Below are positions 1 to 64,000 of a stretch of 64,000 nt of DNA, in pieces. Position 1 is the stretch's first letter. Every line of letters starts with the position of its first letter. The stretch is from a virus. The notes beneath the pieces are model-generated. The model did not search any database and was not told the DNA's origin. It worked only from the letters and a program-made list of their open reading frames with translations. Both the position numbers and the translations under genes were made by a program. The DNA is taken from IMG/VR virus record IMGVR_UViG_3300035501_000778, positions 3,717 through 67,716 of that record. One strand, given 5' to 3'.

Positions 1-4
1 GGGT

Positions 5-1342
5 ATGTCGGATGCGGATTGCGAAATCTTGGAGTCGGAGTATCTGGCTTACGAGCGTCTGTGGGGCTGGCGCGTCGAGTGGCTGAAACCTTACGAGCAG
101 CAGCCTATCGCGGTGCGCTTTATCTACGAGGCGGGCCGTGTGTATTGGAAGGAGGAACGTGCGGGCCAGCGGCTTACTCCGCAGCAACAGCAGGAACAGG
201 ACTTGCATTTTATCGTTAAGTGTAATGCGTTCGGTTATCTACTCTCGCGTTACCGCGACCGCTCCAAAGCGTTCCTCGTGCAGTGGGCGGACTACTCGTG
301 TCTCTTCGGGGGCAAGGCTTCGGGGCGAACGGGTAAGACGGCGCTCGCCTCGCTTATTGGCTGTGTGCGTCATTTCCTCTTGGTGCCTGGCAAGGGCATG
401 AAAACTCATGATAACTTCGCAAAGAACTTTGCCAAGTTCCGTTTCGGGGTGCAGTCGAATATCTTGATCGACGACCTTTCCTCTCGCATCGACGAGGAAC
501 AGTTCTACAATCTGAACTCGGTGATGGAGGTCAAGACGCTCTACGAGGACGAGGTGACGATTCGCGAAGAGGATTGCCCCAAAGTGCAGATTACTTCGAA
601 CCGTATGCCTCGCATGGATTCCTCGTCTACCGAGGGCCGATTCATGATGGTCCCGGTCGGTGGTCCGATTGGTTATCACAAGATGAATGGTCAGACGGTG
701 GAGATGTCGGTGCGCAAGATGTTTGGCTGCAACATTCCCGATGGTCTGTCGTCCGAGGAATATACGTATTGTCAGAACGTGATGATGTGGTGCTTGCAGT
801 TCTATCTGTCGCATAAGGATATTATCCGTCCGTTCATGGGCCAGGAGGGCAAGGCTTCTATGGCGAGCGGACAGGTGGGCAACAAGGATTTCGTAGCGTG
901 GGCCAATGAGTATTTCTCGGACGAGAGTAAGTTCGGTGTACCCCTGGTGCGTCGCGAGATGTATCTCGACTATCGGGAGTACCTGGGTGAGCGTGCCAGC
1001 ATCTTCGATTCCAAGGCGAACATGAACGAGTTCAAGGGTTATCTCCGTAAGTATTGCGATGCGTATCAGTATGTCTTCATGCCGCGTGTCTGCTATCGTC
1101 GTGGTGCCGACGACGAGAAGGACGAGAGTATCCGTCTCACGGCTTGGGTTACCAAGAAGGATGCGAACGGCTATCGTATTCGCAAGGGCGAGAATCCCAT
1201 CGGCTACGAGCTTTCTCCTGCAGAGCGTGTGGTCTACATCTTCCGTAATGTAGCGGATGTTCCCACTACCTTCGAGGGCCTTGTCAAACCCGACAAGAAG
1301 AATCCACCCAAGGTGGACGATTACCAAGTGGACGAGGAATAG
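5..1342 (+). CDS. Primase/helicase C-terminal NTPase region (5'-partial)
   Basis: Walker A-like GGKASGRTGKT, Walker B-like ILIDD, ITSN motif C as in SF3/D5-like helicases; frame is open to the window edge. Confidence 0.7.
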   Translation: MSDADCEILESEYLAYERLWGWRVEWLKPYEQQPIAVRFIYEAGRVYWKEERAGQRLTPQQQQEQDLHFIVKCNAFGYLLSRYRDRSKAFLVQWADYSCLFGGKASGRTGKTALASLIGCVRHFLLVPGKGMKTHDNFAKNFAKFRFGVQSNILIDDLSSRIDEEQFYNLNSVMEVKTLYEDEVTIREEDCPKVQITSNRMPRMDSSSTEGRFMMVPVGGPIGYHKMNGQTVEMSVRKMFGCNIPDGLSSEEYTYCQNVMMWCLQFYLSHKDIIRPFMGQEGKASMASGQVGNKDFVAWANEYFSDESKFGVPLVRREMYLDYREYLGERASIFDSKANMNEFKGYLRKYCDAYQYVFMPRVCYRRGADDEKDESIRLTAWVTKKDANGYRIRKGENPIGYELSPAERVVYIFRNVADVPTTFEGLVKPDKKNPPKVDDYQVDEE

Positions 1343-1348
1343 TATTAC

Positions 1349-1385
1349 AACAAGAGAGGGTAGACTAAGCCTACCCTCTCTTGTT
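1349..1385. terminator. Bidirectional intrinsic terminator
   Basis: AACAAGAGAGGGTAG-7nt-CTACCCTCTCTTGTT perfect stem between convergent genes. Confidence 0.8.
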
Positions 1386-1642
1386 TATTCCAACGATTCA
1401 AAATAAGCATTCATCTCTTCGGTTGTCTTGAAGACTTTGCAATTACCTTTTGCAATCTCGGCTCTCGCTTTGTCTATTCTTTCCTGAGCTTCCGGAGATA
1501 ATAGAATGTCTTCATTGAAAACACGAACCAGTGTATAAGCAGGCTTTCCTCTTCGGGTGATAATAATCGTTTCCCCGTTGTCTGCTGCATTGAATAGAGA
1601 AGCCTGCTTGCTTCTAAACTCTCTTGCTGTAACTTGTATCAT
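1385..1642 (-). CDS. Phd/YefM-family antitoxin, no adjacent toxin
   Basis: MIQVTAREFRSKQASLFNAADNGETIIITRRGKP matches the Phd/YefM N-terminal pattern; low GC. Confidence 0.8.
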   Translation of the reverse strand: MIQVTAREFRSKQASLFNAADNGETIIITRRGKPAYTLVRVFNEDILLSPEAQERIDKARAEIAKGNCKVFKTTEEMNAYFESLE

Positions 1643-2225
1643 AATATCAATATTTAAACGGTGTACCAATATTGGCTTTCAAATGTATTCATTCGTTTCG
1701 ATACAACCAAACATTTTACGAAACATTTTAAATGATTTAACATTGCGCCGAAAGAAAGATGAGAGAAAGAAAATCATCGGGGGATGGAAAGGGGTGCGTC
1801 TGCTGAAAGCGGACGTTCCCCTTTCTTTCGCCCGTACGTTTGTTTCTCCTTACATCTCTTCTCCAGGAGAAAGAAAAAGTGCATACGCACAGTAGGAGGG
1901 TGAGAAGAATAGAAGGCCCATACGCCCGCCACCACAGCCAGCCTCGCTGGTCTCCGAAAACGATGCGACGCTTTCAAACGTCAGCAAGGCCTTCGCATCA
2001 TCGCATTATCTCTCTATATCTTCTACCTCTTCATCGCTTAATCAGTTAAAAATAAAGAGAGTAAGATAGTGGTAGTAGGTCTTGCGGTCGGTCTGCGAAC
2101 GTCCTGCGTTGCCCTGCCTTGAACCTTAATTTTATGCGAAAATATATTTGGTTAATTATCAAAGAGTTATGCGTTTTTTTATTATCTTTGCGCTGTACAA
2201 AGTTTATCTCTTAGTTTATAAGTTT

Positions 2226-2894
2226 ATGCCGAAAGATTCAAAGAACCTTAACCCTTCTCCTGTGGTCACGTACTTGCGGGTCCGGGAGATATTCCACGAC
2301 TTCCTCCGTTATCGCTACGGAGAGTTCCCTCTCAACTTACCCGAGGGCTGTCGGCTGTATGGCGAGTTCGTCATGGGGCTGGCCGAAAACCCTACGCTCT
2401 ACAAGATGTCTTATTCGGGTTTCTCCCAGGCTGCCTTCCGCCTTGCCTTCGACCCGGACTTCCACGAGGCACCGGCTGACTCTCGCGGTCGCGAACGTTT
2501 CCTCCCGTCCGACGAGGATGCTCGCAAGCTCGTGCCCTTCGTCCTCCCGCGCGACGTCATACGTGGGGGCAAACTGGTCCACACCAATCAATGGTTCCAA
2601 CTTACTTCGGGGGGATGCGCGCGAATGGCGAGGGTGATCGAGGGGGAGTTCTGGGCGGCGTTCTCCGAGTTCGACCAGCGTTTCAATCTTTACTGCGCCC
2701 GAGCTGGCGAGCGTTACAACCAGGAGATTTCCATCGAGCGCTTTATTCAAATGACGGGCATGGATATGAGGTTCGAGGATACTATGGCGCGCTATTGGCG
2801 CAAGAAGAAGGTGGAGGATAGCAAGCGCTTTTCCTCGTTCTCAAAGAAGGAACATACTGACTCTCTGCGCCTCTTCCTTAATGGGGCTAAATAG
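2226..2894 (+). CDS. Hypothetical protein
   Basis: Long ORF with TATCTTTG promoter just upstream (~2183). Confidence 0.7.
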   Translation: MPKDSKNLNPSPVVTYLRVREIFHDFLRYRYGEFPLNLPEGCRLYGEFVMGLAENPTLYKMSYSGFSQAAFRLAFDPDFHEAPADSRGRERFLPSDEDARKLVPFVLPRDVIRGGKLVHTNQWFQLTSGGCARMARVIEGEFWAAFSEFDQRFNLYCARAGERYNQEISIERFIQMTGMDMRFEDTMARYWRKKKVEDSKRFSSFSKKEHTDSLRLFLNGAK

Positions 2895-2985
2895 GGTTGC
2901 GGGGTTGCTTAACGTGTGTTAACGCGGACTGCAATCCGTCCGCCTGCTTGTCCGTCTTTTCTTAACTGACTATTTTTATGGCTTT

Positions 2986-3483
2986 ATGAATACTTGCTTA
3001 GAACTTTTCAACGACCTCTACCGACTGGATTTCTATCGGGCGGAGGGGGTCACGGGGGATGGCCCTGCCGTCCTCATCCGTCGCGCGGTCGATAAGTCTT
3101 TGGTTTCGGTCGACGAGTCTTCGCGCCTCTTTTCCGTGGGCCGTTATTCGTCGCACGACGATTCTCACATCCGCGCGAACGACACTCACTCGTCTGTCAC
3201 GACCAAGGTGTCGGAGTCCAAGGAGGATAAGTATTACGAGGTGACGGTCCACTTCGAGTTCCAAAATCCTACCCTTAATCTGCTGAATCTTATCGACGTC
3301 TTGCAGTACACTCCCACCGTCGTCATGGTGCGTTTCCTGGGACCCGATGGGCAACCTGCTTCCTCGCGCCTCATTCGCCCTGCCGGCGAGGTGGCACAGA
3401 CGCTCGCCGTCACCGAGGATAGTGGCGTCACGTCGGTGGACTTTACGGTCTATGCGGTCAACGGCATCCAGGCTTTGCTTTGA
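2986..3483 (+). CDS. Hypothetical protein
   Basis: 165-aa ORF with phage-like codon usage. Confidence 0.7.
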   Translation: MNTCLELFNDLYRLDFYRAEGVTGDGPAVLIRRAVDKSLVSVDESSRLFSVGRYSSHDDSHIRANDTHSSVTTKVSESKEDKYYEVTVHFEFQNPTLNLLNLIDVLQYTPTVVMVRFLGPDGQPASSRLIRPAGEVAQTLAVTEDSGVTSVDFTVYAVNGIQALL

Positions 3484-3704
3484 TTCGCGCTCGCGCGCGC
3501 TGCGTGCATAGTCTTATAGGTGCCCCTATTTTAGTATATCTATTTCATTGTTTATTTTGTTTTTTGTGATTCGGTCGGCCGCGGGTTTCCTGCGCGTCGA
3601 CCGTTTTTTGTAATCTTTTCTGCGTTTTTTGAATGTAAAAACACCCTATATATCTCATTGTTAGGGTAGTTACTTTGTAACGAAAATCATTTCGACATAG
3701 ACAG

Positions 3705-5408
3705 ATGAATAGACTTTTGTACAACGAAATTGCGAATACGCATCTTTGGGAGATGGAGCGCGGCGCGCTCTATAACCATGCGCGTATGTTCCTGTCGCAC
3801 TATGCTGAATTGACGGCTGAACAGAAAAACAATCATCCCTCCGAACCGTTCATGCTCTCTGCTTCTACGGGCTTCAACGAGAAGGTGTACCTGGGCCGTG
3901 CTGACCGCATCGCTCACTATAACCAACTCGATGCGTCGGACGTGGTGATTAATGTCATCAACTTCTCGGGACCGATGATGCGTAACGGGGGTGGCTGTGC
4001 TTATGGCTCGCTCGAGTTGCGCGACATGATTATGCAGGCGGCGGACGTGCCGCAGTGTATCGCGCAGGTCTTCGTGGTGGATACGCCGGGCGGCTCGTCT
4101 TACAGTAAGTTCGACTTGCAGGAGGCTCTCGATTATGCTCACTCTAAGGGGCAGTCTACGTGGATGTATGTCGACGGCACACTGGCTTCGGCTGGTATGG
4201 CTTGGGGCGCGATGTGTCAGCATCGCTTGGCCCGTAGCCCGCATTGTGTCTTCGGCTGCATGGGTACCTTCGCGTCTTTCTATACCATGAAGGATGGCGA
4301 CGTCAATACCATCACGCAGGAGATGTTCCACGAGGTGTATGCAACCGATAGCACGGAGAAGAACTTGCCCTTCCGCCAGGCGGCGAACGGCGATGCTTCG
4401 CTTATCCAGCAGGAGTTGGATAAGAACAATCAACAGTACATTCAGATGATTCGCCAGGGTATTCCTGCGGTGTCCGAGGAACAACTCCACGGCGGCACAT
4501 GGGAGGCTTCCGAGGTACTCGGCTCGCTCTGCGATGGTATCTGCTCGTTCGATGAGTTGATTGATAACGTGCTGGCTGAACGTGGTCTGAAACGTGCGGA
4601 ACCTGCTCCCCCTGCTGAACCTTCTATGGGCCATTCCGCAAAGCAGGTGACTACTGAATCGGCTGTTACCGCGGAACCGATGGAGAAGAAGAAGGAGGCG
4701 GACAAGCCTGCTCCCGCTCCCGATAAGGACCCCGACGAGAATCCCGACGAGGAACCTGGCACTCCCGCTGACCCGCTGGACCCGAACCGCCCCGTGGACC
4801 CGGAGGCTCCCGAAGTCCCCGAGGATGAACCTGCCGAGGACCCGAAAAAGGAGGACCCGAAAAAGGAGGACCCGAAAAAGAAGAATGTGAAATCCAAAAC
4901 CAATACCAAACAAATGGGAAAAAATTACGAAGTTATTCGTGCCGCTCTGGGACTGGAGGTCTTGGAGTCTGGCAAAGATAATGCGCTCTATCTCCACGAG
5001 GACTTGTGCGACGCGCTGACTGAACGTCTCTCCGAGGCGGATGCTACGGCTAACGCGCTCGAGGCAAAGGTGGCTGAAGTGAAGTCGCTGAACGAGATGG
5101 TCGCTAACTTGCGTGCCGAGAATGAACTGGCGGTGGCTGCCGAAACTGAAAAGGCTGCCGAGGCTGCTAAGGCTTCAGAGGCGCGTATCGCTGAACTGGA
5201 AGCCGAGGTCGCTGAACTCAAGGAACAGCTGGTGGCTAAGGAGGCAGAGGTCAAGGAATTGGCTGACGCTCCTGCGGAACCTGCTATGCCTGCCGTACCC
5301 GAACAGAAGGAACAGGCCGAGGTGGTGCTGCCTTCTCGCTTCAACGACGCAAAGGAACAGCGCGAGGCTAAACTGAAGTTCATGGCTGAACTGCGCCGTA
5401 AAATGTAA
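3705..5408 (+). CDS. S49/ClpP-like prohead protease with C-terminal coiled-coil scaffold
   Basis: VDTPGGS, ASAG and GCMGT motifs; acidic/Pro linker; coiled-coil C-terminus; directly upstream of capsid gene. Confidence 0.8.
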   Translation: MNRLLYNEIANTHLWEMERGALYNHARMFLSHYAELTAEQKNNHPSEPFMLSASTGFNEKVYLGRADRIAHYNQLDASDVVINVINFSGPMMRNGGGCAYGSLELRDMIMQAADVPQCIAQVFVVDTPGGSSYSKFDLQEALDYAHSKGQSTWMYVDGTLASAGMAWGAMCQHRLARSPHCVFGCMGTFASFYTMKDGDVNTITQEMFHEVYATDSTEKNLPFRQAANGDASLIQQELDKNNQQYIQMIRQGIPAVSEEQLHGGTWEASEVLGSLCDGICSFDELIDNVLAERGLKRAEPAPPAEPSMGHSAKQVTTESAVTAEPMEKKKEADKPAPAPDKDPDENPDEEPGTPADPLDPNRPVDPEAPEVPEDEPAEDPKKEDPKKEDPKKKNVKSKTNTKQMGKNYEVIRAALGLEVLESGKDNALYLHEDLCDALTERLSEADATANALEAKVAEVKSLNEMVANLRAENELAVAAETEKAAEAAKASEARIAELEAEVAELKEQLVAKEAEVKELADAPAEPAMPAVPEQKEQAEVVLPSRFNDAKEQREAKLKFMAELRRKM

Positions 5409-5458
5409 TTCATGTGTGTAATCTATTTTGTATAACCCCTTACTAAACAAGAATAAAT

Positions 5459-6556
5459 ATGGCATACGCTATTGACTTGTCAACCGTTCAATCGGTTACT
5501 CAGGTGCTGAAAAAGGACCTGCTCATTTCTCCGGCTACGCTGAAGAATGATATGCTTACCAAGATTGGTTTCCGTACCATTACGGGTGTGACCAACGTGG
5601 AGAGCGAATTTATCTCGCTGGCTTACAACGGCGCTATCCGTCCTTACGACATGACGGTCAGCTACGACGAATCAAGCCAGAAAGAGGTGGCTAAGATTAT
5701 CGAACGTAAAATGAAGACTTACTTGGCCTTCCGCGCTGCGGGTATGAACCTCCAGTCGTTCAAGGAGAAGGAACCCTTCGAAGTTACTGACAAGGTGGAC
5801 GAAGCATCGCTGATGCGCCTGCCTCAGACTACTTTCACCATCATGCAGGCTGGTGAAATGTATGGCCAGGAGGTCTTGCAGTCTATCTTCTTCGGCGACC
5901 GTAAGAAGGGTAGCAAATCTCCCTACGGCATCTTCGATGGTCTGTACGTGCAGATTGCCAAGGATATGACAACTTATCAGGACGAAGACGGTAACGAGAT
6001 TCCTGTACTTATCTCGAAGGATAATGGTAACTTGATTGTCACTTCGCCGATCACGAAGCCGACATCGACCACAGACTACTCGGCTTACGAGGCTTTCGAG
6101 TCATTCGTAGAGGCGCTCGACCCGTCTTTGGCTGATAACCCCGATGGTGTCATCATCTTGTGCGACAAGAAGAAGGCTGCTTACATCTACCAGGCTTATA
6201 TGAACCGCTACCCCAACTTGCAGAACTCTGTCAAGTTCGACGAGGGCTACCAGTTCTTCACCATCGACAACATCACGTTGGTGGGCACGCCGCTGATGGG
6301 CCAGACGAACACGCTGATTGCGACCGTTCCCAACAACTTCTCGCTGGGTATCGAGTCTGAACGCAACGATAACAACGTGTTCATCAAGCAGCACTCGTTC
6401 GACCCGAACAAGATTAATATGTGGATTCAGTCTGCACAGGGCGTCCGCCTGGATAACCCCACTAAGAGCCACTTCGCTATCTCTTGCGACAGCGAATACA
6501 ATCTCTACGAGGCTACTCCGTATAAGTACGGCGACTTGCAGATTGACGCTGAATAA
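5459..6556 (+). CDS. Major capsid protein
   Basis: 365 aa, follows protease, IFFGD...FDGL motif, strongly biased codons. Confidence 0.7.
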   Translation: MAYAIDLSTVQSVTQVLKKDLLISPATLKNDMLTKIGFRTITGVTNVESEFISLAYNGAIRPYDMTVSYDESSQKEVAKIIERKMKTYLAFRAAGMNLQSFKEKEPFEVTDKVDEASLMRLPQTTFTIMQAGEMYGQEVLQSIFFGDRKKGSKSPYGIFDGLYVQIAKDMTTYQDEDGNEIPVLISKDNGNLIVTSPITKPTSTTDYSAYEAFESFVEALDPSLADNPDGVIILCDKKKAAYIYQAYMNRYPNLQNSVKFDEGYQFFTIDNITLVGTPLMGQTNTLIATVPNNFSLGIESERNDNNVFIKQHSFDPNKINMWIQSAQGVRLDNPTKSHFAISCDSEYNLYEATPYKYGDLQIDAE

Positions 6557-6598
6557 TCTGCGTTCTATTGATTACTAACTATATAAACAATTAACACT

Positions 6599-7168
6599 AT
6601 GGCTTGTGATTTGTTTCCAGTCGGCGTAGACGCTGACAGCTGCACCGAGAGCTATGCAGGTACCGGCACGCTGGCTTACCTGTTCTTCTCCGAAGATGTG
6701 GACACCGAAACTCTGAAGGTGTCTGAAACAGAAAACGCTTACTCTGCCTTCGCGCTGAAAACGGGTAAGAAGATCTATCCCATCCGTCTGAAAAAGCAGG
6801 CGAACAAGGTGGTCGGCACGGGTCTGGGTGACAACAAGGGTTTCTCTAACGTCGCTACACTGGTAGTGGACAAGGAACTCGAGAAGTTGTCTGTCCTGGA
6901 GCGTACCGTACAGAATAAGCCTTGCGGTCTGTTGCTGCGTAAGGCGGGCATCGACGAGGGTTGCTACATCCTGTGGAACCCCAACGTGGATACTGCCTTC
7001 GAGTTTAGCACCGACTCCGGCGATAGCTACGACTCGGATATGGGTTCAACCTGGACGGTTACTTCTGCGCCTATGCCGTATGATAGCATGACTATCAGCA
7101 AGGCGTTGTTCACTGCACTGACCATCGCGGACAATGCAGAGGGCGAGAAGGTTACCAAGAGCGCCTAA
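6599..7168 (+). CDS. Probable major tail (tube) protein
   Basis: 189 aa beta-rich, follows capsid, biased codons, terminator downstream. Confidence 0.5.
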   Translation: MACDLFPVGVDADSCTESYAGTGTLAYLFFSEDVDTETLKVSETENAYSAFALKTGKKIYPIRLKKQANKVVGTGLGDNKGFSNVATLVVDKELEKLSVLERTVQNKPCGLLLRKAGIDEGCYILWNPNVDTAFEFSTDSGDSYDSDMGSTWTVTSAPMPYDSMTISKALFTALTIADNAEGEKVTKSA

Positions 7169-7193
7169 TCCGGCTGGATAGATAGGATTGATT

Positions 7194-7229
7194 GGAAGGG
7201 GGTGGGCTTGCTCACTCCCTTCTTTGTTT
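7194..7229 (+). terminator. Intrinsic terminator
   Basis: GAAGGGGGTGGGC-TT-GCTCACTCCCTTC followed by TTTGTTT. Confidence 0.7.
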
Positions 7230-7249
7230 AATATTTAATTGATAATGAA

Positions 7250-8230
7250 ATGATTAATAAAACGGATTATATGAAGAATATTTTGCAGATGTCCTACGAA
7301 GAGAAGTTGCTGTTGCTCGATCGTGCCGACGCTTGGATGGAGGCTTACCCTTCGTTGCGTGCGGCGGTTTCGAGTTGGGAGGATGCGCCTGTCAAGGACT
7401 TCGATGATGGCTTGCTCTTGTGCTCTTGCTTGCGCCGTGCGCATTCGTTCATCGAGGATGCGTATAAGTTCAACGCGCTGAAGTGCTTGGATATGATTAA
7501 TCTTACCTTGGAAGAGGTGGTCCGCATCGCGCGCCCTTCGGGTCCTCGCACCGAGTCGGAGAAGGCGACCAAGAAGATTAAGGCTTTCGTACCCAAGGCA
7601 CCGGCTCCCGACGAGGATGGCGTGGTCGTCAAGCGTACCGAGGCGGAGCGCTTGGCTATGGAGCAGCAGGCAATGGACGAGGAAATGGCGTCGGATAAGT
7701 ATCGCCCGCAGAACCTTGCGGACTATATCCAACTGCTCCCGCAATCGCTCCAGGCGGAAGCACGCGATGTCAAGAAGCGTTATTACACACCTCTTCGCGA
7801 GGCGCGCGTGCGTCTCGAATCGCTTACCGAGAATCCGGATGCAACGGACGAACAGCGGGCCGAGGCAGCTAATCGTTTGGCGGCTGCGGATGATGCGCTG
7901 GCGGAGTTTTGGCAACGCGTCGATAAGGCTTACCGCGTGGTGTCGGGCACGGCTACGACCGACGATGATAAGTCTAAGAAACTGTCGGACTTTACCAAAG
8001 CGGAAATCGAGGCTATCGAGGATGAACAGCAGCGCGAACACTTGAAGGTGGCGCGTATCGACGCGGACAAGAAGTATCTTCGCCGTTCCGACCTTCCCGA
8101 GGGCGACGACACTGCTTCGGAACTTTCTCTCCGTGCAGCCGAACTTATCGCGTGGGGCGTCAAACTCTCTCCGCGTCAGTTGGCGAATATGAAACGATAT
8201 GGGGCTACACTCCCCGACGAAACTAATTAA
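7250..8230 (+). CDS. Hypothetical helical protein
   Basis: 326-aa ORF. Confidence 0.75.
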   Translation: MINKTDYMKNILQMSYEEKLLLLDRADAWMEAYPSLRAAVSSWEDAPVKDFDDGLLLCSCLRRAHSFIEDAYKFNALKCLDMINLTLEEVVRIARPSGPRTESEKATKKIKAFVPKAPAPDEDGVVVKRTEAERLAMEQQAMDEEMASDKYRPQNLADYIQLLPQSLQAEARDVKKRYYTPLREARVRLESLTENPDATDEQRAEAANRLAAADDALAEFWQRVDKAYRVVSGTATTDDDKSKKLSDFTKAEIEAIEDEQQREHLKVARIDADKKYLRRSDLPEGDDTASELSLRAAELIAWGVKLSPRQLANMKRYGATLPDETN

Positions 8231-8247
8231 TCTCTTTTCTTTCTGAT

Positions 8248-8499
8248 ATGTTTATTAAGTTTAATGGTTCGCTCTATAATGCGGACGTGTTTTCTTGCTT
8301 TAAGGTGGTTCGCAATGAACTGCTGTGCTATATCCCTGCGTCCAACAAGCCGCTCTGCTCCATGCACTACGCTTCTCCGGAGTTCGCGTCTTTTGCTTTC
8401 GGTCGTATCATTCATGGTATGCTGGGCAAGTGGGGTTGTGTCGATGTCACCGAAGAGGCGATTGAGCATCTCTACTTGGAAAAGAGGGAGGCTTTCTGA
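8248..8499 (+). CDS. Hypothetical protein
   Basis: 83-aa ORF, TGATG-coupled to next gene. Confidence 0.6.
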   Translation: MFIKFNGSLYNADVFSCFKVVRNELLCYIPASNKPLCSMHYASPEFASFAFGRIIHGMLGKWGCVDVTEEAIEHLYLEKREAF

Positions 8500-9014
8500 T
8501 GGATCTCTTCGTGGAACCTTGCTGCTTTCGCAAGCAGCTCACCGAGCGGATGCAGCGTCCGCTCGCTAACTTCTTCACGAACGGGGATGTCACGCTCGAT
8601 ATGTTTCTCGATTTCTTCGTGGGGCTGTGCCCTGGCGCTACGCTCTCCGTGGCGCTGGTGCGGGTCGAGAGCACGACCCTCGATGCGCTGGTCCGTCTGA
8701 TGGAGGCGCGTTCTTCCGATGGCTCTCCGCTGGTGTCCTCGCTCACACTGGTCACTACGGGGCAGGATAGGGCAGCGGTGTCGGCGGCGCTGGGGCAGTA
8801 CCGCGCTGCGGGCCGTGCTTGTATCTGCGAGGAACGGATTGCATTCCGCTGTATGGCGGTGGCCAATGCTGAACGCTCGTTTGTCTTGCAGGGGAGCATC
8901 GGCCAGTCTTCGGCTTTCTCCGTGCAGATGCTTACGCTCTCTACCGAGCGGGAGGTCTACGAGGGGGTGGCCTCGCTCTTTGCACTCAAGCAACGCCACA
9001 AGGCTACTTCTTAA
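8499..9014 (+). CDS. Hypothetical protein
   Basis: 171-aa ORF coupled to upstream gene. Confidence 0.65.
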   Translation: MDLFVEPCCFRKQLTERMQRPLANFFTNGDVTLDMFLDFFVGLCPGATLSVALVRVESTTLDALVRLMEARSSDGSPLVSSLTLVTTGQDRAAVSAALGQYRAAGRACICEERIAFRCMAVANAERSFVLQGSIGQSSAFSVQMLTLSTEREVYEGVASLFALKQRHKATS

Positions 9015-9093
9015 AAGATTATAAATCTTGCGCCGATATGCTACGCTTTTGTGCATATCGGCGTATCTTTGCACCGTAATTTAAACCGTAACT

Positions 9094-9534
9094 ATGTCGA
9101 TTAATAAAGTGATTTTATTGGGCAACCTGGGCAAGGATCCGGAGGTTCGCCGTTTTGATACGGGCGCGGCTGTCGCCACCTTCACGCTCGCTACTTCGGA
9201 GCGTGGTTATACAGCCAAGAATGGTACGCAGGTTCCCGAACGTACCGAATGGCACAACATCGTTGTATGGAATGGCTTGGCCGAGGTGGCCGAGAAGTTC
9301 TTACGCAAGGGTAGTAAGGTGTATGTCGAGGGGAAGATGCGCACGCGCTCCTACACGGACCAGGCGAATCAGGTGCGCTATGTCACGGAAATCAATGTCG
9401 AGAATATGGAGATGCTTTCGCCGGCGCAACAGCAGCCGACACATCCTACTCCTTCTTCCTTCGATGCGCCTGCACAACAGCCATCCTCACAACCTGCGTC
9501 TCCGCAGCAACTGATGGATAGCCTCCCATTCTGA
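9094..9534 (+). CDS. ssb: Single-stranded DNA-binding protein
   Basis: [39 protein letters not shown]-terminal DSLPF. Confidence 0.97.
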
Positions 9535-9666
9535 TAAGTATTCAAAGGTGTTTTTGTGAGCGTCGTGAGACGCGAGTTCTCTTTTTTTAATATATATATA
9601 ACTGGGGGCCCGGAAGGGCTAAGTGTTTTAAATGAAGCGGGAGGGGCATCGCCCCTCCCTTTTTCG

Positions 9667-11766
9667 TTAAATGAAGTACACGCTCACCGTCGCCATGCCC
9701 ATGCCGTTCTTGTCGGCATCGTAACTCACGGAGTTCAGCAGGCAGCGCTTGCCGTCTATCTCATACCACTTGTCCCATTGTATCTGCGCTATCACACTGG
9801 GGTCCATCTCCATCACGTATTCCACTTCCTTGCGGTTCTTCATGAAGTGTAGATACTCGAACAGGAATTGAGGCACAAGCCCTCGGTTGGGCAGGATGCC
9901 TGTGGGATTGTTATTATATACTTCATCACCTTTCAACACGACTCCGTTCTCTGCTTTGGTCAAACAGCTGGTGTCAAGGTTCTGCTTGCAGTTCCACAGT
10001 TTCAAGGAGATATATTCATTGAGGTCTACACCCGTACCTTCGTCGGTGCCGTTGTAGTCATACAGTTCTCCGGTTGCCGTCACACTATCTGCGGTAACGG
10101 TGGTGGTGGAAATGGTGCGCACCCATTCGTTATTGCCGAATCCATCTACATTGGTGGTTATTTCTGTGTATCCCTCCGAGAGACTTCCGTCTGGTGTGGT
10201 TCGCAAGATACCTAAGATGAAACCGTTGTCATTCTCCAGTAGGTCTGATACGTATTCATGTACATAAGAAGTGTAGGATATGGTATCTCTCTTCCCGTAG
10301 TCAAGGTGTATGTAATCCAAATCTACATCTACATAGAAGGCTTCATTGGGCTTCACAAAGTCAGCTTGCGTAAGCACACCACTGGTAGTAGTGGGAATAA
10401 TGGGCGTAAATGATAAAGTCGTTTCTTCCGGATCGTCAACGTCAACACCTATGCCTTCCACTTCGTATGGAAGGAATTGAGCCACCTCAAAAAGTTCTGC
10501 GTTTGTGTAAGAACTGGAGTCTACTTTTACACGATAATAGTTTCCAGTCACTTGGTCGATGCGTAGCTTGGTATCTTCGTCATTGCTTGAATTATAGGAT
10601 TTTAACACTTGGGTATAGCCATCGTAAAGCTGTACATTGGTGTAATCGTCGTATTCAAATTCATCCCCACTCGATTCGCCATAAGCCAATTTGATTCCGT
10701 CGAAGGTGTTGTGTATCTTACTCACGCTCTCTACCATACCATGGACAAGATGAGTTGGCTTCTCTTTGCTACGGAATATGTCACGCAGTAAGATAAAACG
10801 TGTAGTGTTGTTATTGTCTTCAAAGAGAATACGTAAACCAAATGCGTTCTTTAGTGAATCGATAAAGTCGCTAACGGATATTCCGTCTGGCAAGTTATCA
10901 GAGCCACAGACAATAGGACCTTGCTTATAGTAGTATCCTTCCTTTCTAAGCTCTCCCTGGTTGTCTATGATTTCTGTCCAATCTTCTTTATAGTCGGTAA
11001 ATTTCCAATCGAAATCGCAGTTTGTGTTAACAATAATAAGTCGCTTAAAATCTTCTAAGACGAGAGATTTGAAAACATTCTCTTCATTGTACACATATCC
11101 TGCTGTATGAAAGATTTTCTTTAATACGTAGAGCACATAGAGATTTGGCGATGACGCATTTCTGTAAGCACTCAATAAGGTCGGATAAGCATCTTCATCG
11201 CTATCATAGCTCTTCTTAATGTTTACGATAATGGGTATATTGCAATAGTTGGCTGCTGGATAAATCTTGTCGGTGTTAATGTTTAGTTTAATGGTATCTT
11301 CGCCTCGCTCATCCCAATATCCACGCTCGTATTCAGCCATATCGCTGATATAGTTTACCTCGTTGTATTCGAGTTTCGAACCAATCTCACAGTCTGAATA
11401 GTCAAGGTCGCGCAACTCCAATCCATCTATTTCGTCGTTGAAGGATCCCGTGCTTGCTCTCAACTCCATCTCCACCGTATCGTCATCCAAGTCTATCTCA
11501 TCGCTCGTGCATACGGCATTCCCGAACAGCACTCCATATCCGTTAATATACAACTCGAATCGTTCCTTAAAGCATTTCAAGTTCACGTCGCTCTCTGCCA
11601 CCTCGGCGGCATTGAATAGGTGTTTGTTGGCGGTGTACGGCAGGGTGAAGGGATACGAGAAGTCGCCACTGTCGTTCCACAGCGGACTGGTCATTTCGAT
11701 ACTGATGCTGGTGTCGGGGCTTAACGTACACCATTGGTCTTTGATTTTCAGCTGCAACTTATCCAT
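9667..11766 (-). CDS. Minor tail/baseplate-hub-like protein
   Basis: N-terminal SISIEMTSPLW..GDFSYPFTLP and central FIDSLKNAFGL patterns recalled from Bacteroidota siphophage tail proteins; late-type promoter upstream. Confidence 0.6.
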   Translation of the reverse strand: MDKLQLKIKDQWCTLSPDTSISIEMTSPLWNDSGDFSYPFTLPYTANKHLFNAAEVAESDVNLKCFKERFELYINGYGVLFGNAVCTSDEIDLDDDTVEMELRASTGSFNDEIDGLELRDLDYSDCEIGSKLEYNEVNYISDMAEYERGYWDERGEDTIKLNINTDKIYPAANYCNIPIIVNIKKSYDSDEDAYPTLLSAYRNASSPNLYVLYVLKKIFHTAGYVYNEENVFKSLVLEDFKRLIIVNTNCDFDWKFTDYKEDWTEIIDNQGELRKEGYYYKQGPIVCGSDNLPDGISVSDFIDSLKNAFGLRILFEDNNNTTRFILLRDIFRSKEKPTHLVHGMVESVSKIHNTFDGIKLAYGESSGDEFEYDDYTNVQLYDGYTQVLKSYNSSNDEDTKLRIDQVTGNYYRVKVDSSSYTNAELFEVAQFLPYEVEGIGVDVDDPEETTLSFTPIIPTTTSGVLTQADFVKPNEAFYVDVDLDYIHLDYGKRDTISYTSYVHEYVSDLLENDNGFILGILRTTPDGSLSEGYTEITTNVDGFGNNEWVRTISTTTVTADSVTATGELYDYNGTDEGTGVDLNEYISLKLWNCKQNLDTSCLTKAENGVVLKGDEVYNNNPTGILPNRGLVPQFLFEYLHFMKNRKEVEYVMEMDPSVIAQIQWDKWYEIDGKRCLLNSVSYDADKNGMGMATVSVYFI

Positions 11767-11886
11767 GTCTTTTCCTTTTATCTTTCGCAAATTTAATCGC
11801 TCTCACTGCGAAAATAAAGGACGGAATAATTATCCTTTATCGCCCGCTGTTTTGCACGTAACTTCGTGTCTATAAGTAATTACGAT

Positions 11887-13686
11887 ATGAGTAAAAAGAA
11901 TAAGACGTTAGATAATATTCGCTCTCAAGTACAGAAACTTCAGAGCGAGGGCTTCGAGCCATTGGGTATGTCTTACACGGATAAGGAGGGAAACGTCTTC
12001 CCTTCTATGGGTATGCCCGAGTTTACTTCTTTTCCTGCGTCGGACCATACGGATAAGACGTTGGATAACATCCGCCGTGGACGCAACCCTGCCGACTATT
12101 CCCGCGAACTGTTTGAGTTTCGCCCGAACGCGGCGCTCAAGGAGGGCGACCCGCTCTTCCGGCAGACGGTGATCCCGATTGTCTATAACAACGTGGGCAC
12201 GCCGGGTAAGGGCTACATTCCTTGGGGACCGGAGAATAATCTCCCTAACTTTATCTTCAACACGGGTTACTCTAATCCGTATATCGGCCGCTCGTTGCAG
12301 TTCATGCGCGACGAGATTACGGGCCTCGGGGTGGAGTTTGTCTACCGTTGGTCACGCTATTCTGCGGGCACGGTCATTACATCGGAGGTGCCTTACTCCG
12401 AGGCGGGCGCACTGATTCGTGGGCGCATCGCGGAACTGCAACAGTCTTTGGGTATCGCCTCGCCCGATGGTAATAGCAACGAGGTGGTCAACATGATTAA
12501 CTTCGACGGCTCTGTGCCTGCTCCCAAGCCTGGCTCTCCGCAGTATGAACTTGATAGGCTCTACGAGGATTATGCCACATGGGAACGGGTCAACCAGGAG
12601 GTCAGTGAGTTTTGTCGTAACAACAATATCTACAAACACGAGCTGGCTTGCATGACGGACTTCGTGGCTATGGAGATGTACTATCCCTTGATTGGCCTTT
12701 CACGCGGGGAACCTGGCAAGGATTGGGACCCGAAAATTGTCTCTATCCGCCAAATTCCTTGTGTCGCTGCGCGCGTCGAGGAAATGGACGAGAAGCGTAT
12801 CTCGCGCCATGTCTACTACTCGGACCGCTGGCGCTCTAATGCTTCGGGCTACACGGGACTGGTCCCCGAACTCAACGAGGTGGTGGCTTATCCTTCGCTG
12901 CCCGAGACGAACCCGATTGGCGAACTCCGTGCCGTGGTGCGCAAGAAACGAAAGGTGGGTGTCCGCTCGCGCCCTACCTGGTTCTGCATCCCTCGCCGTA
13001 TGCCGGCAATGAACGCGCTCTACTATACGCGCCCTACTTGGTGGTCGGTCTATACGTCACAGATTTATGAGTATGCCAGCACGCTGATTGCTGACCGTGC
13101 TGCGGCTCGCCGTAACTCTACGATGTGGGGCAAGATTATCATGATCAACCATGAGTATCTTGCTTCGCTTTGGGCAGCTAACGGCTGTGTCGACGAGGAA
13201 TCCAAGATGGCGTTCCGCAAGAAGTTGAAGGGGAATATCGACGACTTCCTCCGCAATCGTAACAACAACGGCGCTACGGTGATGTTTGAATCGGTGGTCT
13301 CTCCCAACGGTAATGAGATGTGGGATTCGGTCCGCATCATCGACGTGCCTTTCGCGGATAAGCAGGTCACGCAGGCGAACAAGACGGAACTCTCCGAAAT
13401 CTCTAACGTGATTTTCCTCGCCATGGGTATGCACTCGCTCTTGATGGGTAACGAGATTGCAGCAGCGGCTACGGGTGGCACGGCACAGCGCGAACTCGAC
13501 TTGCTCAAACAGAAGCAACTCTCGCCCATGCAGAAGGATTACCTGGACTTCCTTACGTTCATCCGCGATTGGAACGATTGGGATACGGCGCACGGCGCTT
13601 GGCGCTCTCGCCAGATGTCGCTCACTACACTCGACGCCAGCAAGACGGGTACCACCATCGTCGATGGCAGTGGCGAGAAGGTCTGA
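11887..13686 (+). CDS. Portal protein
   Basis: YIPWGPENNLPN, YYTRPTW, IFLAMGMHSLLMG, GGTAQREL motifs typical of Bacteroides phage portals. Confidence 0.75.
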   Translation: MSKKNKTLDNIRSQVQKLQSEGFEPLGMSYTDKEGNVFPSMGMPEFTSFPASDHTDKTLDNIRRGRNPADYSRELFEFRPNAALKEGDPLFRQTVIPIVYNNVGTPGKGYIPWGPENNLPNFIFNTGYSNPYIGRSLQFMRDEITGLGVEFVYRWSRYSAGTVITSEVPYSEAGALIRGRIAELQQSLGIASPDGNSNEVVNMINFDGSVPAPKPGSPQYELDRLYEDYATWERVNQEVSEFCRNNNIYKHELACMTDFVAMEMYYPLIGLSRGEPGKDWDPKIVSIRQIPCVAARVEEMDEKRISRHVYYSDRWRSNASGYTGLVPELNEVVAYPSLPETNPIGELRAVVRKKRKVGVRSRPTWFCIPRRMPAMNALYYTRPTWWSVYTSQIYEYASTLIADRAAARRNSTMWGKIIMINHEYLASLWAANGCVDEESKMAFRKKLKGNIDDFLRNRNNNGATVMFESVVSPNGNEMWDSVRIIDVPFADKQVTQANKTELSEISNVIFLAMGMHSLLMGNEIAAAATGGTAQRELDLLKQKQLSPMQKDYLDFLTFIRDWNDWDTAHGAWRSRQMSLTTLDASKTGTTIVDGSGEKV

Positions 13687-13699
13687 CCCTTCGCATTAA

Positions 13700-13810
13700 A
13701 TGATTATATAATCATATTGCATTTATAATCAAATAATCATTTTGAATATATTGCATTTATGATTATATAATCATATAACATTTTTAATCATATTATATTT
13801 TTAATCAAAT
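13700..13810. repeat. ATGATTA/TAATCAT array (parS-like)
   Basis: Several TAATCA cores at ~17-bp spacing. Confidence 0.75.
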
Positions 13811-13840
13811 AATAGTTTTCATTCAATCAATCAACGGCTT

Positions 13841-14389
13841 ATGAAATTTACCATGTTTGATTTCACGGAGCATTGGGCCAGTATCTACAAGCCCATCCAT
13901 CACGATATGACTCCTTCCGCTCCCAAGGCTCGCAAGCGCTTTTTCTATATCGACAGTTTTGGCAAGCTGGCTAACTTGGCCAAGGAACTGCCTTCGCTCG
14001 ATGGCCCCTTCGTGGCGATGGAGAGTAACTTGGCGGGTAATATCGGCTTGCGTTTCATCCAACCTGAATACTCGGTCTACTTCTTTGTGCAAGCGAAACC
14101 TAAGATGCAGGGCAACGACGCGGCGGATGTCTATGCCAAGGAGGAAGCGATGCGCCATGCGATGGCTTATATTCAGTATATACGTGAGCAGCAGCGTATC
14201 CATGAAAATGATATGGACACTCCACTCATGGGCATGGATACGGAGGGGATTCGTTTCGAAACCTTCGGACCTTCTTACAACCGCTGGTATTGTGTGGGTA
14301 TCTCGCTCATGGAGAATATGAAGATGTCTCGCTGTGTCAACGCGGAGGATTACTTGACGGACGACCTGGACTATAATTGCGAGGTATGA
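13841..14389 (+). CDS. Hypothetical, possibly tail-completion protein
   Basis: 182 aa, downstream of portal. Confidence 0.6.
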   Translation: MKFTMFDFTEHWASIYKPIHHDMTPSAPKARKRFFYIDSFGKLANLAKELPSLDGPFVAMESNLAGNIGLRFIQPEYSVYFFVQAKPKMQGNDAADVYAKEEAMRHAMAYIQYIREQQRIHENDMDTPLMGMDTEGIRFETFGPSYNRWYCVGISLMENMKMSRCVNAEDYLTDDLDYNCEV

Positions 14390-15351
14390 AAGAAATTGCT
14401 TTGCCTGCGCTCCCTAAGCGCTGGGATGATTTGACACCGAAACAGATGGTGCAGCTCAATCACCTGCGCCGTACTAAAGGCTCGTCGGTTGCGCTCTTCC
14501 TCTATCATGCGCTCTTGTTCTTGATGCAGCTCCGTCGCACGGGCGATATGCAGTTTGCAAAGAACAAGATGATATATTACGAGTTTGTCTTGACCAAGGA
14601 TGAGAAACCTGTCAGCGAGCCGTTCATGTTGTCCGACGAGGATATCTTGCAAATCAACGACCAGCATCTGAAATGGTTGCTCGAGGATAGCGACCGCTTG
14701 CAGGATGTGTTTCCAAAGGTGACACTGGAGGGGATTGACTTTACTTCTCCTGGGTATGCCATGTCGGGAATGTCTTACCAGCAGTTCCAATTCGCACAGA
14801 AGTATATGCAGGCTTATCATCGGGTCACTACGCGGTTGTTCCGCGAGGTCAAGGAGCATCCCAATGAACCGGAGTCTTACTTCGAGAAGTGGATGGAGCA
14901 GCGCGAGGAAATGCGTTGCCGGCTCATGGCTTGCATCTTCACACCTGCTACTCGCGTCGCCTCCAAGATGGTGGACGGCAAGCAGATTGTCTTCGACCCT
15001 CCGATGGTGGACTATGTATTCTCGACCAAGCAGATTGAACTTCACGCACGGTGCTTCCATCAGTTCTCCGAGGATGAATCCGACGCGGTGATTCAGCACT
15101 TCGCGGGGGTCATGAAGTATTACCGCAAGATTTTCCCCTTGTTGTTCAAGGAGGGCGAGGGCGGTGAGTCGGACATGATCCGTGCCGAGGAAAGCACGCT
15201 CAATGCGTTGCAGGATAAACTGCGGTTCTCCAACTATCAAACGATTTACGATTCCAACGCGCCGTTCATCCTTGGTAAGCTACACGCCATTATCAAGGAG
15301 GCGAAGGACATCGAGAACGCACAACTCCGCATGAAGTCTAAGCGTCGCTGA
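14386..15351 (+). CDS. Hypothetical protein
   Basis: ATGA overlap with upstream gene; LPKRWDDLT N-terminus. Confidence 0.7.
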   Translation: MKEIALPALPKRWDDLTPKQMVQLNHLRRTKGSSVALFLYHALLFLMQLRRTGDMQFAKNKMIYYEFVLTKDEKPVSEPFMLSDEDILQINDQHLKWLLEDSDRLQDVFPKVTLEGIDFTSPGYAMSGMSYQQFQFAQKYMQAYHRVTTRLFREVKEHPNEPESYFEKWMEQREEMRCRLMACIFTPATRVASKMVDGKQIVFDPPMVDYVFSTKQIELHARCFHQFSEDESDAVIQHFAGVMKYYRKIFPLLFKEGEGGESDMIRAEESTLNALQDKLRFSNYQTIYDSNAPFILGKLHAIIKEAKDIENAQLRMKSKRR

Positions 15352-15496
15352 CGCGCAGGGCTATCTCTGTGATTTAGCCTATTTTATATTGGTGATTCTT
15401 GATTCTTAAATTTCCGTAAACTTAAAGCCGATATGAAACTGATTCGATTTCTTTTTCATACCTTTGCAGTGCTTAACAACGAACGGATGATTAGTG

Positions 15497-16831
15497 ATGA
15501 AGAACCTAAACCAAAAGTATAAATACGGCACAATTCCGGTATCTACGTTGCGCGCGGGGGCAAGTATTCTTTATGGCCACTTGCTGATGTGCGAGATTAT
15601 GATGGCGGACTTGACGCAGAAATATGTAATGCGCCTCTCCAATGAGTTGGCCGAAGAGGGCTTGGCTAAACACCTCTACAAACAACTGGCCAATAAGATG
15701 TTGGCGGTGACACGCGACCTCAAGAAGCGATGCGATGACCATGACTCGGAATTGGTTGTCGGATTCACCATGGAAACATGGCCTATGCTGGTCAATGAAT
15801 ATTACGAGAAGGGGGGCACGGTCACGCAGCGCCTTCAGTGGATGTTCAACAAACGCTGTGGCAATCTGATGACGATGATGTTCGTGGCTTGCAAGGACAC
15901 GGTGGACCGCGATAAACTGCCTCACTCGTCGTTGGTGGCGGACTGCATGATGGTGCTCCATCTGGCGCAGTCGTCCATCGACTTGTACGATTTCATCGTG
16001 AGCAAGATTCAATCCATGCTGGGTGGCGCAATGCGTATTATCAAGAGTAATCATAACGAGCAGATGCGTGGCTATGCCAAGGAGATGCTCCGCTTGCTGA
16101 CTCGCGACGCAAAGGTGTCTGAAAAGGAAGGACTGCGTATTCGGGATTTGGTGGAGAAGTTCTATAAGGACCTTACGTCCGAAAGCCTGCTCTCTGCGAT
16201 TGATGATAGTATCGCGGATATGCGCAATGATTATGGGCGGTTCGTCATCGCTACGCTGGCTCTCCGTGTCCGTCAGCATACGCTGTCGCTGCGCGACCTG
16301 CGTTTCCTTATGGCGCGCTTGGGCACGTTCGCCAACACTCGGCAGTTCGTTTCGGAACTTCGTTCTTTGCAGTTCGATTTCGAGGCGGACCCGATGGATG
16401 TCACGGATGAACTTCCTATCTCCGAGGATGCCACTCCGCTGTTGCATCAGTTCCTGGTGCTCTGCTTCGACGGCAAGCGGATTGAGGTGACCGAGGAACC
16501 CGAGGCGGTGGTGCGTGCCCGCGAACTTCGGCAGGAGGCTCGCGCCAATGGTGGACGGCTACCCGAAGGCTCGCTCGTCCAACTCTATCGAGAGCGGGGT
16601 ACCAAACGGGCTGTCGATGAACTGCTGGCTGCTGCCGGACCGGAACTCGATGCGTCGCGCCGTGCGTTCCGCAAGTTAAGTGTATCAGCGTATAAAACGA
16701 AATCAAAACAGAATGAACGAAACAATAAAACAGATAATGGAATCCCAGGTGGACAGCTACAACGCCATAGTCAAATACTTGGCAGAGCGCGAAGGGATTG
16801 GGGTATGGCAGTATCAGGACTGCCCCTATAA
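15497..16831 (+). CDS. Hypothetical helical protein
   Basis: Long ORF with TACCTTTG promoter at ~15459. Confidence 0.7.
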   Translation: MKNLNQKYKYGTIPVSTLRAGASILYGHLLMCEIMMADLTQKYVMRLSNELAEEGLAKHLYKQLANKMLAVTRDLKKRCDDHDSELVVGFTMETWPMLVNEYYEKGGTVTQRLQWMFNKRCGNLMTMMFVACKDTVDRDKLPHSSLVADCMMVLHLAQSSIDLYDFIVSKIQSMLGGAMRIIKSNHNEQMRGYAKEMLRLLTRDAKVSEKEGLRIRDLVEKFYKDLTSESLLSAIDDSIADMRNDYGRFVIATLALRVRQHTLSLRDLRFLMARLGTFANTRQFVSELRSLQFDFEADPMDVTDELPISEDATPLLHQFLVLCFDGKRIEVTEEPEAVVRARELRQEARANGGRLPEGSLVQLYRERGTKRAVDELLAAAGPELDASRRAFRKLSVSAYKTKSKQNERNNKTDNGIPGGQLQRHSQILGRARRDWGMAVSGLPL

Positions 16832-17255
16832 GGAACTCCGTTTCCTGCTGCAGGATGCTTACGGTCTCTTCAAGAAGTTTTCGGGTAAGCACTACCTTAC
16901 CGAAAGTCTTACCTCGATAGCATTGCTGGGCTTTGAGTTGCTCAACTGGCTTCAGACCATCCAGGATGATCAGCCCAAACCGCTTACGGCATGGGTCGAT
17001 GATATTCTTCGTCCCATCTTTATTCGAAAGAACCACGATTACGGCAATTCTTTCGAGCGGACGATGGATGAGTTTGGCCCCGTCGTGGCTAAGATTCGTA
17101 TCGGCGACAAGGTGAATCGCTTCCTCTTCCTCTCGCGCAATGCGGAGTCCGAGGTCGATATCCGTGTCCTCGACGAGAGTCTCTCGGATACGCTGCTCGA
17201 CTTGTGTAACTACTGCATCCTGTCACTCATGTGGCTGGATAAACAGAAGGATTAA
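16713..17255 (+). CDS. DUF1599 / nucleotide-modification-associated domain protein
   Basis: RKNHDYGNSF, RIGDKVNR, DESLSDTLLDLCNY motifs. Confidence 0.75.
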   Translation: MNETIKQIMESQVDSYNAIVKYLAEREGIGVWQYQDCPYKELRFLLQDAYGLFKKFSGKHYLTESLTSIALLGFELLNWLQTIQDDQPKPLTAWVDDILRPIFIRKNHDYGNSFERTMDEFGPVVAKIRIGDKVNRFLFLSRNAESEVDIRVLDESLSDTLLDLCNYCILSLMWLDKQKD

Positions 17256-17645
17256 GAATATATAGTTTGCCAAGAATGTGATTATATGGTTGTTAGTTAT
17301 TTTTGATTATAATATTCGTGTGCGTTTTTAGAATAATAGGAATTATGTTCAATTAAGGTATTGATTGACAGGATATTACCTAATTGCTACCGACAACAAT
17401 GTCGGGAGCAAACTGTAGCCGAGAGAGGCTATGGGATTTATACGAATCCTCTTCGGTGTCATGCGTGCCGAAGGTTTGAGTATAAGTTGATAATTTTTCA
17501 TATATTATTTTTGGTTTCCTATTTTCGGATAGGAAAAGGCACGGACCATCCGCGAGGCTCGCCCGTGTTCCCTTTTTTTTAACTTAACCCTTAACAGTTG
17601 AAACTTGCTTTTTTGTAATGTTGAACTAAAAAAAGAACGAGGAAC

Positions 17646-17849
17646 TTACTCCTGGGAGTTTGTTCCTCGTTTTATTTTATAATCACTTTGACTCTTTAAA
17701 AACTCTTTTAATTCGGTTATCGCGTGCTGAATACCGTGAAACAGATGTTGCTCTGCTTGATTCTTTGGGGCTACATCGTAATTGGATTGTTTATCCCCCA
17801 TGCAATCACGTACCACATGATCCACATATTCGTCAATGTTTCTTTCCAT
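17646..17849 (-). CDS. Small hypothetical protein
   Basis: 67-aa low-GC ORF with promoter-like TTTGCA upstream. Confidence 0.45.
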   Translation of the reverse strand: MERNIDEYVDHVVRDCMGDKQSNYDVAPKNQAEQHLFHGIQHAITELKEFLKSQSDYKIKRGTNSQE

Positions 17850-17929
17850 AGATATTTTGCTTTTTGTTTTGTGCTGCAAAAATAAGAAACAGTTTCGATA
17901 AAAACAAAATTATCCAATTAAAACTTTGA

Positions 17930-19819
17930 CTAAAACACAGGCATACCAACTTCGCTGAACGCAAAGTCTCTCTTATGGACTCCAATCACCAACTCGTCAA
18001 ATGCGTCGGTAACGTCCGTTCGGTACTGCTTCACGTCGTTCACGATATCCTGGCTGTCTCCGCCATTGTCGCTTGCCACCTTCTGCAATACCAGCTCACC
18101 CGATTCGCTGTCTCGTTTCTCGCCCGATTTGTTTTTCATCGGTCCCGTCTTACCCATCACCTTCGTCGTAGCGCGCATAGCTATCACCAGGTCCGCACAG
18201 TTCTCTGTGTTGATGCGTAACTGAAAGCGGGTCTTACCCGTCATGAAGTCCGCCATCCATTGGAACTTCAGTCCGTGTGCCAACGGCTGGCCTGTGTGAA
18301 TGTTCTGTACATTCCATCCTCTCGCAGTCAGTTCTTCAAACACAATATTATAGAATCGGGTCTTTTCAAAATTTTCGTCCGCATAGTTGCCACCTTGGTT
18401 CGCAGTCGAGTCGTAGTAGTGAATCACGTTGCGGTTCTTCCTGCGCTGTGGCTCGTAGTAATCGCACCACTCCTTACAGAGCGTGCGCAGTCGCTTGCCC
18501 TTCTCCTTCACGTAGCGGGAGGATAATACGTTGATGCAGGGAACCCCGCTCACCTCGTATATCTGTCCGGTCACTACGGCGTTGATGCCCTTGTTCCAGT
18601 CGAAGGCTATACGCAGCGGTTCGTCGGGGCGCACGTCGGTATCAAATCGACAATCGCAAGCGTCGAAGTCATCGCTCACCAACCCTCGCTGTTTCTCTTC
18701 GCGGGTCAAGGGTGTGCGGGTCGTGAAGCTCTCGTAGTCCGCAGCCTCGTAAGCGATGTCTACATTATACCCTCTCCGCTTGTCATAGATATTCTTTCGC
18801 ACAACCGTCATGTTGTCTTCAAGCACGGTCATTTGGCTGGCGCTGCTGGGCAGGTAGCCGTGCTGTCCGTCTGGGTCAAAGAAGAAATAATAGCAGCCAT
18901 CCACCTTGTTCACGCGCTGGTTCAAGATACTCGTGCGAAACACGAAGTCACTAAGGTTCATTTCCATGTCCTTGATGTAGCGGTCGCCCAGAATGTCGAT
19001 GTTCTCCAGCGTCGAGAAGTTGAAGTAAGCCACTGCCCTACTCTGTAAGAACTTTAACCGGCGCAGGAACTTCGGACTCTCTTCGGCCAAGTTGATACCA
19101 TAGTCGTTCGAGATAAGGAAGTCATTCAGCATCTTCACAATCTCTCGGTTGATAGAGTTGGTCTGCAACTTCTCAAACTCTTGCATCCAGGATTGCTTGG
19201 CCGTAATAGGTGCGTCGGATACCAGCAGGTAACTCTTATAGAAGGGGTTCTTTTCACTGTACGCAGGATGATCAAACGTCAACCCTCGTACGGCAGGGAA
19301 TACCTCTTCTCGTACTTTTTCGCCGGGCAGGTATCTCGCTTCGTCCCCGATAAGCGAGACAAGGTTATATGAGTTGGCGGATGCCTTAATCTCCATCGAG
19401 ATGCAATGCCACACGTGGCCGTTGAACCAATAGAGTACGTTACTCCATTCTCTCGGCACCACAAGTGGCTTCTCAAAGTCCAGGTTCTTGGGGGGCTGCC
19501 CGCGAAAGAAATGGGTATTCTCGCGGTAGGGGGTCATACGCTCGATGGCGCAGATAGTGGTTGGCATGGTCTTGGCAAATAACTGCTTGATGCTGTTGCC
19601 CAGGAAGGCGCTCACTCCGCGTGGCATACTCTCACTGATGCGCACGAGACGAGGGGTAATGATAAAGTCGGTCTTGCCTGTCGCGCGTCCAGCTTGCACA
19701 TACTCCTTGTTGGCATTGAAATGATAAGCCAACCATTGGGCACGGTTCATGTATATCTTAATATACTGGTCGTTCGCCGTCCCATTCTCTTCAATCTTCT
19801 GAATATCTATATCGCTCAT
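17930..19819 (-). CDS. terL: Terminase large subunit
   Basis: AGRATGKT Walker A, LIGDEAR Walker B, RIAFDWN and TDVTDAFD nuclease motifs. Confidence 0.85.
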   Translation of the reverse strand: MSDIDIQKIEENGTANDQYIKIYMNRAQWLAYHFNANKEYVQAGRATGKTDFIITPRLVRISESMPRGVSAFLGNSIKQLFAKTMPTTICAIERMTPYRENTHFFRGQPPKNLDFEKPLVVPREWSNVLYWFNGHVWHCISMEIKASANSYNLVSLIGDEARYLPGEKVREEVFPAVRGLTFDHPAYSEKNPFYKSYLLVSDAPITAKQSWMQEFEKLQTNSINREIVKMLNDFLISNDYGINLAEESPKFLRRLKFLQSRAVAYFNFSTLENIDILGDRYIKDMEMNLSDFVFRTSILNQRVNKVDGCYYFFFDPDGQHGYLPSSASQMTVLEDNMTVVRKNIYDKRRGYNVDIAYEAADYESFTTRTPLTREEKQRGLVSDDFDACDCRFDTDVRPDEPLRIAFDWNKGINAVVTGQIYEVSGVPCINVLSSRYVKEKGKRLRTLCKEWCDYYEPQRRKNRNVIHYYDSTANQGGNYADENFEKTRFYNIVFEELTARGWNVQNIHTGQPLAHGLKFQWMADFMTGKTRFQLRINTENCADLVIAMRATTKVMGKTGPMKNKSGEKRDSESGELVLQKVASDNGGDSQDIVNDVKQYRTDVTDAFDELVIGVHKRDFAFSEVGMPVF

Positions 19820-19871
19820 AGGTTAGTCTTTTACCGCAAAACTAACTCCCCCACCCCGCCGAATAAAGGAT

Positions 19872-19903
19872 AAAAAAAGAGCCTTGCCCTTCGGCAAAGC
19901 TCT
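19872..19903 (-). terminator. Intrinsic terminator
   Basis: Minus strand GAGCTTTGCCGAAGGGCAAGGCTC plus T-run. Confidence 0.7.
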
Positions 19904-20012
19904 CCCGATTATACTGTTACATATAAAAGTATGCACAAAACACCTCACGGTGTAGGAAAATGAAGAAAATTGTCAATCGCTTTCGACTGCAAATATACTA
20001 CTTTTCCATTAA

Positions 20013-20096
20013 ATGATTAAATAATCATATAACATTTATAATCATATAACATATTTAATCATATTATATTTATAATCATATTGCATTTATAATCAT
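20013..20096. repeat. 17-bp-period TAATCAT array (parS-like)
   Basis: Five TAATCAT cores at 17-bp period. Confidence 0.8.
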
Positions 20097-20104
20097 AAAA
20101 CACA

Positions 20105-21571
20105 TTAATACTTTTCCTTGATGTCAAACAGCACTTTAACTCCTTCACCAAATACCGACATCCAGCAGATATTCACTCGTCCGCTTATAGACTTGAAGAT
20201 ATGTTCCGCCACAAACTTGGTCGGCACGCTGATGGTAATCGTTTTATCATCGGCGCTCTTAATATCTGTGTAAGCCCAAAAGGTGTCAAACTCTATCTTA
20301 TCCACGGTGTCTTTAACCAGTTTCATAAAGCCGTCCCACATCTGCTTGTCATCTTCCGTTAAGTGATTGTCTTCGCCGGACTCTTTCTCCGTCGCATCTT
20401 CTATTTCACAAACCATCGGTCGGATAGTTTCTATATAGTTTCGCATGGATTGAATCACATACAACTTCGGATTGTTCATCTTGATCGTTTGCAGACGGTC
20501 TCGCAGATTAAACACTTCGGCATTCACGAGCGGAACTTGCTCGGGTGTCAATCCGGAATAAAGACTGAATACGTCGGCATCCGTCAACTTATATTCCTCC
20601 TTCAGAAGTTTCTGACTGGTGTTGCTGGTCTTATCGAGGGCTGCCTTTCTCTTCTTCTGCATACCGATATCGGAAAGAGTTATGTTGAAGAGAATACCGT
20701 CTGGGTTGCCGCGCTTTCTACCGTCGTTATACTTCGGTACGTAACTGAACGTAAAGTCTATCTCGTTCATTGTGGCGAGCGCATCCATTTCAGCCTTTAC
20801 TACATCCAACACCTTTGAGGCAAACAAACTGTATAGAGGATATTGGTCTTCTTGGATTTTGGTGCGCTTTGCATCCAATGACAGCACACCAAGGTATTCT
20901 TTTAATTCATTATAGTCTACCAACTTATGACCAACATCTTTCCAACGTGAAAGGTATATGTATAGTCGCGGAGTACGTTTCTTGCGACAGAGCGGAACAA
21001 TCTTCTTAATGTGCTCCACGTAACCCTTGCGCATATCAAACACTTCCATGAAGTTGTTTTTAAGCATATAGACTTTAAGCAATCCACTTCTGCGTTCTTT
21101 ATTCTTGAACTGCATTTCGGTGTCATCGCTCTTTACCTGATCCTTCGGAATTTCAATGCGGCTAAATATATTAGCCATTACCATGTATTCTCTGCCGGAG
21201 CTTTCTACCTTCGTATAGCTTACAATCATCTTCAAGAGTTTCTCACAGGCATCTTCCAAGTCACGGTACATATCCTTTCTGATACCAAGGTCCGACAATT
21301 TAATAAGAAACTCTACTTCTCCTTCTCGTGCATCTCCAACAAACGGCAGTTCCAACTGATAGGTTCCGCTTTTGTAATTAATGTATTCATTCACTTTGTC
21401 TTGCAACTTGCTGACAATAGAAATCATTATCTGCGTTTGTATTAATGTGAAGTCTCCGCGTATCTGCGAATAGATGAACGGATTCTTAATCCACTCCACC
21501 TCTTTAAGTTCCTTGACGAGAGCATTCTTATCTGTCAGTAACTTTACTTTTTTCTTTTTTGGTAAATTCAT
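20105..21571 (-). CDS. Plasmid replication initiator (Rep_3-like) with C-terminal DnaA N-terminal-like domain
   Basis: WIKNPFIYSQIRGDFTLIQ, TPRLYIYLSRWK, ELKEYLG, KVLDVVKAEM; C-terminal ITISVPTKFVAEHI; adjacent iterons. Confidence 0.8.
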   Translation of the reverse strand: MNLPKKKKVKLLTDKNALVKELKEVEWIKNPFIYSQIRGDFTLIQTQIMISIVSKLQDKVNEYINYKSGTYQLELPFVGDAREGEVEFLIKLSDLGIRKDMYRDLEDACEKLLKMIVSYTKVESSGREYMVMANIFSRIEIPKDQVKSDDTEMQFKNKERRSGLLKVYMLKNNFMEVFDMRKGYVEHIKKIVPLCRKKRTPRLYIYLSRWKDVGHKLVDYNELKEYLGVLSLDAKRTKIQEDQYPLYSLFASKVLDVVKAEMDALATMNEIDFTFSYVPKYNDGRKRGNPDGILFNITLSDIGMQKKRKAALDKTSNTSQKLLKEEYKLTDADVFSLYSGLTPEQVPLVNAEVFNLRDRLQTIKMNNPKLYVIQSMRNYIETIRPMVCEIEDATEKESGEDNHLTEDDKQMWDGFMKLVKDTVDKIEFDTFWAYTDIKSADDKTITISVPTKFVAEHIFKSISGRVNICWMSVFGEGVKVLFDIKEKY

Positions 21572-21826
21572 ATTGCTTTGTCTTGTTAAATTAACGGCGC
21601 AAATATAAGCCACTTTTTTTATAAACGTATATATAAAGGTGCTAATTTATGTTTTTATAACATTTCCTCTTTACTGATTTTAAGGAAGTTCCCGATAAAT
21701 CAAAGAGTTGACTTTTTTATAGAAAGAGTTGACTTTTTTATAGGAACGCATCTTTAATTCCATTTTTTTGTTTGACTTAGCGTAAATTATGAAAAGGTCA
21801 TGGCCAAAAGATTCAGAACTATATAA

Positions 21827-21936
21827 AAAGAGTTGTGCTTTTGTATCGAAAGAGTTGTGCTTTTGTATCGAAAGAGTTGTGCTTTTGTATCGAAAGAGTT
21901 GGGTTTTTGTATCGAAAGAGTTGGGTTTTTGTATCG
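21827..21936 (+). repeat. Iteron array, 5 x 22 bp
   Basis: AAAGAGTTG(T/G)G(C/T)TTTTGTATCG tandem. Confidence 0.9.
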
Positions 21937-22127
21937 GTCGCCTATTGTAAAAACCTGATATACAATAACTTGCTCAACCTTATATTATATATCTTATTAT
22001 CTTTTATAATTTAACGACCGACATTTATGTTTTAAGAATATCTGTCTTATTCTGAATGATAAGATATAAAGATATAATATATAGGGGTTAGGAACGCATT
22101 GATAATCAATATATTACATACACCTTT

Positions 22128-22237
22128 CGATACAAAAACCCAACTCTTTCGATACAAAAACACAACTCTTTCGATACAAAAACACAACTCTTCATATATA
22201 AAAACACAACTCTTTCGATACAAAAACACAACTCTTT
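22128..22237 (-). repeat. Inverted iteron array, 5 x 22 bp
   Basis: CGATACAAAAAC(A/C)CAACTCTTT tandem, reverse complement of the first array. Confidence 0.9.
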
Positions 22238-22383
22238 CCATAATGTATTACACGAAACGTAAAAGAAGGTCTATGCTACAGTAGCAATTAACATATATTC
22301 ACAGTTATGTAATAATGTTTTATCTATATTGACCTGGCATATTCTAAACACCCATGATTATCCCTGCAGAATTACCGCATAAC

Positions 22384-22565
22384 TCGTATAATTGGTCAAC
22401 GAAATTCTTCCGAAGGTAGTGATTTGGTTAATGAAGTTTAAAACACTCGTATAACTGGTCAACGAGATTCAAGAAAAGTCGTATAACTGGTCAACGAGAT
22501 TCAAGAAAAGTCGTATAACTGGTCAACGAGATTTAAGAAAAGTCGTATAACTGGTCAACGAGATT
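22384..22565 (+). repeat. Second repeat family, 32-bp period
   Basis: TCGTATAACTGGTCAACGAGATT at 22447, 22479, 22511, 22543 plus variant at 22384. Confidence 0.9.
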
Positions 22566-22753
22566 GAACAATCTCCCCTACCCTATCGTTATACCATACA
22601 GAGGATGTATCAGTCAAACAAACGGTCCACACCGGAGGGGCGAGGTTCTTCCCAAACACTAAGGCCACCTAAACCTTAACACCCTACTCGCCCCTCCTTT
22701 TTCTCCTTTACTCTGTACCTAAGCTGTTTTAAATTTGTGGCAAATTAAAAGTG

Positions 22754-23684
22754 ATGGAACAAAGAGAATTAATTGAGAAACAAGCGTGGTCGCTTGATCA
22801 GAAAGTATTTCATTCTATGGAAGTGATTGACACGTTCATTCATAAGATGGGTGGAGTTGAAAACGTGTATGTGTCATTCTCCGGCGGAAAGGATTCTACG
22901 GTATTGCTCGATATATGTAGAAGGATGTATCCTAATATTCTGGCTGTGTATTGTCAGACAGGTAATGAATTTCCGGATATTGCAAGATTCGTTCGAGAAA
23001 CAAAAAGTAGAGGTGCAAATGTTTTGACTATTAAGCCAGATATATCACCGCGTGAAGTATGGTCTAAATACGGGTTCCCCCTGGTTAGTAAGGATCAAGC
23101 TAAAAAGATAAGAACAATACGTAATAATCCTAACTCAAAGACAGCAATCAAAAATCTCCGTGAAGGCGTTAAATTTAAGCTGGCGTATAAATGGAGATAT
23201 CTGCTTGACGAAGATTATGATACGAGTGATTATTGCTGTGACAAGTTAAAGAAAGAACCTTTTCATCGCTTTACAAAACAGACAGGACGTTTCCCTATTA
23301 TCGGTGTAATGGCCGATGAATCTCGCATTAGACTGACCGAGTATTTGATAAATGGTAATTGCAATTATTTTGACACGGTAATACCTAAGTCTCATCCTCT
23401 TTCAATCTGGACTGATAAAGATATTTGGGAATACATAAAGCGATATGATTTGAAGGTCGCTGATATTTATTTCAAGGGGGGGGGTAATAAGAACTGGTTG
23501 TGTGTGCTGTGGCTTCGGAGCACAGAACTGGGGCGATAAGCGATTTAGGGTTTTGTATAATTTATATCCGAAGTTGTATAATGTCGTGATGAATTACACG
23601 AATAATGGCATTACATTCCGCGAGGCTATCCGAAAGGTGCTTGCTCTACGTGCTTCGTTCTTGCCAGATGAAGGACCTTATTGA
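22754..23684 (+). pseudogene. PAPS-reductase-family gene frameshifted at a G9 tract (possibly phase-variable)
   Basis: SFSGGKDS PP-loop, CCDKLKKEP; conserved RTGCxxCGFG is out of frame after G9 at 23476-23484. Confidence 0.8.
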
Positions 23685-23897
23685 TTTTAATTCGGACTGA
23701 TATACTCCGCTATCAAACATCTTCTTCTGTTAATTTAAAGCGATTTAAAGCCATTTATACCCCTACCCCACTAGCTATCCACTGCAAAATAAATCCGCCG
23801 TGAAATCGCCTTAAAACAAACAAGGGAGCCACGTTTCACAACGCGACTCCCCTTCGTCATTAAAATGAAATTTCACATTTTACAAATCTTATATCTT

Positions 23898-23951
23898 ATG
23901 ATTAAATGATTAAATAATCAAATAACAAATATGATTAAATAATCAAATAAT
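23898..23951. repeat. ATGATTA/TAATCA array downstream of parA
   Basis: ATGATTAAATAATCA palindromic cores. Confidence 0.7.
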
Positions 23952-23965
23952 CTTTATCTCACTCA

Positions 23966-24754
23966 TTACCACTTCTTAACGATACCAATCAGCTCCAGTG
24001 CCAAGCACTCATAATCGGCTGCGCCCTTGCTGCTCGGTGCGAAGTCGTACACATCCATACCCATGTCGCCGGCTCGATTCAAATACTCGTTGCGCTTAAT
24101 CTGTGTGCGCAGCGTATTCTCGAACGCTTCATCCAAGAGGCGCTTCTTGATTTCACGGCAGCCCTTCAGTCGTTCTTCGTACATCGTCTGGAGGAAGTAG
24201 TGCGGGGTCTCGATGGCGTTCGCATCCATGATGCCGAACACGCCCTCTCCTGCCCCACTCAATGCGTCTTGGCAGTTCACGGGAATCAACACGAGGTCCG
24301 CCGCCTTGGTCGCGTTCACCATCAGCGCACTCATACCCGGCTCGCTGTCGACGATAATGAAGTCAAACGCGCCCTTCATGCAATAGCAGAGTTCCTTCAA
24401 CTTCACGCTCTCGTCCTCGCCCTTGCGTGCATACATTCGGGCGGAGAGTTCTGCCAGGCGGATGGTCGCCGGAATCAGATACAAGTTCTTCTTAATCTCG
24501 ATGGGATTGATCGCCAACTCTTCGTTGGTCAGATAATCTTCAATGCTGATGTTCGCATAGTCCTTCGTCAACAACGCGCCTGTACGCTGGTCGTTCTCGA
24601 ATCGGTTGGTCAGGTTGTGCTGGCTGTCGAAGTCAATCATGCAGACTTTCTTGCCTTTCAATGCCAACGCAGCGCCCAGGTTCTGCGCTGTCATCGTCTT
24701 GCCTACTCCACCCTTGTTGTTAATCACAGATACTACAATAGTCTTCTTTTCCAT
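23966..24754 (-). CDS. parA: ParA/Soj partition ATPase
   Basis: NNKGGVGKT deviant Walker A, IDFDSQHNLT, FDFIIVDS, SKGAADY. Confidence 0.95.
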   Translation of the reverse strand: MEKKTIVVSVINNKGGVGKTMTAQNLGAALALKGKKVCMIDFDSQHNLTNRFENDQRTGALLTKDYANISIEDYLTNEELAINPIEIKKNLYLIPATIRLAELSARMYARKGEDESVKLKELCYCMKGAFDFIIVDSEPGMSALMVNATKAADLVLIPVNCQDALSGAGEGVFGIMDANAIETPHYFLQTMYEERLKGCREIKKRLLDEAFENTLRTQIKRNEYLNRAGDMGMDVYDFAPSSKGAADYECLALELIGIVKKW

Positions 24755-24797
24755 ATGTTTGAATGTTTTGTGAGCGAGGTGCATCGCTCGGATTAAA

Positions 24798-24864
24798 TGA
24801 TTATAAATACAATATGATTATATATGTATTATGATTATAAATGTTATATGATTAAATAATCAGA
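24798..24864. repeat. 17-bp-period ATGATTA array between par genes
   Basis: Four ATGATTA cores at 17-bp period. Confidence 0.8.
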
Positions 24865-25356
24865 TTATATCTCGATGCCGTTTTCTTTAAGGTCGCGCAT
24901 CACCAGCTGTGTCAGATATTGCATCACGCTGCTGCCTGTCGCTGCCACTCTCATCTTCATCGCGCGGTCTATGCTGTCGGGCAGGATAAGGGTGTTGCGC
25001 TTGTCTGCTTCCTTATATCCTTCCTTGGTGCGGGCCATGAAGGTGGGCTTTCCCTTGGCTTGACGCACTACGCATCCGTAGTCGTTCTCTGCCACGAGGA
25101 TATATCCCTTGCGCATCAACTCGGCTTTCATCGGGTCGCTTTCTTCCACTCGTGCGCTGGCTAAGGTAATGCTGCCTGTCTGTGACTCTACGGCCTTGAT
25201 GGGGCGCATCGTTTCTTTCGCTGGCTCGGTCGGCTCACTGTGGGTGGACTCCGTGCTTTTCTCTTCGGGCATTGGAGTCGGGTGCGTCGACTCTTCGCTC
25301 GGTGTCGTGGGCTTGCGTCTTGCAAAGCTCAACGGCTTGGGTTGTGTCTTTATCAT
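24865..25356 (-). CDS. Probable ribbon-helix-helix centromere-binding protein (ParG-like)
   Basis: Disordered N-terminus, C-terminal RNTLILPDSIDRAMKMRVAATGSSVMQYLTQLV RHH pattern; adjacent to parA. Confidence 0.65.
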   Translation of the reverse strand: MIKTQPKPLSFARRKPTTPSEESTHPTPMPEEKSTESTHSEPTEPAKETMRPIKAVESQTGSITLASARVEESDPMKAELMRKGYILVAENDYGCVVRQAKGKPTFMARTKEGYKEADKRNTLILPDSIDRAMKMRVAATGSSVMQYLTQLVMRDLKENGIEI

Positions 25357-25445
25357 ATCAATTCTGTTTTGTAAAAAATCATGGTGCAAATATAAATAGT
25401 TATTCTGATTCCGCAATACATTCATGCGCAATCTTAACTTATTTT

Positions 25446-25611
25446 ATGATTATAAATGTAATATGATTATAAATACAATATGATTATAAATGCTTTATGA
25501 TTAAATAGGTTTTATGATTATATATGTTATATGATTAAATAATCAAATAATAAATAAAATCACGATGATTAAATGATTATAAATGTTATATGATTAAATA
25601 ATCAAATAATC
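25446..25611. repeat. 17-bp-period ATGATTA array upstream of par operon
   Basis: Six cores at exact 17-bp period then further copies. Confidence 0.85.
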
Positions 25612-25722
25612 AAAACGGCTGAAAATCAATGGCGAATAAAATAAATAGAGGGACTTACTTCACAGTAGGTCCCTCTTGAATGCGACATTTACTTATATAT
25701 AATACTACTTATAGAATGAGTC

Positions 25723-26037
25723 TTATGCTTGTTTCTTTGCGTCGATGGCTCGCTGCATGGCGCGCAGTTTCTTTCTTCGCAGGTATCTTCGCTTGCTTAC
25801 TAAAGCGATATACAGAATGGCGATGGCCAAACACAGCAGCAGGATCAATGCGCCTAATCCCCAAAACGGGGAAACGATGACCCACCAGGATACGGAAATG
25901 ACGTCCGTTATTTTCAGGATGGCCATGACCGCTGTACACAGCAGGGCGACACCAAAGATGATGATGTCTACAAGGGAAACTCTTCGTTTCGGTTTCACGT
26001 CGGTGGTCCCCGACGCTTGGTTTCTTTTCTCTTCCAT
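25723..26037 (-). CDS. Small two-TM membrane protein
   Basis: Hydrophobic segments, LKITDVISVSWWVIVSPFW, basic C-terminus. Confidence 0.7.
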   Translation of the reverse strand: MEEKRNQASGTTDVKPKRRVSLVDIIIFGVALLCTAVMAILKITDVISVSWWVIVSPFWGLGALILLLCLAIAILYIALVSKRRYLRRKKLRAMQRAIDAKKQA

Positions 26038-26048
26038 ATAGATTGGGT

Positions 26049-26510
26049 TTAGGAATTTGTCTCTTTCTTTTCTTTCAGCAGATGGTACACTACGGTTCCT
26101 TGTTGTTGGTTTTCCAATATCTGCATGATGGGTTCTCCGGTGTAGTTTACGACGATGATCGTGAGGTCGTCACTGGGCTGGAGGTATTTGTTGCGCTCGG
26201 TGAATCGCTGGATAGTCTCGTCCTCGATGCCTTCCAGGTCGCCGGCTTCATTCATGCGGGCGAAGTCGCCGCGTTTGATGGCGCGGTTTATCTTGATGTA
26301 GTTCCTTACCATCACGGCAAAACCTTTAAACATGACGTCGCTGTCTTCTTGTGCCTCGTTAAGGTATGCGTACAGATAGGGGGTAATGGCAGCGGTGGCG
26401 GTATGGATATTGATGTCCAACCACTCTTCTTCCATCATGTTCTGGATGGCGGTTATCTGCTTTTCTACGTGGCTTACGTAGTCAAGGAAGTCTTGTTTAC
26501 TTAGTTTCAT
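26049..26510 (-). CDS. Hypothetical protein
   Basis: 153-aa ORF. Confidence 0.65.
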   Translation of the reverse strand: MKLSKQDFLDYVSHVEKQITAIQNMMEEEWLDINIHTATAAITPYLYAYLNEAQEDSDVMFKGFAVMVRNYIKINRAIKRGDFARMNEAGDLEGIEDETIQRFTERNKYLQPSDDLTIIVVNYTGEPIMQILENQQQGTVVYHLLKEKKETNS

Positions 26511-26663
26511 AATTAATAGTTTTTGCTGACGGGAACCTACCCTCGAGGTATGAATTGGATGTTGTAGGGTGGGGTAGGTCCGCCGCCAGTGCCGCCTGCC
26601 TGTTTCGCAACATTCATTTGGCGTGGTTTAGAATACGAATTATTTAGCGTTTGGATACTCGCT

Positions 26664-27065
26664 CTAACGTGCCGTGGTCAGCAGTTGGTCGCTGCGGTTC
26701 CTACGGCTGGCAAGGATGACCATCTCTCCGCTGCATCCCATCCGCAACTGAAAGCCGTGGCTCGACAGTGCGGCAAGGTAGTTGGGTAGGGGGTCGGGGG
26801 CCTTGGAGTCAAACGTGCGGTAAACGTGCATCGCCTCGCGTATCTCGCCCAGCGAGAAGGCTCTGACATAGGTCAGTCGCTCGTCGCTCTCGGCTTGCCA
26901 CTCGTCGGCAAATGCCTGCACGTAGCTTTCGTTTACCACGGGTAACGCTTCCTCTTCGTCGTCGAGGGCGTCATCCTCTACGGCGTCAAAGCCTCGTTCG
27001 CTCATTAACTCGTCCACGTATTCTTTGAATCGTTGGGCGCCTTTGCTTTTTCCTTTCTTTGCCAT
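26664..27065 (-). CDS. Hypothetical protein
   Basis: 133-aa ORF; TATCTTTG only 4 nt upstream suggests a near-leaderless transcript. Confidence 0.65.
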   Translation of the reverse strand: MAKKGKSKGAQRFKEYVDELMSERGFDAVEDDALDDEEEALPVVNESYVQAFADEWQAESDERLTYVRAFSLGEIREAMHVYRTFDSKAPDPLPNYLAALSSHGFQLRMGCSGEMVILASRRNRSDQLLTTAR

Positions 27066-27210
27066 ACTGCAAAGATAGTTATTATTTTATATCGGCTCAA
27101 ATCTTGGGCACTAAATTCACTCTTTTTAGGTAAACTTGTGCTAATCGTATATCGTCCTATATATTCTTTTGCTAACTGCTTATCTTTGTATAAATCAATT
27201 TAATACGTTT

Positions 27211-27954
27211 ATGGCAAGTGAATTTGGCCGTAAGTTTTACGACTTACTTAGAATACATATCGAGCAGGGCATCAAGTCCAAGTACCTCGACCTTTCTCCG
27301 GATCATCGTGCTTGCGTGGATATTATCGACGACCTCTATGAGCATTACCGGCATAACCCGGCTATGAATACGTCGGACTATATCCGCAATAAGTACGACA
27401 TCAAGGACTATGCGCGTATCTATAAACTCAACAAGGCGCTCAACTTTGTGGTGGGCATGATGAGCAATGGCTTGCGCGATATGCAGCGTTTCAAGGCGAA
27501 CGCGTATGTGGACCGTATGTTCCGCATCGGCGACGCTACGGGTGATTGGAAACCGATGGATAAGGCGCTGGCTCACCTTACCAAACTGAATGGCCTCGAC
27601 CAACCCGACCCTGCCGAGTCTATCGACGAGCAGATTCCAAAGATGGGCTATATGCTGACTACCAAAGCGTCGGATGTGCGCGAGGGGGCTAAGGTGCATA
27701 CGCGTGAACAGATTGCTGCGCTCTTCAAACATTACGATATCAAGCCCGACCGATGGCAGGACCAGTTGGATAGTGGCCTCTCTACCGCGGATGATTACGA
27801 CGAGCAGGGTAACCGCCTGCGACGCCGACGTGTCGAGGAACCTGTCGATGCCGAAGTGGAACTTCTTAACGAGGAATTTGAGCGGGAGTTCCAGGAAGAG
27901 GAAGAGCATGAGCGACGTATGCGTGGCTATTCGGATTCATCGGATAAATCGTAA
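27211..27954 (+). CDS. Hypothetical late protein, candidate terminase small subunit
   Basis: Helical, KALAHLTKLNGLD motif, late-type promoter upstream; function is inference. Confidence 0.5.
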   Translation: MASEFGRKFYDLLRIHIEQGIKSKYLDLSPDHRACVDIIDDLYEHYRHNPAMNTSDYIRNKYDIKDYARIYKLNKALNFVVGMMSNGLRDMQRFKANAYVDRMFRIGDATGDWKPMDKALAHLTKLNGLDQPDPAESIDEQIPKMGYMLTTKASDVREGAKVHTREQIAALFKHYDIKPDRWQDQLDSGLSTADDYDEQGNRLRRRRVEEPVDAEVELLNEEFEREFQEEEEHERRMRGYSDSSDKS

Positions 27955-28157
27955 GGCGAGGGTAGGGGAGTGTGGAACTGTACGAACCTGCCGAAAAAAA
28001 CTTAAATCGCTTAACAGATGAAACATTACTCGCTCGAATGTGTTATCTTTGCAACGTCTGAAAAATTTTGTAATGTGTACATCCATACAATTAAAATTTA
28101 ACTTTGTATCGGTGGCTCGTGAGAGTCACCGATTATTTCTAAATGTAGTTTGTGATT

Positions 28158-28505
28158 ATGAGCAATAGTTTGTCGTCTCCCGAACTTGTATCGGGGAAAA
28201 AAGAAAATACGAATAAGGAAGATATCAGCGGCGAGTTGTGGAAACTCTTGCGCGTGGGTGATATGTGCCGAGCCTCTCTTCATGGGGTGGTTATCACGGG
28301 CAAGGTCTCTAATATCATCCGTCTTTCCAATGGCCGTGTGCTTTTCTCCATGCGCAGTGCAGATGGAAACCATCTTGGTTCGTTCGACCATTTTCGCGTC
28401 GTGCCTGCGGATGCCGACATGGTACGCGAGAATATGACGCGCCTCGATTTGCTCCTTCGTCGTTATGAACCGAAGGGCATGAGCACTGCCACCGCAGGAT
28501 GGTAA
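28158..28505 (+). CDS. Hypothetical protein
   Basis: 115-aa ORF with promoter at ~28043. Confidence 0.55.
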   Translation: MSNSLSSPELVSGKKENTNKEDISGELWKLLRVGDMCRASLHGVVITGKVSNIIRLSNGRVLFSMRSADGNHLGSFDHFRVVPADADMVRENMTRLDLLLRRYEPKGMSTATAGW

Positions 28506-28681
28506 TGAAACGGTTGGTTTTATATGAGTTGTTAATTTGATATTAGTTGGATTGATAGAACTAATGGTTATATTTAGGTTATTCTTGTTCTTATACTTAA
28601 TTAGTATATAGTCAAATTGAATCCTCGGGACGGCCTGATGTGAATCACGCCGTCCTTTTCTTTTCGATAATGTGTATTATC

Positions 28682-28782
28682 TGATTATATTTGTTTTATG
28701 ATTATAAATATTATATGATTAAATAATCATAAAACATAAATAATCAAATAATATTTTTAATCATATAACATAAATAATCAAA
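28682..28782. repeat. 17-bp-period array (parS-like) abutting tRNA promoter
   Basis: TGATTA cores followed by TAATCA cores. Confidence 0.8.
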
Positions 28783-28869
28783 TAATATGTTTACCTTTGC
28801 ACGTGTAGAATCTCACGAGTAGTATATAACTACATCTCCGTCTGCTCTGCGTGGCTGGCGGAGATATAC

Positions 28870-28941
28870 CGCGGGATGGAACAGGAGTAGTTCGCTTGGC
28901 TCATAACCAAGAGGTCGGTGGTGCGAATCCATCTCCCGCAA
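28870..28941 (+). tRNA. tRNA-Met(CAT), initiator-like
   Basis: Cloverleaf: GCGGGA/TCCCGC acceptor with C1xA72, GAAC/GTTC D stem, CTTGG-CTCATAA-CCAAG, GGTGG-TGCGAAT-CCATC; CCA not encoded. Confidence 0.9.
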
Positions 28942-29094
28942 CAATTTAAATGCCTTCTTACTATATTGAAAGGAATCAATGAAGTGGTCCGTGATGGATA
29001 GCTTGATAAGGTTGAGTGAATTCAACTTTATCGTTCATATCAATTTAAAATCTATATTTTTTTTGGCACGCGGTGGCGTGCCTTTTTTGTGTGG

Positions 29095-29676
29095 TTACTC
29101 CAGGGTAATGGCTTGACCGCCGTGGATGTTTCCGTATTTCTCTATATACTTGCCGTCCTTTACCAATCCTAAACCTGCCAGCACGGCTAACTCGGTTTCT
29201 TTTCCCCAATAGGATTTGAGTATGCGCAGCATACCGAACATACCGCCTCGGATACCACCGAAGATAACGGGGCGGCGCTGTCGGTCGCCCGTGAAGTCCC
29301 ACTTGGCATAACGGCTGGTCATCTTGATGTCGCCGCCTTTTCTTGGCACGGCTTCCTTCCGCTGCCCTGCACCTACACCCCAGTCCACAAAGAGCAGGTA
29401 GCGCTTAAAGAAAAAGTCGACGGCTACGGTGTCGCCGCCGGCGGCATTGATCACAAACTTATGCAACCCTTTATACGAGGCGCCTGTCGATTTGTAGGCG
29501 CCATGTCTCGCGGCATTCACGTAGATATAACCAGGGTAGGGGCCTTCGGAATTTCCGTCGCCCGTCCAGATGTGCTGCACCTCGTAACTCATTCGGATGC
29601 GCTTGATAATGTTCTCTGCCCACTTCGATAACTCCAGGTAGCCTTGCTCGTGGGCTTGTTCTATACTTTGCTGCAT
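29095..29676 (-). CDS. Hypothetical basic protein, probable neck/tail-completion
   Basis: YLLFVDWGVGAG motif; late-type promoter upstream. Confidence 0.55.
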   Translation of the reverse strand: MQQSIEQAHEQGYLELSKWAENIIKRIRMSYEVQHIWTGDGNSEGPYPGYIYVNAARHGAYKSTGASYKGLHKFVINAAGGDTVAVDFFFKRYLLFVDWGVGAGQRKEAVPRKGGDIKMTSRYAKWDFTGDRQRRPVIFGGIRGGMFGMLRILKSYWGKETELAVLAGLGLVKDGKYIEKYGNIHGGQAITLE

Positions 29677-29737
29677 GATGATGGTTTTTGTTTGATGCAA
29701 AACTAACTATCTCTCCTGCAAATATAAAGGACTCTCG

Positions 29738-29953
29738 TTAATGGTTGTAGTCTGCTTCTAAACTCTGATGCTGCCAGCAGTAATGGCTGTTGGTCTGTGC
29801 GCGCCGTTTGCAGCGCGTGCCCTTCAAGGTGATGGCCTCGCAACGGCCGTCTGAACTTAGGCTGTCAAACTCGTCTCCACTCGTACTGCAAGCCACGGCT
29901 ACGATGATAAGGATAAGTATAATAACTCGTAATAGGTATTTCAGTGTTCTCAT
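29738..29953 (-). CDS. Small lipoprotein with C3H zinc-finger-like (DUF5763-like) domain
   Basis: Signal peptide ending VAVAC; RCEAITLKGTRCKR...YCWQH. Confidence 0.65.
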   Translation of the reverse strand: MRTLKYLLRVIILILIIVAVACSTSGDEFDSLSSDGRCEAITLKGTRCKRRAQTNSHYCWQHQSLEADYNH

Positions 29954-30023
29954 AATGAATCGCTTTAAGTAAATGGACTGCACGCGGTGTCCCACCATAC
30001 GGCAAGGCACCGCGCGCAGGGGA

Positions 30024-30290
30024 TTAGTTCTCTTGCTTGGGGTCTTGCTCCCCTTGATCTTCACGGACGGCCTTCTCTACTTCTTTTTCAATGTGCTCTC
30101 TAAATTGACTACTGAATACGAAACTTGCCCACCAATAGTTGAAGCAAATCAGTATTCCGCAGAAGATGAGCATGGTGTGGTCGTTATGCTGCCAGTGGTA
30201 GACGATGCGCGATACCAGGAAGAATCCGCTGGCCGAGATGGCTACGCAGCATACTCCCCTTGTAAACTCGATAAGGTTGTCTCGGCTCAT
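30024..30290 (-). CDS. Small membrane protein
   Basis: Two hydrophobic segments, ATGA coupling. Confidence 0.55.
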   Translation of the reverse strand: MSRDNLIEFTRGVCCVAISASGFFLVSRIVYHWQHNDHTMLIFCGILICFNYWWASFVFSSQFREHIEKEVEKAVREDQGEQDPKQEN

Positions 30291-30496
30291 GCCTCGCCTC
30301 CTTCCTTCTTTGGTTGGTCAAGTTGAAAGGTGTGGAAGTTCAAGACCTTCAGTACTTCACCCAATCGTTTCGCCTCGGCCTCTGTCTTCATTTTGGCTTC
30401 TACTGTGAAGTTGTCTTCTCCTTCTTCGATGTCTACGAATACATGGTATATGGTTTCGCCTTTATACTCACGTTCTTGTATAGATACTTTTCTCAT
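30287..30496 (-). CDS. Hypothetical protein
   Basis: Ends KEGGEA with coupled next gene. Confidence 0.55.
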   Translation of the reverse strand: MRKVSIQEREYKGETIYHVFVDIEEGEDNFTVEAKMKTEAEAKRLGEVLKVLNFHTFQLDQPKKEGGEA

Positions 30497-30616
30497 TTTC
30501 TTGCTGAATGTTTTGTGGAATACTTTCCCCAAAGATAAAAGTTATTTCGCGTATAGGCTCTATCTTGGGTTCACATTTAACAATGTTTGACAAACACGTC
30601 TCCGTCCTTGCGCTGC

Positions 30617-31369
30617 TTACTCTTCCTCGTGCTCGATGGGTTCCATCAGTACCTTGGCATTTCCGTCTCTCGACAGAAGTTCCATCACGGCAACGTCTAC
30701 TCCGTCCATCAGTCGAACGCGCATCATGCTGGGGATGCTGCCTCGCATCACTTCTACGGTATCTAACTCCATCAGCTCCATTGCTTGATAGACGCGATAC
30801 ATATTCGCAGCACTAAGCAGATAGAAGGCTCTCACTTTCTTCTCTCCTTTCTGCAATTCATCTTCTATCGGTGTGTCGCGCTTTGGATTCAGCAGGACAA
30901 AGGTGCCGGCGTAGTTCTTGTCATAGATCATTGCTCCGGTAGGCTCTAATCCTGCTTCTGATTCGTAACCGCTTCCGTGGCAGGATGGGCACTCCATCAT
31001 CTGTTCCCAATGTTCGTAGTGAGGTTTCCAAGTGGTGTATTGCCATTCTACTTCTCCTACTCCATTACAGATGGGGCACTCCACATCTTCTCCTGCCATC
31101 TTCATCTCTGGCTCCATGGGCGAGTTGTCGAGGAAGGCCTTGAGCTGTGCGCGTGTCAGCAGGTTCGTTCCCTTGAACGGCGGCATCTCAATGGCTCTAT
31201 TCTTTTCTTCGTACTCTCCCTCGCAGAGTTCTTTGTCGATGATGACGGCCACGTGTCCGTTGGTACCATACACGCGTCCGTGACTAAGGAACGGCTCTTT
31301 TAGTTTGTCTGCAATCTGCGTGTTGCCTCCGCCGATAAACAGATGCAACAATTCATTTTCATTCTTCAT
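30617..31369 (-). CDS. Protein with DnaJ-type CxxCxGxG zinc finger
   Basis: CPICNGVG and CPSCHGSG; YGTNGH motif. Confidence 0.7.
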   Translation of the reverse strand: MKNENELLHLFIGGGNTQIADKLKEPFLSHGRVYGTNGHVAVIIDKELCEGEYEEKNRAIEMPPFKGTNLLTRAQLKAFLDNSPMEPEMKMAGEDVECPICNGVGEVEWQYTTWKPHYEHWEQMMECPSCHGSGYESEAGLEPTGAMIYDKNYAGTFVLLNPKRDTPIEDELQKGEKKVRAFYLLSAANMYRVYQAMELMELDTVEVMRGSIPSMMRVRLMDGVDVAVMELLSRDGNAKVLMEPIEHEEE

Positions 31370-31413
31370 GTTAAGTAGTTATAAGTTCGTTGCGTAATTC
31401 GATATGTCAAACA

Positions 31414-31551
31414 TTACTTCTTGAATCCGTCATACCAAAGTATAATGAATATCATATAGAGTACCATTATCTCCTTGTTGAAGATAACGCAGAAAATGGT
31501 CGTGATCAGAAAGCCGAAGCGGATAATGAAATCCCATAATCGAAAGTTCAT
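31414..31551 (-). CDS. 45-aa hydrophobic peptide
   Basis: MNFRLWDFIIRFGFLITTIFCVIF..., ATGA-coupled; below ORF-track cutoff. Confidence 0.4.
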   Translation of the reverse strand: MNFRLWDFIIRFGFLITTIFCVIFNKEIMVLYMIFIILWYDGFKK

Positions 31552-32015
31552 TCTTTGCCTCCTTCCTTCGTTTCTTTGTTCTTGATACGAACTTGGCCAT
31601 TGAGGGCTTTCATAAAGAACTCATTGCTCTTTCCTGACTTTACGTCGTTTTGCGTCTCTCGGATAATCTCCTGTAAGTCCTTACGCTGCAAGGCGCCAAG
31701 CAGGATGGCTTCGTACATGGTGCGGTAGATAACCTTCGCTCGTTTTGAGTCGCTCATAAATCCTCCGTTCAATGCGTACAGTAAATCGGCTCTGAAAGAC
31801 TCTTCTGAAGGATCCTTGCCGTTGCTCATGGTTACAAAGGATTCGTTACCGATTCTGCCAATGAATAACAAGTTGCCTCCGTGACGCTTGATGATTTCGC
31901 CGATTTTCTGCATCTGCTCATCTACGGTTCTCAAATCAACTTCTACGACATCCAGGAACTTTTCTCTGTCTGGCTGTTCCTCCGTCACTTCGCTTACGTC
32001 TATGTTCTTAATCAT
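31548..32015 (-). CDS. Hypothetical protein
   Basis: 155-aa ORF in leftward operon. Confidence 0.65.
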   Translation of the reverse strand: MIKNIDVSEVTEEQPDREKFLDVVEVDLRTVDEQMQKIGEIIKRHGGNLLFIGRIGNESFVTMSNGKDPSEESFRADLLYALNGGFMSDSKRAKVIYRTMYEAILLGALQRKDLQEIIRETQNDVKSGKSNEFFMKALNGQVRIKNKETKEGGKE

Positions 32016-32077
32016 AATAATATAGTCTTTAAATTTCTAATTCGTTTAAATCTCGGGAGCATCTCTCTCCTTATGCG

Positions 32078-32293
32078 CTAATCTTTTACCGTATCTCGGA
32101 ATCGGAATCCGCTGCAACTAAGTCGGTCGCTCTTCGTGCCGTCCAATACCCTTCCTGATACGATGCATACATTCCACACTCGAAACGGTTCCGTAGTCAT
32201 GCGTGGCTTGCAATACTTGCACATACAACAAAGCGGTTGCTGCAATTCTCTGCAATTCGACTTGCGTTCTAAACTCATCTTCTCTCTCGGCAT
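32078..32293 (-). CDS. Small Cys-rich protein
   Basis: CCMCKYC...C...C. Confidence 0.5.
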   Translation of the reverse strand: MPREKMSLERKSNCRELQQPLCCMCKYCKPRMTTEPFRVWNVCIVSGRVLDGTKSDRLSCSGFRFRDTVKD

Positions 32294-32297
32294 AGGT

Positions 32298-32555
32298 CTA
32301 ATACTTCTCAATCTTTGTGGCAAGGCGGATGCGAGACAAAAGTCTTTCAATCTGTTCTTCCGAAGCCAACCCGACAACCGGATATCTGCACCAGTTGTTA
32401 GGCCCTGAACTGCGAAGTATCGGATAGTCTGGTGAACTGCTTTCACCAATCACACAACCGTACCCATCTCCGTTCACAAGTCCATCATGGATGAACACTG
32501 CTCCTTCTTCATCAACCAGGAAGTCGCCGGCTTTATACTCGCTCTTTCTTGCCAT
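32298..32555 (-). CDS. Hypothetical protein
   Basis: YKAGDFL N-terminus, 85 aa. Confidence 0.6.
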   Translation of the reverse strand: MARKSEYKAGDFLVDEEGAVFIHDGLVNGDGYGCVIGESSSPDYPILRSSGPNNWCRYPVVGLASEEQIERLLSRIRLATKIEKY

Positions 32556-32566
32556 AGCCTAAAGTA

Positions 32567-33079
32567 TTAACATTTCCACTTTGTATTCAATGGAATTTTC
32601 ACCGATGCAGCCTTGCTACCGTCGCCGTTACTGCCGTCGCATGAATCTCCATCTCCATTACATGGACATCCCTCTCCGTTACAAGAGCCGTCGCAGCTTT
32701 CGCTCTTTCCCTTACACTGATAATTTCTAAGTTCGATAACCTTCTTGAGCATCTCCATACATTCAGGGTCTTTAGCGGCCATCAGATGCATCGTATTGAC
32801 AAATGCTACATACAACATTCTGAAGATGTCCTTATTGATATCCTTCAAGTCTGTCAACGTGCGCATCAGCGCGCTGCCAAAGATTTGCTCGTTCGTGAAT
32901 TGATCTGCCGTACTAACGATGGTTCTGCATACGCGACCACTTACTTGCCCGAATAGGAATACTCCTTCGTCGGGATACTTGTCGTCAAAGAAGTTCTGTA
33001 TCTCTTGCAGCTTCTTTAAAAATTCTTTCGTGCGCTCATCCAAAATTTCGGGCACGCGCGTGTACTGATTCTCAATCAT
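32567..33079 (-). CDS. Hypothetical protein with Cys/Gly-rich tail
   Basis: 170-aa ORF. Confidence 0.6.
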   Translation of the reverse strand: MIENQYTRVPEILDERTKEFLKKLQEIQNFFDDKYPDEGVFLFGQVSGRVCRTIVSTADQFTNEQIFGSALMRTLTDLKDINKDIFRMLYVAFVNTMHLMAAKDPECMEMLKKVIELRNYQCKGKSESCDGSCNGEGCPCNGDGDSCDGSNGDGSKAASVKIPLNTKWKC

Positions 33080-33120
33080 AATTAATTGTTGTTTAGCTTC
33101 TTAATTTAAATCTTCAATTT

Positions 33121-33250
33121 AAGTTTCGGATGTGTCCAATCCGAGTTCCCCATCCAGTTGTAGGGACGCACCCAAGGTGCGTCCTAATCGCAGGATATGG
33201 TCCAATAAAGGAAAATTCTCCATCCTCGTATTTTCCGGTCTTAGGACGCG
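33121..33250. repeat. Partial REP/MITE-like element
   Basis: AAGTTTCGGAT end, GTAGGGACGCACCCAAGGTGCGTCCTA at 33160, truncated TTAGGACGC. Confidence 0.7.
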
Positions 33251-33267
33251 GTCCAATAAAAAGGTCT

Positions 33268-33963
33268 TCACTCCATCGGGTCAAAGCTTTCAAACCCAAC
33301 ATCCCCGTCCGCCGTAGAATGTACGACCTTCATGTCTTTAAGCACTGCGTTCTTTACAACTTCAACCCCTTGCTCAAACAACAGCCCAAGCGCCAGGTTG
33401 TCAAGGTATTCACTTGGCCACGGTTTATCATATTCATCCCATCCATTTGCCTTACGGCGCATAATAGAATACTTCCCGTCGATGAAGTCTTTCGCGCCTC
33501 GTTGAAAGTAGTGCGCAAGTCTCATATCCGTTCTCGCAACATTAAACAACGTCTGCAACAACTGACAAAAGAATACTGCCTTTCGGCTAAATGGCAGCGT
33601 TTCGCTACTCATCATATTCATGGTTGTCTGAATCAGTCGGATAGCGTTATTTCCTCTGTCCAGCATGATAGCACGTTCTACGTCACTCCCACTATCCAAA
33701 TACATAACGCCCAACATCTTGTCGGAATTAATAGCCAACCGAAATACTTCTTTCATCAGTTCTGTAATCTTGTCCACTCGCTCCTGGTTGGTCATACCTT
33801 CCATACTGTCCGGCAAGCCACCGGCGTAAACCGTCTCGCGATTGCAACTCTTCTTGCTATCATTGTCAAGCCCAGGGTTGCTCGCTTTGTCTTTGTTCTT
33901 ACCTTCGTTAAGCGGACGATCTTCACTACCGCTCTTCAAAACATCTTCATTATTCTTGTCCAT
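33268..33963 (-). CDS. Hypothetical protein
   Basis: 231-aa ORF. Confidence 0.6.
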   Translation of the reverse strand: MDKNNEDVLKSGSEDRPLNEGKNKDKASNPGLDNDSKKSCNRETVYAGGLPDSMEGMTNQERVDKITELMKEVFRLAINSDKMLGVMYLDSGSDVERAIMLDRGNNAIRLIQTTMNMMSSETLPFSRKAVFFCQLLQTLFNVARTDMRLAHYFQRGAKDFIDGKYSIMRRKANGWDEYDKPWPSEYLDNLALGLLFEQGVEVVKNAVLKDMKVVHSTADGDVGFESFDPME

Positions 33964-34002
33964 ACTCTAATTAAATTAGTTTCAAATAATCTACCTAAGT
34001 TT

Positions 34003-34206
34003 AAGTTTCGGATTTACTCCCTTCCCTTTATTCATCGAGTTCTTATCCAGTTGTAGGGACGCACCCAAGGTGCGTCCTAATCGCTGGCGATGGTCCAATA
34101 AAATGGAAATTCTTATCCTTATATATTTCTTGGTCTTCGTATTAGGACGCACCGTAGTAAAAACAAAGGTGCGTCCCTACTATTGGATTGGACAAATCCG
34201 AAACTT
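34003..34206. mobile_element. REPIN/MITE-like non-autonomous element
   Basis: Outer inverted repeat AAGTTTCGGATTT/AAATCCGAAACTT; inverted GTAG-REP doublet at 34053 and 34142-34180. Confidence 0.6.
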
Positions 34207-34212
34207 TTATAT

Positions 34213-35979
34213 TTATCTCCGTGCCTTCTTCGACTTTCCCGTATAGCATTTCGCCAGCAGGATGTCTCGGTACTGCGGAATACCTAAGACGAGCGTCACC
34301 GCATCTGCCACAGCTTTCACGGCTGTCTTCCCCTGCATCACCAAAGTCATTTCCTTTGTCTTTGGATTCCAGTAAAAATTGGTTCCGACAAATGGAGGCA
34401 TCTTCCTATCCACGATGCCGGGGTATTCAAAAACGAGCAGAAGCCAGTAGCCTCTATTCCATGTGGTTTCCAACTTCATCTGCAAGTAGTTGTCAAACAA
34501 TCCCAGCAGCGCAGCCAAACTCCATGCGGGCATCAACTTGTCATCAAATTGATACGAGCAAGGCATAAGCATACTTTCGATGACGTGATGCTCTCCACTC
34601 ATATTGGTCGTACATTGGCTGCACATATCAGCCGTGGCAGGGTCTAATCCAAGGTTCAGCAAGTTCTTAACCTTCATACGATCCGTACAGATGGGAACCT
34701 CCTGCGGATTCTTCTCGAACATAACCTTCTTGTATTCTTCCGACATCGAAATGCTTTCCACCATCTTCACAATCGCTTGCACCACGGTATTCCCCGAGCG
34801 CTCAAACTGTGTCGTTGTCTGATTAATCGTGTAGTCCATGTCTCCGTTTTCGAGTTCCTTCGTCTTTACATTCGATGACTCAAAGTGCTTCACACGGAAG
34901 ATATATTCTCCATCTCCAAATGATTCAAGAGTTAATCCTGTCTTGTGATAGCTCCAGATGTTCAGCAACTGCGCAGCACTCCAGGTTAATTTACCAACTC
35001 GATTATCACTCGGTCTGCACAAGCGAATCAATGATTCCTTCGTCTTGCAGTCGCTCCACTGTTTGGTATATCGAATGTCGGCAGTTTCCACAGATTGCAA
35101 ACTCTTGCAAAGCGTCGCTGCCTCAATCAGGTTGGTACACATCGGGTGTTCTCGCAGAAGTTGTTCGTCAACGCCAACCCCATTCGTCGGGTGAAACCAA
35201 TAACGCTCATCATCGCTTATCTCATCATGCGCAACATCATTCCGCCCGTATAACTTCTTAATATCCTCGATGCGTTCCTGCTCGTCACAACTCTCGTCGG
35301 AGTCGCCACAATCATTCTTACTACAACCCTTATCTGACTCGCCGCAATCTTCTGTCACCTTGTTTTCGCCCGCATCCGATTCGCTGCAATCCTCTGCTGC
35401 TTTGTTCTTGCCTGCATCTGATTCGCTGTAATCTTCTGCTGCTATATCATTACCCGCATCAGGTCCGCTCAACTTCGGGTCGTTCTTATACCACTCCTGG
35501 ATCCACTCAAACAATCCAGGTCGTCCGTTCGCTGGTTCATCGCGATTAGCATTCGATGCTCCTTGCTTAGATTCCTTCAATTCGACTCCGGCTTTAGTAA
35601 GTGTTTCCTTGAGCGCAAGAGTCATTGCGTCCAGCGCACATTTATTTGCGTTTAATTCATTCGTTGTCTCGTCCAACTTCGCCTGCACCATAGCAAGTTC
35701 GTCTTTCGTTAGCGCCAACTCCGAATAAATCTTGTCAGCGATTTTAGGGGTGACAATCGCAATATCGTCGACTCCCTCGTCGCTTATACTAAGGGCAATC
35801 CCGTCGCTTTTGCTACAGATTAAATCGTCGCTAATGCCACGAATCACAACGTCGCTTTTGCCACGAATAATCTCATCGCATTTACCACGAATAGCCCCAT
35901 CGTTCCCAGCAGTAATATTCTTCTCACAGTCACCACCACCAGTGGATCCGTGATAATTATCATGTGTCGGTCCCATCAT
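34213..35979 (-). CDS. Large mosaic hypothetical protein
   Basis: 588 aa; degenerate 8-aa and ~13-aa repeats; LGLDPATADM and PAWSLAALL motifs. Confidence 0.7.
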   Translation of the reverse strand: MMGPTHDNYHGSTGGGDCEKNITAGNDGAIRGKCDEIIRGKSDVVIRGISDDLICSKSDGIALSISDEGVDDIAIVTPKIADKIYSELALTKDELAMVQAKLDETTNELNANKCALDAMTLALKETLTKAGVELKESKQGASNANRDEPANGRPGLFEWIQEWYKNDPKLSGPDAGNDIAAEDYSESDAGKNKAAEDCSESDAGENKVTEDCGESDKGCSKNDCGDSDESCDEQERIEDIKKLYGRNDVAHDEISDDERYWFHPTNGVGVDEQLLREHPMCTNLIEAATLCKSLQSVETADIRYTKQWSDCKTKESLIRLCRPSDNRVGKLTWSAAQLLNIWSYHKTGLTLESFGDGEYIFRVKHFESSNVKTKELENGDMDYTINQTTTQFERSGNTVVQAIVKMVESISMSEEYKKVMFEKNPQEVPICTDRMKVKNLLNLGLDPATADMCSQCTTNMSGEHHVIESMLMPCSYQFDDKLMPAWSLAALLGLFDNYLQMKLETTWNRGYWLLLVFEYPGIVDRKMPPFVGTNFYWNPKTKEMTLVMQGKTAVKAVADAVTLVLGIPQYRDILLAKCYTGKSKKARR

Positions 35980-36146
35980 TATTTAATCACAATTCTATTT
36001 TCCTTCTCGTCAAACACGATGCTGATATTATTGGTGACATAAACGTCGCCGTTGGCCATCACCCAATTCACAAACACCTCCGCGTCGTCCGGAAACTTTG
36101 ATAAAATCTCTTTCAAGTCTTTACTTGTAATGTGAGTATAATCCAT
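35979..36146 (-). CDS. 55-aa protein, paralog of upstream ORF
   Basis: MDYTHITSKDLKEILSKFPDDAEVFV...; TAATG coupling. Confidence 0.65.
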   Translation of the reverse strand: MDYTHITSKDLKEILSKFPDDAEVFVNWVMANGDVYVTNNISIVFDEKENRIVIK

Positions 36147-36157
36147 ACGCTTAAAGT

Positions 36158-36319
36158 TTAATCTAAATAAATAACATTATCTTTCTCATCATAATCCACA
36201 TCGAGTGTATTAGAGAAGGTGTCGCTCCCGCAATCAATGGAGACATACACCTCCGCATCCGCCGGATACTCCGCCAGAATCTTCTGCAACTCTTCATTGG
36301 TGATATTACAGTACCTCAT
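36158..36319 (-). CDS. 53-aa protein, paralog of downstream ORF
   Basis: MRYCNITNEELQKILAEYPADAEVYV... Confidence 0.65.
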   Translation of the reverse strand: MRYCNITNEELQKILAEYPADAEVYVSIDCGSDTFSNTLDVDYDEKDNVIYLD

Positions 36320-36330
36320 AGCTTAGTAGT

Positions 36331-36921
36331 TTAATCTTTCAATAAATCTTCCAGTGTCTCTTTGGCTGCTTTAAACTCTTCGGCTGTAATACCTGCGTAG
36401 CCTGATTCGTTTGCAGCCTTGACATTTTCGTTAGGGGTGCTACTTTCTTTACCAGCGGCATCACCCTTTCCACTTACGACGTTACTCTTCTCTTCGCGCC
36501 CGTTATTTACTTCGCTCTCATTGTTGATCATTTCGTCGGTAGTCTTCATCAGTTCAACTCCCTTATCAACAACCTCGCCAGCCTTATCATCAAAGTTCTC
36601 ACTACCAAGTCCAGCGTCGCGAAGTTCAATCACCGCTTTTGCGTACCCGTTTACGTTGCGGATAAAGTCCTGCGTAAAGTGTCTCTGTGCAAAGGTAGAT
36701 GCCACCATGTAGATAGCCATGCCAACCTCTCGGTCTCTTCTCATCAAGTCATAGACACACTTGCCAATATCTTCCGTGGTACCAGCCATGTGAATCACAC
36801 TGCGCTCTTTCGTCTTATCACGGAATACAGCCACAGCAGCTCTCTTCTCGTATTCGTCCAATGCCCAGTCTTGGATACGACTCCCAAGTCCTACGACGTC
36901 AAACTCTTCACTCTTTTGCAT
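36331..36921 (-). CDS. Hypothetical protein
   Basis: 196-aa ORF. Confidence 0.65.
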   Translation of the reverse strand: MQKSEEFDVVGLGSRIQDWALDEYEKRAAVAVFRDKTKERSVIHMAGTTEDIGKCVYDLMRRDREVGMAIYMVASTFAQRHFTQDFIRNVNGYAKAVIELRDAGLGSENFDDKAGEVVDKGVELMKTTDEMINNESEVNNGREEKSNVVSGKGDAAGKESSTPNENVKAANESGYAGITAEEFKAAKETLEDLLKD

Positions 36922-37073
36922 AATCAATTCGTTTTATTGTTAATTCGGTTTCGAACTCACATCCTTCTCTCTATTTATCGTTCTCCCATCCATCTATAAT
37001 TTCCGTATTGAACAATGGTCGGGTTGGATAAATCCGAAACCTTAGTTATTAATCATTTATCACCTACAAACAA

Positions 37074-37286
37074 TCATTCAACCTTATCGTTGGTTTTTCT
37101 ATTGTCTACGATAGGTTTCTTGTTGTGCATCTTGTAGTACATACTCTGCGGATGGTCTAACCTGGTCCCATCGTTGAAGTCCATACATACCTTCTGCCCA
37201 TAATCCTTAACTGGACAAAATCGACTAATCAAGTTGCACCACCCATCCGGCGTACACCAAATGCAAGTAAGTTCTGTCTCTTCCAT
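37074..37286 (-). CDS. Small Cys-containing protein
   Basis: CIWC...WC...C...C. Confidence 0.5.
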   Translation of the reverse strand: MEETELTCIWCTPDGWCNLISRFCPVKDYGQKVCMDFNDGTRLDHPQSMYYKMHNKKPIVDNRKTNDKVE

Positions 37287-37323
37287 ATTATATAATAATG
37301 TTATACGTCAAACCCCCTATGCA

Positions 37324-37878
37324 CTAACTAATAATCTCGCGCTCTTTGAGATACTTCAATATCCGAATCAGATTGAACATCCCAAGAGGCTCATCGCTGC
37401 AATCCTGTGCCAACTCCGTAATAGCGGAATCATCCACATCCCCTCGCAGCCATTTATTCACGATGTCGGTGTACTCATCCTTCATCGCCTTTTCCTCGTC
37501 CTTGTCGTATGCCTCATTCAGAAACAAACTAATATCAATCCCAAGAATAAACTGCAAGATATAGCAGCACTCTCGTGTGGTCAAGTCTCTACGAAGCACA
37601 AGCCCCGTCACGTCATTAACTCGATTCACCGTCGTATGCACGATCCCGAGATTAAACATCTTCTTCCTCTTCCTCTTACAGGCAGCCTCCAAAACTTCTT
37701 CATCCGTTTTCATATCATGCCCATTCATATCATGCCCATTCATATCATGCCCATTCATATCATGCCCATTCATATCACGTCTATTCATATCACGTTCATT
37801 CATGTCGTACCCATTCAAGTCATTCCCATTTAAGTCATTCCCATTCATATCACGCTCATTTATGCCATACTCATTCAT
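37324..37878 (-). CDS. Hypothetical protein with 5-aa (xDMNG) tandem repeats
   Basis: 15-nt repeat CATATCATGCCCATT x4 plus degenerate copies. Confidence 0.65.
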   Translation of the reverse strand: MNEYGINERDMNGNDLNGNDLNGYDMNERDMNRRDMNGHDMNGHDMNGHDMNGHDMKTDEEVLEAACKRKRKKMFNLGIVHTTVNRVNDVTGLVLRRDLTTRECCYILQFILGIDISLFLNEAYDKDEEKAMKDEYTDIVNKWLRGDVDDSAITELAQDCSDEPLGMFNLIRILKYLKEREIIS

Positions 37879-38243
37879 ACTCCATTGCCATTTATATTGG
37901 TTACCATTTCTTTATGTACGTCATCCAACTTGCCACCGCCAGCGACGCTACTTCCAGAATGATATTCACTCAACAGTGCATCCTTAATAGGCTTACTAAG
38001 TGTACGGAATAAAATCCGATTCTTCTCCGGAATATCCTCGTCACCGATGCTGCAAAACAAGACATACCCAATAGGCACGCCCATCGCGTTGCATATCTTC
38101 TTTAGTGTAGCTTTACTCGGCATACTCTTATCGGTCTCGATATTGCACAGCGCGTTCGCAGAGATACTGCTCCTTACGGCCACCTCTCTCTGCGACAGCC
38201 CAATCTCTCGCCGGCAATTCCTAATAGCATTTCCAAGTTCCAT
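37875..38243 (-). CDS. XRE-family HTH regulator
   Basis: LGNAIRNCRREIGLSQREVA...NIETDKSMPS...KKICNAMGV. Confidence 0.9.
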   Translation of the reverse strand: MELGNAIRNCRREIGLSQREVAVRSSISANALCNIETDKSMPSKATLKKICNAMGVPIGYVLFCSIGDEDIPEKNRILFRTLSKPIKDALLSEYHSGSSVAGGGKLDDVHKEMVTNINGNGV

Positions 38244-38610
38244 AATTCAATCTTTTATCAAGTTAATGTTTAAGTCCTCCAATTTGTTCATCCGCAATTT
38301 GTTTAATACGTGTATTCCAAACAATAACGACGCAGGATCACTTGTATAAAGCCAGTCTGTAAACCACGGTATTCCTTCCAATAGATTTCATTCCGGCTTA
38401 AAATAATATACATAGGTATGAATACGGATAACAATGCAAAGATACTATATTTAATAATAATGTAGTTACAAGAATGTGCAAAATAATACTAAAAGAGATG
38501 TACATTAAGTAATCCTATTTAAATCTTAAAATATTAAAAAAAAGCGCGGAAAATATTGATACATCAAATATGTTTTATATCTTTGCACCATAATTGTAAA
38601 ATAATAAAAT

Positions 38611-39090
38611 ATGGAAAAGAATGTATATGAAGTTATTCCGATATTAAAGGAGTTGCTCGTGACCAAGTATTTTTCGCAAACGCTTGTTGGATTATCTTCA
38701 ACTTGGTTTGATAACAAGTGTAATTTATGCTTTAAATACGGATTAAACGAGGGTGTTAACGAAGTTGATATAGAACTTATTAATAAAGCCCTTGCACAAC
38801 TTGCGGTTAATATTGAGCAGTTGAAAGTGCAAGTTCAAGAAAATATGAAGGATATGGATTATCAAAACGGCATTTCTGAAAAGATCCGTGACTTGGCCAA
38901 GATGATAAACCTTCCTTGCTTTATAAAGACATATACTTCTTTTTCTATTAATACTTTCAGAAGTAAGATAGGACATTTCCCTAATACAAACGGTGAGCCT
39001 CGTTTGTTTACCGAGAAAGACATACATAAATACAATAAAGGCATAGATGGTTTATATGTGTTTATTTCAAGTTTGAAGGTAAAACTGTAA
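38611..39090 (+). CDS. Low-GC protein, possibly tandem DUF5053-like HTH
   Basis: Divergent from XRE gene; GLSSTWFDNK and NGEPRLFTEKD segments; own TATCTTTG promoter. Confidence 0.55.
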   Translation: MEKNVYEVIPILKELLVTKYFSQTLVGLSSTWFDNKCNLCFKYGLNEGVNEVDIELINKALAQLAVNIEQLKVQVQENMKDMDYQNGISEKIRDLAKMINLPCFIKTYTSFSINTFRSKIGHFPNTNGEPRLFTEKDIHKYNKGIDGLYVFISSLKVKL

Positions 39091-39727
39091 TATATCAAGT
39101 TAAAGCGTGCGCAACGAACGTACGCTTTAACTTTTTTTTTGTCCATTCGTATCGAAAAGAATACTCTTCTTGATTAAATATTATTATAGTATAATATATT
39201 TCTTTATTGGTCACGCAAAGCGTGATTTTGATATTACTTTCTGTTTATCGGTAAAAAAAGTATATTCCACTTTTTACTACTTAATCCATTGAAATTGAAT
39301 ATTTCTTTAGTGGAATAAATTCCATTTTTGCGTTCCTGACCGCGCGCCGTGCTATGGGATCCTTGTGCCTGTGGTCGCGTACGCGCGTACCTTATATATG
39401 CGCGTACGCGCGATACGATAAATTTTGAGCGACGCAATAAAATTAACATATTTAACATGGTTCTCGCGGAGATGATAGGTAAAGAATTTTAACACGCATA
39501 AAGATGCGGAAAATATGCAGTTTTTCGATGGTTTTTCGTTTTTTTTGACAAATGAAAATTGCACAAAAAAGCAAAATTTGTGCAATTTGGAAAACTCCCT
39601 TAATATTGCAATAATGTACGCGCGCGAATGGATTAAGGTGTCGAAAAAAAAAACACTCTTAAACAGACTGAAAATCAATAAGTTAAGAAAAAAATCAAAA
39701 AAAAGCAGAAAAAAATCGACGAAAAAT

Positions 39728-39811
39728 TTTGTGCTTTCAGAAAAAGTCCATACCTTTGCAACGTCAACGATAAAGGATAGCTTCCTGGAAAGTAGTTGAG
39801 GTGTTCTTTGA
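39728..39811 (+). promoter_or_regulatory. Strong Bacteroidota promoter with boxA-like element
   Basis: TTTG 39728, TACCTTTG 39751, upstream A-tracts, GTTCTTTGA at 39803. Confidence 0.7.
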
Positions 39812-40416
39812 TATAGCAGGCGTGTAATTTCGCTTGCGAGTTTGAAATAATTCGAAAGGTGCGGATCTCAATCGTAATTGGCGCAAAAAACCAGAAAGGG
39901 CCTAAAAACCTCGGTTGTGGTACTAATTGAATTAAAGTAGGGCGAAATGTGACCCTTGTAAATAATTGTAGGCAGTTGTACACTTATATGGCTGTAATTC
40001 AATATCTTGTGCATTAATGGCTTCATGCGAATGACGTACATTTTGCCGTCGTCTTTGGTGATTTCAGGCGTGGAAAAACCTCTGGCGGCTTCTAAGGTAG
40101 ATATTGTGCTCATATCCAGAGGGATATGAGATAACTAAGGTAGTGACCCGATTCTGTGCAGGCGTGTATGGTTTTGCGTGTGGTGCTCCCTGAAACAATT
40201 AAGTTGCAAGTAAAATGTAGGTTTTTGCAGTCAAAAGGTATGTTATTCCTGGGCATTAGCTGTAGCGCACACGTGTGGCGACACGTGGAGTATCTTATAG
40301 CGACGTTTGTGCGTCGTTAAATAGGCTCTTAGGCACAAAGCGTCTATACTCTGCTCCGATAGGGGTGGAGTATAGGGTAGCAATATTGCTAAAAAACAAT
40401 TAAAATCTATAAGATT
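39765..40416 (+). ncRNA. Candidate large structured RNA or leader (~650 nt)
   Basis: No convincing + strand ORF; several hairpins with G-U pairs. Confidence 0.5.
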
Positions 40417-41052
40417 ATGGCTAAAAAATTTGAAATCTCTTGTGTTGAAGCATCTAAGTCTATTAACGAAGAAATGCGCTCTTTTGAGGGTGCTGTCAAG
40501 GTACTCGTTATGTTCGCTCGTACTAATAAACAGGTCCAATTATTCCTTATTGAGCGTGGTATCACTGACCTCAACTTCTTCCGCGAAAAAGACGCCAGTG
40601 GCGCGCTCGCTTGCAAGGCTAAGCTCTATCAGTTCAGCAAGCTGGCTACATTCGTCAATGACCGCGGCGAATCCTATCAGGAGCTGTGCAGTGTTAGCAA
40701 GGATGGCACTATCAAGCAAGCTCGTTGGACCATTCGTAAGGTTCTGGATGCTGTACACAAGCGCTATAAAGGTGAATTTTCCAACCAGGAAAAGGGTGTA
40801 CGTGCCATGTTAGCAAAAGAGCAGTCTATCAATGAGGCTGCCCCCGCGGTCAAGGCTGCCCCCGCGGTCAAGGCTGCTATTGCAACGAAGCCTAAAAAGG
40901 TGAAAATTACTTTGACCGATGATGAAAAGATTGAAGCTTTGGCTTCTTGGATGACCAGAACAGGTAAGACCGAGGTTAGCAAGGTCCAACTGGAGTGTAT
41001 CTTGAACGCGGCTTTGGCAAGAAAAGCAAAGCAGTTGAAAGAGGCTTGTTAA
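40417..41052 (+). CDS. Hypothetical early protein
   Basis: 211 aa, A-rich start context. Confidence 0.7.
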   Translation: MAKKFEISCVEASKSINEEMRSFEGAVKVLVMFARTNKQVQLFLIERGITDLNFFREKDASGALACKAKLYQFSKLATFVNDRGESYQELCSVSKDGTIKQARWTIRKVLDAVHKRYKGEFSNQEKGVRAMLAKEQSINEAAPAVKAAPAVKAAIATKPKKVKITLTDDEKIEALASWMTRTGKTEVSKVQLECILNAALARKAKQLKEAC

Positions 41053-41109
41053 TTGGTTATTGTGTGTTACGAATCGAATTAGAAATAATTAAATTTAGGA
41101 GGATTAAGA

Positions 41110-41598
41110 ATGAATTTATCAGAATTACTCGCAAGTGCAAAGGCTGTTGCTGCATCTAACAGCAAATTAGTATCTAACAAAAATAAGGCTATCCAATCAC
41201 AGCCCAAGACTGACTCGGTGAGAGAGCGCGCTGCTGCGCTGCTCCGCCAGTTTAACGCTATCGAATCTGCGCCTGTAATGACTATTTGCAAGGCGCAAGA
41301 AGTAAAGCCTACCGCAAAGAAGTCCAAAAAGACTTCCAAGACCACCAAGGCAAAGCGTTCAGTATCTCGTATCCCAGAGATACCCGAATCAATGGGCGAA
41401 TATTTGGACGTTCACGTATGTGATTATAGCGACAAGTCCTTTGTTGTGTATGGTGAAACAAAGCCTATCAAGAATGTGCTGAAGGCGCTCGGTGGTCGCT
41501 TTAATGCGTTCCTCCGTCCGAATAATAGCGAAACGTGTGTACCTGGCTGGGTATTCCCTATTAAATGTCGTGAAGCCGTAGAGGAAGCAATATCATAA
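41110..41598 (+). CDS. Basic protein with C-terminal DYSxK..GxTKPIK..GGRxN..GWVFP domain
   Basis: Domain shared with 44248..44910. Confidence 0.75.
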   Translation: MNLSELLASAKAVAASNSKLVSNKNKAIQSQPKTDSVRERAAALLRQFNAIESAPVMTICKAQEVKPTAKKSKKTSKTTKAKRSVSRIPEIPESMGEYLDVHVCDYSDKSFVVYGETKPIKNVLKALGGRFNAFLRPNNSETCVPGWVFPIKCREAVEEAIS

Positions 41599-41626
41599 AT
41601 TAATCATAAACAAGGAGGATAAAAAG

Positions 41627-41893
41627 ATGAAAGAAACGTATTTGGTCACTGTATCAAGTGTGATAATTCTGAATGGAGAGGTAATTAGTCTTAATAACGG
41701 CTTTGCAAAGGAGTACACTCCTAAGCCTGACTGGTGGATAGACCAGTTTGGCCAGACGTTGAAAGATGGTGGATACCACTATGTTGGAGAGAAAGAATCT
41801 GATAACTACAAGCAGGTTATTTACGCCGACGAAGATATGAAAGTGTACTTCCATATCGACGCTACACCATTGAGAATATTAACCCAAAAATAA
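41627..41893 (+). CDS. Hypothetical protein
   Basis: GGAGGAT upstream. Confidence 0.6.
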   Translation: MKETYLVTVSSVIILNGEVISLNNGFAKEYTPKPDWWIDQFGQTLKDGGYHYVGEKESDNYKQVIYADEDMKVYFHIDATPLRILTQK

Positions 41894-41906
41894 GGAGGAT
41901 AAAATC

Positions 41907-42242
41907 GTGAAAGATTATCTTATCATTGACCCGGCATTGTGCGCGATAGCGCGCAATCTGGGCAGCCACCTCTATGATGGTGGCAAGTATGCAGTCTATG
42001 CCCATACCCCACGTATCATGATGGTGACGGGTCTTATCTGTGGTCGTGCGATACGTATGTGCGTGGAACACGACTCCGTGCGTATCTATGGAGGCTATGG
42101 CGAGAGCCATACCCCTATGGGTGTAGCATTGTTGCATAAGGTGTACCGCAAGGTGCAGGACTATCTGAGCAGCAAGACGCTCGGATGGTCCGTATTGTTT
42201 AATCCGTTCGACCTCGATATGTATATCGAGCAGAGCAAGTAA
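41907..42242 (+). CDS. Hypothetical protein
   Basis: GGAGGAT upstream, GTG start. Confidence 0.55.
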   Translation: MKDYLIIDPALCAIARNLGSHLYDGGKYAVYAHTPRIMMVTGLICGRAIRMCVEHDSVRIYGGYGESHTPMGVALLHKVYRKVQDYLSSKTLGWSVLFNPFDLDMYIEQSK

Positions 42243-42265
42243 TTAACCCTATAAATTAGAGTAAG

Positions 42266-42631
42266 ATGATTAGAAAAATTGAGAGAGAGGCTTTCTGTAA
42301 TTTTCTGGCCTCTCGCAAGCAGGAAGTGCGTATATATATCGCGTGTGAGGCTATGAACTGGATGTATAATAATTGCGACGACGACGTCTGCTATGACTAT
42401 AATCGCCGTACGGGTCTTGTGACTATGTACACCTGGAATGACGACGAATTTGATTGGGACGAATCCGTCTATACCAGAGATGAGTTCCTCGAAATGTTCG
42501 AGGATTCAGGATATATCGACGTCTTATATGACGCTACGGACATGACTTCCGAAGGCCTGTCACAAGTCTATCCTATCTTTGCGTCGGTATATCGTCGCTG
42601 GATGAAGAGTGAGTATAAAGAAATTGCATAA
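42266..42631 (+). CDS. Acidic hypothetical protein
   Basis: 121 aa. Confidence 0.65.
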   Translation: MIRKIEREAFCNFLASRKQEVRIYIACEAMNWMYNNCDDDVCYDYNRRTGLVTMYTWNDDEFDWDESVYTRDEFLEMFEDSGYIDVLYDATDMTSEGLSQVYPIFASVYRRWMKSEYKEIA

Positions 42632-42650
42632 TCAATAAAACCATATCAAG

Positions 42651-43016
42651 ATGAAAAATATCATCAAGCTGTTGGCGTGCGTATCCATGTTGGTATGCAC
42701 GTCTTGTACCTCTAACGAGGATCTGTATAATCTGGAGTGTAGAATCAATCATTGTCACGCTATTCACAAGCCGTGCAAGTTAGAAGAGCGTGACTTTCGC
42801 GAGGCCTATGCCGACCTTACCCCCAAGGAGAGAGCCGACTATAAGCGCTATCGCAAGGCTCAGGAGGTCAAGAAGGCAGCGCGCAGAGCAGCCATGCGTG
42901 AGGCGGACGGCATACTCAACGAGGGCCGTCCAGAGCGTAAGATGCCAGCGCAGGATACGCTCCAGTCTATCAAGCCTATGGCAGGCTTTCAGCTTGCTCA
43001 TTATAACGTAAAATAA
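42651..43016 (+). CDS. Probable lipoprotein
   Basis: MKNIIKLLACVSMLVCTSC lipobox-like. Confidence 0.6.
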   Translation: MKNIIKLLACVSMLVCTSCTSNEDLYNLECRINHCHAIHKPCKLEERDFREAYADLTPKERADYKRYRKAQEVKKAARRAAMREADGILNEGRPERKMPAQDTLQSIKPMAGFQLAHYNVK

Positions 43017-43025
43017 GATTTGGTT

Positions 43026-43871
43026 ATGGGTGTAAATATTAATCGTGGGAATTATGCCTTTCTTCACGGCTCAATACCTTACGAGGAATTAAAAAACTTC
43101 GAGCCGAAAGTTAAGCCAATCATCTTATTTAAGCAGTTTAAGTTACGACTGGATAAAGATGGAAACAACCTATCTCAAGGAATAGTATTCCCTTTATACG
43201 TAAGAACGTGTAATGAAAACTCGCATGGTTTACCCTCTGGATTGAAATTGGGAGTCTGGTACAAAAGTGGAGTAGGAGAGTGTTGGATTAACGTCAAGAA
43301 CGGAAGACTCTATACGAAGGGAAAAGGTTATTGCACAGACGGCAATAAGTTAGAGTATCTTGCTTATAGACCTGGGTGGCATTTGACAAACACCCCTTGG
43401 TCGAACCAAAGAGGTGCGGTGAGAGTAGCAAATGGCAATAAAGGAACCGGAAGTAATTTTATATATACTCGCTCATCTGAAGTATGGGGAGTCGTCGAGG
43501 CTTGTATAGATATAGATGCAACAGAGAAAGCTAAGTCGTTATCTACAAGCAAGAAGGACCAGTGTTTGCAAAGTTTAGGTGACAGTGAATTCTATATATA
43601 CAAGACTAACGAGAATGCAACCAAAGAGCAGATTTGGTATATCGTTGATAAGATTAGAGTCGTGAAAATACTTGACGATGATTCGGTCGACTCTATAAAC
43701 GATTCATTCTACGAAACACTATCTAAAGAAAGTGGAAGATGTATTGAGTCTGACCCATATCACTATAGTCGAATGAATAGTGATGGCATTCCATATTGGA
43801 AGATGCCGAGAGAGAACGGAGTTAGATATACTCAACAAGATTTAGTTCGTATGGGATATTGCCAGATGTAA
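43026..43871 (+). CDS. Low-GC hypothetical protein
   Basis: LAYRPGWHL motif; composition differs from neighbours. Confidence 0.7.
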   Translation: MGVNINRGNYAFLHGSIPYEELKNFEPKVKPIILFKQFKLRLDKDGNNLSQGIVFPLYVRTCNENSHGLPSGLKLGVWYKSGVGECWINVKNGRLYTKGKGYCTDGNKLEYLAYRPGWHLTNTPWSNQRGAVRVANGNKGTGSNFIYTRSSEVWGVVEACIDIDATEKAKSLSTSKKDQCLQSLGDSEFYIYKTNENATKEQIWYIVDKIRVVKILDDDSVDSINDSFYETLSKESGRCIESDPYHYSRMNSDGIPYWKMPRENGVRYTQQDLVRMGYCQM

Positions 43872-43931
43872 TACCCATCAGTCAATAACAATTTAATCGG
43901 CTGACCTATCGGCCGTTAAACGGGGAAAGAT

Positions 43932-44207
43932 ATGACAGAAAAAATTGACGAATGGTATGACCGCGTACTTCCGGTCATGCAGCGCAATGTGCGCATTATT
44001 GTAGCAATCACGCGTATTATCCTGTTCTCGTGTTACATGAGCATGGGTCTGTACTACGCCTATCAGATAGCCTATTGCTATCAGAGTTTCATCACCTATA
44101 TAGCATCCGTATGTTTGATGCTGGCCACCTATCGTTTCGGAAAGATAGGTGCGCGAGGCCTGGCCTATGGTCTTGGCCGAGAGATAATCAGAGGCTTTAG
44201 AGATTAA
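43932..44207 (+). CDS. Small membrane protein
   Basis: Two hydrophobic segments. Confidence 0.55.
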   Translation: MTEKIDEWYDRVLPVMQRNVRIIVAITRIILFSCYMSMGLYYAYQIAYCYQSFITYIASVCLMLATYRFGKIGARGLAYGLGREIIRGFRD

Positions 44208-44247
44208 TTTATTACACAATATAAACCCTAAAATTGGAGGATAAAAA

Positions 44248-44910
44248 ATGAACATCAAGAATCAGTTTGCAGGAATCCTGTCGGCCAACAAGGCCACAAC
44301 CGTCAACGCAGCCCCCGCTGCAAGTGTTAAACCCAATCAAGTCACCCCCGTGCCCATCGTAGACGCGGAGGTAGAAGTCATCGAGGATGACGATGACCCT
44401 ATTCCCACACCGCAGCCACAGCCTGCGCCTACCCCACAGCCGTCGGCAGAGTCCGTCAAGGTATCATCCTTGCGTGCCCGATTGGCAGCCAAGCGCCAGT
44501 CTATCGCCGATATGCAGGCAGCGCACGCAAAGGAGCAGATAGCCACTACACCTATCACACCCAAGCCACAGCCAGCAGCCCCCAAGGCGACTGCCCAGCC
44601 CGCTCCCAAGGCAGCGCCCAAGCCAGCCTATAAGCCACGTAAGGCAGCACCCACTACACGTGCTAAGGTAGCACCCACCCCAGTCAATCTCCCAGACCCG
44701 TCAACTATCAAGTTGAAGTTGGTCGATTACAGCGAGAAGTGCATCGCAGTATTTGGTGACACCAAGCCTATCAAGGACGTCATCAAGCAAGCAGGCGGAC
44801 GCTATAATCCCTCCCTCCATCCAGGTGGATGCGAAGAGAAGGTCGAAGGCTGGGTCTTCCCCAGCAAGGATAGAGAGAAAGTCGAATCAGCATTAGCCAA
44901 GTACCTCTAA
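44248..44910 (+). CDS. Pro/Ala-rich protein with same C-terminal domain as 41110..41598
   Basis: VDYSEKCIAVFGDTKPIKDVIKQAGGRYN...GWVFP. Confidence 0.75.
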   Translation: MNIKNQFAGILSANKATTVNAAPAASVKPNQVTPVPIVDAEVEVIEDDDDPIPTPQPQPAPTPQPSAESVKVSSLRARLAAKRQSIADMQAAHAKEQIATTPITPKPQPAAPKATAQPAPKAAPKPAYKPRKAAPTTRAKVAPTPVNLPDPSTIKLKLVDYSEKCIAVFGDTKPIKDVIKQAGGRYNPSLHPGGCEEKVEGWVFPSKDREKVESALAKYL

Positions 44911-45018
44911 TCCCCAACCCACAATCATCCCGACGATACCCCCCCTATCTATCGTCGGGATGTTTTGTAATCCCCAATCAAATAAAATCAAACAACAACC
45001 CGATAAATATAAATCATT

Positions 45019-45933
45019 ATGCAGACAAAAGAATATATCGACGCAACCGTAGGAATCAACGAAACAGGCAATCAACTCTTCGACTTCGACACCAAGAAAG
45101 TACAGACGCTCACTATCGACCAGTTGGAGCGCACCACACGAGAGCATGACGCTCTCGGCAACCCTATCATGGGTATCTATCACTGCGACCTCCTTCGCCA
45201 GCTCGAAGAGATGGCCCACCAAAGCGGACTCTCTATCGAGTACGACGAAATCTTCGCTGCCAATGGAGGCTCCGCAGGCAGTCCTGGAGTAGCCGTACTC
45301 CCCAACGTGGAGGAACGATACGGCGAGCGAGCCATCGAGGCTCACATCCTCCGCAGAGTCTATGCGAATATGGTGATCCGCGATTTCGATACGCAGGAAC
45401 TCACCACCCAGTTGGCGGTATCCTTCCACCAAGAGGGTATTCAGATAGGCTTCGGCAACCAGGTCCGTATCTGCCACAACCTGACGATGCTTAGCCCGAC
45501 GCTGTCCGCCTCCACCTTCGGCAAGGACCGCGTGGATATACCTCGCCTCTTGCAGGTCGTCCGCACGTGGCTCGACAATGCCGGCTATCATATCCAGGCG
45601 GACCGCGTGCAGATTGAGCAGATGAAGAATATCGCTGTCACCTATCATCAGAGTCTGATGATGCTGGGTGCCCTCTCCGTGCAGCGAGTCCGCCACGACA
45701 CTCGCAACCGCATTATCCGTGCGTCAGAGGACTATCCGCTGAACAGCGCACAGATTAATCGCCTCACGGAATCGTTGGAGGTCATCTACAATCAGAATGG
45801 CTACGACGCTATCTCCCTGTGGGCGTGGTACAATGCAGCCACCGAGTTGCACAAGGCAGGACGCACCGATATACCTGCTATCATGCCACAGAATTTAGCT
45901 CTCGCCTCATTCATTAACGGCATGATAGGCTAA
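45019..45933 (+). CDS. DUF932-like protein
   Basis: GIQIGFGNQVRICHNL and SLWAWYNAATE motifs. Confidence 0.65.
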   Translation: MQTKEYIDATVGINETGNQLFDFDTKKVQTLTIDQLERTTREHDALGNPIMGIYHCDLLRQLEEMAHQSGLSIEYDEIFAANGGSAGSPGVAVLPNVEERYGERAIEAHILRRVYANMVIRDFDTQELTTQLAVSFHQEGIQIGFGNQVRICHNLTMLSPTLSASTFGKDRVDIPRLLQVVRTWLDNAGYHIQADRVQIEQMKNIAVTYHQSLMMLGALSVQRVRHDTRNRIIRASEDYPLNSAQINRLTESLEVIYNQNGYDAISLWAWYNAATELHKAGRTDIPAIMPQNLALASFINGMIG

Positions 45934-45979
45934 TCCCGAAAAGGTTCGTCGCAAGGGGGTTCGATTCCCCCTTCGGGAA
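45934..45979 (+). other. tRNA-like minihelix (acceptor stem plus T arm)
   Basis: TCCCGAA/TTCGGGA and GGGGG-TTCGATT-CCCCC. Confidence 0.55.
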
Positions 45980-46007
45980 CAAGTTAAACCATTAAACATT
46001 AAATCAA

Positions 46008-48932
46008 ATGGATAAAATCATCTATCAGAAATTAGCGGAGAAAGCCAAGGAAGTCTTCGCGTTAGACATGATAGTGCCGGAGGGTTCCTACTCCACCATG
46101 AAGCTCTGCACCATGATGGCCCCAGCCGTCAAGGCCTATCTCAAGGAGTGCATCAAATTCCGTGAGCGTACGGACTACACGATGGAGCCTGTCACTATCC
46201 CTTACATGAAAGCCGAAGCGTTCACCGAGGTGGTCACTATCGACTTCTGGTATTCACCCTCGATGGACGAAGAGGTTGCCCACTACGACGACAATCCCGA
46301 ACACGTTCACTTCAAGTGTTCCATCCTTAAAGGTCGTATCTTCGAGAAGTTGCGCAAGTTTGAAACCAAGGTGCCTACCGAGTGTCATATGCGTTTCTCG
46401 GCCTCCAAATATCGTTCCCCTTCCGAGTTGCCCTTGTTGTCATACAAGTTCTATCCCCAGTCCTATCATAAGGACGTCGCCTATGCCATTAAGAATTGCG
46501 ACCCGGAATATCGCACGGCTGATAAAATCTTCCTCGATGCGTGTCGCCACAATGTGGTAGCCACCGACGGCCACGTGATGACCGTCCAGACTATCGTAGT
46601 CACGGACTTGCTGAAGGTCGACGACAAGGCAAATCTCTTAATCCCGAAAGATACATGGCTGGAAATGTGTAAGCATGGAGGCTGCCACAATGTGGATATC
46701 TATCAAGATAAGGGAGGCAACCACTTCACCGCCGTTATCACCGACGATACGGACCACGTCTACACCTTCGAGAATCTCTACATCTTCCCTGCCTATCAGA
46801 GCGTCCTCTGTCGGGAAATCAATCTCGATGCCGTCATGACTTTCACCCTCGAATCCATGAGGTCACTCCGCTCCGCCGTAAGGTCTTATTGCAAGATCTA
46901 TGGCAAGAACGTCAGTTTCCAGCCAGGCATCGAATTGCTTACCAAGGGAGGCAGCGATGCAGTCACGGCTATCTTCTACGATATGGAAACGGAGTCCGAG
47001 GTAAGCCGAGTGAATTTGCAATTAGAAAGCCCTGCCTTCGACACCCTTGCCCCGCTCTTCAAGTCAGAGTACCTGGTCGATATGCCCGATTGGGATGGTC
47101 GAATCTATGTGCCCGGCAGGGATAAGCCAGTGTATTTCGGCCTCAAATATGGAGGCTTACACTATCTGATGCCACGCTACAGAGAGTCCTATCAGCCCGA
47201 GAGAGAGTGGCAGATAAGCGTCGGCAAGATGAGTCCGTTCACCGACGCCTTCGAGATACACGTCAACGACCAATCCCAATTTACCGACTATGAGCGAGAG
47301 CAAGAATCCGCCTTCCTTGAATGGAAAGGCAAGCCCTCACCCAAAGTCACCCCCGTAAAATCAACAGAAACAACAACCACTAAAACCCCTTCAAAGGAGA
47401 AGGATAATATCACGATTATGAGTACATCAAACAACGGAGCTTATACGCTCGAAAACATCGAAGCAGGCAAGTATGCAGTATCAGTAGCGTCCACCGACGA
47501 GATGGACCGCCTCACTATCCGTAGCATCGCTCACTATATCAGAGAGCAGGCGGTTATCCACGGCAACGACCCCGACTTCAAACTCCAGTCCCAGTTCATC
47601 ACCGCTTTCGGCAAGCGTGTGATTGCGGACAAGAAACCTATCCCCCTCACCGAGGAAGAACTGACCTACTACATGACCGCAGCCCTCGTAGAGGATTGCG
47701 GAGTGGAGGACATCCCCGACTATACCGAAGACGAGTTGAACGGCCCTGTGTATCGAGTGCCGCAGCCTGCCCCCACACCGCAGCCTGCCCCCGCTCCCAA
47801 GCCAGAGCAACCCAAGCCAGAGCAACCCAAGCAGGAGCAACCCAAGCAGGAGCAACCCAAGCAACCCACCCTTACCCAGCGTGAGCGCCCCAAGTCCTTC
47901 GCTCTCACCGGCACCTTCCCTATCAAGCGTGCCCTGGTCCAAGAGTTGATGGAGGCCAAGGGTTGGAAATATTACCAGAATATAACTCTCGAAACGGGAG
48001 TGCTCTTCAATGCTGCCGACGACCGCGCATCATCCAAGTGTACGAGAGCCTTGGAGTACCGCGTCCCTATCCTTGGGGTGGGGGATATGTATCCCATCAT
48101 CGGGGTGTCAGACTCTACACCCGAATCATGGATGGCAGCCTATCAAGCAGCCTGCGCACCGCAACCCAAGCAGGAGCAACCCAAGCAAGAGCAGCCCAAG
48201 CAGGAGCAGCCCAAGCAAGAGCAGCCCAAACAAGAACAGCCCAAACAAGAGCAGCCCAAGCAGGAGGCTGTCAAGCCAGCTCGCAAGCCGTCCGATGGAA
48301 CTATCCGTCGTATGTATGATAATCTCACCCTCACCTACCAGGATATGGTGATGCTCTTCCGTGATGTCATTCCAGGATACTATGGTGCCATCTTCGAGGA
48401 TGCTTATCTCTTGGGTCAGTACCGCCACGTCCCCACGATTGAGGACTCCGGTTTCCCGATGGTCTGCTTCAAGACCGATGAGTTGGAGGACACTATCAGC
48501 ACGCTGATTAATAACGGCAAGCGTATTGTCTTCCTCGATTGGAACGACTTTGCTCCCGCCGAGCCTGCCGATGCCGAGCAACCCACCGCCGTAGAGCAGG
48601 AGGCAGCACCCTCCACCCCTGCCGAGGTCGCCGAGGATGAGCCTATCAAGTTGACTCGCGCCACCCTTCGTTATCAAGACCGACTGATTAAGGCGGTCCG
48701 TATCTCGATGGGCGATGACGATGCCGCCCTCACCGTCTGCGGTCTGTCATGGGTCAACGTCCTTCTCGACGACAACAGCGCCCCCAGCAATGAGCGAGCA
48801 AGAGAGGTATTCAATAGCATCGACGCCTTCATCTCCGATTCGCTGATAGATGCCGAGGTGATGGATGAATCCGCTATCGTCCTCGCCACCGATGAGTTCC
48901 TCAATATCGTAGAGCAGCGTCGCGCTGAATAA
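46008..48932 (+). CDS. Multidomain protein: beta-clamp-like, BRCT-like, MutS domain I-like
   Basis: VATDGH..FPAYQSVL; FALTGTFPIKR..SSKCTRA..VPIL; MVMLFR..YY..FEDA..PMVCF..LINNGKRIV; PKQEQ linkers. Confidence 0.65.
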   Translation: MDKIIYQKLAEKAKEVFALDMIVPEGSYSTMKLCTMMAPAVKAYLKECIKFRERTDYTMEPVTIPYMKAEAFTEVVTIDFWYSPSMDEEVAHYDDNPEHVHFKCSILKGRIFEKLRKFETKVPTECHMRFSASKYRSPSELPLLSYKFYPQSYHKDVAYAIKNCDPEYRTADKIFLDACRHNVVATDGHVMTVQTIVVTDLLKVDDKANLLIPKDTWLEMCKHGGCHNVDIYQDKGGNHFTAVITDDTDHVYTFENLYIFPAYQSVLCREINLDAVMTFTLESMRSLRSAVRSYCKIYGKNVSFQPGIELLTKGGSDAVTAIFYDMETESEVSRVNLQLESPAFDTLAPLFKSEYLVDMPDWDGRIYVPGRDKPVYFGLKYGGLHYLMPRYRESYQPEREWQISVGKMSPFTDAFEIHVNDQSQFTDYEREQESAFLEWKGKPSPKVTPVKSTETTTTKTPSKEKDNITIMSTSNNGAYTLENIEAGKYAVSVASTDEMDRLTIRSIAHYIREQAVIHGNDPDFKLQSQFITAFGKRVIADKKPIPLTEEELTYYMTAALVEDCGVEDIPDYTEDELNGPVYRVPQPAPTPQPAPAPKPEQPKPEQPKQEQPKQEQPKQPTLTQRERPKSFALTGTFPIKRALVQELMEAKGWKYYQNITLETGVLFNAADDRASSKCTRALEYRVPILGVGDMYPIIGVSDSTPESWMAAYQAACAPQPKQEQPKQEQPKQEQPKQEQPKQEQPKQEQPKQEAVKPARKPSDGTIRRMYDNLTLTYQDMVMLFRDVIPGYYGAIFEDAYLLGQYRHVPTIEDSGFPMVCFKTDELEDTISTLINNGKRIVFLDWNDFAPAEPADAEQPTAVEQEAAPSTPAEVAEDEPIKLTRATLRYQDRLIKAVRISMGDDDAALTVCGLSWVNVLLDDNSAPSNERAREVFNSIDAFISDSLIDAEVMDESAIVLATDEFLNIVEQRRAE

Positions 48933-48971
48933 ATAAAATCAAACAACAAACCACTTAAAAAGTAGGATAAA

Positions 48972-49388
48972 ATGGAAACAGCAATCAAAACTTATCTCGA
49001 CAATTTCGCAGCCACCGATGCGGTGTTTGCTGCCAAGTATGCCAACCCTTCCAAGTCGCTCAACGGGTGCTTGGATTACGTCACCAGTCAGGCACAGCGC
49101 CGTGCCTTGAAACAGAAAGTCAACGGTATCTATATCTCCGACCAGGAGGTATATGGCTGGGCCGTCCACTACTACGACGAACCCGACGTCCAGCCTGCTG
49201 CCGAGGGTGCCGATGACGACGACCTTCCCGAGTTGGTATCCGTCCCCAAGAAAAAGAAATCCGCCCCTGCTGCCAAGCCCAACGCGTTTGCGCTGGCAGC
49301 AAAGGCGCAGGCGGACAAGGCCCATGCCGCCCAGTCCGTAGAGAGTGAATCCTATCAGTTGTCTATCGAAGATATTATGCGTCCATGA
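48972..49388 (+). CDS. PcfK-like protein (family that includes AcrIIA9)
   Basis: IKTYLD..D.VFAAKY.NP.KSL..CLDY, SDQEVYGWAVHYYDE. Confidence 0.85.
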   Translation: METAIKTYLDNFAATDAVFAAKYANPSKSLNGCLDYVTSQAQRRALKQKVNGIYISDQEVYGWAVHYYDEPDVQPAAEGADDDDLPELVSVPKKKKSAPAAKPNAFALAAKAQADKAHAAQSVESESYQLSIEDIMRP

Positions 49389-50782
49389 GAAAGCCCACGA
49401 TGCGTATGAAGGCAACCGACGGGATGTCGCAGTTGCCTTCCCTCACCAAGGAACAGGAAGCCTATCTGTGGAATCAGTTCCACTTCCATGGTATCAATTA
49501 TTCGAATGGATCCTGCGAGTGTTTGGCTTGCGGTCACAAGTGGACGCCCTCCGAGCAGGGTGCCGAGCAGTGTTGTCCCCATTGTGGGACCACACTCTCT
49601 ATGAGCAAGAGCCGTGCCGCCCACTTCAGCGAAACCTTCTACATGGCAGTCCTTACCACGTATGAGGGTTCCCAAGTCCTCCGCTATATCGAGGCGCAGC
49701 GATGGAGTCACCGCTATCTCCAGGAGTGGAACAACGTCGAAGGCAGATGGGTCAAGAAGCCGACCCTTCATACATGGCACAACTACAGAGAGGTCGTGCA
49801 GATATGGCTCGATGAGCAAGGCAATGAGGCGGTAGCCACGCTGCCTGGAACATCCTTCTGGAATAGCACCTTCATGTGGAATGGAAAGATGCGTGTCCGT
49901 GGCACGGTCAAGCAGGTCCAGGCCTCCCAAGTCTATGGTCAGCGTATCTTCCCGCACGTCGTGTGCCCCGATGCTCAAGTACTCCCTATCTTTGAGCGCA
50001 ATGGCTACACTCTCGAGTGTGATGACGTCGACCCTCGCACCTTCATGCTGGCCGTGTTGACCCCCTTCGGTGAGATGCTGGCCAAGACCAAGCGTTTCGA
50101 TTTTCTCTCGTACTACGGCACGCAATGTGCCCGAATGAATACGGACAACATTCGATACCACGCTATCCGCATCGCTATTCGTCACCACTATTACCCGACG
50201 GATATACATAAGTGGTTCAACTATCTCGACAATCTCCGTCACTTCGAGATGGACGACCATAACCCCAAGTATGTCTGCCCTGCCGACCTCGATGCAGCCA
50301 ACAGGGAGTTGAACGAGCGTAGAGTCCGAGAGTATCAGCGCGAGGCTGCCCGCCGTGAGCAAATCCGTATCGAGGCGAAGGCCCGAAAATTGGACGCATC
50401 TTCTCCCGAGCAGAAGCGCTACGAGGAATCCAAGTCGCGTTTCTTCCCTTTGGATATAGAAGATGGCGAGGGCCTTGTTATCAAGCCTCTCCGCACTATC
50501 CAGGAGTTCTACGACGAAGGTGAGTCCATGCACCACTGCGTGTTCAACTGCGAATATTACAAGAGCAAAAGTTCGCTCATCCTCTCCGCTCGTTATAATG
50601 GAGAGCGAGCCGAGACCATAGAGTTCTCGTTGACAACGATGAAAATCCTCCAGTCGCGAGCCAAGTTCAACGGCGTATCTCCCTACCACGAGCGTATCAT
50701 CGCCCTCATGCAGAAGAATCTCGACCGCATCCAGCAACTCAAGGACGCCGCACCCGCTGCCGGCAACACCAAAACAGCGTAA
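49385..50782 (+). CDS. PcfJ-like protein
   Basis: CLACGH, CPHCG, EFYDEGESMHHCV, ETIE..L.T.KILQSR; coupled to PcfK. Confidence 0.85.
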   Translation: MRKPTMRMKATDGMSQLPSLTKEQEAYLWNQFHFHGINYSNGSCECLACGHKWTPSEQGAEQCCPHCGTTLSMSKSRAAHFSETFYMAVLTTYEGSQVLRYIEAQRWSHRYLQEWNNVEGRWVKKPTLHTWHNYREVVQIWLDEQGNEAVATLPGTSFWNSTFMWNGKMRVRGTVKQVQASQVYGQRIFPHVVCPDAQVLPIFERNGYTLECDDVDPRTFMLAVLTPFGEMLAKTKRFDFLSYYGTQCARMNTDNIRYHAIRIAIRHHYYPTDIHKWFNYLDNLRHFEMDDHNPKYVCPADLDAANRELNERRVREYQREAARREQIRIEAKARKLDASSPEQKRYEESKSRFFPLDIEDGEGLVIKPLRTIQEFYDEGESMHHCVFNCEYYKSKSSLILSARYNGERAETIEFSLTTMKILQSRAKFNGVSPYHERIIALMQKNLDRIQQLKDAAPAAGNTKTA

Positions 50783-50813
50783 ACAGATAAACCCTTAAAA
50801 CCCAGTTATCATT

Positions 50814-51479
50814 ATGAAGATGAATCAAATCTCCCTTAGCGAACTGCGTATCATTCTCCGTTCGCTCCATGTGTATCAGCTTGCCCGCCTGGCAGCCGAA
50901 GTGTTCAACGCAGCCTACGTGACTGTATATAGCAAGTCACGCTATCGTTATCAGCCCAACACCAACCTCTACGAGTTCTACGACGAGGTATCCGACACCT
51001 ACCGCTCCTTCACCGAGCATGATATGGTCAGTGAGTTCTGGTCCAATGGCTGGATGATCGAACTGTATGAGTCAGGCAACGATGATAATTATGCGGGCTA
51101 CGACTATGCCTTCCGCCTTGCCTACCTGGAGTATCGCTCTCTCCGCCTCGTCCGTATGCGTAGATGCTTCCGCCACCTCTCCCTCGACGATAAGTGCGAG
51201 GTGGCGATGGAGGCCTTCAACTACGCCCACAACGATGGCTCATGGCCGCTCTACTTCATCCTCGACCATGGCAGTGGTCTCTACCTGGAGCGCGACAGCA
51301 AGCAGGGCCACCGCGTCACTCGCGCCCTCTTCCCCAAAGAGCTGGCCGAAGAGTTCTTCTCCGACGATTGGGATGGCGAGATGATTAGCAACATCGAGTC
51401 TATGGGCCTCGAGGAATACCCTATCTTCAAGGATAAGTTCTTGTCAGATGTACAGAAAATATATACTCAAACCGCGTAA
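50814..51479 (+). CDS. Hypothetical protein
   Basis: 221 aa. Confidence 0.65.
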   Translation: MKMNQISLSELRIILRSLHVYQLARLAAEVFNAAYVTVYSKSRYRYQPNTNLYEFYDEVSDTYRSFTEHDMVSEFWSNGWMIELYESGNDDNYAGYDYAFRLAYLEYRSLRLVRMRRCFRHLSLDDKCEVAMEAFNYAHNDGSWPLYFILDHGSGLYLERDSKQGHRVTRALFPKELAEEFFSDDWDGEMISNIESMGLEEYPIFKDKFLSDVQKIYTQTA

Positions 51480-51504
51480 AAGCAAACCAATTAAGAATAA
51501 AGAT

Positions 51505-51780
51505 ATGACGTACAAGATTTCCTATTCGTTGAGATTCGATGCTGAAGGATATGCCTACAAGCAGAATGTGAATGTAGCGATGACTAAAGGTGAGTACCAA
51601 GACTTTCTGAAAAGATTGAAGTCTTACGGAACGACACGCAATCATAAGCCGATGCGTCCGAACGAAACAATCTTCACCTGCTTGGTCCAGCGCGTTCAGA
51701 TTATGCATTGCTTGAACGCAAACAAGGATAAACGATATATCCGCTGGTATAATACGACTTTCCACTTCAATGTCAAGTGA
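51505..51780 (+). CDS. Hypothetical protein
   Basis: 91 aa. Confidence 0.55.
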   Translation: MTYKISYSLRFDAEGYAYKQNVNVAMTKGEYQDFLKRLKSYGTTRNHKPMRPNETIFTCLVQRVQIMHCLNANKDKRYIRWYNTTFHFNVK

Positions 51781-51805
51781 TAATAATAAAAGCAAAACAA
51801 ACCGC

Positions 51806-51973
51806 ATGAAAACATTCAAAGTAACCATCACCCTTATGGGTGGACGCTCTATCTCTCATCAGGTAGTATCGCGTTCCGAGGAACGTGCCGTCACCAAGGC
51901 CCTCCGCCTCCCTTCAGTAATCAAGTTTATCAACGGCGAGTCACCCATCGCCATAACAGTTGATAAAGTGTGA
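51806..51973 (+). CDS. Small hypothetical protein
   Basis: MKTFKVTI..., A-rich start. Confidence 0.55.
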   Translation: MKTFKVTITLMGGRSISHQVVSRSEERAVTKALRLPSVIKFINGESPIAITVDKV

Positions 51974-52014
51974 AGTCAATCCACTGTTTTAATCATTTAA
52001 ACACCTAAGTAATT

Positions 52015-52635
52015 ATGGCTAATATTTGCAACTCCAACTTCTATCTCTCATCCGATGTCGAAACCCTCAACACCATCCAGGCTGCTGCCGATGCGTGTGC
52101 CTTCGACGTCAAGCCCAACACCGATTCCATCTTGGATAATAGTCTCGAACGCTTCCTCTCCATCCTCGGCATCCCCACCGTGGGTATCGACCTCCGCGCC
52201 GAATTGATTAACGTCGAGCGCGAGGATGATGCCAAGCTCACTATCACCGTCAACTCTGCATGGACGCCGCCCATCGCAGCGTTCGATAGCCTGGTCTTCG
52301 ACAATCGTTTCCGCGATGTCGAAGTCCTGTATATCGCCTTCGAGCCGGGCGAGAATCTCTTCGAGACCAACATTATCGAGCGCGACGACACCTACCTCTG
52401 CTTCTGCATGGAGGACGAAGAGGGTTATCGCGTCAAGTGCGACCACATCTTCGACTCCTACCGGGAGGCGCTGGACTTCCTGAACTTCCACCTTCGCACC
52501 CACTTCGCTGACCTCGACGAGGCGCAGCGCTTTGCGGAGGAAGCCAGTTTCCGTACCAACGACCTCGACCTCTATCTCTATTTCTCTTGCGTCGAATATA
52601 TCGACGAGCCTATCGGTGTTCCCCAGGAAGCATAA
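52015..52635 (+). CDS. YubB/DUF1281-like ferredoxin-fold protein
   Basis: MANICNS, SAWTPP, FEPG motifs. Confidence 0.6.
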   Translation: MANICNSNFYLSSDVETLNTIQAAADACAFDVKPNTDSILDNSLERFLSILGIPTVGIDLRAELINVEREDDAKLTITVNSAWTPPIAAFDSLVFDNRFRDVEVLYIAFEPGENLFETNIIERDDTYLCFCMEDEEGYRVKCDHIFDSYREALDFLNFHLRTHFADLDEAQRFAEEASFRTNDLDLYLYFSCVEYIDEPIGVPQEA

Positions 52636-52657
52636 CCCTTTAAACGAAATATATCTT

Positions 52658-52915
52658 ATGGAAAAGAAAGCATTTCTCAATCTTGTTCCCGAAGTCCTGC
52701 TCAAGCAGGATGTCGCCAATGCCGTATCTCGCCTTGTCGAGAGCGGCTATCTCAACCTCTCCGAGGTCAACGAAGATAATTTCTTCGAGTATCTTTACCC
52801 CATCCTTGCCATCATGTTTGAGCGAGAGCGCGATGTCTGTCTCAACCACGCCCTTATCACCACCACCCGCAAGGTCATCCAGTCTAATTACCGCAAGTAT
52901 AAACAAATCATTTAA
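52658..52915 (+). CDS. Hypothetical protein
   Basis: 85 aa. Confidence 0.6.
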   Translation: MEKKAFLNLVPEVLLKQDVANAVSRLVESGYLNLSEVNEDNFFEYLYPILAIMFERERDVCLNHALITTTRKVIQSNYRKYKQII

Positions 52916-52927
52916 ACCCCTACTGAT

Positions 52928-53488
52928 ATGATGAAAAGAGAATCCTTCATCAAGAAGATGAACAACCAGATGGAAGTCTATCGTATGCTGATTTACTTCC
53001 TCGGAGTATTCGAAACCTATGTCCGTAAGTACGACGGCAAGGTCTACAACGTCCGAATCCGCAACGACTTCAACAACTCCGAGCCTCACTATCAAGGCGA
53101 CCCTTCGGCTCCGCACTGCCGCGTAAGTGTGGAGTATAACGGCTTGTCGCTCTCTGTCTACACGTCGCTCAAATGTGACTACAAGTCCATTCGCATTGAG
53201 TCCGGCCATTCCTCCAAGTGCAAGGCCCAACTCGTAGGCCCCGACAATCGTATCTCCCTCAAGTCCTACCTCGAAATCGAGGCGGACTGGGTGGCGGAAC
53301 TGAACGAGCGCATAGCCTACTACACCTCCCTGCTTGCTCACCTCGATGAGTACGTGAAGATGTACGAAGAGTTCTATCTCCTGGTCCAGGACGTCCGCAA
53401 AGTGCTCCCCAGCGAATTGCAGAATCTTACCCGATTCTATAATATAATGTGCGATAGCACTGTATTCTCTAACTGGGACAACGACTAA
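52928..53488 (+). CDS. Hypothetical protein
   Basis: KYDGKVYNVR motif, 186 aa. Confidence 0.65.
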   Translation: MMKRESFIKKMNNQMEVYRMLIYFLGVFETYVRKYDGKVYNVRIRNDFNNSEPHYQGDPSAPHCRVSVEYNGLSLSVYTSLKCDYKSIRIESGHSSKCKAQLVGPDNRISLKSYLEIEADWVAELNERIAYYTSLLAHLDEYVKMYEEFYLLVQDVRKVLPSELQNLTRFYNIMCDSTVFSNWDND

Positions 53489-53518
53489 TTATCAACCCTC
53501 TAAAAACCCACAAGTAAT

Positions 53519-54394
53519 ATGTCACTCACAACCGACGACACCATCCGTTCCCTTATCGAACGCACCCTCTTCTCCCGCCCCTTCCTCGAATCCATCGTGG
53601 ATGGGTGGGCTGAACTTCACGACCAAGCCTGCGACGGCTGCCTCAATCTCGACCAGTATGTCGATATCCAGGAGTTCGATTCCGACACCTTCTACTATCT
53701 CTCCATCGACGATTCCGACCACGCTCTCTACGAGTGTACTCGCGATGGTCGTGGCGACCCCTGCACCACGGGTCTTGTCCGTATCTACCTCAATGCCGAA
53801 GATGCCCTCGACCCCTGCTCCGTGGACTACGAGGAATACGGCGTCAACGAGTTGCAGGACCGCTTGGACTCCGGCGACTACATCGACTCCGACGACGAGC
53901 CTGCCGTCACCGTCCAAACCCTCGAACGTATCTTCAACGACCAAAGCGATAATCTCGATCACGATTATTTGCCAAACGTCCAGGCTGCCTACCGCTCGCA
54001 ACTCGATACCCTCTCCGCCTCTCTGCTCTCCAAGTTGGAGGCGCGAGGGTTCACCGTCCGCCTCGACCCCTCTATCGGTGGCAATTCCATCAATGGCGAA
54101 GTCCGTCTCATCGAGGATGGTTATGTCTTTACGTGGTTCTACCTCCATCCATTCTCCTATTCCACCCTCGTGGATTACTACCGCTCCCACCATATCTCCT
54201 ATGCCGTCAAGAGTACGGACCCCGCCTTCATCCGCGACATAAAGGAGAAGAAGATGAGCGGCGAATTGCCCGAGCCTAAGGACCCCGCCTGGCTCACCCA
54301 CCTCTACGATACCCTCCATGAGTTCGAAGTCGAGCAGCATATCCAACCGCTCACACCTCCGATTCGCATCATCAACCGGGAGGGCGTCGCATGA
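53519..54394 (+). CDS. Acidic hypothetical protein
   Basis: 291 aa, Asp-rich. Confidence 0.7.
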   Translation: MSLTTDDTIRSLIERTLFSRPFLESIVDGWAELHDQACDGCLNLDQYVDIQEFDSDTFYYLSIDDSDHALYECTRDGRGDPCTTGLVRIYLNAEDALDPCSVDYEEYGVNELQDRLDSGDYIDSDDEPAVTVQTLERIFNDQSDNLDHDYLPNVQAAYRSQLDTLSASLLSKLEARGFTVRLDPSIGGNSINGEVRLIEDGYVFTWFYLHPFSYSTLVDYYRSHHISYAVKSTDPAFIRDIKEKKMSGELPEPKDPAWLTHLYDTLHEFEVEQHIQPLTPPIRIINREGVA

Positions 54395-54561
54395 GTACCC
54401 ATCTCTTCCCCTCGTGTGCATCGGTAGCCTCCAATGCGGCTACCCTTGCCCGCCTGGCCCCGCGTTATCGGGCCTTGACGCGTGCTGCCCAGCAGGAAAT
54501 CCGTGCCTTTCTGCAAAAAAATCCTAAATTTCAACAGCAGTATGCCTCGTATCTCAAATGA
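54391..54561 (+). CDS. 56-aa hypothetical protein
   Basis: ATGA overlap; MSTHLFPS...YASYLK. Confidence 0.45.
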   Translation: MSTHLFPSCASVASNAATLARLAPRYRALTRAAQQEIRAFLQKNPKFQQQYASYLK

Positions 54562-54643
54562 ATCATTACCTTTGCACCAGCGATTGCACCTCGCTGCCTT
54601 GCAAGGGCAAACCAAATAGTATTTACAAAACATTTAAAGTATT

Positions 54644-54889
54644 ATGGAACAGAATTTAAAAATGTCATTCAGTGACTTCTGTCACTATCTCAACACAATC
54701 GACGAATGGTCCGAGCGTTGCTTCCTCATTGCCCGTGCCAATGGCTGGATGTCCACAGCCGACGATAGTTACCTCTGCGTCAACCCCTCCACCTGCGAGG
54801 CCATCGACATCTGCGGCGAGTTCGATAAGTGCTGCATCGTGCAGTTGACCGAGGACGACATCGCCTACCACGGACTCAAGGAATTTTAA
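54644..54889 (+). CDS. Hypothetical protein
   Basis: Promoter TACCTTTG at ~54567. Confidence 0.6.
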   Translation: MEQNLKMSFSDFCHYLNTIDEWSERCFLIARANGWMSTADDSYLCVNPSTCEAIDICGEFDKCCIVQLTEDDIAYHGLKEF

Positions 54890-54902
54890 TTCTACCCCCG
54901 CG

Positions 54903-55169
54903 ATGAACAATCAAGAAATCAAATCCCTCACGATGGGCCGACAGATAAGCCACAGCAACACGTTCCTGTGTTCGTGGCATAGTGTCACGGTATCCGAGGT
55001 CGAGGCAGTAAAGGACGGCTGGAACTTCCGTGGCGAAGGCCGTCCTTCCAACTTTCATTCTATCTTCGTCCGCGATAAGGACGTCGATACCCTGCTCCAT
55101 GCAGGTCAGGTAGAGCGTAAGTTCGTCGTGGGTGGATTCACCTTCCGCGAGGTGTGGACAATTCAGTAA
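54903..55169 (+). CDS. Small protein, paralog of next ORF
   Basis: QEIKSLTMGRQIS...GWNF...IFV. Confidence 0.65.
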   Translation: MNNQEIKSLTMGRQISHSNTFLCSWHSVTVSEVEAVKDGWNFRGEGRPSNFHSIFVRDKDVDTLLHAGQVERKFVVGGFTFREVWTIQ

Positions 55170-55216
55170 TCCGAGCCGGAGCGTTTCTCCGGTATAAAAC
55201 AAGAATCAAATCAGAA

Positions 55217-55483
55217 ATGTTAAAGCAGGAAATCAAAGCTCTCTCAATGGGCAAAATGTTGAGCCAATATAATTCATTCAGTGGCTCTGGCAATTACTTC
55301 ACGGTAAGCGATGTAAAGAAAGTAAAAGGCGGTTGGAATTTCTATGGCGTAAATTGTTGGGATAACGCTTGTGCTATCTTCGTCGCCAACGACGGCGTCA
55401 GCGAGTTGCTCCACACAGGCGAAGTAAGACACGAGTTCGTTATCGAAGGTATCAACTGTTACGAGAACGTGCAAATCAAATAA
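55217..55483 (+). CDS. Small protein, paralog of previous ORF
   Basis: QEIKALSMGKMLS...GWNF...IFV. Confidence 0.65.
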   Translation: MLKQEIKALSMGKMLSQYNSFSGSGNYFTVSDVKKVKGGWNFYGVNCWDNACAIFVANDGVSELLHTGEVRHEFVIEGINCYENVQIK

Positions 55484-55508
55484 GTGAATGGCTTTAAATT
55501 AAAAAGTT

Positions 55509-55892
55509 ATGGCAAAGATTAAGTTGATGACTTCGGAGTTGTCCGTAGATATCATTTCGTGCTTGCTTGACTTTGTGGCAAGTGATAAGCATTACAATGT
55601 GAATTTCGTGAATGGAAAAACTGCTGCGCTGATGTTGAAGGACAATAAGCGCAAGTTTATTCTTGTAGACGATACTCGCAGAGGTGACGAAACAGAACCT
55701 GTTAAGGTTAGCTATTCAAAGATTTTGGAAGGCATCGTAAGCGCAGCGAATAGTGTTGTCAATATGGAAAGTCAGGATGTAACGGCAGTGTCACAGAATG
55801 ATTTAATGAATGGCTTCTATGATATGGACTCCGGCCAATTGGATGAGATTTGGCAGCACGTATTGTACGGAGTTAAACTATTCAAACATTGA
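55509..55892 (+). CDS. Hypothetical protein
   Basis: 127 aa. Confidence 0.6.
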   Translation: MAKIKLMTSELSVDIISCLLDFVASDKHYNVNFVNGKTAALMLKDNKRKFILVDDTRRGDETEPVKVSYSKILEGIVSAANSVVNMESQDVTAVSQNDLMNGFYDMDSGQLDEIWQHVLYGVKLFKH

Positions 55893-55944
55893 TTTAAATT
55901 ATTAACAACCAGGGTCCGAAAGGAACCTACAAAACAATCAGATT

Positions 55945-56205
55945 ATGACAACGAAATCGAACGAATTATGGAAAAACGGTTCTTTCGCCGATGGCGATTG
56001 GGCGTACTACGAAGTGAAAAAGGGCACAAAGTATGTGACTCTCTACTACTACACACGTGTACAGGGAAACTCTGACGAGAGCTGGAGCTGGCCTGCCGAT
56101 CAGACAGAACGACTGATCAACGCGCTCAACGAAATGGGAGGCGAAGGCGCCGTTCATGCGATGCCGACACCGACGAAATATCACAAGAGTAAGCCGGTTC
56201 TCTAA
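55945..56205 (+). CDS. Hypothetical protein
   Basis: 86 aa. Confidence 0.6.
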   Translation: MTTKSNELWKNGSFADGDWAYYEVKKGTKYVTLYYYTRVQGNSDESWSWPADQTERLINALNEMGGEGAVHAMPTPTKYHKSKPVL

Positions 56206-56230
56206 CCAGAAACTTTAATAACCCATCAGT

Positions 56231-56566
56231 ATGAAACAGAAGGATCAATACACCTACCTCCATCCCCACTACGACAAGTTCGTCGCCGTCTACAACGGCC
56301 TCGCCCACTACTTCAAGATGCGCGACCAGTACCTCTTCCGTGTGGCTCCCGAGTCCGACTTCCTCGCCGAGAACGAGGCAGTCACCGACGACCGTTACCG
56401 CTACTTCTATATCCCTGGCAGCATCGTCAGCATCCGCACACTGTTGCTCAAGCGCAAGCAGTTCGCCACATTCCCCGTCACCCTCCAAGGCACCCCTCGT
56501 CCTGGAGTGAAACTCCTTCCCGAATACTATCAGTTCCATGGGGCAGGGGAGGGCCTCGCCGTATGA
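56231..56566 (+). CDS. Hypothetical protein
   Basis: 111 aa. Confidence 0.6.
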   Translation: MKQKDQYTYLHPHYDKFVAVYNGLAHYFKMRDQYLFRVAPESDFLAENEAVTDDRYRYFYIPGSIVSIRTLLLKRKQFATFPVTLQGTPRPGVKLLPEYYQFHGAGEGLAV

Positions 56567-57006
56567 TGAAGTCTTTCATGTGTGGCATCTGCGCCTTTCT
56601 CTTCGTGATGGTGGACATTCTTCACCACGGCTTTGGCGCCACCCTCGCTATCTATGCGATAGCCATTGCGCTCTTCATCCTCTACCGTATCTTCTTTGGC
56701 AAGGTAGAGGATGCGCCACGTAAGCCGTCGGCGTATGTGTCTTACCCCACGATATGGGCCAAGAATCAGACGATGAAACGTCTTATCCAAGCCAGCCCGC
56801 AAGGTCGTGTCTACCTCGATGAGTTGTGCGCCCAATGGCCCGGCTGTCAGTTCAACGAGTTTTCTTTCACAGACTATGAGTTTGACCTCCATTACGAGCG
56901 ACGTCGTTGGCATCGTCCCCGACCGTACTTCACGCTGCGCCCCGAGTCGGAGTGGTCTCTTCCTCCGTTGAATGATTATCCCACCCCTCGCGCTTATATC
57001 TTGTAA
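56563..57006 (+). CDS. Membrane-anchored hypothetical protein
   Basis: Two N-terminal hydrophobic segments, ATGA coupling. Confidence 0.6.
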   Translation: MMKSFMCGICAFLFVMVDILHHGFGATLAIYAIAIALFILYRIFFGKVEDAPRKPSAYVSYPTIWAKNQTMKRLIQASPQGRVYLDELCAQWPGCQFNEFSFTDYEFDLHYERRRWHRPRPYFTLRPESEWSLPPLNDYPTPRAYIL

Positions 57007-57007
57007 C

Positions 57008-57052
57008 AAAAAAATAGGGCCACCGAATTTGCACCTCGGTGGCCCTCTTGTT
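57008..57052. terminator. Intrinsic terminator
   Basis: AGGGCCACCGA-N9-TCGGTGGCCCT with A-run on the left. Confidence 0.7.
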
Positions 57053-57323
57053 AATTTACAAAACATTCGAATCTACCCGACGTTCCTCGCGGAGCGCACC
57101 TGGGATATTCAGTTGCAAAGATACTTCATCCCTGCCAATCCCCCTAACATTCCCCTCAATCTTTAACAAAGATTAATTCTCTCCGCTTTCCCTCTCATTA
57201 CCCGATATGAAATCTAAAAGAAATATAAAAACAATATCGGAGTGAAACCAATCCAAAACAAAATCCTTACCTTTGTGCCGACAGAAATAGATAATATAAC
57301 ATTAACCCAAACTCTTAACATAG

Positions 57324-57806
57324 ATGACGCAGTTGTCTTACGTGTCGTTGTTCCGCTTGCGCCAGTTGGTCCGCACCTCGCGCACTACCCCCGACACCGT
57401 GTCGGTCCGTTCCTTTTCGGGCACGATGGATTACACCTATTCGCGCACGCGATTGTTCACCCATCGCGCCAAGTTGGCCATCCTCCTTTCGCAGGTCACG
57501 GATTCCATGAAACAGTCCTCCGGCCAGCCGGACTATTGGATGCACGCTCGTTATGACTATGCGGGCCGTGTCTGGACCACCGACCTCTCCGATGCGGATG
57601 AACTCCTGGCTATGGGTCGCGCCCTTGGCTATGTCTCTGTCCTCGATGCCGACCCCGATGCCTCGTGCGATATGCCTCGCGTCCTTATCCTCGATCGCAC
57701 CGCTGCCGAGGACGAACGTCAGCTCCCTCTCCACGAGCGCAACCGCCGTCTCTCGTCGTGGTCCTTCGCCTACCTCCGCAAGCCCCTTGTGTCATCGCCT
57801 AAATAA
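57324..57806 (+). CDS. Hypothetical protein
   Basis: 160 aa, promoter TACCTTTG at ~57268. Confidence 0.6.
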   Translation: MTQLSYVSLFRLRQLVRTSRTTPDTVSVRSFSGTMDYTYSRTRLFTHRAKLAILLSQVTDSMKQSSGQPDYWMHARYDYAGRVWTTDLSDADELLAMGRALGYVSVLDADPDASCDMPRVLILDRTAAEDERQLPLHERNRRLSSWSFAYLRKPLVSSPK

Positions 57807-57815
57807 GTAAACAGT

Positions 57816-58262
57816 ATGCAGAATCCCTACGATTTGACGCTCTCACCCGTCATACCTCGGTTCTACACCGACCCTAAGACCGGACGCAAGTTTTTCAATA
57901 AAGGCTCTGTGCCTACCCACGTCAATGGCAAGACTTACGAGGAAGCCTATGGCCCCGAACGCGCTGCGGACATCAAGCGCCGTATCTCCGAGGCGATGAA
58001 AGGCTTTAAGCATAAGCCCGACCGCCGTCCGGCTCACACGCGTTCCATCGTGCGCATCCTTCCCGACGGCAGTGTACTCCATTATCCCTCCGTCGCAGCG
58101 GGTGCTCGTGCGGTGGGTGTCAGTGGAAATGCTATCCGTCAGCGCATCAGACTCTCGTCCACCTTGCAGGGCCGATGGTTCTACGAGGCGGACTCCACCC
58201 TCTGGCAGCGCTATCACTCCACCCTTATGCAGCGTATTAATCAACCCCAAACCCCACAGTAA
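57816..58262 (+). CDS. NUMOD-type DNA-binding motif protein
   Basis: GKTYEEAYG, KRRISEAMKG, YPSVAAGARAVGVS. Confidence 0.6.
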   Translation: MQNPYDLTLSPVIPRFYTDPKTGRKFFNKGSVPTHVNGKTYEEAYGPERAADIKRRISEAMKGFKHKPDRRPAHTRSIVRILPDGSVLHYPSVAAGARAVGVSGNAIRQRIRLSSTLQGRWFYEADSTLWQRYHSTLMQRINQPQTPQ

Positions 58263-58263
58263 C

Positions 58264-58839
58264 ATGATCACCGTAATACCCCACCACGACCTTGCCGAGG
58301 CAGCCTACGAGAATGCCGTGCGCCACGGCTTTCACACCGGCAGTTCTTCCTACGTCACCTACCTCTCCCTCATTCTGTCCGAGGTCTACGAGGCCCTCGA
58401 TGCTCACCGTAAGGACCGCCGTTCCTCCCTCTCCGTCAACTTCTATCTCCATAATGATTTCACGGATGATAAGCAGTTCGCCGATTGGTATCGTCAGATA
58501 TGTTCCTCCACGTTCGAGGATGAACTTGCCGATGTGGTGATTCGCCTCTACGACCTCTCCGCTCACTGCGGTCTCTCGTTGGATGCGCACATCTATCCCT
58601 ACGACCATACCTTCTCCAACTGCACCGCTATGGGCCTCGATGAGTATGCCGAGTTTGCCTATGCCTTCACCGAGAATGTAGTCCGCATAATGTCTGCCGA
58701 TTCGTCCCTGGGTATTCCCCTCGCCATCAACACGGTCTACGAGTATGCCTATCGCTGCAACATCGACCTCTACCACCATGTCCTCATGAAGATGCGTTAC
58801 AACACCCTCCGCCCTTACCGTCATGGTGTCCGCTATTAG
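58264..58839 (+). CDS. MazG-like nucleotide pyrophosphohydrolase
   Basis: LILSEVYEALDAHRK, EDELADVVIRLYDL, KMRYNTLRPYRHG. Confidence 0.75.
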   Translation: MITVIPHHDLAEAAYENAVRHGFHTGSSSYVTYLSLILSEVYEALDAHRKDRRSSLSVNFYLHNDFTDDKQFADWYRQICSSTFEDELADVVIRLYDLSAHCGLSLDAHIYPYDHTFSNCTAMGLDEYAEFAYAFTENVVRIMSADSSLGIPLAINTVYEYAYRCNIDLYHHVLMKMRYNTLRPYRHGVRY

Positions 58840-58890
58840 TCCGCTCTCTGCCCTTACCTTTGCGTGTGAATAATTAAAACCCGTTAAGCA

Positions 58891-59208
58891 ATGTCATACT
58901 ACAAGCAGACTTATATCTCCGACGGCACCCCCGCGCGTGCCTTCCGTCTCGCCTCCCGCTCGCTGCTGGATTACAGACGGCTGGGTGTCATGGTCAATCG
59001 CGTCGATCGCCAGGGCCACCGCATCCCCTTCCGCCTCCGTTTCTGTTCCCTTAAAGGGGAACTCATCGAGTGGAGCAATGTTATCTGCACCTCGCGCAAC
59101 CCTCGTGCCCGCACCCACACCTATCTCTCCATCGAGTCGCACAACTATCGCACCGTCAAGGATGCCCTCGTGCTGATGATAGACAACACCAAAATCGTAG
59201 TCGAATAA
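58891..59208 (+). CDS. Hypothetical late protein
   Basis: Late-type promoter variant upstream. Confidence 0.65.
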   Translation: MSYYKQTYISDGTPARAFRLASRSLLDYRRLGVMVNRVDRQGHRIPFRLRFCSLKGELIEWSNVICTSRNPRARTHTYLSIESHNYRTVKDALVLMIDNTKIVVE

Positions 59209-59241
59209 TTTACCACCTAACCCCATACTCTTACAGCGCTT

Positions 59242-60504
59242 ATGTTACTCTCTACTGTCGAAGAGTTGAACGCTCTTCTCCCCGCCAATGTCAGTTGCAA
59301 CGCCACCCGCTTGCTCACCCTCATGCAGCAGACCGAGGAATCCTACCTGCGCCCCATCTTGGGCCAGTCTCTTTTCCATGCCGTCTGCCGTGCATACATG
59401 GATATAACCTCCAACACCGAACTCTATCCCAATGGTGTCTATGGCCTGCTCCCTGTGCCGGGTGTCGACTCCACTGCCGAGGCACCCGAGCTGAAGCTCA
59501 TCCGCCTGCTCCAGGTGCCCCTTGTCTACATGACCCTCGCCAATAATGCCACGTTGCTTTCCGTCAGTCTCAACGATGGCGGTCTTAATGCCGTCAGTGC
59601 CGATGGCTACGATGCCGTCAGCAAGGAGGACCGCGAGGCCTTCTCCAAGGATTGCTACCTCAATGCCCACCGCGGATTGGAGTGCGTCCTGATGTTCCTC
59701 GAGGAAGATGCACGCTCCGCCAACCCCGTATTCCTCCCCTTGTGGCAGGAGTCCACGGCCTTCTACGAGCAGAACGACCTCTTCCTTCGCACCGCTGTGT
59801 CGCTGGACCGCTATGTGTCTATCTCCCAGTCGCGCGAGACCTACCTCACCGTCGTGCCCTCCATTCGCCGTGCCCAGGAAACCTACATCCGCCCCGAGTT
59901 GGGCGACCGTCTTGTCGATGCGCTCTTGGCCTTCAATGTCCTTGGTCCGCAACCCATGCCCGAAGAGTCCGAGGATATCACCACCGCGGAACCCACCGAG
60001 GGTACCGCCGAGGATACCACCGCCGAGGATACCACGGAATCCACCGCGGAACCTTCATTCGTAGATAGATATGCCGCGGACTTCGACCCCTACTCCTACG
60101 TCTATGCCCCCGATGTGTTCCTCGATTTGGAGTCCTATCGCCCCTATCTTCCTTACGCGCAGACCAGCACCCTCCCCGCTGGCGAGTTGCAGAAACTCCG
60201 TGTGTGGACGCGTGCTCTCCATCTCGTTTCCTCTGCCGTAGCCTACTATGCCGAGAACGATGTCAAGCGCCTTCGTCGTAGCGAGTCACACAACGATGCC
60301 ATGATGGCCCTGGCCCGCGCCAAGGATTACATCGAGGGCAACACCTCGTCCTTCGCGGGAGTCATCGAGGATAGTCCCCTCTTCCATCCCATAGCGTCCA
60401 CCTATTCGCTGCGCAATCCCCAGCCCGTCCAGTCCGACGAGCACCCCGCCTCCAAGCAGGAACCAGGATATGTCCACGACCCCTTCGGCTCGTTTTTTCT
60501 TTAA
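59242..60504 (+). CDS. Probable head-tail adaptor (DUF6712-like)
   Basis: Internal duplication EESYLRPILG / QETYIRPELG. Confidence 0.55.
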   Translation: MLLSTVEELNALLPANVSCNATRLLTLMQQTEESYLRPILGQSLFHAVCRAYMDITSNTELYPNGVYGLLPVPGVDSTAEAPELKLIRLLQVPLVYMTLANNATLLSVSLNDGGLNAVSADGYDAVSKEDREAFSKDCYLNAHRGLECVLMFLEEDARSANPVFLPLWQESTAFYEQNDLFLRTAVSLDRYVSISQSRETYLTVVPSIRRAQETYIRPELGDRLVDALLAFNVLGPQPMPEESEDITTAEPTEGTAEDTTAEDTTESTAEPSFVDRYAADFDPYSYVYAPDVFLDLESYRPYLPYAQTSTLPAGELQKLRVWTRALHLVSSAVAYYAENDVKRLRRSESHNDAMMALARAKDYIEGNTSSFAGVIEDSPLFHPIASTYSLRNPQPVQSDEHPASKQEPGYVHDPFGSFFL

Positions 60505-60572
60505 ATAATCTTAAAGAGAGATACACCTTTGTTCCCCTGCGATTATCTTTGCGATTACTAACACGTTTGGAT

Positions 60573-60728
60573 ATGGAAGATGAAGAGAACAAAGAACCCG
60601 ATGAAACCGTAAGGGAAAAGAAAAGCCGTGAAGGATGGGATGATGCTTTCAAGCGTTATGTCAGTGAGGGAGAAGATGAACTGCTGCTCCCCGATTTCTT
60701 GGATGTGGAGTTGGAAAAATTCCTCTGA
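60573..60728 (+). CDS. 51-aa acidic peptide resembling a MazE/AbrB antitoxin C-terminus
   Basis: SREGWDDAFKRY..EGEDELLLPDF; own TATCTTTG promoter at 60544. Confidence 0.5.
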   Translation: MEDEENKEPDETVREKKSREGWDDAFKRYVSEGEDELLLPDFLDVELEKFL

Positions 60729-60807
60729 CCTCCCTCGCAAAAAGTCCTATATTAATACGCGCGCAAGCATTAGCTTTGCGCCCGTATTAATATAACGGCA
60801 AATAAAA

Positions 60808-63800
60808 ATGACATCCGAACGTAAGTCCTCTAACTACTTCATTCCGCAGGGTAAATTCCTACTCACGGAAAATGCGTTGGGTAATCCCGACCTTATCCAG
60901 AGCAGCGTATCGTCCGATTGCACCGTCACGATAGTTGACTCCGCCAACTTCCCCTTGACTGCATTGGAGGAATGGCCCTCGTTCAAACTCCGTACCAACG
61001 ACATCCGCCTCACGGGTGGCAGTGGCGCTTATAATATCTACCTCGTCGTACCTCGTTCGTCCGACGTCCGCAGTTATGCCTCCATCGGTTTCACTACACA
61101 GACGCTCGACATCAACGGACGCACTGCCGACGGCACCCAGGTGGGCGATGCCGACTATTGTTTCTACCTCTGTGGCTCTGTCAGTGCGCAGGGTGGCAAC
61201 TCATCCGCGTCCACCTCTCCCGCAGGCATGGGCCGTGCCATCACCATGGACCTTGGCACCACCCCGCCCGTCGTCAACCTCCCCGATGAAGTTACGGACT
61301 ACACGAAAGTCTTCGATATTGTCAAGCCCGACGAGAGCAACACCAACTCCTGGTTGCTCCGCATCCTTTCCCCCATCACGTCTATGGTGGCCCGCTCCCT
61401 CACGCTCGGCCCCTCCGACGATGAACACACCGTCACCTCCGTGGCTGTGTCTTCCGATGCGTCCGACTCTTTCTCGGGGGACGATGCCCAGCTCGCCACC
61501 TCCGGTTGGGTCATGGCGCAGTTCGGCTCCCTCGATGCGCAGTACCTCCGCAAGGATGTCGAGGACTCCGCTGCCGAAGTCATTCAGTTTGCCAAGGGCC
61601 TCACCGCAGGTTCCTTCGTGTCGGGCACGTCCGGCGCATCCCTGCTCGTCGACCCCTCCACGGGTCAGACTACTGCCGAAGTGGACCGCCTCTACGTCCG
61701 CCTTCGTGCTTACTACGAGTCTCTCCAGGTTGCCGATGTCAACTCCGTCCGTGGCAAGCAGGTAATCTCCGAGGGTGGTGGCGTCACCGTCTCCCTCGTT
61801 CGCAGTCATGCTGATGATGCCTCCGTACCCTCCGATGCGGTCCGCATCTTCTTCCTCGCCTCGCAGGATGGTGTTTCCGTCTCCAACCCCTACCGCGTGG
61901 GCGACCAGCTGCAATGCCGTCAGTTCAATCTCTCGCAGGATGGCTCCCTCTCTGCCCCTGCCTCTCACTACTATTGGCGCCTCGTGTCGGCGGTCTCTTC
62001 CGCTCCCGTCACGATAGGCGAGTTGGGCTACCATTATGTCGACCTCTCCCTCACCGATGCCGATGCAGGCTCCGACCTCCCTCTCGCTGGCGATGTTGTG
62101 GCGCAGGTGGGTTCGCGCACCGATGCCGAACGTCAGTCCGCCCTCGTCTTCTCCAGCGTCGATAACAATTCCCCTGCCATTACGCTCTATGCAGGCATCA
62201 ACTCCTACTCCTTGGTGGGTGCCGAAGTCGTGTCCTTTGGCTACGACAAGTCATTGGGCCGTGCCGTGATGCGAGTCTACGGCGATATGTATGTCGGTGC
62301 TCGCGACGGCTCTTCCTACCTCGAATACACCCCCGAGAACGGTGTCCGCCTCAAAGCGCGTATCGATGTCTCTTCTACGATTGGTGATAAGTCGATCGCC
62401 GATTACACCCAGGGTATCGCTCTGTCCGAGGCCGATAAGGTCCGTGCCGAACTCCATACCGAAGTCTCCACCCTTACCTCCGACCTCTCCGCCACCTCTT
62501 CCGCCGTGGCCTCCCTCAAGGATTTCACCGACGATGTCTTTGCCGATGGAGTCGTGGCGCGTGCCGAGCGTGTGCAGGTCGAGAGCCTGCTCTCCACCCT
62601 CGCTACCACCAAGGCCGATGCGGACAATGCTTACTCCGTCGTCTATGCCAACACCCTTCTCGTGGGCAACGACAAGCAGAATCTTGCCTCGTCTTACTCC
62701 GCCCTCTCTACGGCTTACACCGAGTTGGTCACTGTCATTCAGTCTGTCATCTCCGGCAGCGAAGTCACCGCTTCGCAGCGTGCGGCGGTCGATGCCAAGT
62801 ACACCCTCTTCAACACCAAGTACGGCGATTTCACGGCCTATCTCCATGCAGCCAACCGCTTCATCCTCTCGCAGCTCGATGCGTCCATCTCTGCCGTCAG
62901 CGATAAGTATGCGTATCTCCTGCCTGCCCTCGCTGCCAACACGACGGTGGTCGATGGCGGTCTTATTCTGTCCTCCGTCCTTTCGTTGGGCACGAACAAC
63001 ACTTCCCTTGGCGAGCAGATTACTTACGCGGGTCTCTCCGGTTTGGTGCGCGAGGACGAGGACCATAAGGGCATCGCCTTTTGGGCCGGCGGAGATATGG
63101 TGGACATCTTCGAGTATTACAACCCCACCACTCGCAAGTTCGATGTCCCCGATGGCGTCCGTCCTGCCATGTCGGTGGACCGCATGGACGGCACAGGCTA
63201 CCGTGCGGGCGGTGCGTTTTATTGGGACCTCGACGGCCGTATCCATGCCGACCCGCTCTCGTTCTTCGTGGGCAAGGAACAGTTCGGCTATCTGCTCTCC
63301 GCGTTCCAGACCGTAGCCAACAACGATACGCTCTCTTACGTCATTCCCCAGGTTCCCTTCCAGTCCTTGCAGGTGGCCACCTCTCTCTCGGTGGGCGATT
63401 CCATCCTCTTGGGCGATGCTTACCTCCGCTACGATAAGTCCACCAACTCTGTTTATGTCGAGAAACCCGATGGCTCCAAGGTGAACTTCTATGCCACGGG
63501 CGAAGTGTCTGCGCTGGGCGCTGCCTCTGCATCGTCGGGTAACTCCGGCGGTCTGTCTTACGACCGTCTTGATGCGTGGTCCGATTACTCTGCGGATAAG
63601 AGTGGCTATGTCCTCTCCGCTTTGTTGGGCTACGATTTGTTCGAGCGTATCTCTTCCCTCGAGGGCGGTTCTGCCACCACCATTCTCACCACAGGCGATG
63701 GCAATGCCGTCACGGCTATCACCAAGTCGGGTTCTATCCTCACGGTACATAAGGGCAGCAAGTTCCTTACGGAACATCAGTCGCTTGCGAAGTACGACAC

Positions 63801-64000
63801 CCATGTGGCGGACACGACCGTCCATATCACCTCTGCCGAGCGCACCAAGTGGAACAAGGTAGTCTCCGATTTTGCAGCCATCACGGGTAGCGATACGGAT
63901 AACATCATCAACCGATGGGAGGAAGTGGTTGCTTTCCTTGATACCTACACCGAGGCGGACACCCTTGCCAACCTCCTTTCTAACAAGGCGGACAAGGCGA
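60808..64000 (+). CDS. Large tail fibre / host-specificity protein (3'-partial)
   Basis: Frame 1 reads open from ATG 60808 to the window end (hence absent from the ORF track); YLRKD, AFWAGG, NFYATGEVSALG, IINRWEEVVAFL motifs. Confidence 0.8.
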   Translation, partial: MTSERKSSNYFIPQGKFLLTENALGNPDLIQSSVSSDCTVTIVDSANFPLTALEEWPSFKLRTNDIRLTGGSGAYNIYLVVPRSSDVRSYASIGFTTQTLDINGRTADGTQVGDADYCFYLCGSVSAQGGNSSASTSPAGMGRAITMDLGTTPPVVNLPDEVTDYTKVFDIVKPDESNTNSWLLRILSPITSMVARSLTLGPSDDEHTVTSVAVSSDASDSFSGDDAQLATSGWVMAQFGSLDAQYLRKDVEDSAAEVIQFAKGLTAGSFVSGTSGASLLVDPSTGQTTAEVDRLYVRLRAYYESLQVADVNSVRGKQVISEGGGVTVSLVRSHADDASVPSDAVRIFFLASQDGVSVSNPYRVGDQLQCRQFNLSQDGSLSAPASHYYWRLVSAVSSAPVTIGELGYHYVDLSLTDADAGSDLPLAGDVVAQVGSRTDAERQSALVFSSVDNNSPAITLYAGINSYSLVGAEVVSFGYDKSLGRAVMRVYGDMYVGARDGSSYLEYTPENGVRLKARIDVSSTIGDKSIADYTQGIALSEADKVRAELHTEVSTLTSDLSATSSAVASLKDFTDDVFADGVVARAERVQVESLLSTLATTKADADNAYSVVYANTLLVGNDKQNLASSYSALSTAYTELVTVIQSVISGSEVTASQRAAVDAKYTLFNTKYGDFTAYLHAANRFILSQLDASISAVSDKYAYLLPALAANTTVVDGGLILSSVLSLGTNNTSLGEQITYAGLSGLVREDEDHKGIAFWAGGDMVDIFEYYNPTTRKFDVPDGVRPAMSVDRMDGTGYRAGGAFYWDLDGRIHADPLSFFVGKEQFGYLLSAFQTVANNDTLSYVIPQVPFQSLQVATSLSVGDSILLGDAYLRYDKSTNSVYVEKPDGSKVNFYATGEVSALGAASASSGNSGGLSYDRLDAWSDYSADKSGYVLSALLGYDLFERISSLEGGSATTILTTGDGNAVTAITKSGSILTVHKGSKFLTEHQSLAKYDTHVADTTVHITSAERTKWNKVVSDFAAITGSDTDNIINRWEEVVAFLDTYTEADTLANLLSNKADKA

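What the first reader, a model, noticed from the sequence alone, without database searches (positions are those of the whole stretch)
39728..40416. rRNA-operon-style promoter, boxA and a ~650-nt hairpin-rich non-coding leader
Consensus promoter with upstream A-tracts, then GTTCTTTGA (39803) resembling rrn boxA, then ~600 nt with no + strand ORF and many stems: GCAGGCG/CGCTTGC (~39816-39837), CTCATATCC/GGATATGAG (40109-40130), CACGTGT/ACACGTG (40270-40287), TAGCGACGT/GCGTCGTTA (40298-40319) and a 14-bp stem with three G-U pairs (40344-40375). G-U pairs favour a + strand RNA. It heads ~17 kb of co-oriented genes. Could be an undescribed large phage ncRNA (size class of ROOL/GOLLD) or an RNA-based processive antitermination element.
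Basis: partly seen in the sequence, partly recalled or inferred. Interest (0 to 1): 0.8.

Follow-up and report, generated by a model that had tools for sequence, protein, structure and literature searches.

The report
Ribosomal-RNA-style phage leader ending in ribozyme
A gut phage of Bacteroidales bacteria starts its early genes with a copy of the host's ribosomal-RNA promoter and anti-termination signal, then about 0.6 kb of hairpin-rich untranslated RNA, then a self-cutting pistol ribozyme just before the first gene, which suggests a testable job for this ribozyme class.

Summary
39728-39760 is a Bacteroidota-type promoter (TTTG / TACCTTTGCA). GTTCTTTGA at 39803 is not a loose resemblance. 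It is the commonest 9-mer in the 400 nt upstream of 16S rRNA in Bacteroidales (77 of 104 leaders), and it lies 52 nt after the -7 box, the modal rrn spacing.

The stretch has no credible ORF. It is the most hairpin-dense tile of the window.

Rfam RF02679 scores 35.2 bits against a cut-off of 34.5. A perfect 6-bp pseudoknot and a GU junction support it. The predicted cut, G40377/U40378, lies 39 nt before the ATG at 40417.

Contigs from four metatranscriptome runs cover 39905-40270 but not the ribozyme or the genes.

Best reading: an rrn-mimicking, boxA-guarded early transcription unit. Its roughly 613-nt leader is cut off by the ribozyme and outlasts the message. Whether that RNA acts on its own is open. 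I found no homologue and so have no covariation. ROOL and GOLLD models do not match.

Earlier notes of this scan describe boxA-plus-giant-leader mimics in coliphages and pistol-capped RNAs in other phages, on other DNA.

The parts
39686..39727 (+). A-rich tract upstream of the promoter (UP-like; rrn promoters of Bacteroidales also have an A-run just before the -33 TTTG)
   Evidence: Sequence; rrn promoter consensus built from 108 promoter stretches
39728..39760 (+). Bacteroidota sigma-A promoter: -33 TTTG (39728-39731) and extended -7 box TACCTTTGCA (39751-39760). The start site is inferred at about 39763-39767.
   Evidence: Pattern search. It has the best match to the rrn promoter consensus among all 45 TAnnTTTG boxes of the window: 30 of 46 consensus positions, next best 27, rrn promoters' own median 34. 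A 21-nt identity with one Prevotella rrn promoter, L171. The start site was not mapped.
39803..39811 (+). boxA-like element GTTCTTTGA, identical to the core of the Bacteroidales rrn leader boxA
   Evidence: Commonest 9-mer upstream of 16S in 77 of 104 leaders. It lies 52 nt after the -7 box, the modal rrn spacing (8 of 75 pairs; 30 of 75 lie within 49-56 nt). The related G-N-TCTTTGA is in 21 of 26 16S-23S spacers.
39816..39837 (+). 7-bp hairpin with an 8-nt loop, 5 nt after boxA (same position as boxB in a lambda nut site; role unknown)
   Evidence: Pair probability 0.99
39838..40297 (+). Body of the untranslated, hairpin-rich leader, including the 9-bp hairpin 40109-40130 and the 7-bp hairpin 40270-40287
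39905..40270 (.). Stretch covered by contigs at least 99% identical in all four RNA runs laid. In X1 cover extends back to 39595. Contigs carry no strand.
   Evidence: table 8. All four runs read T for C at 40028.
40301..40381 (+). Pistol self-cleaving ribozyme. P1 is 40301-40305/40312-40316. The pseudoknot pairs 40306-40311 with 40334-40339. The linker is 40317-40324. P2 is 40325-40327/40379-40381. P3 is 40343-40357/40362-40376.
   Evidence: Rfam RF02679, 35.2 bits against a gathering score of 34.5. Pseudoknot 6 of 6, P1, P3 and junction checked against 75 other viral pistols.
40377..40378 (+). Predicted cleavage site, between G40377 and U40378. This is the 2-nt junction between P3 and P2.
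   Evidence: GT follows P3 in 60 of 73 viral pistols scored, the window among them. The site is defined in Harris 2015 (PMC4604425, passages). Inferred here, not shown.
40378..40416 (+). 39-nt A-rich leader that cleavage would leave on the mRNA
   Evidence: Sequence. The median Bacteroides 5' UTR is 32 nt (PMC7366714).
40417..41052 (+). First gene of the operon (211 aa, no detectable relatives)

Best explanation
The stretch is a three-part early transcription module of a Bacteroidales phage or phage-plasmid.

(1) A promoter and a boxA element copy the host's ribosomal-RNA operon leader. They should give strong transcription by host RNA polymerase. By recruiting NusB/NusE and the other Nus factors, they should also make the polymerase resistant to Rho termination while it crosses untranslated RNA.

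(2) About 530 nt of hairpin-rich untranslated RNA follows.

(3) A pistol ribozyme then cuts the nascent transcript between G40377 and U40378. The cut should release an RNA of about 613 nt that carries the 5' triphosphate and boxA and ends in a 2',3'-cyclic phosphate. It should leave the polycistronic early mRNA with a 5'-OH and a 39-nt A-rich leader, which is the length Bacteroides ribosomes normally use.

The released leader RNA outlasts the message, which is why it alone is seen in RNA libraries.

Shown here: the sequence elements, their match to host rrn leaders, the ribozyme's architecture, and the presence of the leader but not the genes in RNA-library contigs.

Inferred: the start site, Nus-factor binding and antitermination, self-cleavage, and the fates of the two products.
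For: Promoter and boxA:
- GTTCTTTGA is in 77 of 104 rrn leaders and TACCTTTGC in 74 of 104; they are the two commonest 9-mers there.
- The window's spacing of 52 nt is the rrn mode.
- The window's leader promoter fits the rrn consensus better than any of its other 44 -7 boxes.
- G-N-TCTTTGA also sits in 21 of 26 16S-23S spacers. boxA of E. coli rrn operons shows the same leader-plus-spacer duplication (established knowledge).
- The whole pattern (-33, exact -7 box, 32-60 nt, exact boxA) occurs in only 10 stretches of the 2.9 million viral contigs.
- The core fits the gamma-proteobacterial boxA consensus GYTCTTTAANA at 10 of 11 positions (consensus from PMC5725501, passages).
- T7 has a working boxA behind its early host-polymerase promoters (PMC3709561, introduction passage).

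No other promoter:
- There is no further plus-strand TAnnTTTG box between 39759 and 42574. Elsewhere in the window such boxes sit 20-40 nt before start codons.

Pistol:
- Searches give the score above the gathering cut-off.
- The pseudoknot, which the covariance model does not score, is 6 of 6 Watson-Crick.
- P3 has 15 bp, followed by GU and then P2.
- 54 of 70 other viral pistols with a measurable value lie within 30 nt after an ORF, and many lie shortly before the next ATG. Cutting between transcription units is therefore the class's usual setting.

Parallels:
- In two other phage lineages an rrn-type promoter and boxA are followed by a leader and a tRNA-like minihelix about 25-35 nt before the first ATG (L325; L326/L388/L389; L284 is similar).
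- The window's own operon has such a minihelix 28 nt before the ATG at 46008.

RNA:
- In 4 of 4 runs laid, contigs at least 99% identical cover 39905-40270. None covers 40278-42000.
Against: - No experiment or raw-read data shows the start site, the cut or the strand. The RNA runs are kept as unstranded contigs at depth 2-6, and DNA carry-over cannot be excluded.
- The contigs stop at 40252-40270, which is 107-125 nt before the predicted cut and before the ribozyme begins. The stable species may therefore end elsewhere.
- In X1 contigs also cover 39595-39769, upstream of the predicted start.
- P2 of the ribozyme has only 3 pairs plus an extra C. The Rfam score is only 0.7 bits above the cut-off, and the model mis-aligned the long P3.
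- The flanks of boxA differ from the rrn consensus.
- TACCTTTG is not specific to rrn: 7 of the window's 45 -7 boxes have it.
- boxA function has not been shown in any Bacteroidota in the papers I could search.
- There are no convincing plus-strand intrinsic terminators in 40400-60399 for antitermination to overcome: 21 sites on both strands against 17.7 expected.
- None of the 117 other pistol loci (1.04 Mb) has a promoter-plus-boxA pair, so the combination is so far a single case.
Confidence: 0.6

Rival explanations
1. The roughly 0.6-kb RNA is itself the product: a new large structured phage RNA, made at rRNA-like levels and given its 3' end by the ribozyme. It acts in trans, for example as a decoy, a scaffold or an anti-defence RNA. 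Expression of the downstream genes is secondary.
For: - Only this stretch is seen in four RNA libraries.
- It is the most hairpin-dense tile of the window.
- Its size of about 613 nt is in the ROOL class (581 nt on average; PMC5737381, passages).
- A ribozyme separates it from the message.
- The only variant seen, C40028T, would turn a predicted C-G pair with G40253 into U-G.
- In L388 the same promoter-boxA module has a leader of only about 60 nt, so 530 nt is more than the module needs.
Against: - No homologue was found in phage, plasmid, viral-contig, metagenome or fetched-record searches. There is therefore no covariation.
- There is no Rfam match apart from the pistol.
- Sub-domain z-scores are -0.9 to -2.3.
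- A stable cut-off leader would give the same RNA picture.
- One single-sided change is not covariation.
Confidence: 0.25
2. The promoter is simply a strong host-type promoter, and the boxA match has no antitermination role. It could be chance, or part of a leader hairpin. The long leader would be a regulatory 5' UTR or a spacer.
For: - The bare 9-mer is at chance frequency in the window.
- The boxA flanks differ from rrn.
- The fold pairs 39802-39810 with 39771-39779, with a mean pair probability of 0.55.
- No plus-strand terminators were found downstream.
Against: The joint pattern is extremely rare: 10 stretches in all viral contigs, of which I judged about 3 to be chance-like. The spacing equals the rrn mode. 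Untranslated RNA of 600 nt is a natural Rho target (established knowledge).
Confidence: 0.1
3. The pistol is an inactive relic, or the RNA signal is an artefact. The artefact could be DNA carry-over, a minus-strand transcript or a hidden small gene. In that case no processing takes place.
For: - P2 is weak and the Rfam score is marginal.
- The contigs are unstranded, shallow and end before the ribozyme.
- Minus-strand ORFs of 102 and 81 codons exist.
Against: - All conserved blocks of the Rfam consensus are present.
- The pseudoknot is perfect.
- 32 of 73 viral pistols also have 3 P2 pairs by the same count.
- The minus-strand ORFs match no family, and no minus-strand -7 box lies nearby.
- Four runs cover the same 350 nt and nothing in the 1.7 kb after it.
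Confidence: 0.05

Closest known systems
Pistol self-cleaving ribozyme class (Rfam RF02679; Weinberg 2015, recalled; Harris 2015, PMC4604425, passages read)
   Same: P1, P2 and P3; a pseudoknot between the P1 loop and the P2-P3 junction; a GU junction; the conserved blocks; a phage setting. A Bacteroidota example, Alistipes putredinis, was validated in vitro.
   Different: It stands at the end of a 0.6-kb untranslated RNA behind an rrn-type promoter and boxA, not directly after a gene as in 54 of 70 other viral examples. P3 is unusually long at 15 bp, the second longest of 73. P2 has 3 pairs and an extra C.
rrn leader boxA and the rRNA antitermination complex of E. coli (NusB/NusE/NusA/NusG/SuhB/S4), and the boxA behind the early promoters of phage T7
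   Same: It is promoter-proximal. The core is identical to the host's own rrn element. It stands ahead of long untranslated RNA. A phage borrows a host signal, as in T7 (PMC3709561; PMC12360218 and PMC5725501, passages).
   Different: The host phylum is different, and I found no bench work on boxA there. The core has G where E. coli has A at position 8. No boxB or boxC counterparts were identified. A ribozyme later severs the boxA-bearing RNA from the transcript.
Hammerhead 'HHphage' of haloviruses HF1/HF2, and clustered hammerheads in prophages (Perreault 2011, PMC3088659, passages)
   Same: A self-cleaving ribozyme lies a few nucleotides to tens of nucleotides before the first ORF of an early polycistronic transcript. 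In HF1/HF2 the mapped 5' end lay within 3 nt of the cut.
   Different: The ribozyme class and the host domain differ. No rrn-type signals and no long leader are described there.
ROOL and GOLLD large phage-associated RNAs (Weinberg 2017, PMC5737381, passages)
   Same: Size class, phage setting, animal-gut origin, many stems.
   Different: Neither covariance model matches at E<=10. No relatives are known. There is no tRNA neighbour.
Earlier notes of this scan (AI notes, unchecked by me): rrn mimic with boxA and a 0.8-0.9-kb leader RNA in phiEco32-like coliphages (e1-137988, e1-156314); pistol-capped large RNAs in other phages (e1-5938885, e1-5961378)
   Same: A host rrn-type promoter and boxA ahead of a large folded untranslated early RNA, and a pistol at the end of a large phage RNA.
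   Different: In the coliphage cases no cut site separates the fold from the next gene; a later check named this as their weakness. Here a ribozyme does so, and both features occur together in a Bacteroidales phage.

Membership tests
Pistol ribozyme (RF02679) | Covariance-model score at or above Rfam's gathering score | tested here: met
   35.2 bits against 34.5. E is 0.0095 for the window and 1.3e-4 for 901 nt. The margin is small, and the model aligned a shortened P3.
Pistol ribozyme (RF02679) | [quoted passage not shown] | tested here: met
   P1 has 5 bp (40301-40305/40312-40316). Loop 40306-40311 is fully complementary to 40334-40339, 6 of 6 pairs. The Rfam model does not score this pairing. 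Of the 73 viral pistols tallied, 63 have 6 pairs and 10 have 5.
Pistol ribozyme (RF02679) | P3 hairpin followed by a junction of exactly two nucleotides (usually GU) that holds the cleavage site | tested here: met
   P3 has 15 bp with a 4-nt loop, followed by G40377-U40378. GT is found in 60 of 73. The definition is from PMC4604425.
Pistol ribozyme (RF02679) | P2 helix closing the ribozyme | tested here: inconclusive
   There are only 3 pairs (40325-40327/40379-40381), with an extra C40328. By the same count, 32 of 73 have 3 pairs and 29 of 73 have 4.
Pistol ribozyme (RF02679) | Highly conserved nucleotides of the consensus | tested here: met
   All upper-case blocks of the Rfam consensus are matched. 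The generic core pattern is unique in the window, with 0 matches in 100 shuffles. I could not see the figure that lists the ten nucleotides of Harris 2015.
Pistol ribozyme (RF02679) | Self-cleavage by internal phosphoester transfer | not testable with these tools
   This needs an in-vitro transcription assay.
rrn-type boxA (Nus-factor antitermination site) | Sequence identical or nearly identical to the conserved element of the host's rrn leader | tested here: met
   The exact core is in 77 of 104 Bacteroidales rrn leaders, where it is the commonest 9-mer. The flanks differ.
rrn-type boxA (Nus-factor antitermination site) | The host element occurs both in the leader and in the 16S-23S spacer, as boxA does | tested here: met
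   G-N-TCTTTGA is in 21 of 26 spacers. The exact leader form is in 2 of 26.
rrn-type boxA (Nus-factor antitermination site) | Promoter-proximal position on the transcript | tested here: met
   It lies 52 nt after the -7 box, the mode of 75 rrn promoter-boxA pairs.
rrn-type boxA (Nus-factor antitermination site) | Binds NusB/NusE and confers resistance to Rho | not testable with these tools
   Inferred from E. coli and T7.
Lambda-type nut site (boxA + boxB + N protein) | boxB hairpin after boxA, bound by a phage N-like protein | tested here: inconclusive
   A 7-bp hairpin begins 5 nt after boxA. No N-like protein is recognisable; the first genes match no family.
ROOL (RF03087) / GOLLD (RF02032) | Match to the family covariance model | tested here: not met
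   No match at E<=10. The ROOL control search matched in no control genome, so that search is weak evidence.
Bacteroidota sigma-A promoter | -33 TTTG and -7 TAnnTTTG at the right spacing | tested here: met
   The consensus is from PMC7366714.

The most novel reading that the evidence does not exclude
The roughly 613-nt RNA between the rrn-type start and the pistol cut is a new class of large phage non-coding RNA. The phage makes it with the host's ribosomal-RNA transcription machinery (rrn promoter, boxA and Nus factors). The ribozyme gives it a defined 3' end with a cyclic phosphate. It then acts in trans in the infected or carrier cell. This would also give the pistol class its first natural job: 3'-end formation of a stable RNA, combined with 5'-end formation of an mRNA.
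Probability: 0.25. Interest if true: 0.8.

Novelty: new variant of a known kind. Interest (0 to 1): 0.6.

Why it matters
Pistol ribozymes have been known since 2015, and the papers I read name no natural role for them. Here one stands at a defined boundary between an rrn-style untranslated RNA and the first start codon, and public RNA data hint that the two sides have different fates. That makes the ribozyme's role directly testable.

The comparison also yields a consensus boxA for Bacteroidales rrn operons: GTTCTTTGA in leaders and G-A-TCTTTGA in spacers. My literature searches did not find this described. It also shows that phages of this important gut phylum copy it.

Earlier notes of this scan on coliphages raised the question of whether boxA-guarded giant leaders are RNAs in their own right. 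This case adds a cut site between the leader and the gene.

Tried and rejected
Homologue hunts for the leader all failed:
- blastn (distant mode) against phages and against plasmids.
- The first gene's protein in viral contigs and in the 5.8-billion protein set.
- The 283-aa operon protein in viral contigs. This gave one jumbo-phage locus, L002, at 57% identity. It has no pistol, and only the promoter is alike.
- The same protein in genome contigs.
- The PcfJ-like protein in viral contigs.
- A lineage-specific pistol pattern in viral and in metagenome contigs.
- The 40109-40130 hairpin pattern in metagenome contigs. It gave 32 stretches, all chance by blastn of their flanks.
- blastn of the leader against the pistol loci and against 40 whole viral records (two 22-36-nt chance matches).

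Other negative results:
- Rfam at E<=10 on 901 nt gave only the pistol and two chance rows.
- ROOL and GOLLD gave no match.
- ARAGORN found only the tRNA-Met at 28870.
- Alternative genetic codes opened no plus-strand frame.
- The ESM Atlas look-up of the first protein gave only viral hypothetical clusters.

Points on which I gave up a reading or drew no conclusion:
- The long-range helix 40008-40045/40232-40269 of the minimum-energy fold is not claimed, because that domain's z-score is -1.25.
- The sigma-70 promoter scan is not informative for this phylum.
- Parts of the window without RNA contigs (38000-38648, 38899-39594, 40278-42000) are reported only as lack of cover. I did not try to read RNA ends from the contig ends.
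Nothing is concluded from them.
- The supplementary files of the papers were not opened. Those of Weinberg 2015/2017 and Ryan 2020 may hold pistol contexts or Bacteroides rrn leader annotations that bear on the novelty claim.
Full report
SETTING

The window is 64 kb of a 67.7-kb IMG/VR virus record with an estimated completeness of 62%. The flagged stretch lies in a regulatory region.
- An HTH_3 repressor-like gene runs leftward (37875-38243).
- A DUF5053 gene runs rightward (38611-39090). It ends at a strong terminator-like hairpin of 15 bp with a T-run (39097-39133).
- An AT-rich tract with CGCG palindromes comes next, followed by the flagged stretch.
- Plus-strand ORFs then run from 40417 to the end of the window.
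- Most of those proteins match no family. The first gene (211 aa) has no relatives in the searches made.

THE OBSERVATION

- The promoter is of the Bacteroidota type, not sigma-70. TTTG is at 39728 and TACCTTTG at 39751. The pattern occurs 4 times in the window against 0.78 expected. The consensus is from Ryan 2020 (PMC7366714, passages).
- The longest plus-strand ORF between 39764 and 40416 has 54 codons and a GTG start. Recoding TAG or TGA opens no long plus-strand frame. None of the small ORFs on either strand matches a PHROG or Pfam family.
- All five stems appear in the partition-function fold with pair probabilities of 0.97-1.00.
- The leader has 13 local hairpins of at least 7 bp against 5.0 +/- 2.15 in dinucleotide shuffles (0 of 300 reach 13). 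It still has 10 against 4.5 (2 of 300) once the ribozyme is removed.
- None of 119 tiles of equal size across the window reaches 10.
- The plus strand folds 56 kcal/mol better than the minus strand.
- Against this, the energy z-scores of the sub-domains upstream of the ribozyme are ordinary, at -0.9 to -2.3.

THE PROMOTER AND boxA

Alone, GTTCTTTGA means little. The window holds 2 exact copies, and near-matches are at chance level.

I therefore fetched Bacteroidales rrn operons by scanning genome contigs for a 16S primer site. This gave 120 loci, mostly Prevotella, Segatella, Bacteroides and Phocaeicola, plus a few contigs with other titles that I did not remove. The results were as follows.
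- In the 400 nt before the 16S 5' end (104 usable stretches, all different), GTTCTTTGA is the single commonest 9-mer (77 of 104). TACCTTTGC, the -7 box, is next (74 of 104).
- The distance from the -7 box to the element is 52 nt in the window. Among 75 rrn pairs, 52 nt is the mode (8 cases), and 30 pairs lie within 49-56 nt.
- One Prevotella rrn promoter shares 21 consecutive bases with the window's promoter.
- Scored against an rrn promoter consensus, the window's leader promoter is the best of all 45 TAnnTTTG boxes in the window. It matches 30 of 46 positions; the next best matches 27, and the rrn promoters' own median is 34.
- The related G-N-TCTTTGA is also present in 21 of 26 16S-23S spacers. 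boxA shows this leader-plus-spacer pattern in E. coli rrn operons (established knowledge).
- The core differs at one of 11 positions from the gamma-proteobacterial consensus GYTCTTTAANA (PMC5725501).
- The complete pattern is found in only 10 stretches of all viral contigs.

The host is inferred to be a member of the Bacteroidales.

Two caveats apply. The boxA flanks are not rrn-like. TACCTTTG itself is shared by 7 of the window's 45 -7 boxes.

THE RIBOZYME

Rfam places a pistol ribozyme at 40301-40370, with 35.2 bits against a gathering score of 34.5. The model shortened P3. Read by hand against 75 other viral pistols that I collected with a generic core pattern, the structure is as follows.
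- P1 is 40301-40305/40312-40316.
- The loop 40306-40311 pairs perfectly (6 of 6) with 40334-40339. This is the class-defining pseudoknot, and the model does not score it.
- The conserved linker follows P1.
- The junction is the two nucleotides G40377-U40378.
- P2 is 40325-40327/40379-40381.

GU follows P3 in 60 of 73 pistols scored. P2 with 3 pairs is as common (32 of 73) as P2 with 4 pairs (29 of 73). The defining features are taken from Harris 2015 (PMC4604425, passages), which also records an active pistol from Alistipes, a member of the same phylum.

Cleavage would leave 39 nt before the ATG at 40417. The median Bacteroides 5' UTR is 32 nt, and translation there depends on A-rich leaders rather than Shine-Dalgarno pairing (PMC7366714).

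No other plus-strand -7 box lies between 39759 and 42574. The first genes therefore appear to depend on the promoter at 39728.

RNA DATA

Six gut metatranscriptome runs hold part of 39500-40700. I laid four of them on 38000-42000. Their contigs, at least 99% identical, cover the following.
- X1: 39595-40252, in four overlapping pieces, and also 38649-38898.
- X2: 39926-40252.
- X3: 39905-40093 and 40117-40267.
- X4: 40000-40270.

Nothing lies on 40278-42000. All four runs read T for C at 40028. In the predicted fold that base pairs with G40253, so the change keeps a wobble pair; this is one single-sided change and no proof.

Several limits apply. These are unstranded contigs at depth 2-6. The runs were chosen for holding this stretch. 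DNA carry-over is possible. The contigs end 107-125 nt short of the predicted cut, and X1 also covers DNA upstream of the predicted start.

I take from this only that the leader, and not the adjacent genes, is represented in four RNA libraries. That fits a leader RNA that outlasts the message.

CONTEXT IN OTHER PHAGES

Most viral pistols sit directly after an ORF (54 of 70 with a measurable value lie within 30 nt), and many sit shortly before the next start. The class's usual place is therefore a boundary between units of a transcript. Here the upstream unit is non-coding.

None of the 117 pistol loci has a promoter-boxA pair.

Conversely, the few phage contigs with the rrn-type promoter and boxA (L325; L326/L388/L389; L284 similar) follow it with a leader of about 60 to 700 nt. 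A tRNA-like acceptor/T-arm minihelix then sits about 25-35 nt before the first ATG. L325 even carries a second, spacer-type boxA.

These phages are not related to the window's phage at the protein level in the loci held. The window's own operon has such a minihelix 28 nt before the ATG at 46008.

The recurring design is: rrn-type start, boxA, untranslated leader, an RNA-cutting signal, a short A-rich leader, then the first gene. In this phage the cutting signal is a ribozyme.

MECHANISM

Shown: the elements and their similarity to host signals.

Inferred:
- Host RNA polymerase starts near 39765.
- boxA, at about +40, recruits NusB/NusE and the other Nus factors, as in E. coli rrn operons and behind T7's early promoters (PMC12360218, PMC5725501, PMC3709561).
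- This protects transcription of 600 nt of untranslated RNA from Rho.
- The pistol then cuts. It releases a leader of about 613 nt and an mRNA with a 5'-OH.

I found no convincing plus-strand intrinsic terminators in the next 20 kb. Any antitermination would therefore act against Rho rather than against hairpin terminators.

The hairpin 5 nt after boxA (39816-39837) stands where lambda has boxB, but no N-like protein is recognisable.

WHAT REMAINS OPEN

It is open whether the 530 nt between boxA and the ribozyme have a function of their own.
- For a function: its length is far beyond what the L388 module needs, its hairpin density is high, and it is present in RNA libraries.
- Against: no homologue turned up in any search, there is no Rfam family, and the folding energy is ordinary.

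COMPARISON AND NOVELTY

Each part is a known kind: the pistol; rrn-type boxA borrowed by a phage, as in T7; and a ribozyme just before the first early ORF, as with the hammerhead of haloviruses HF1/HF2 (Perreault 2011, PMC3088659).

The combination is new to me, and so is the setting in Bacteroidales. My searches of the held literature found no description of boxA in Bacteroides rrn leaders or in their phages.

Earlier notes of this scan report boxA-guarded giant leaders in phiEco32-like coliphages and pistol-capped large RNAs in other phages. These are AI notes that I did not verify. A later check of the coliphage cases named the lack of a cut site between fold and gene as their weakness, and this locus has one.

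I rate it a new variant of a known kind, with interest 0.6.

Noticed in passing
L157-L276 (Bacteroidales rrn loci): A consensus boxA for Bacteroidales rrn operons emerges. AAGAAAGA-GTTCTTTGA-AAGATTTAC is in 77 of 104 leaders, and G-A-TCTTTGA-CATATTG is in most 16S-23S spacers (G-N-TCTTTGA in 21 of 26). A second conserved leader block, AAGTAGTACAAGAAGC, lies about 30 nt further on. My literature searches found no description of these.
   Followed up: partly
window 45934-45979: A tRNA-like minihelix with a 7-bp acceptor stem and a T arm whose loop reads TTCGATT. It starts right after a stop codon and ends 28 nt before the ATG at 46008. This is the same distance class as the pistol cut before 40417, and a likely RNase P/Z processing signal.
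   Followed up: partly
L325:5100-5850, L284:10230-10710, L388:2610-2770: Other phage contigs carry an rrn-type promoter and boxA, a leader of about 60-700 nt, and a tRNA-like minihelix about 25-35 nt before the first ATG. L325 and L284 share a GC-rich hairpin with the loop motif GGCTGCAACCAG just after boxA. L325 also has a second, spacer-type boxA and an AT-rich stretch with CGCG palindromes like the window's 39340-39630.
   Followed up: partly
window 39097-39133: A strong terminator-like hairpin (15 bp, then a T-run) right after the DUF5053 gene. A second one is at 39209-39227. They insulate the leader's promoter from upstream transcription.
   Followed up: no
window 38649-38898: Run X1 also has an RNA-library contig inside the DUF5053 gene (38611-39090), and one over 39595-39769, upstream of the predicted start. 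It is unexplained whether this reflects another promoter, read-through or DNA.
   Followed up: no
window 40028: All four RNA runs read T where the window has C. The runs' phage population is otherwise identical to the window over about 670 nt.
   Followed up: partly
window 39896-39904 / 40322-40330: The fold predicts a 9-bp pairing (probability 0.84) between the leader and the pistol's linker and P2 strand. This would compete with the ribozyme fold and could delay or regulate cleavage.
   Followed up: no
L002 (273-kb viral record G001): The only relative found for any operon protein is a 57%-identical copy of the 283-aa protein (43020-43871, phrog_30118) in a jumbo-phage-sized contig. That record also has promoter stretches like 39735-39764.
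   Followed up: partly
window 39515-39799: A 94-codon ATG ORF runs through the A-tracts and the promoter. Its lysine-rich product looks like an artefact of the A-runs (best PHROG E-value 0.06).
   Followed up: partly
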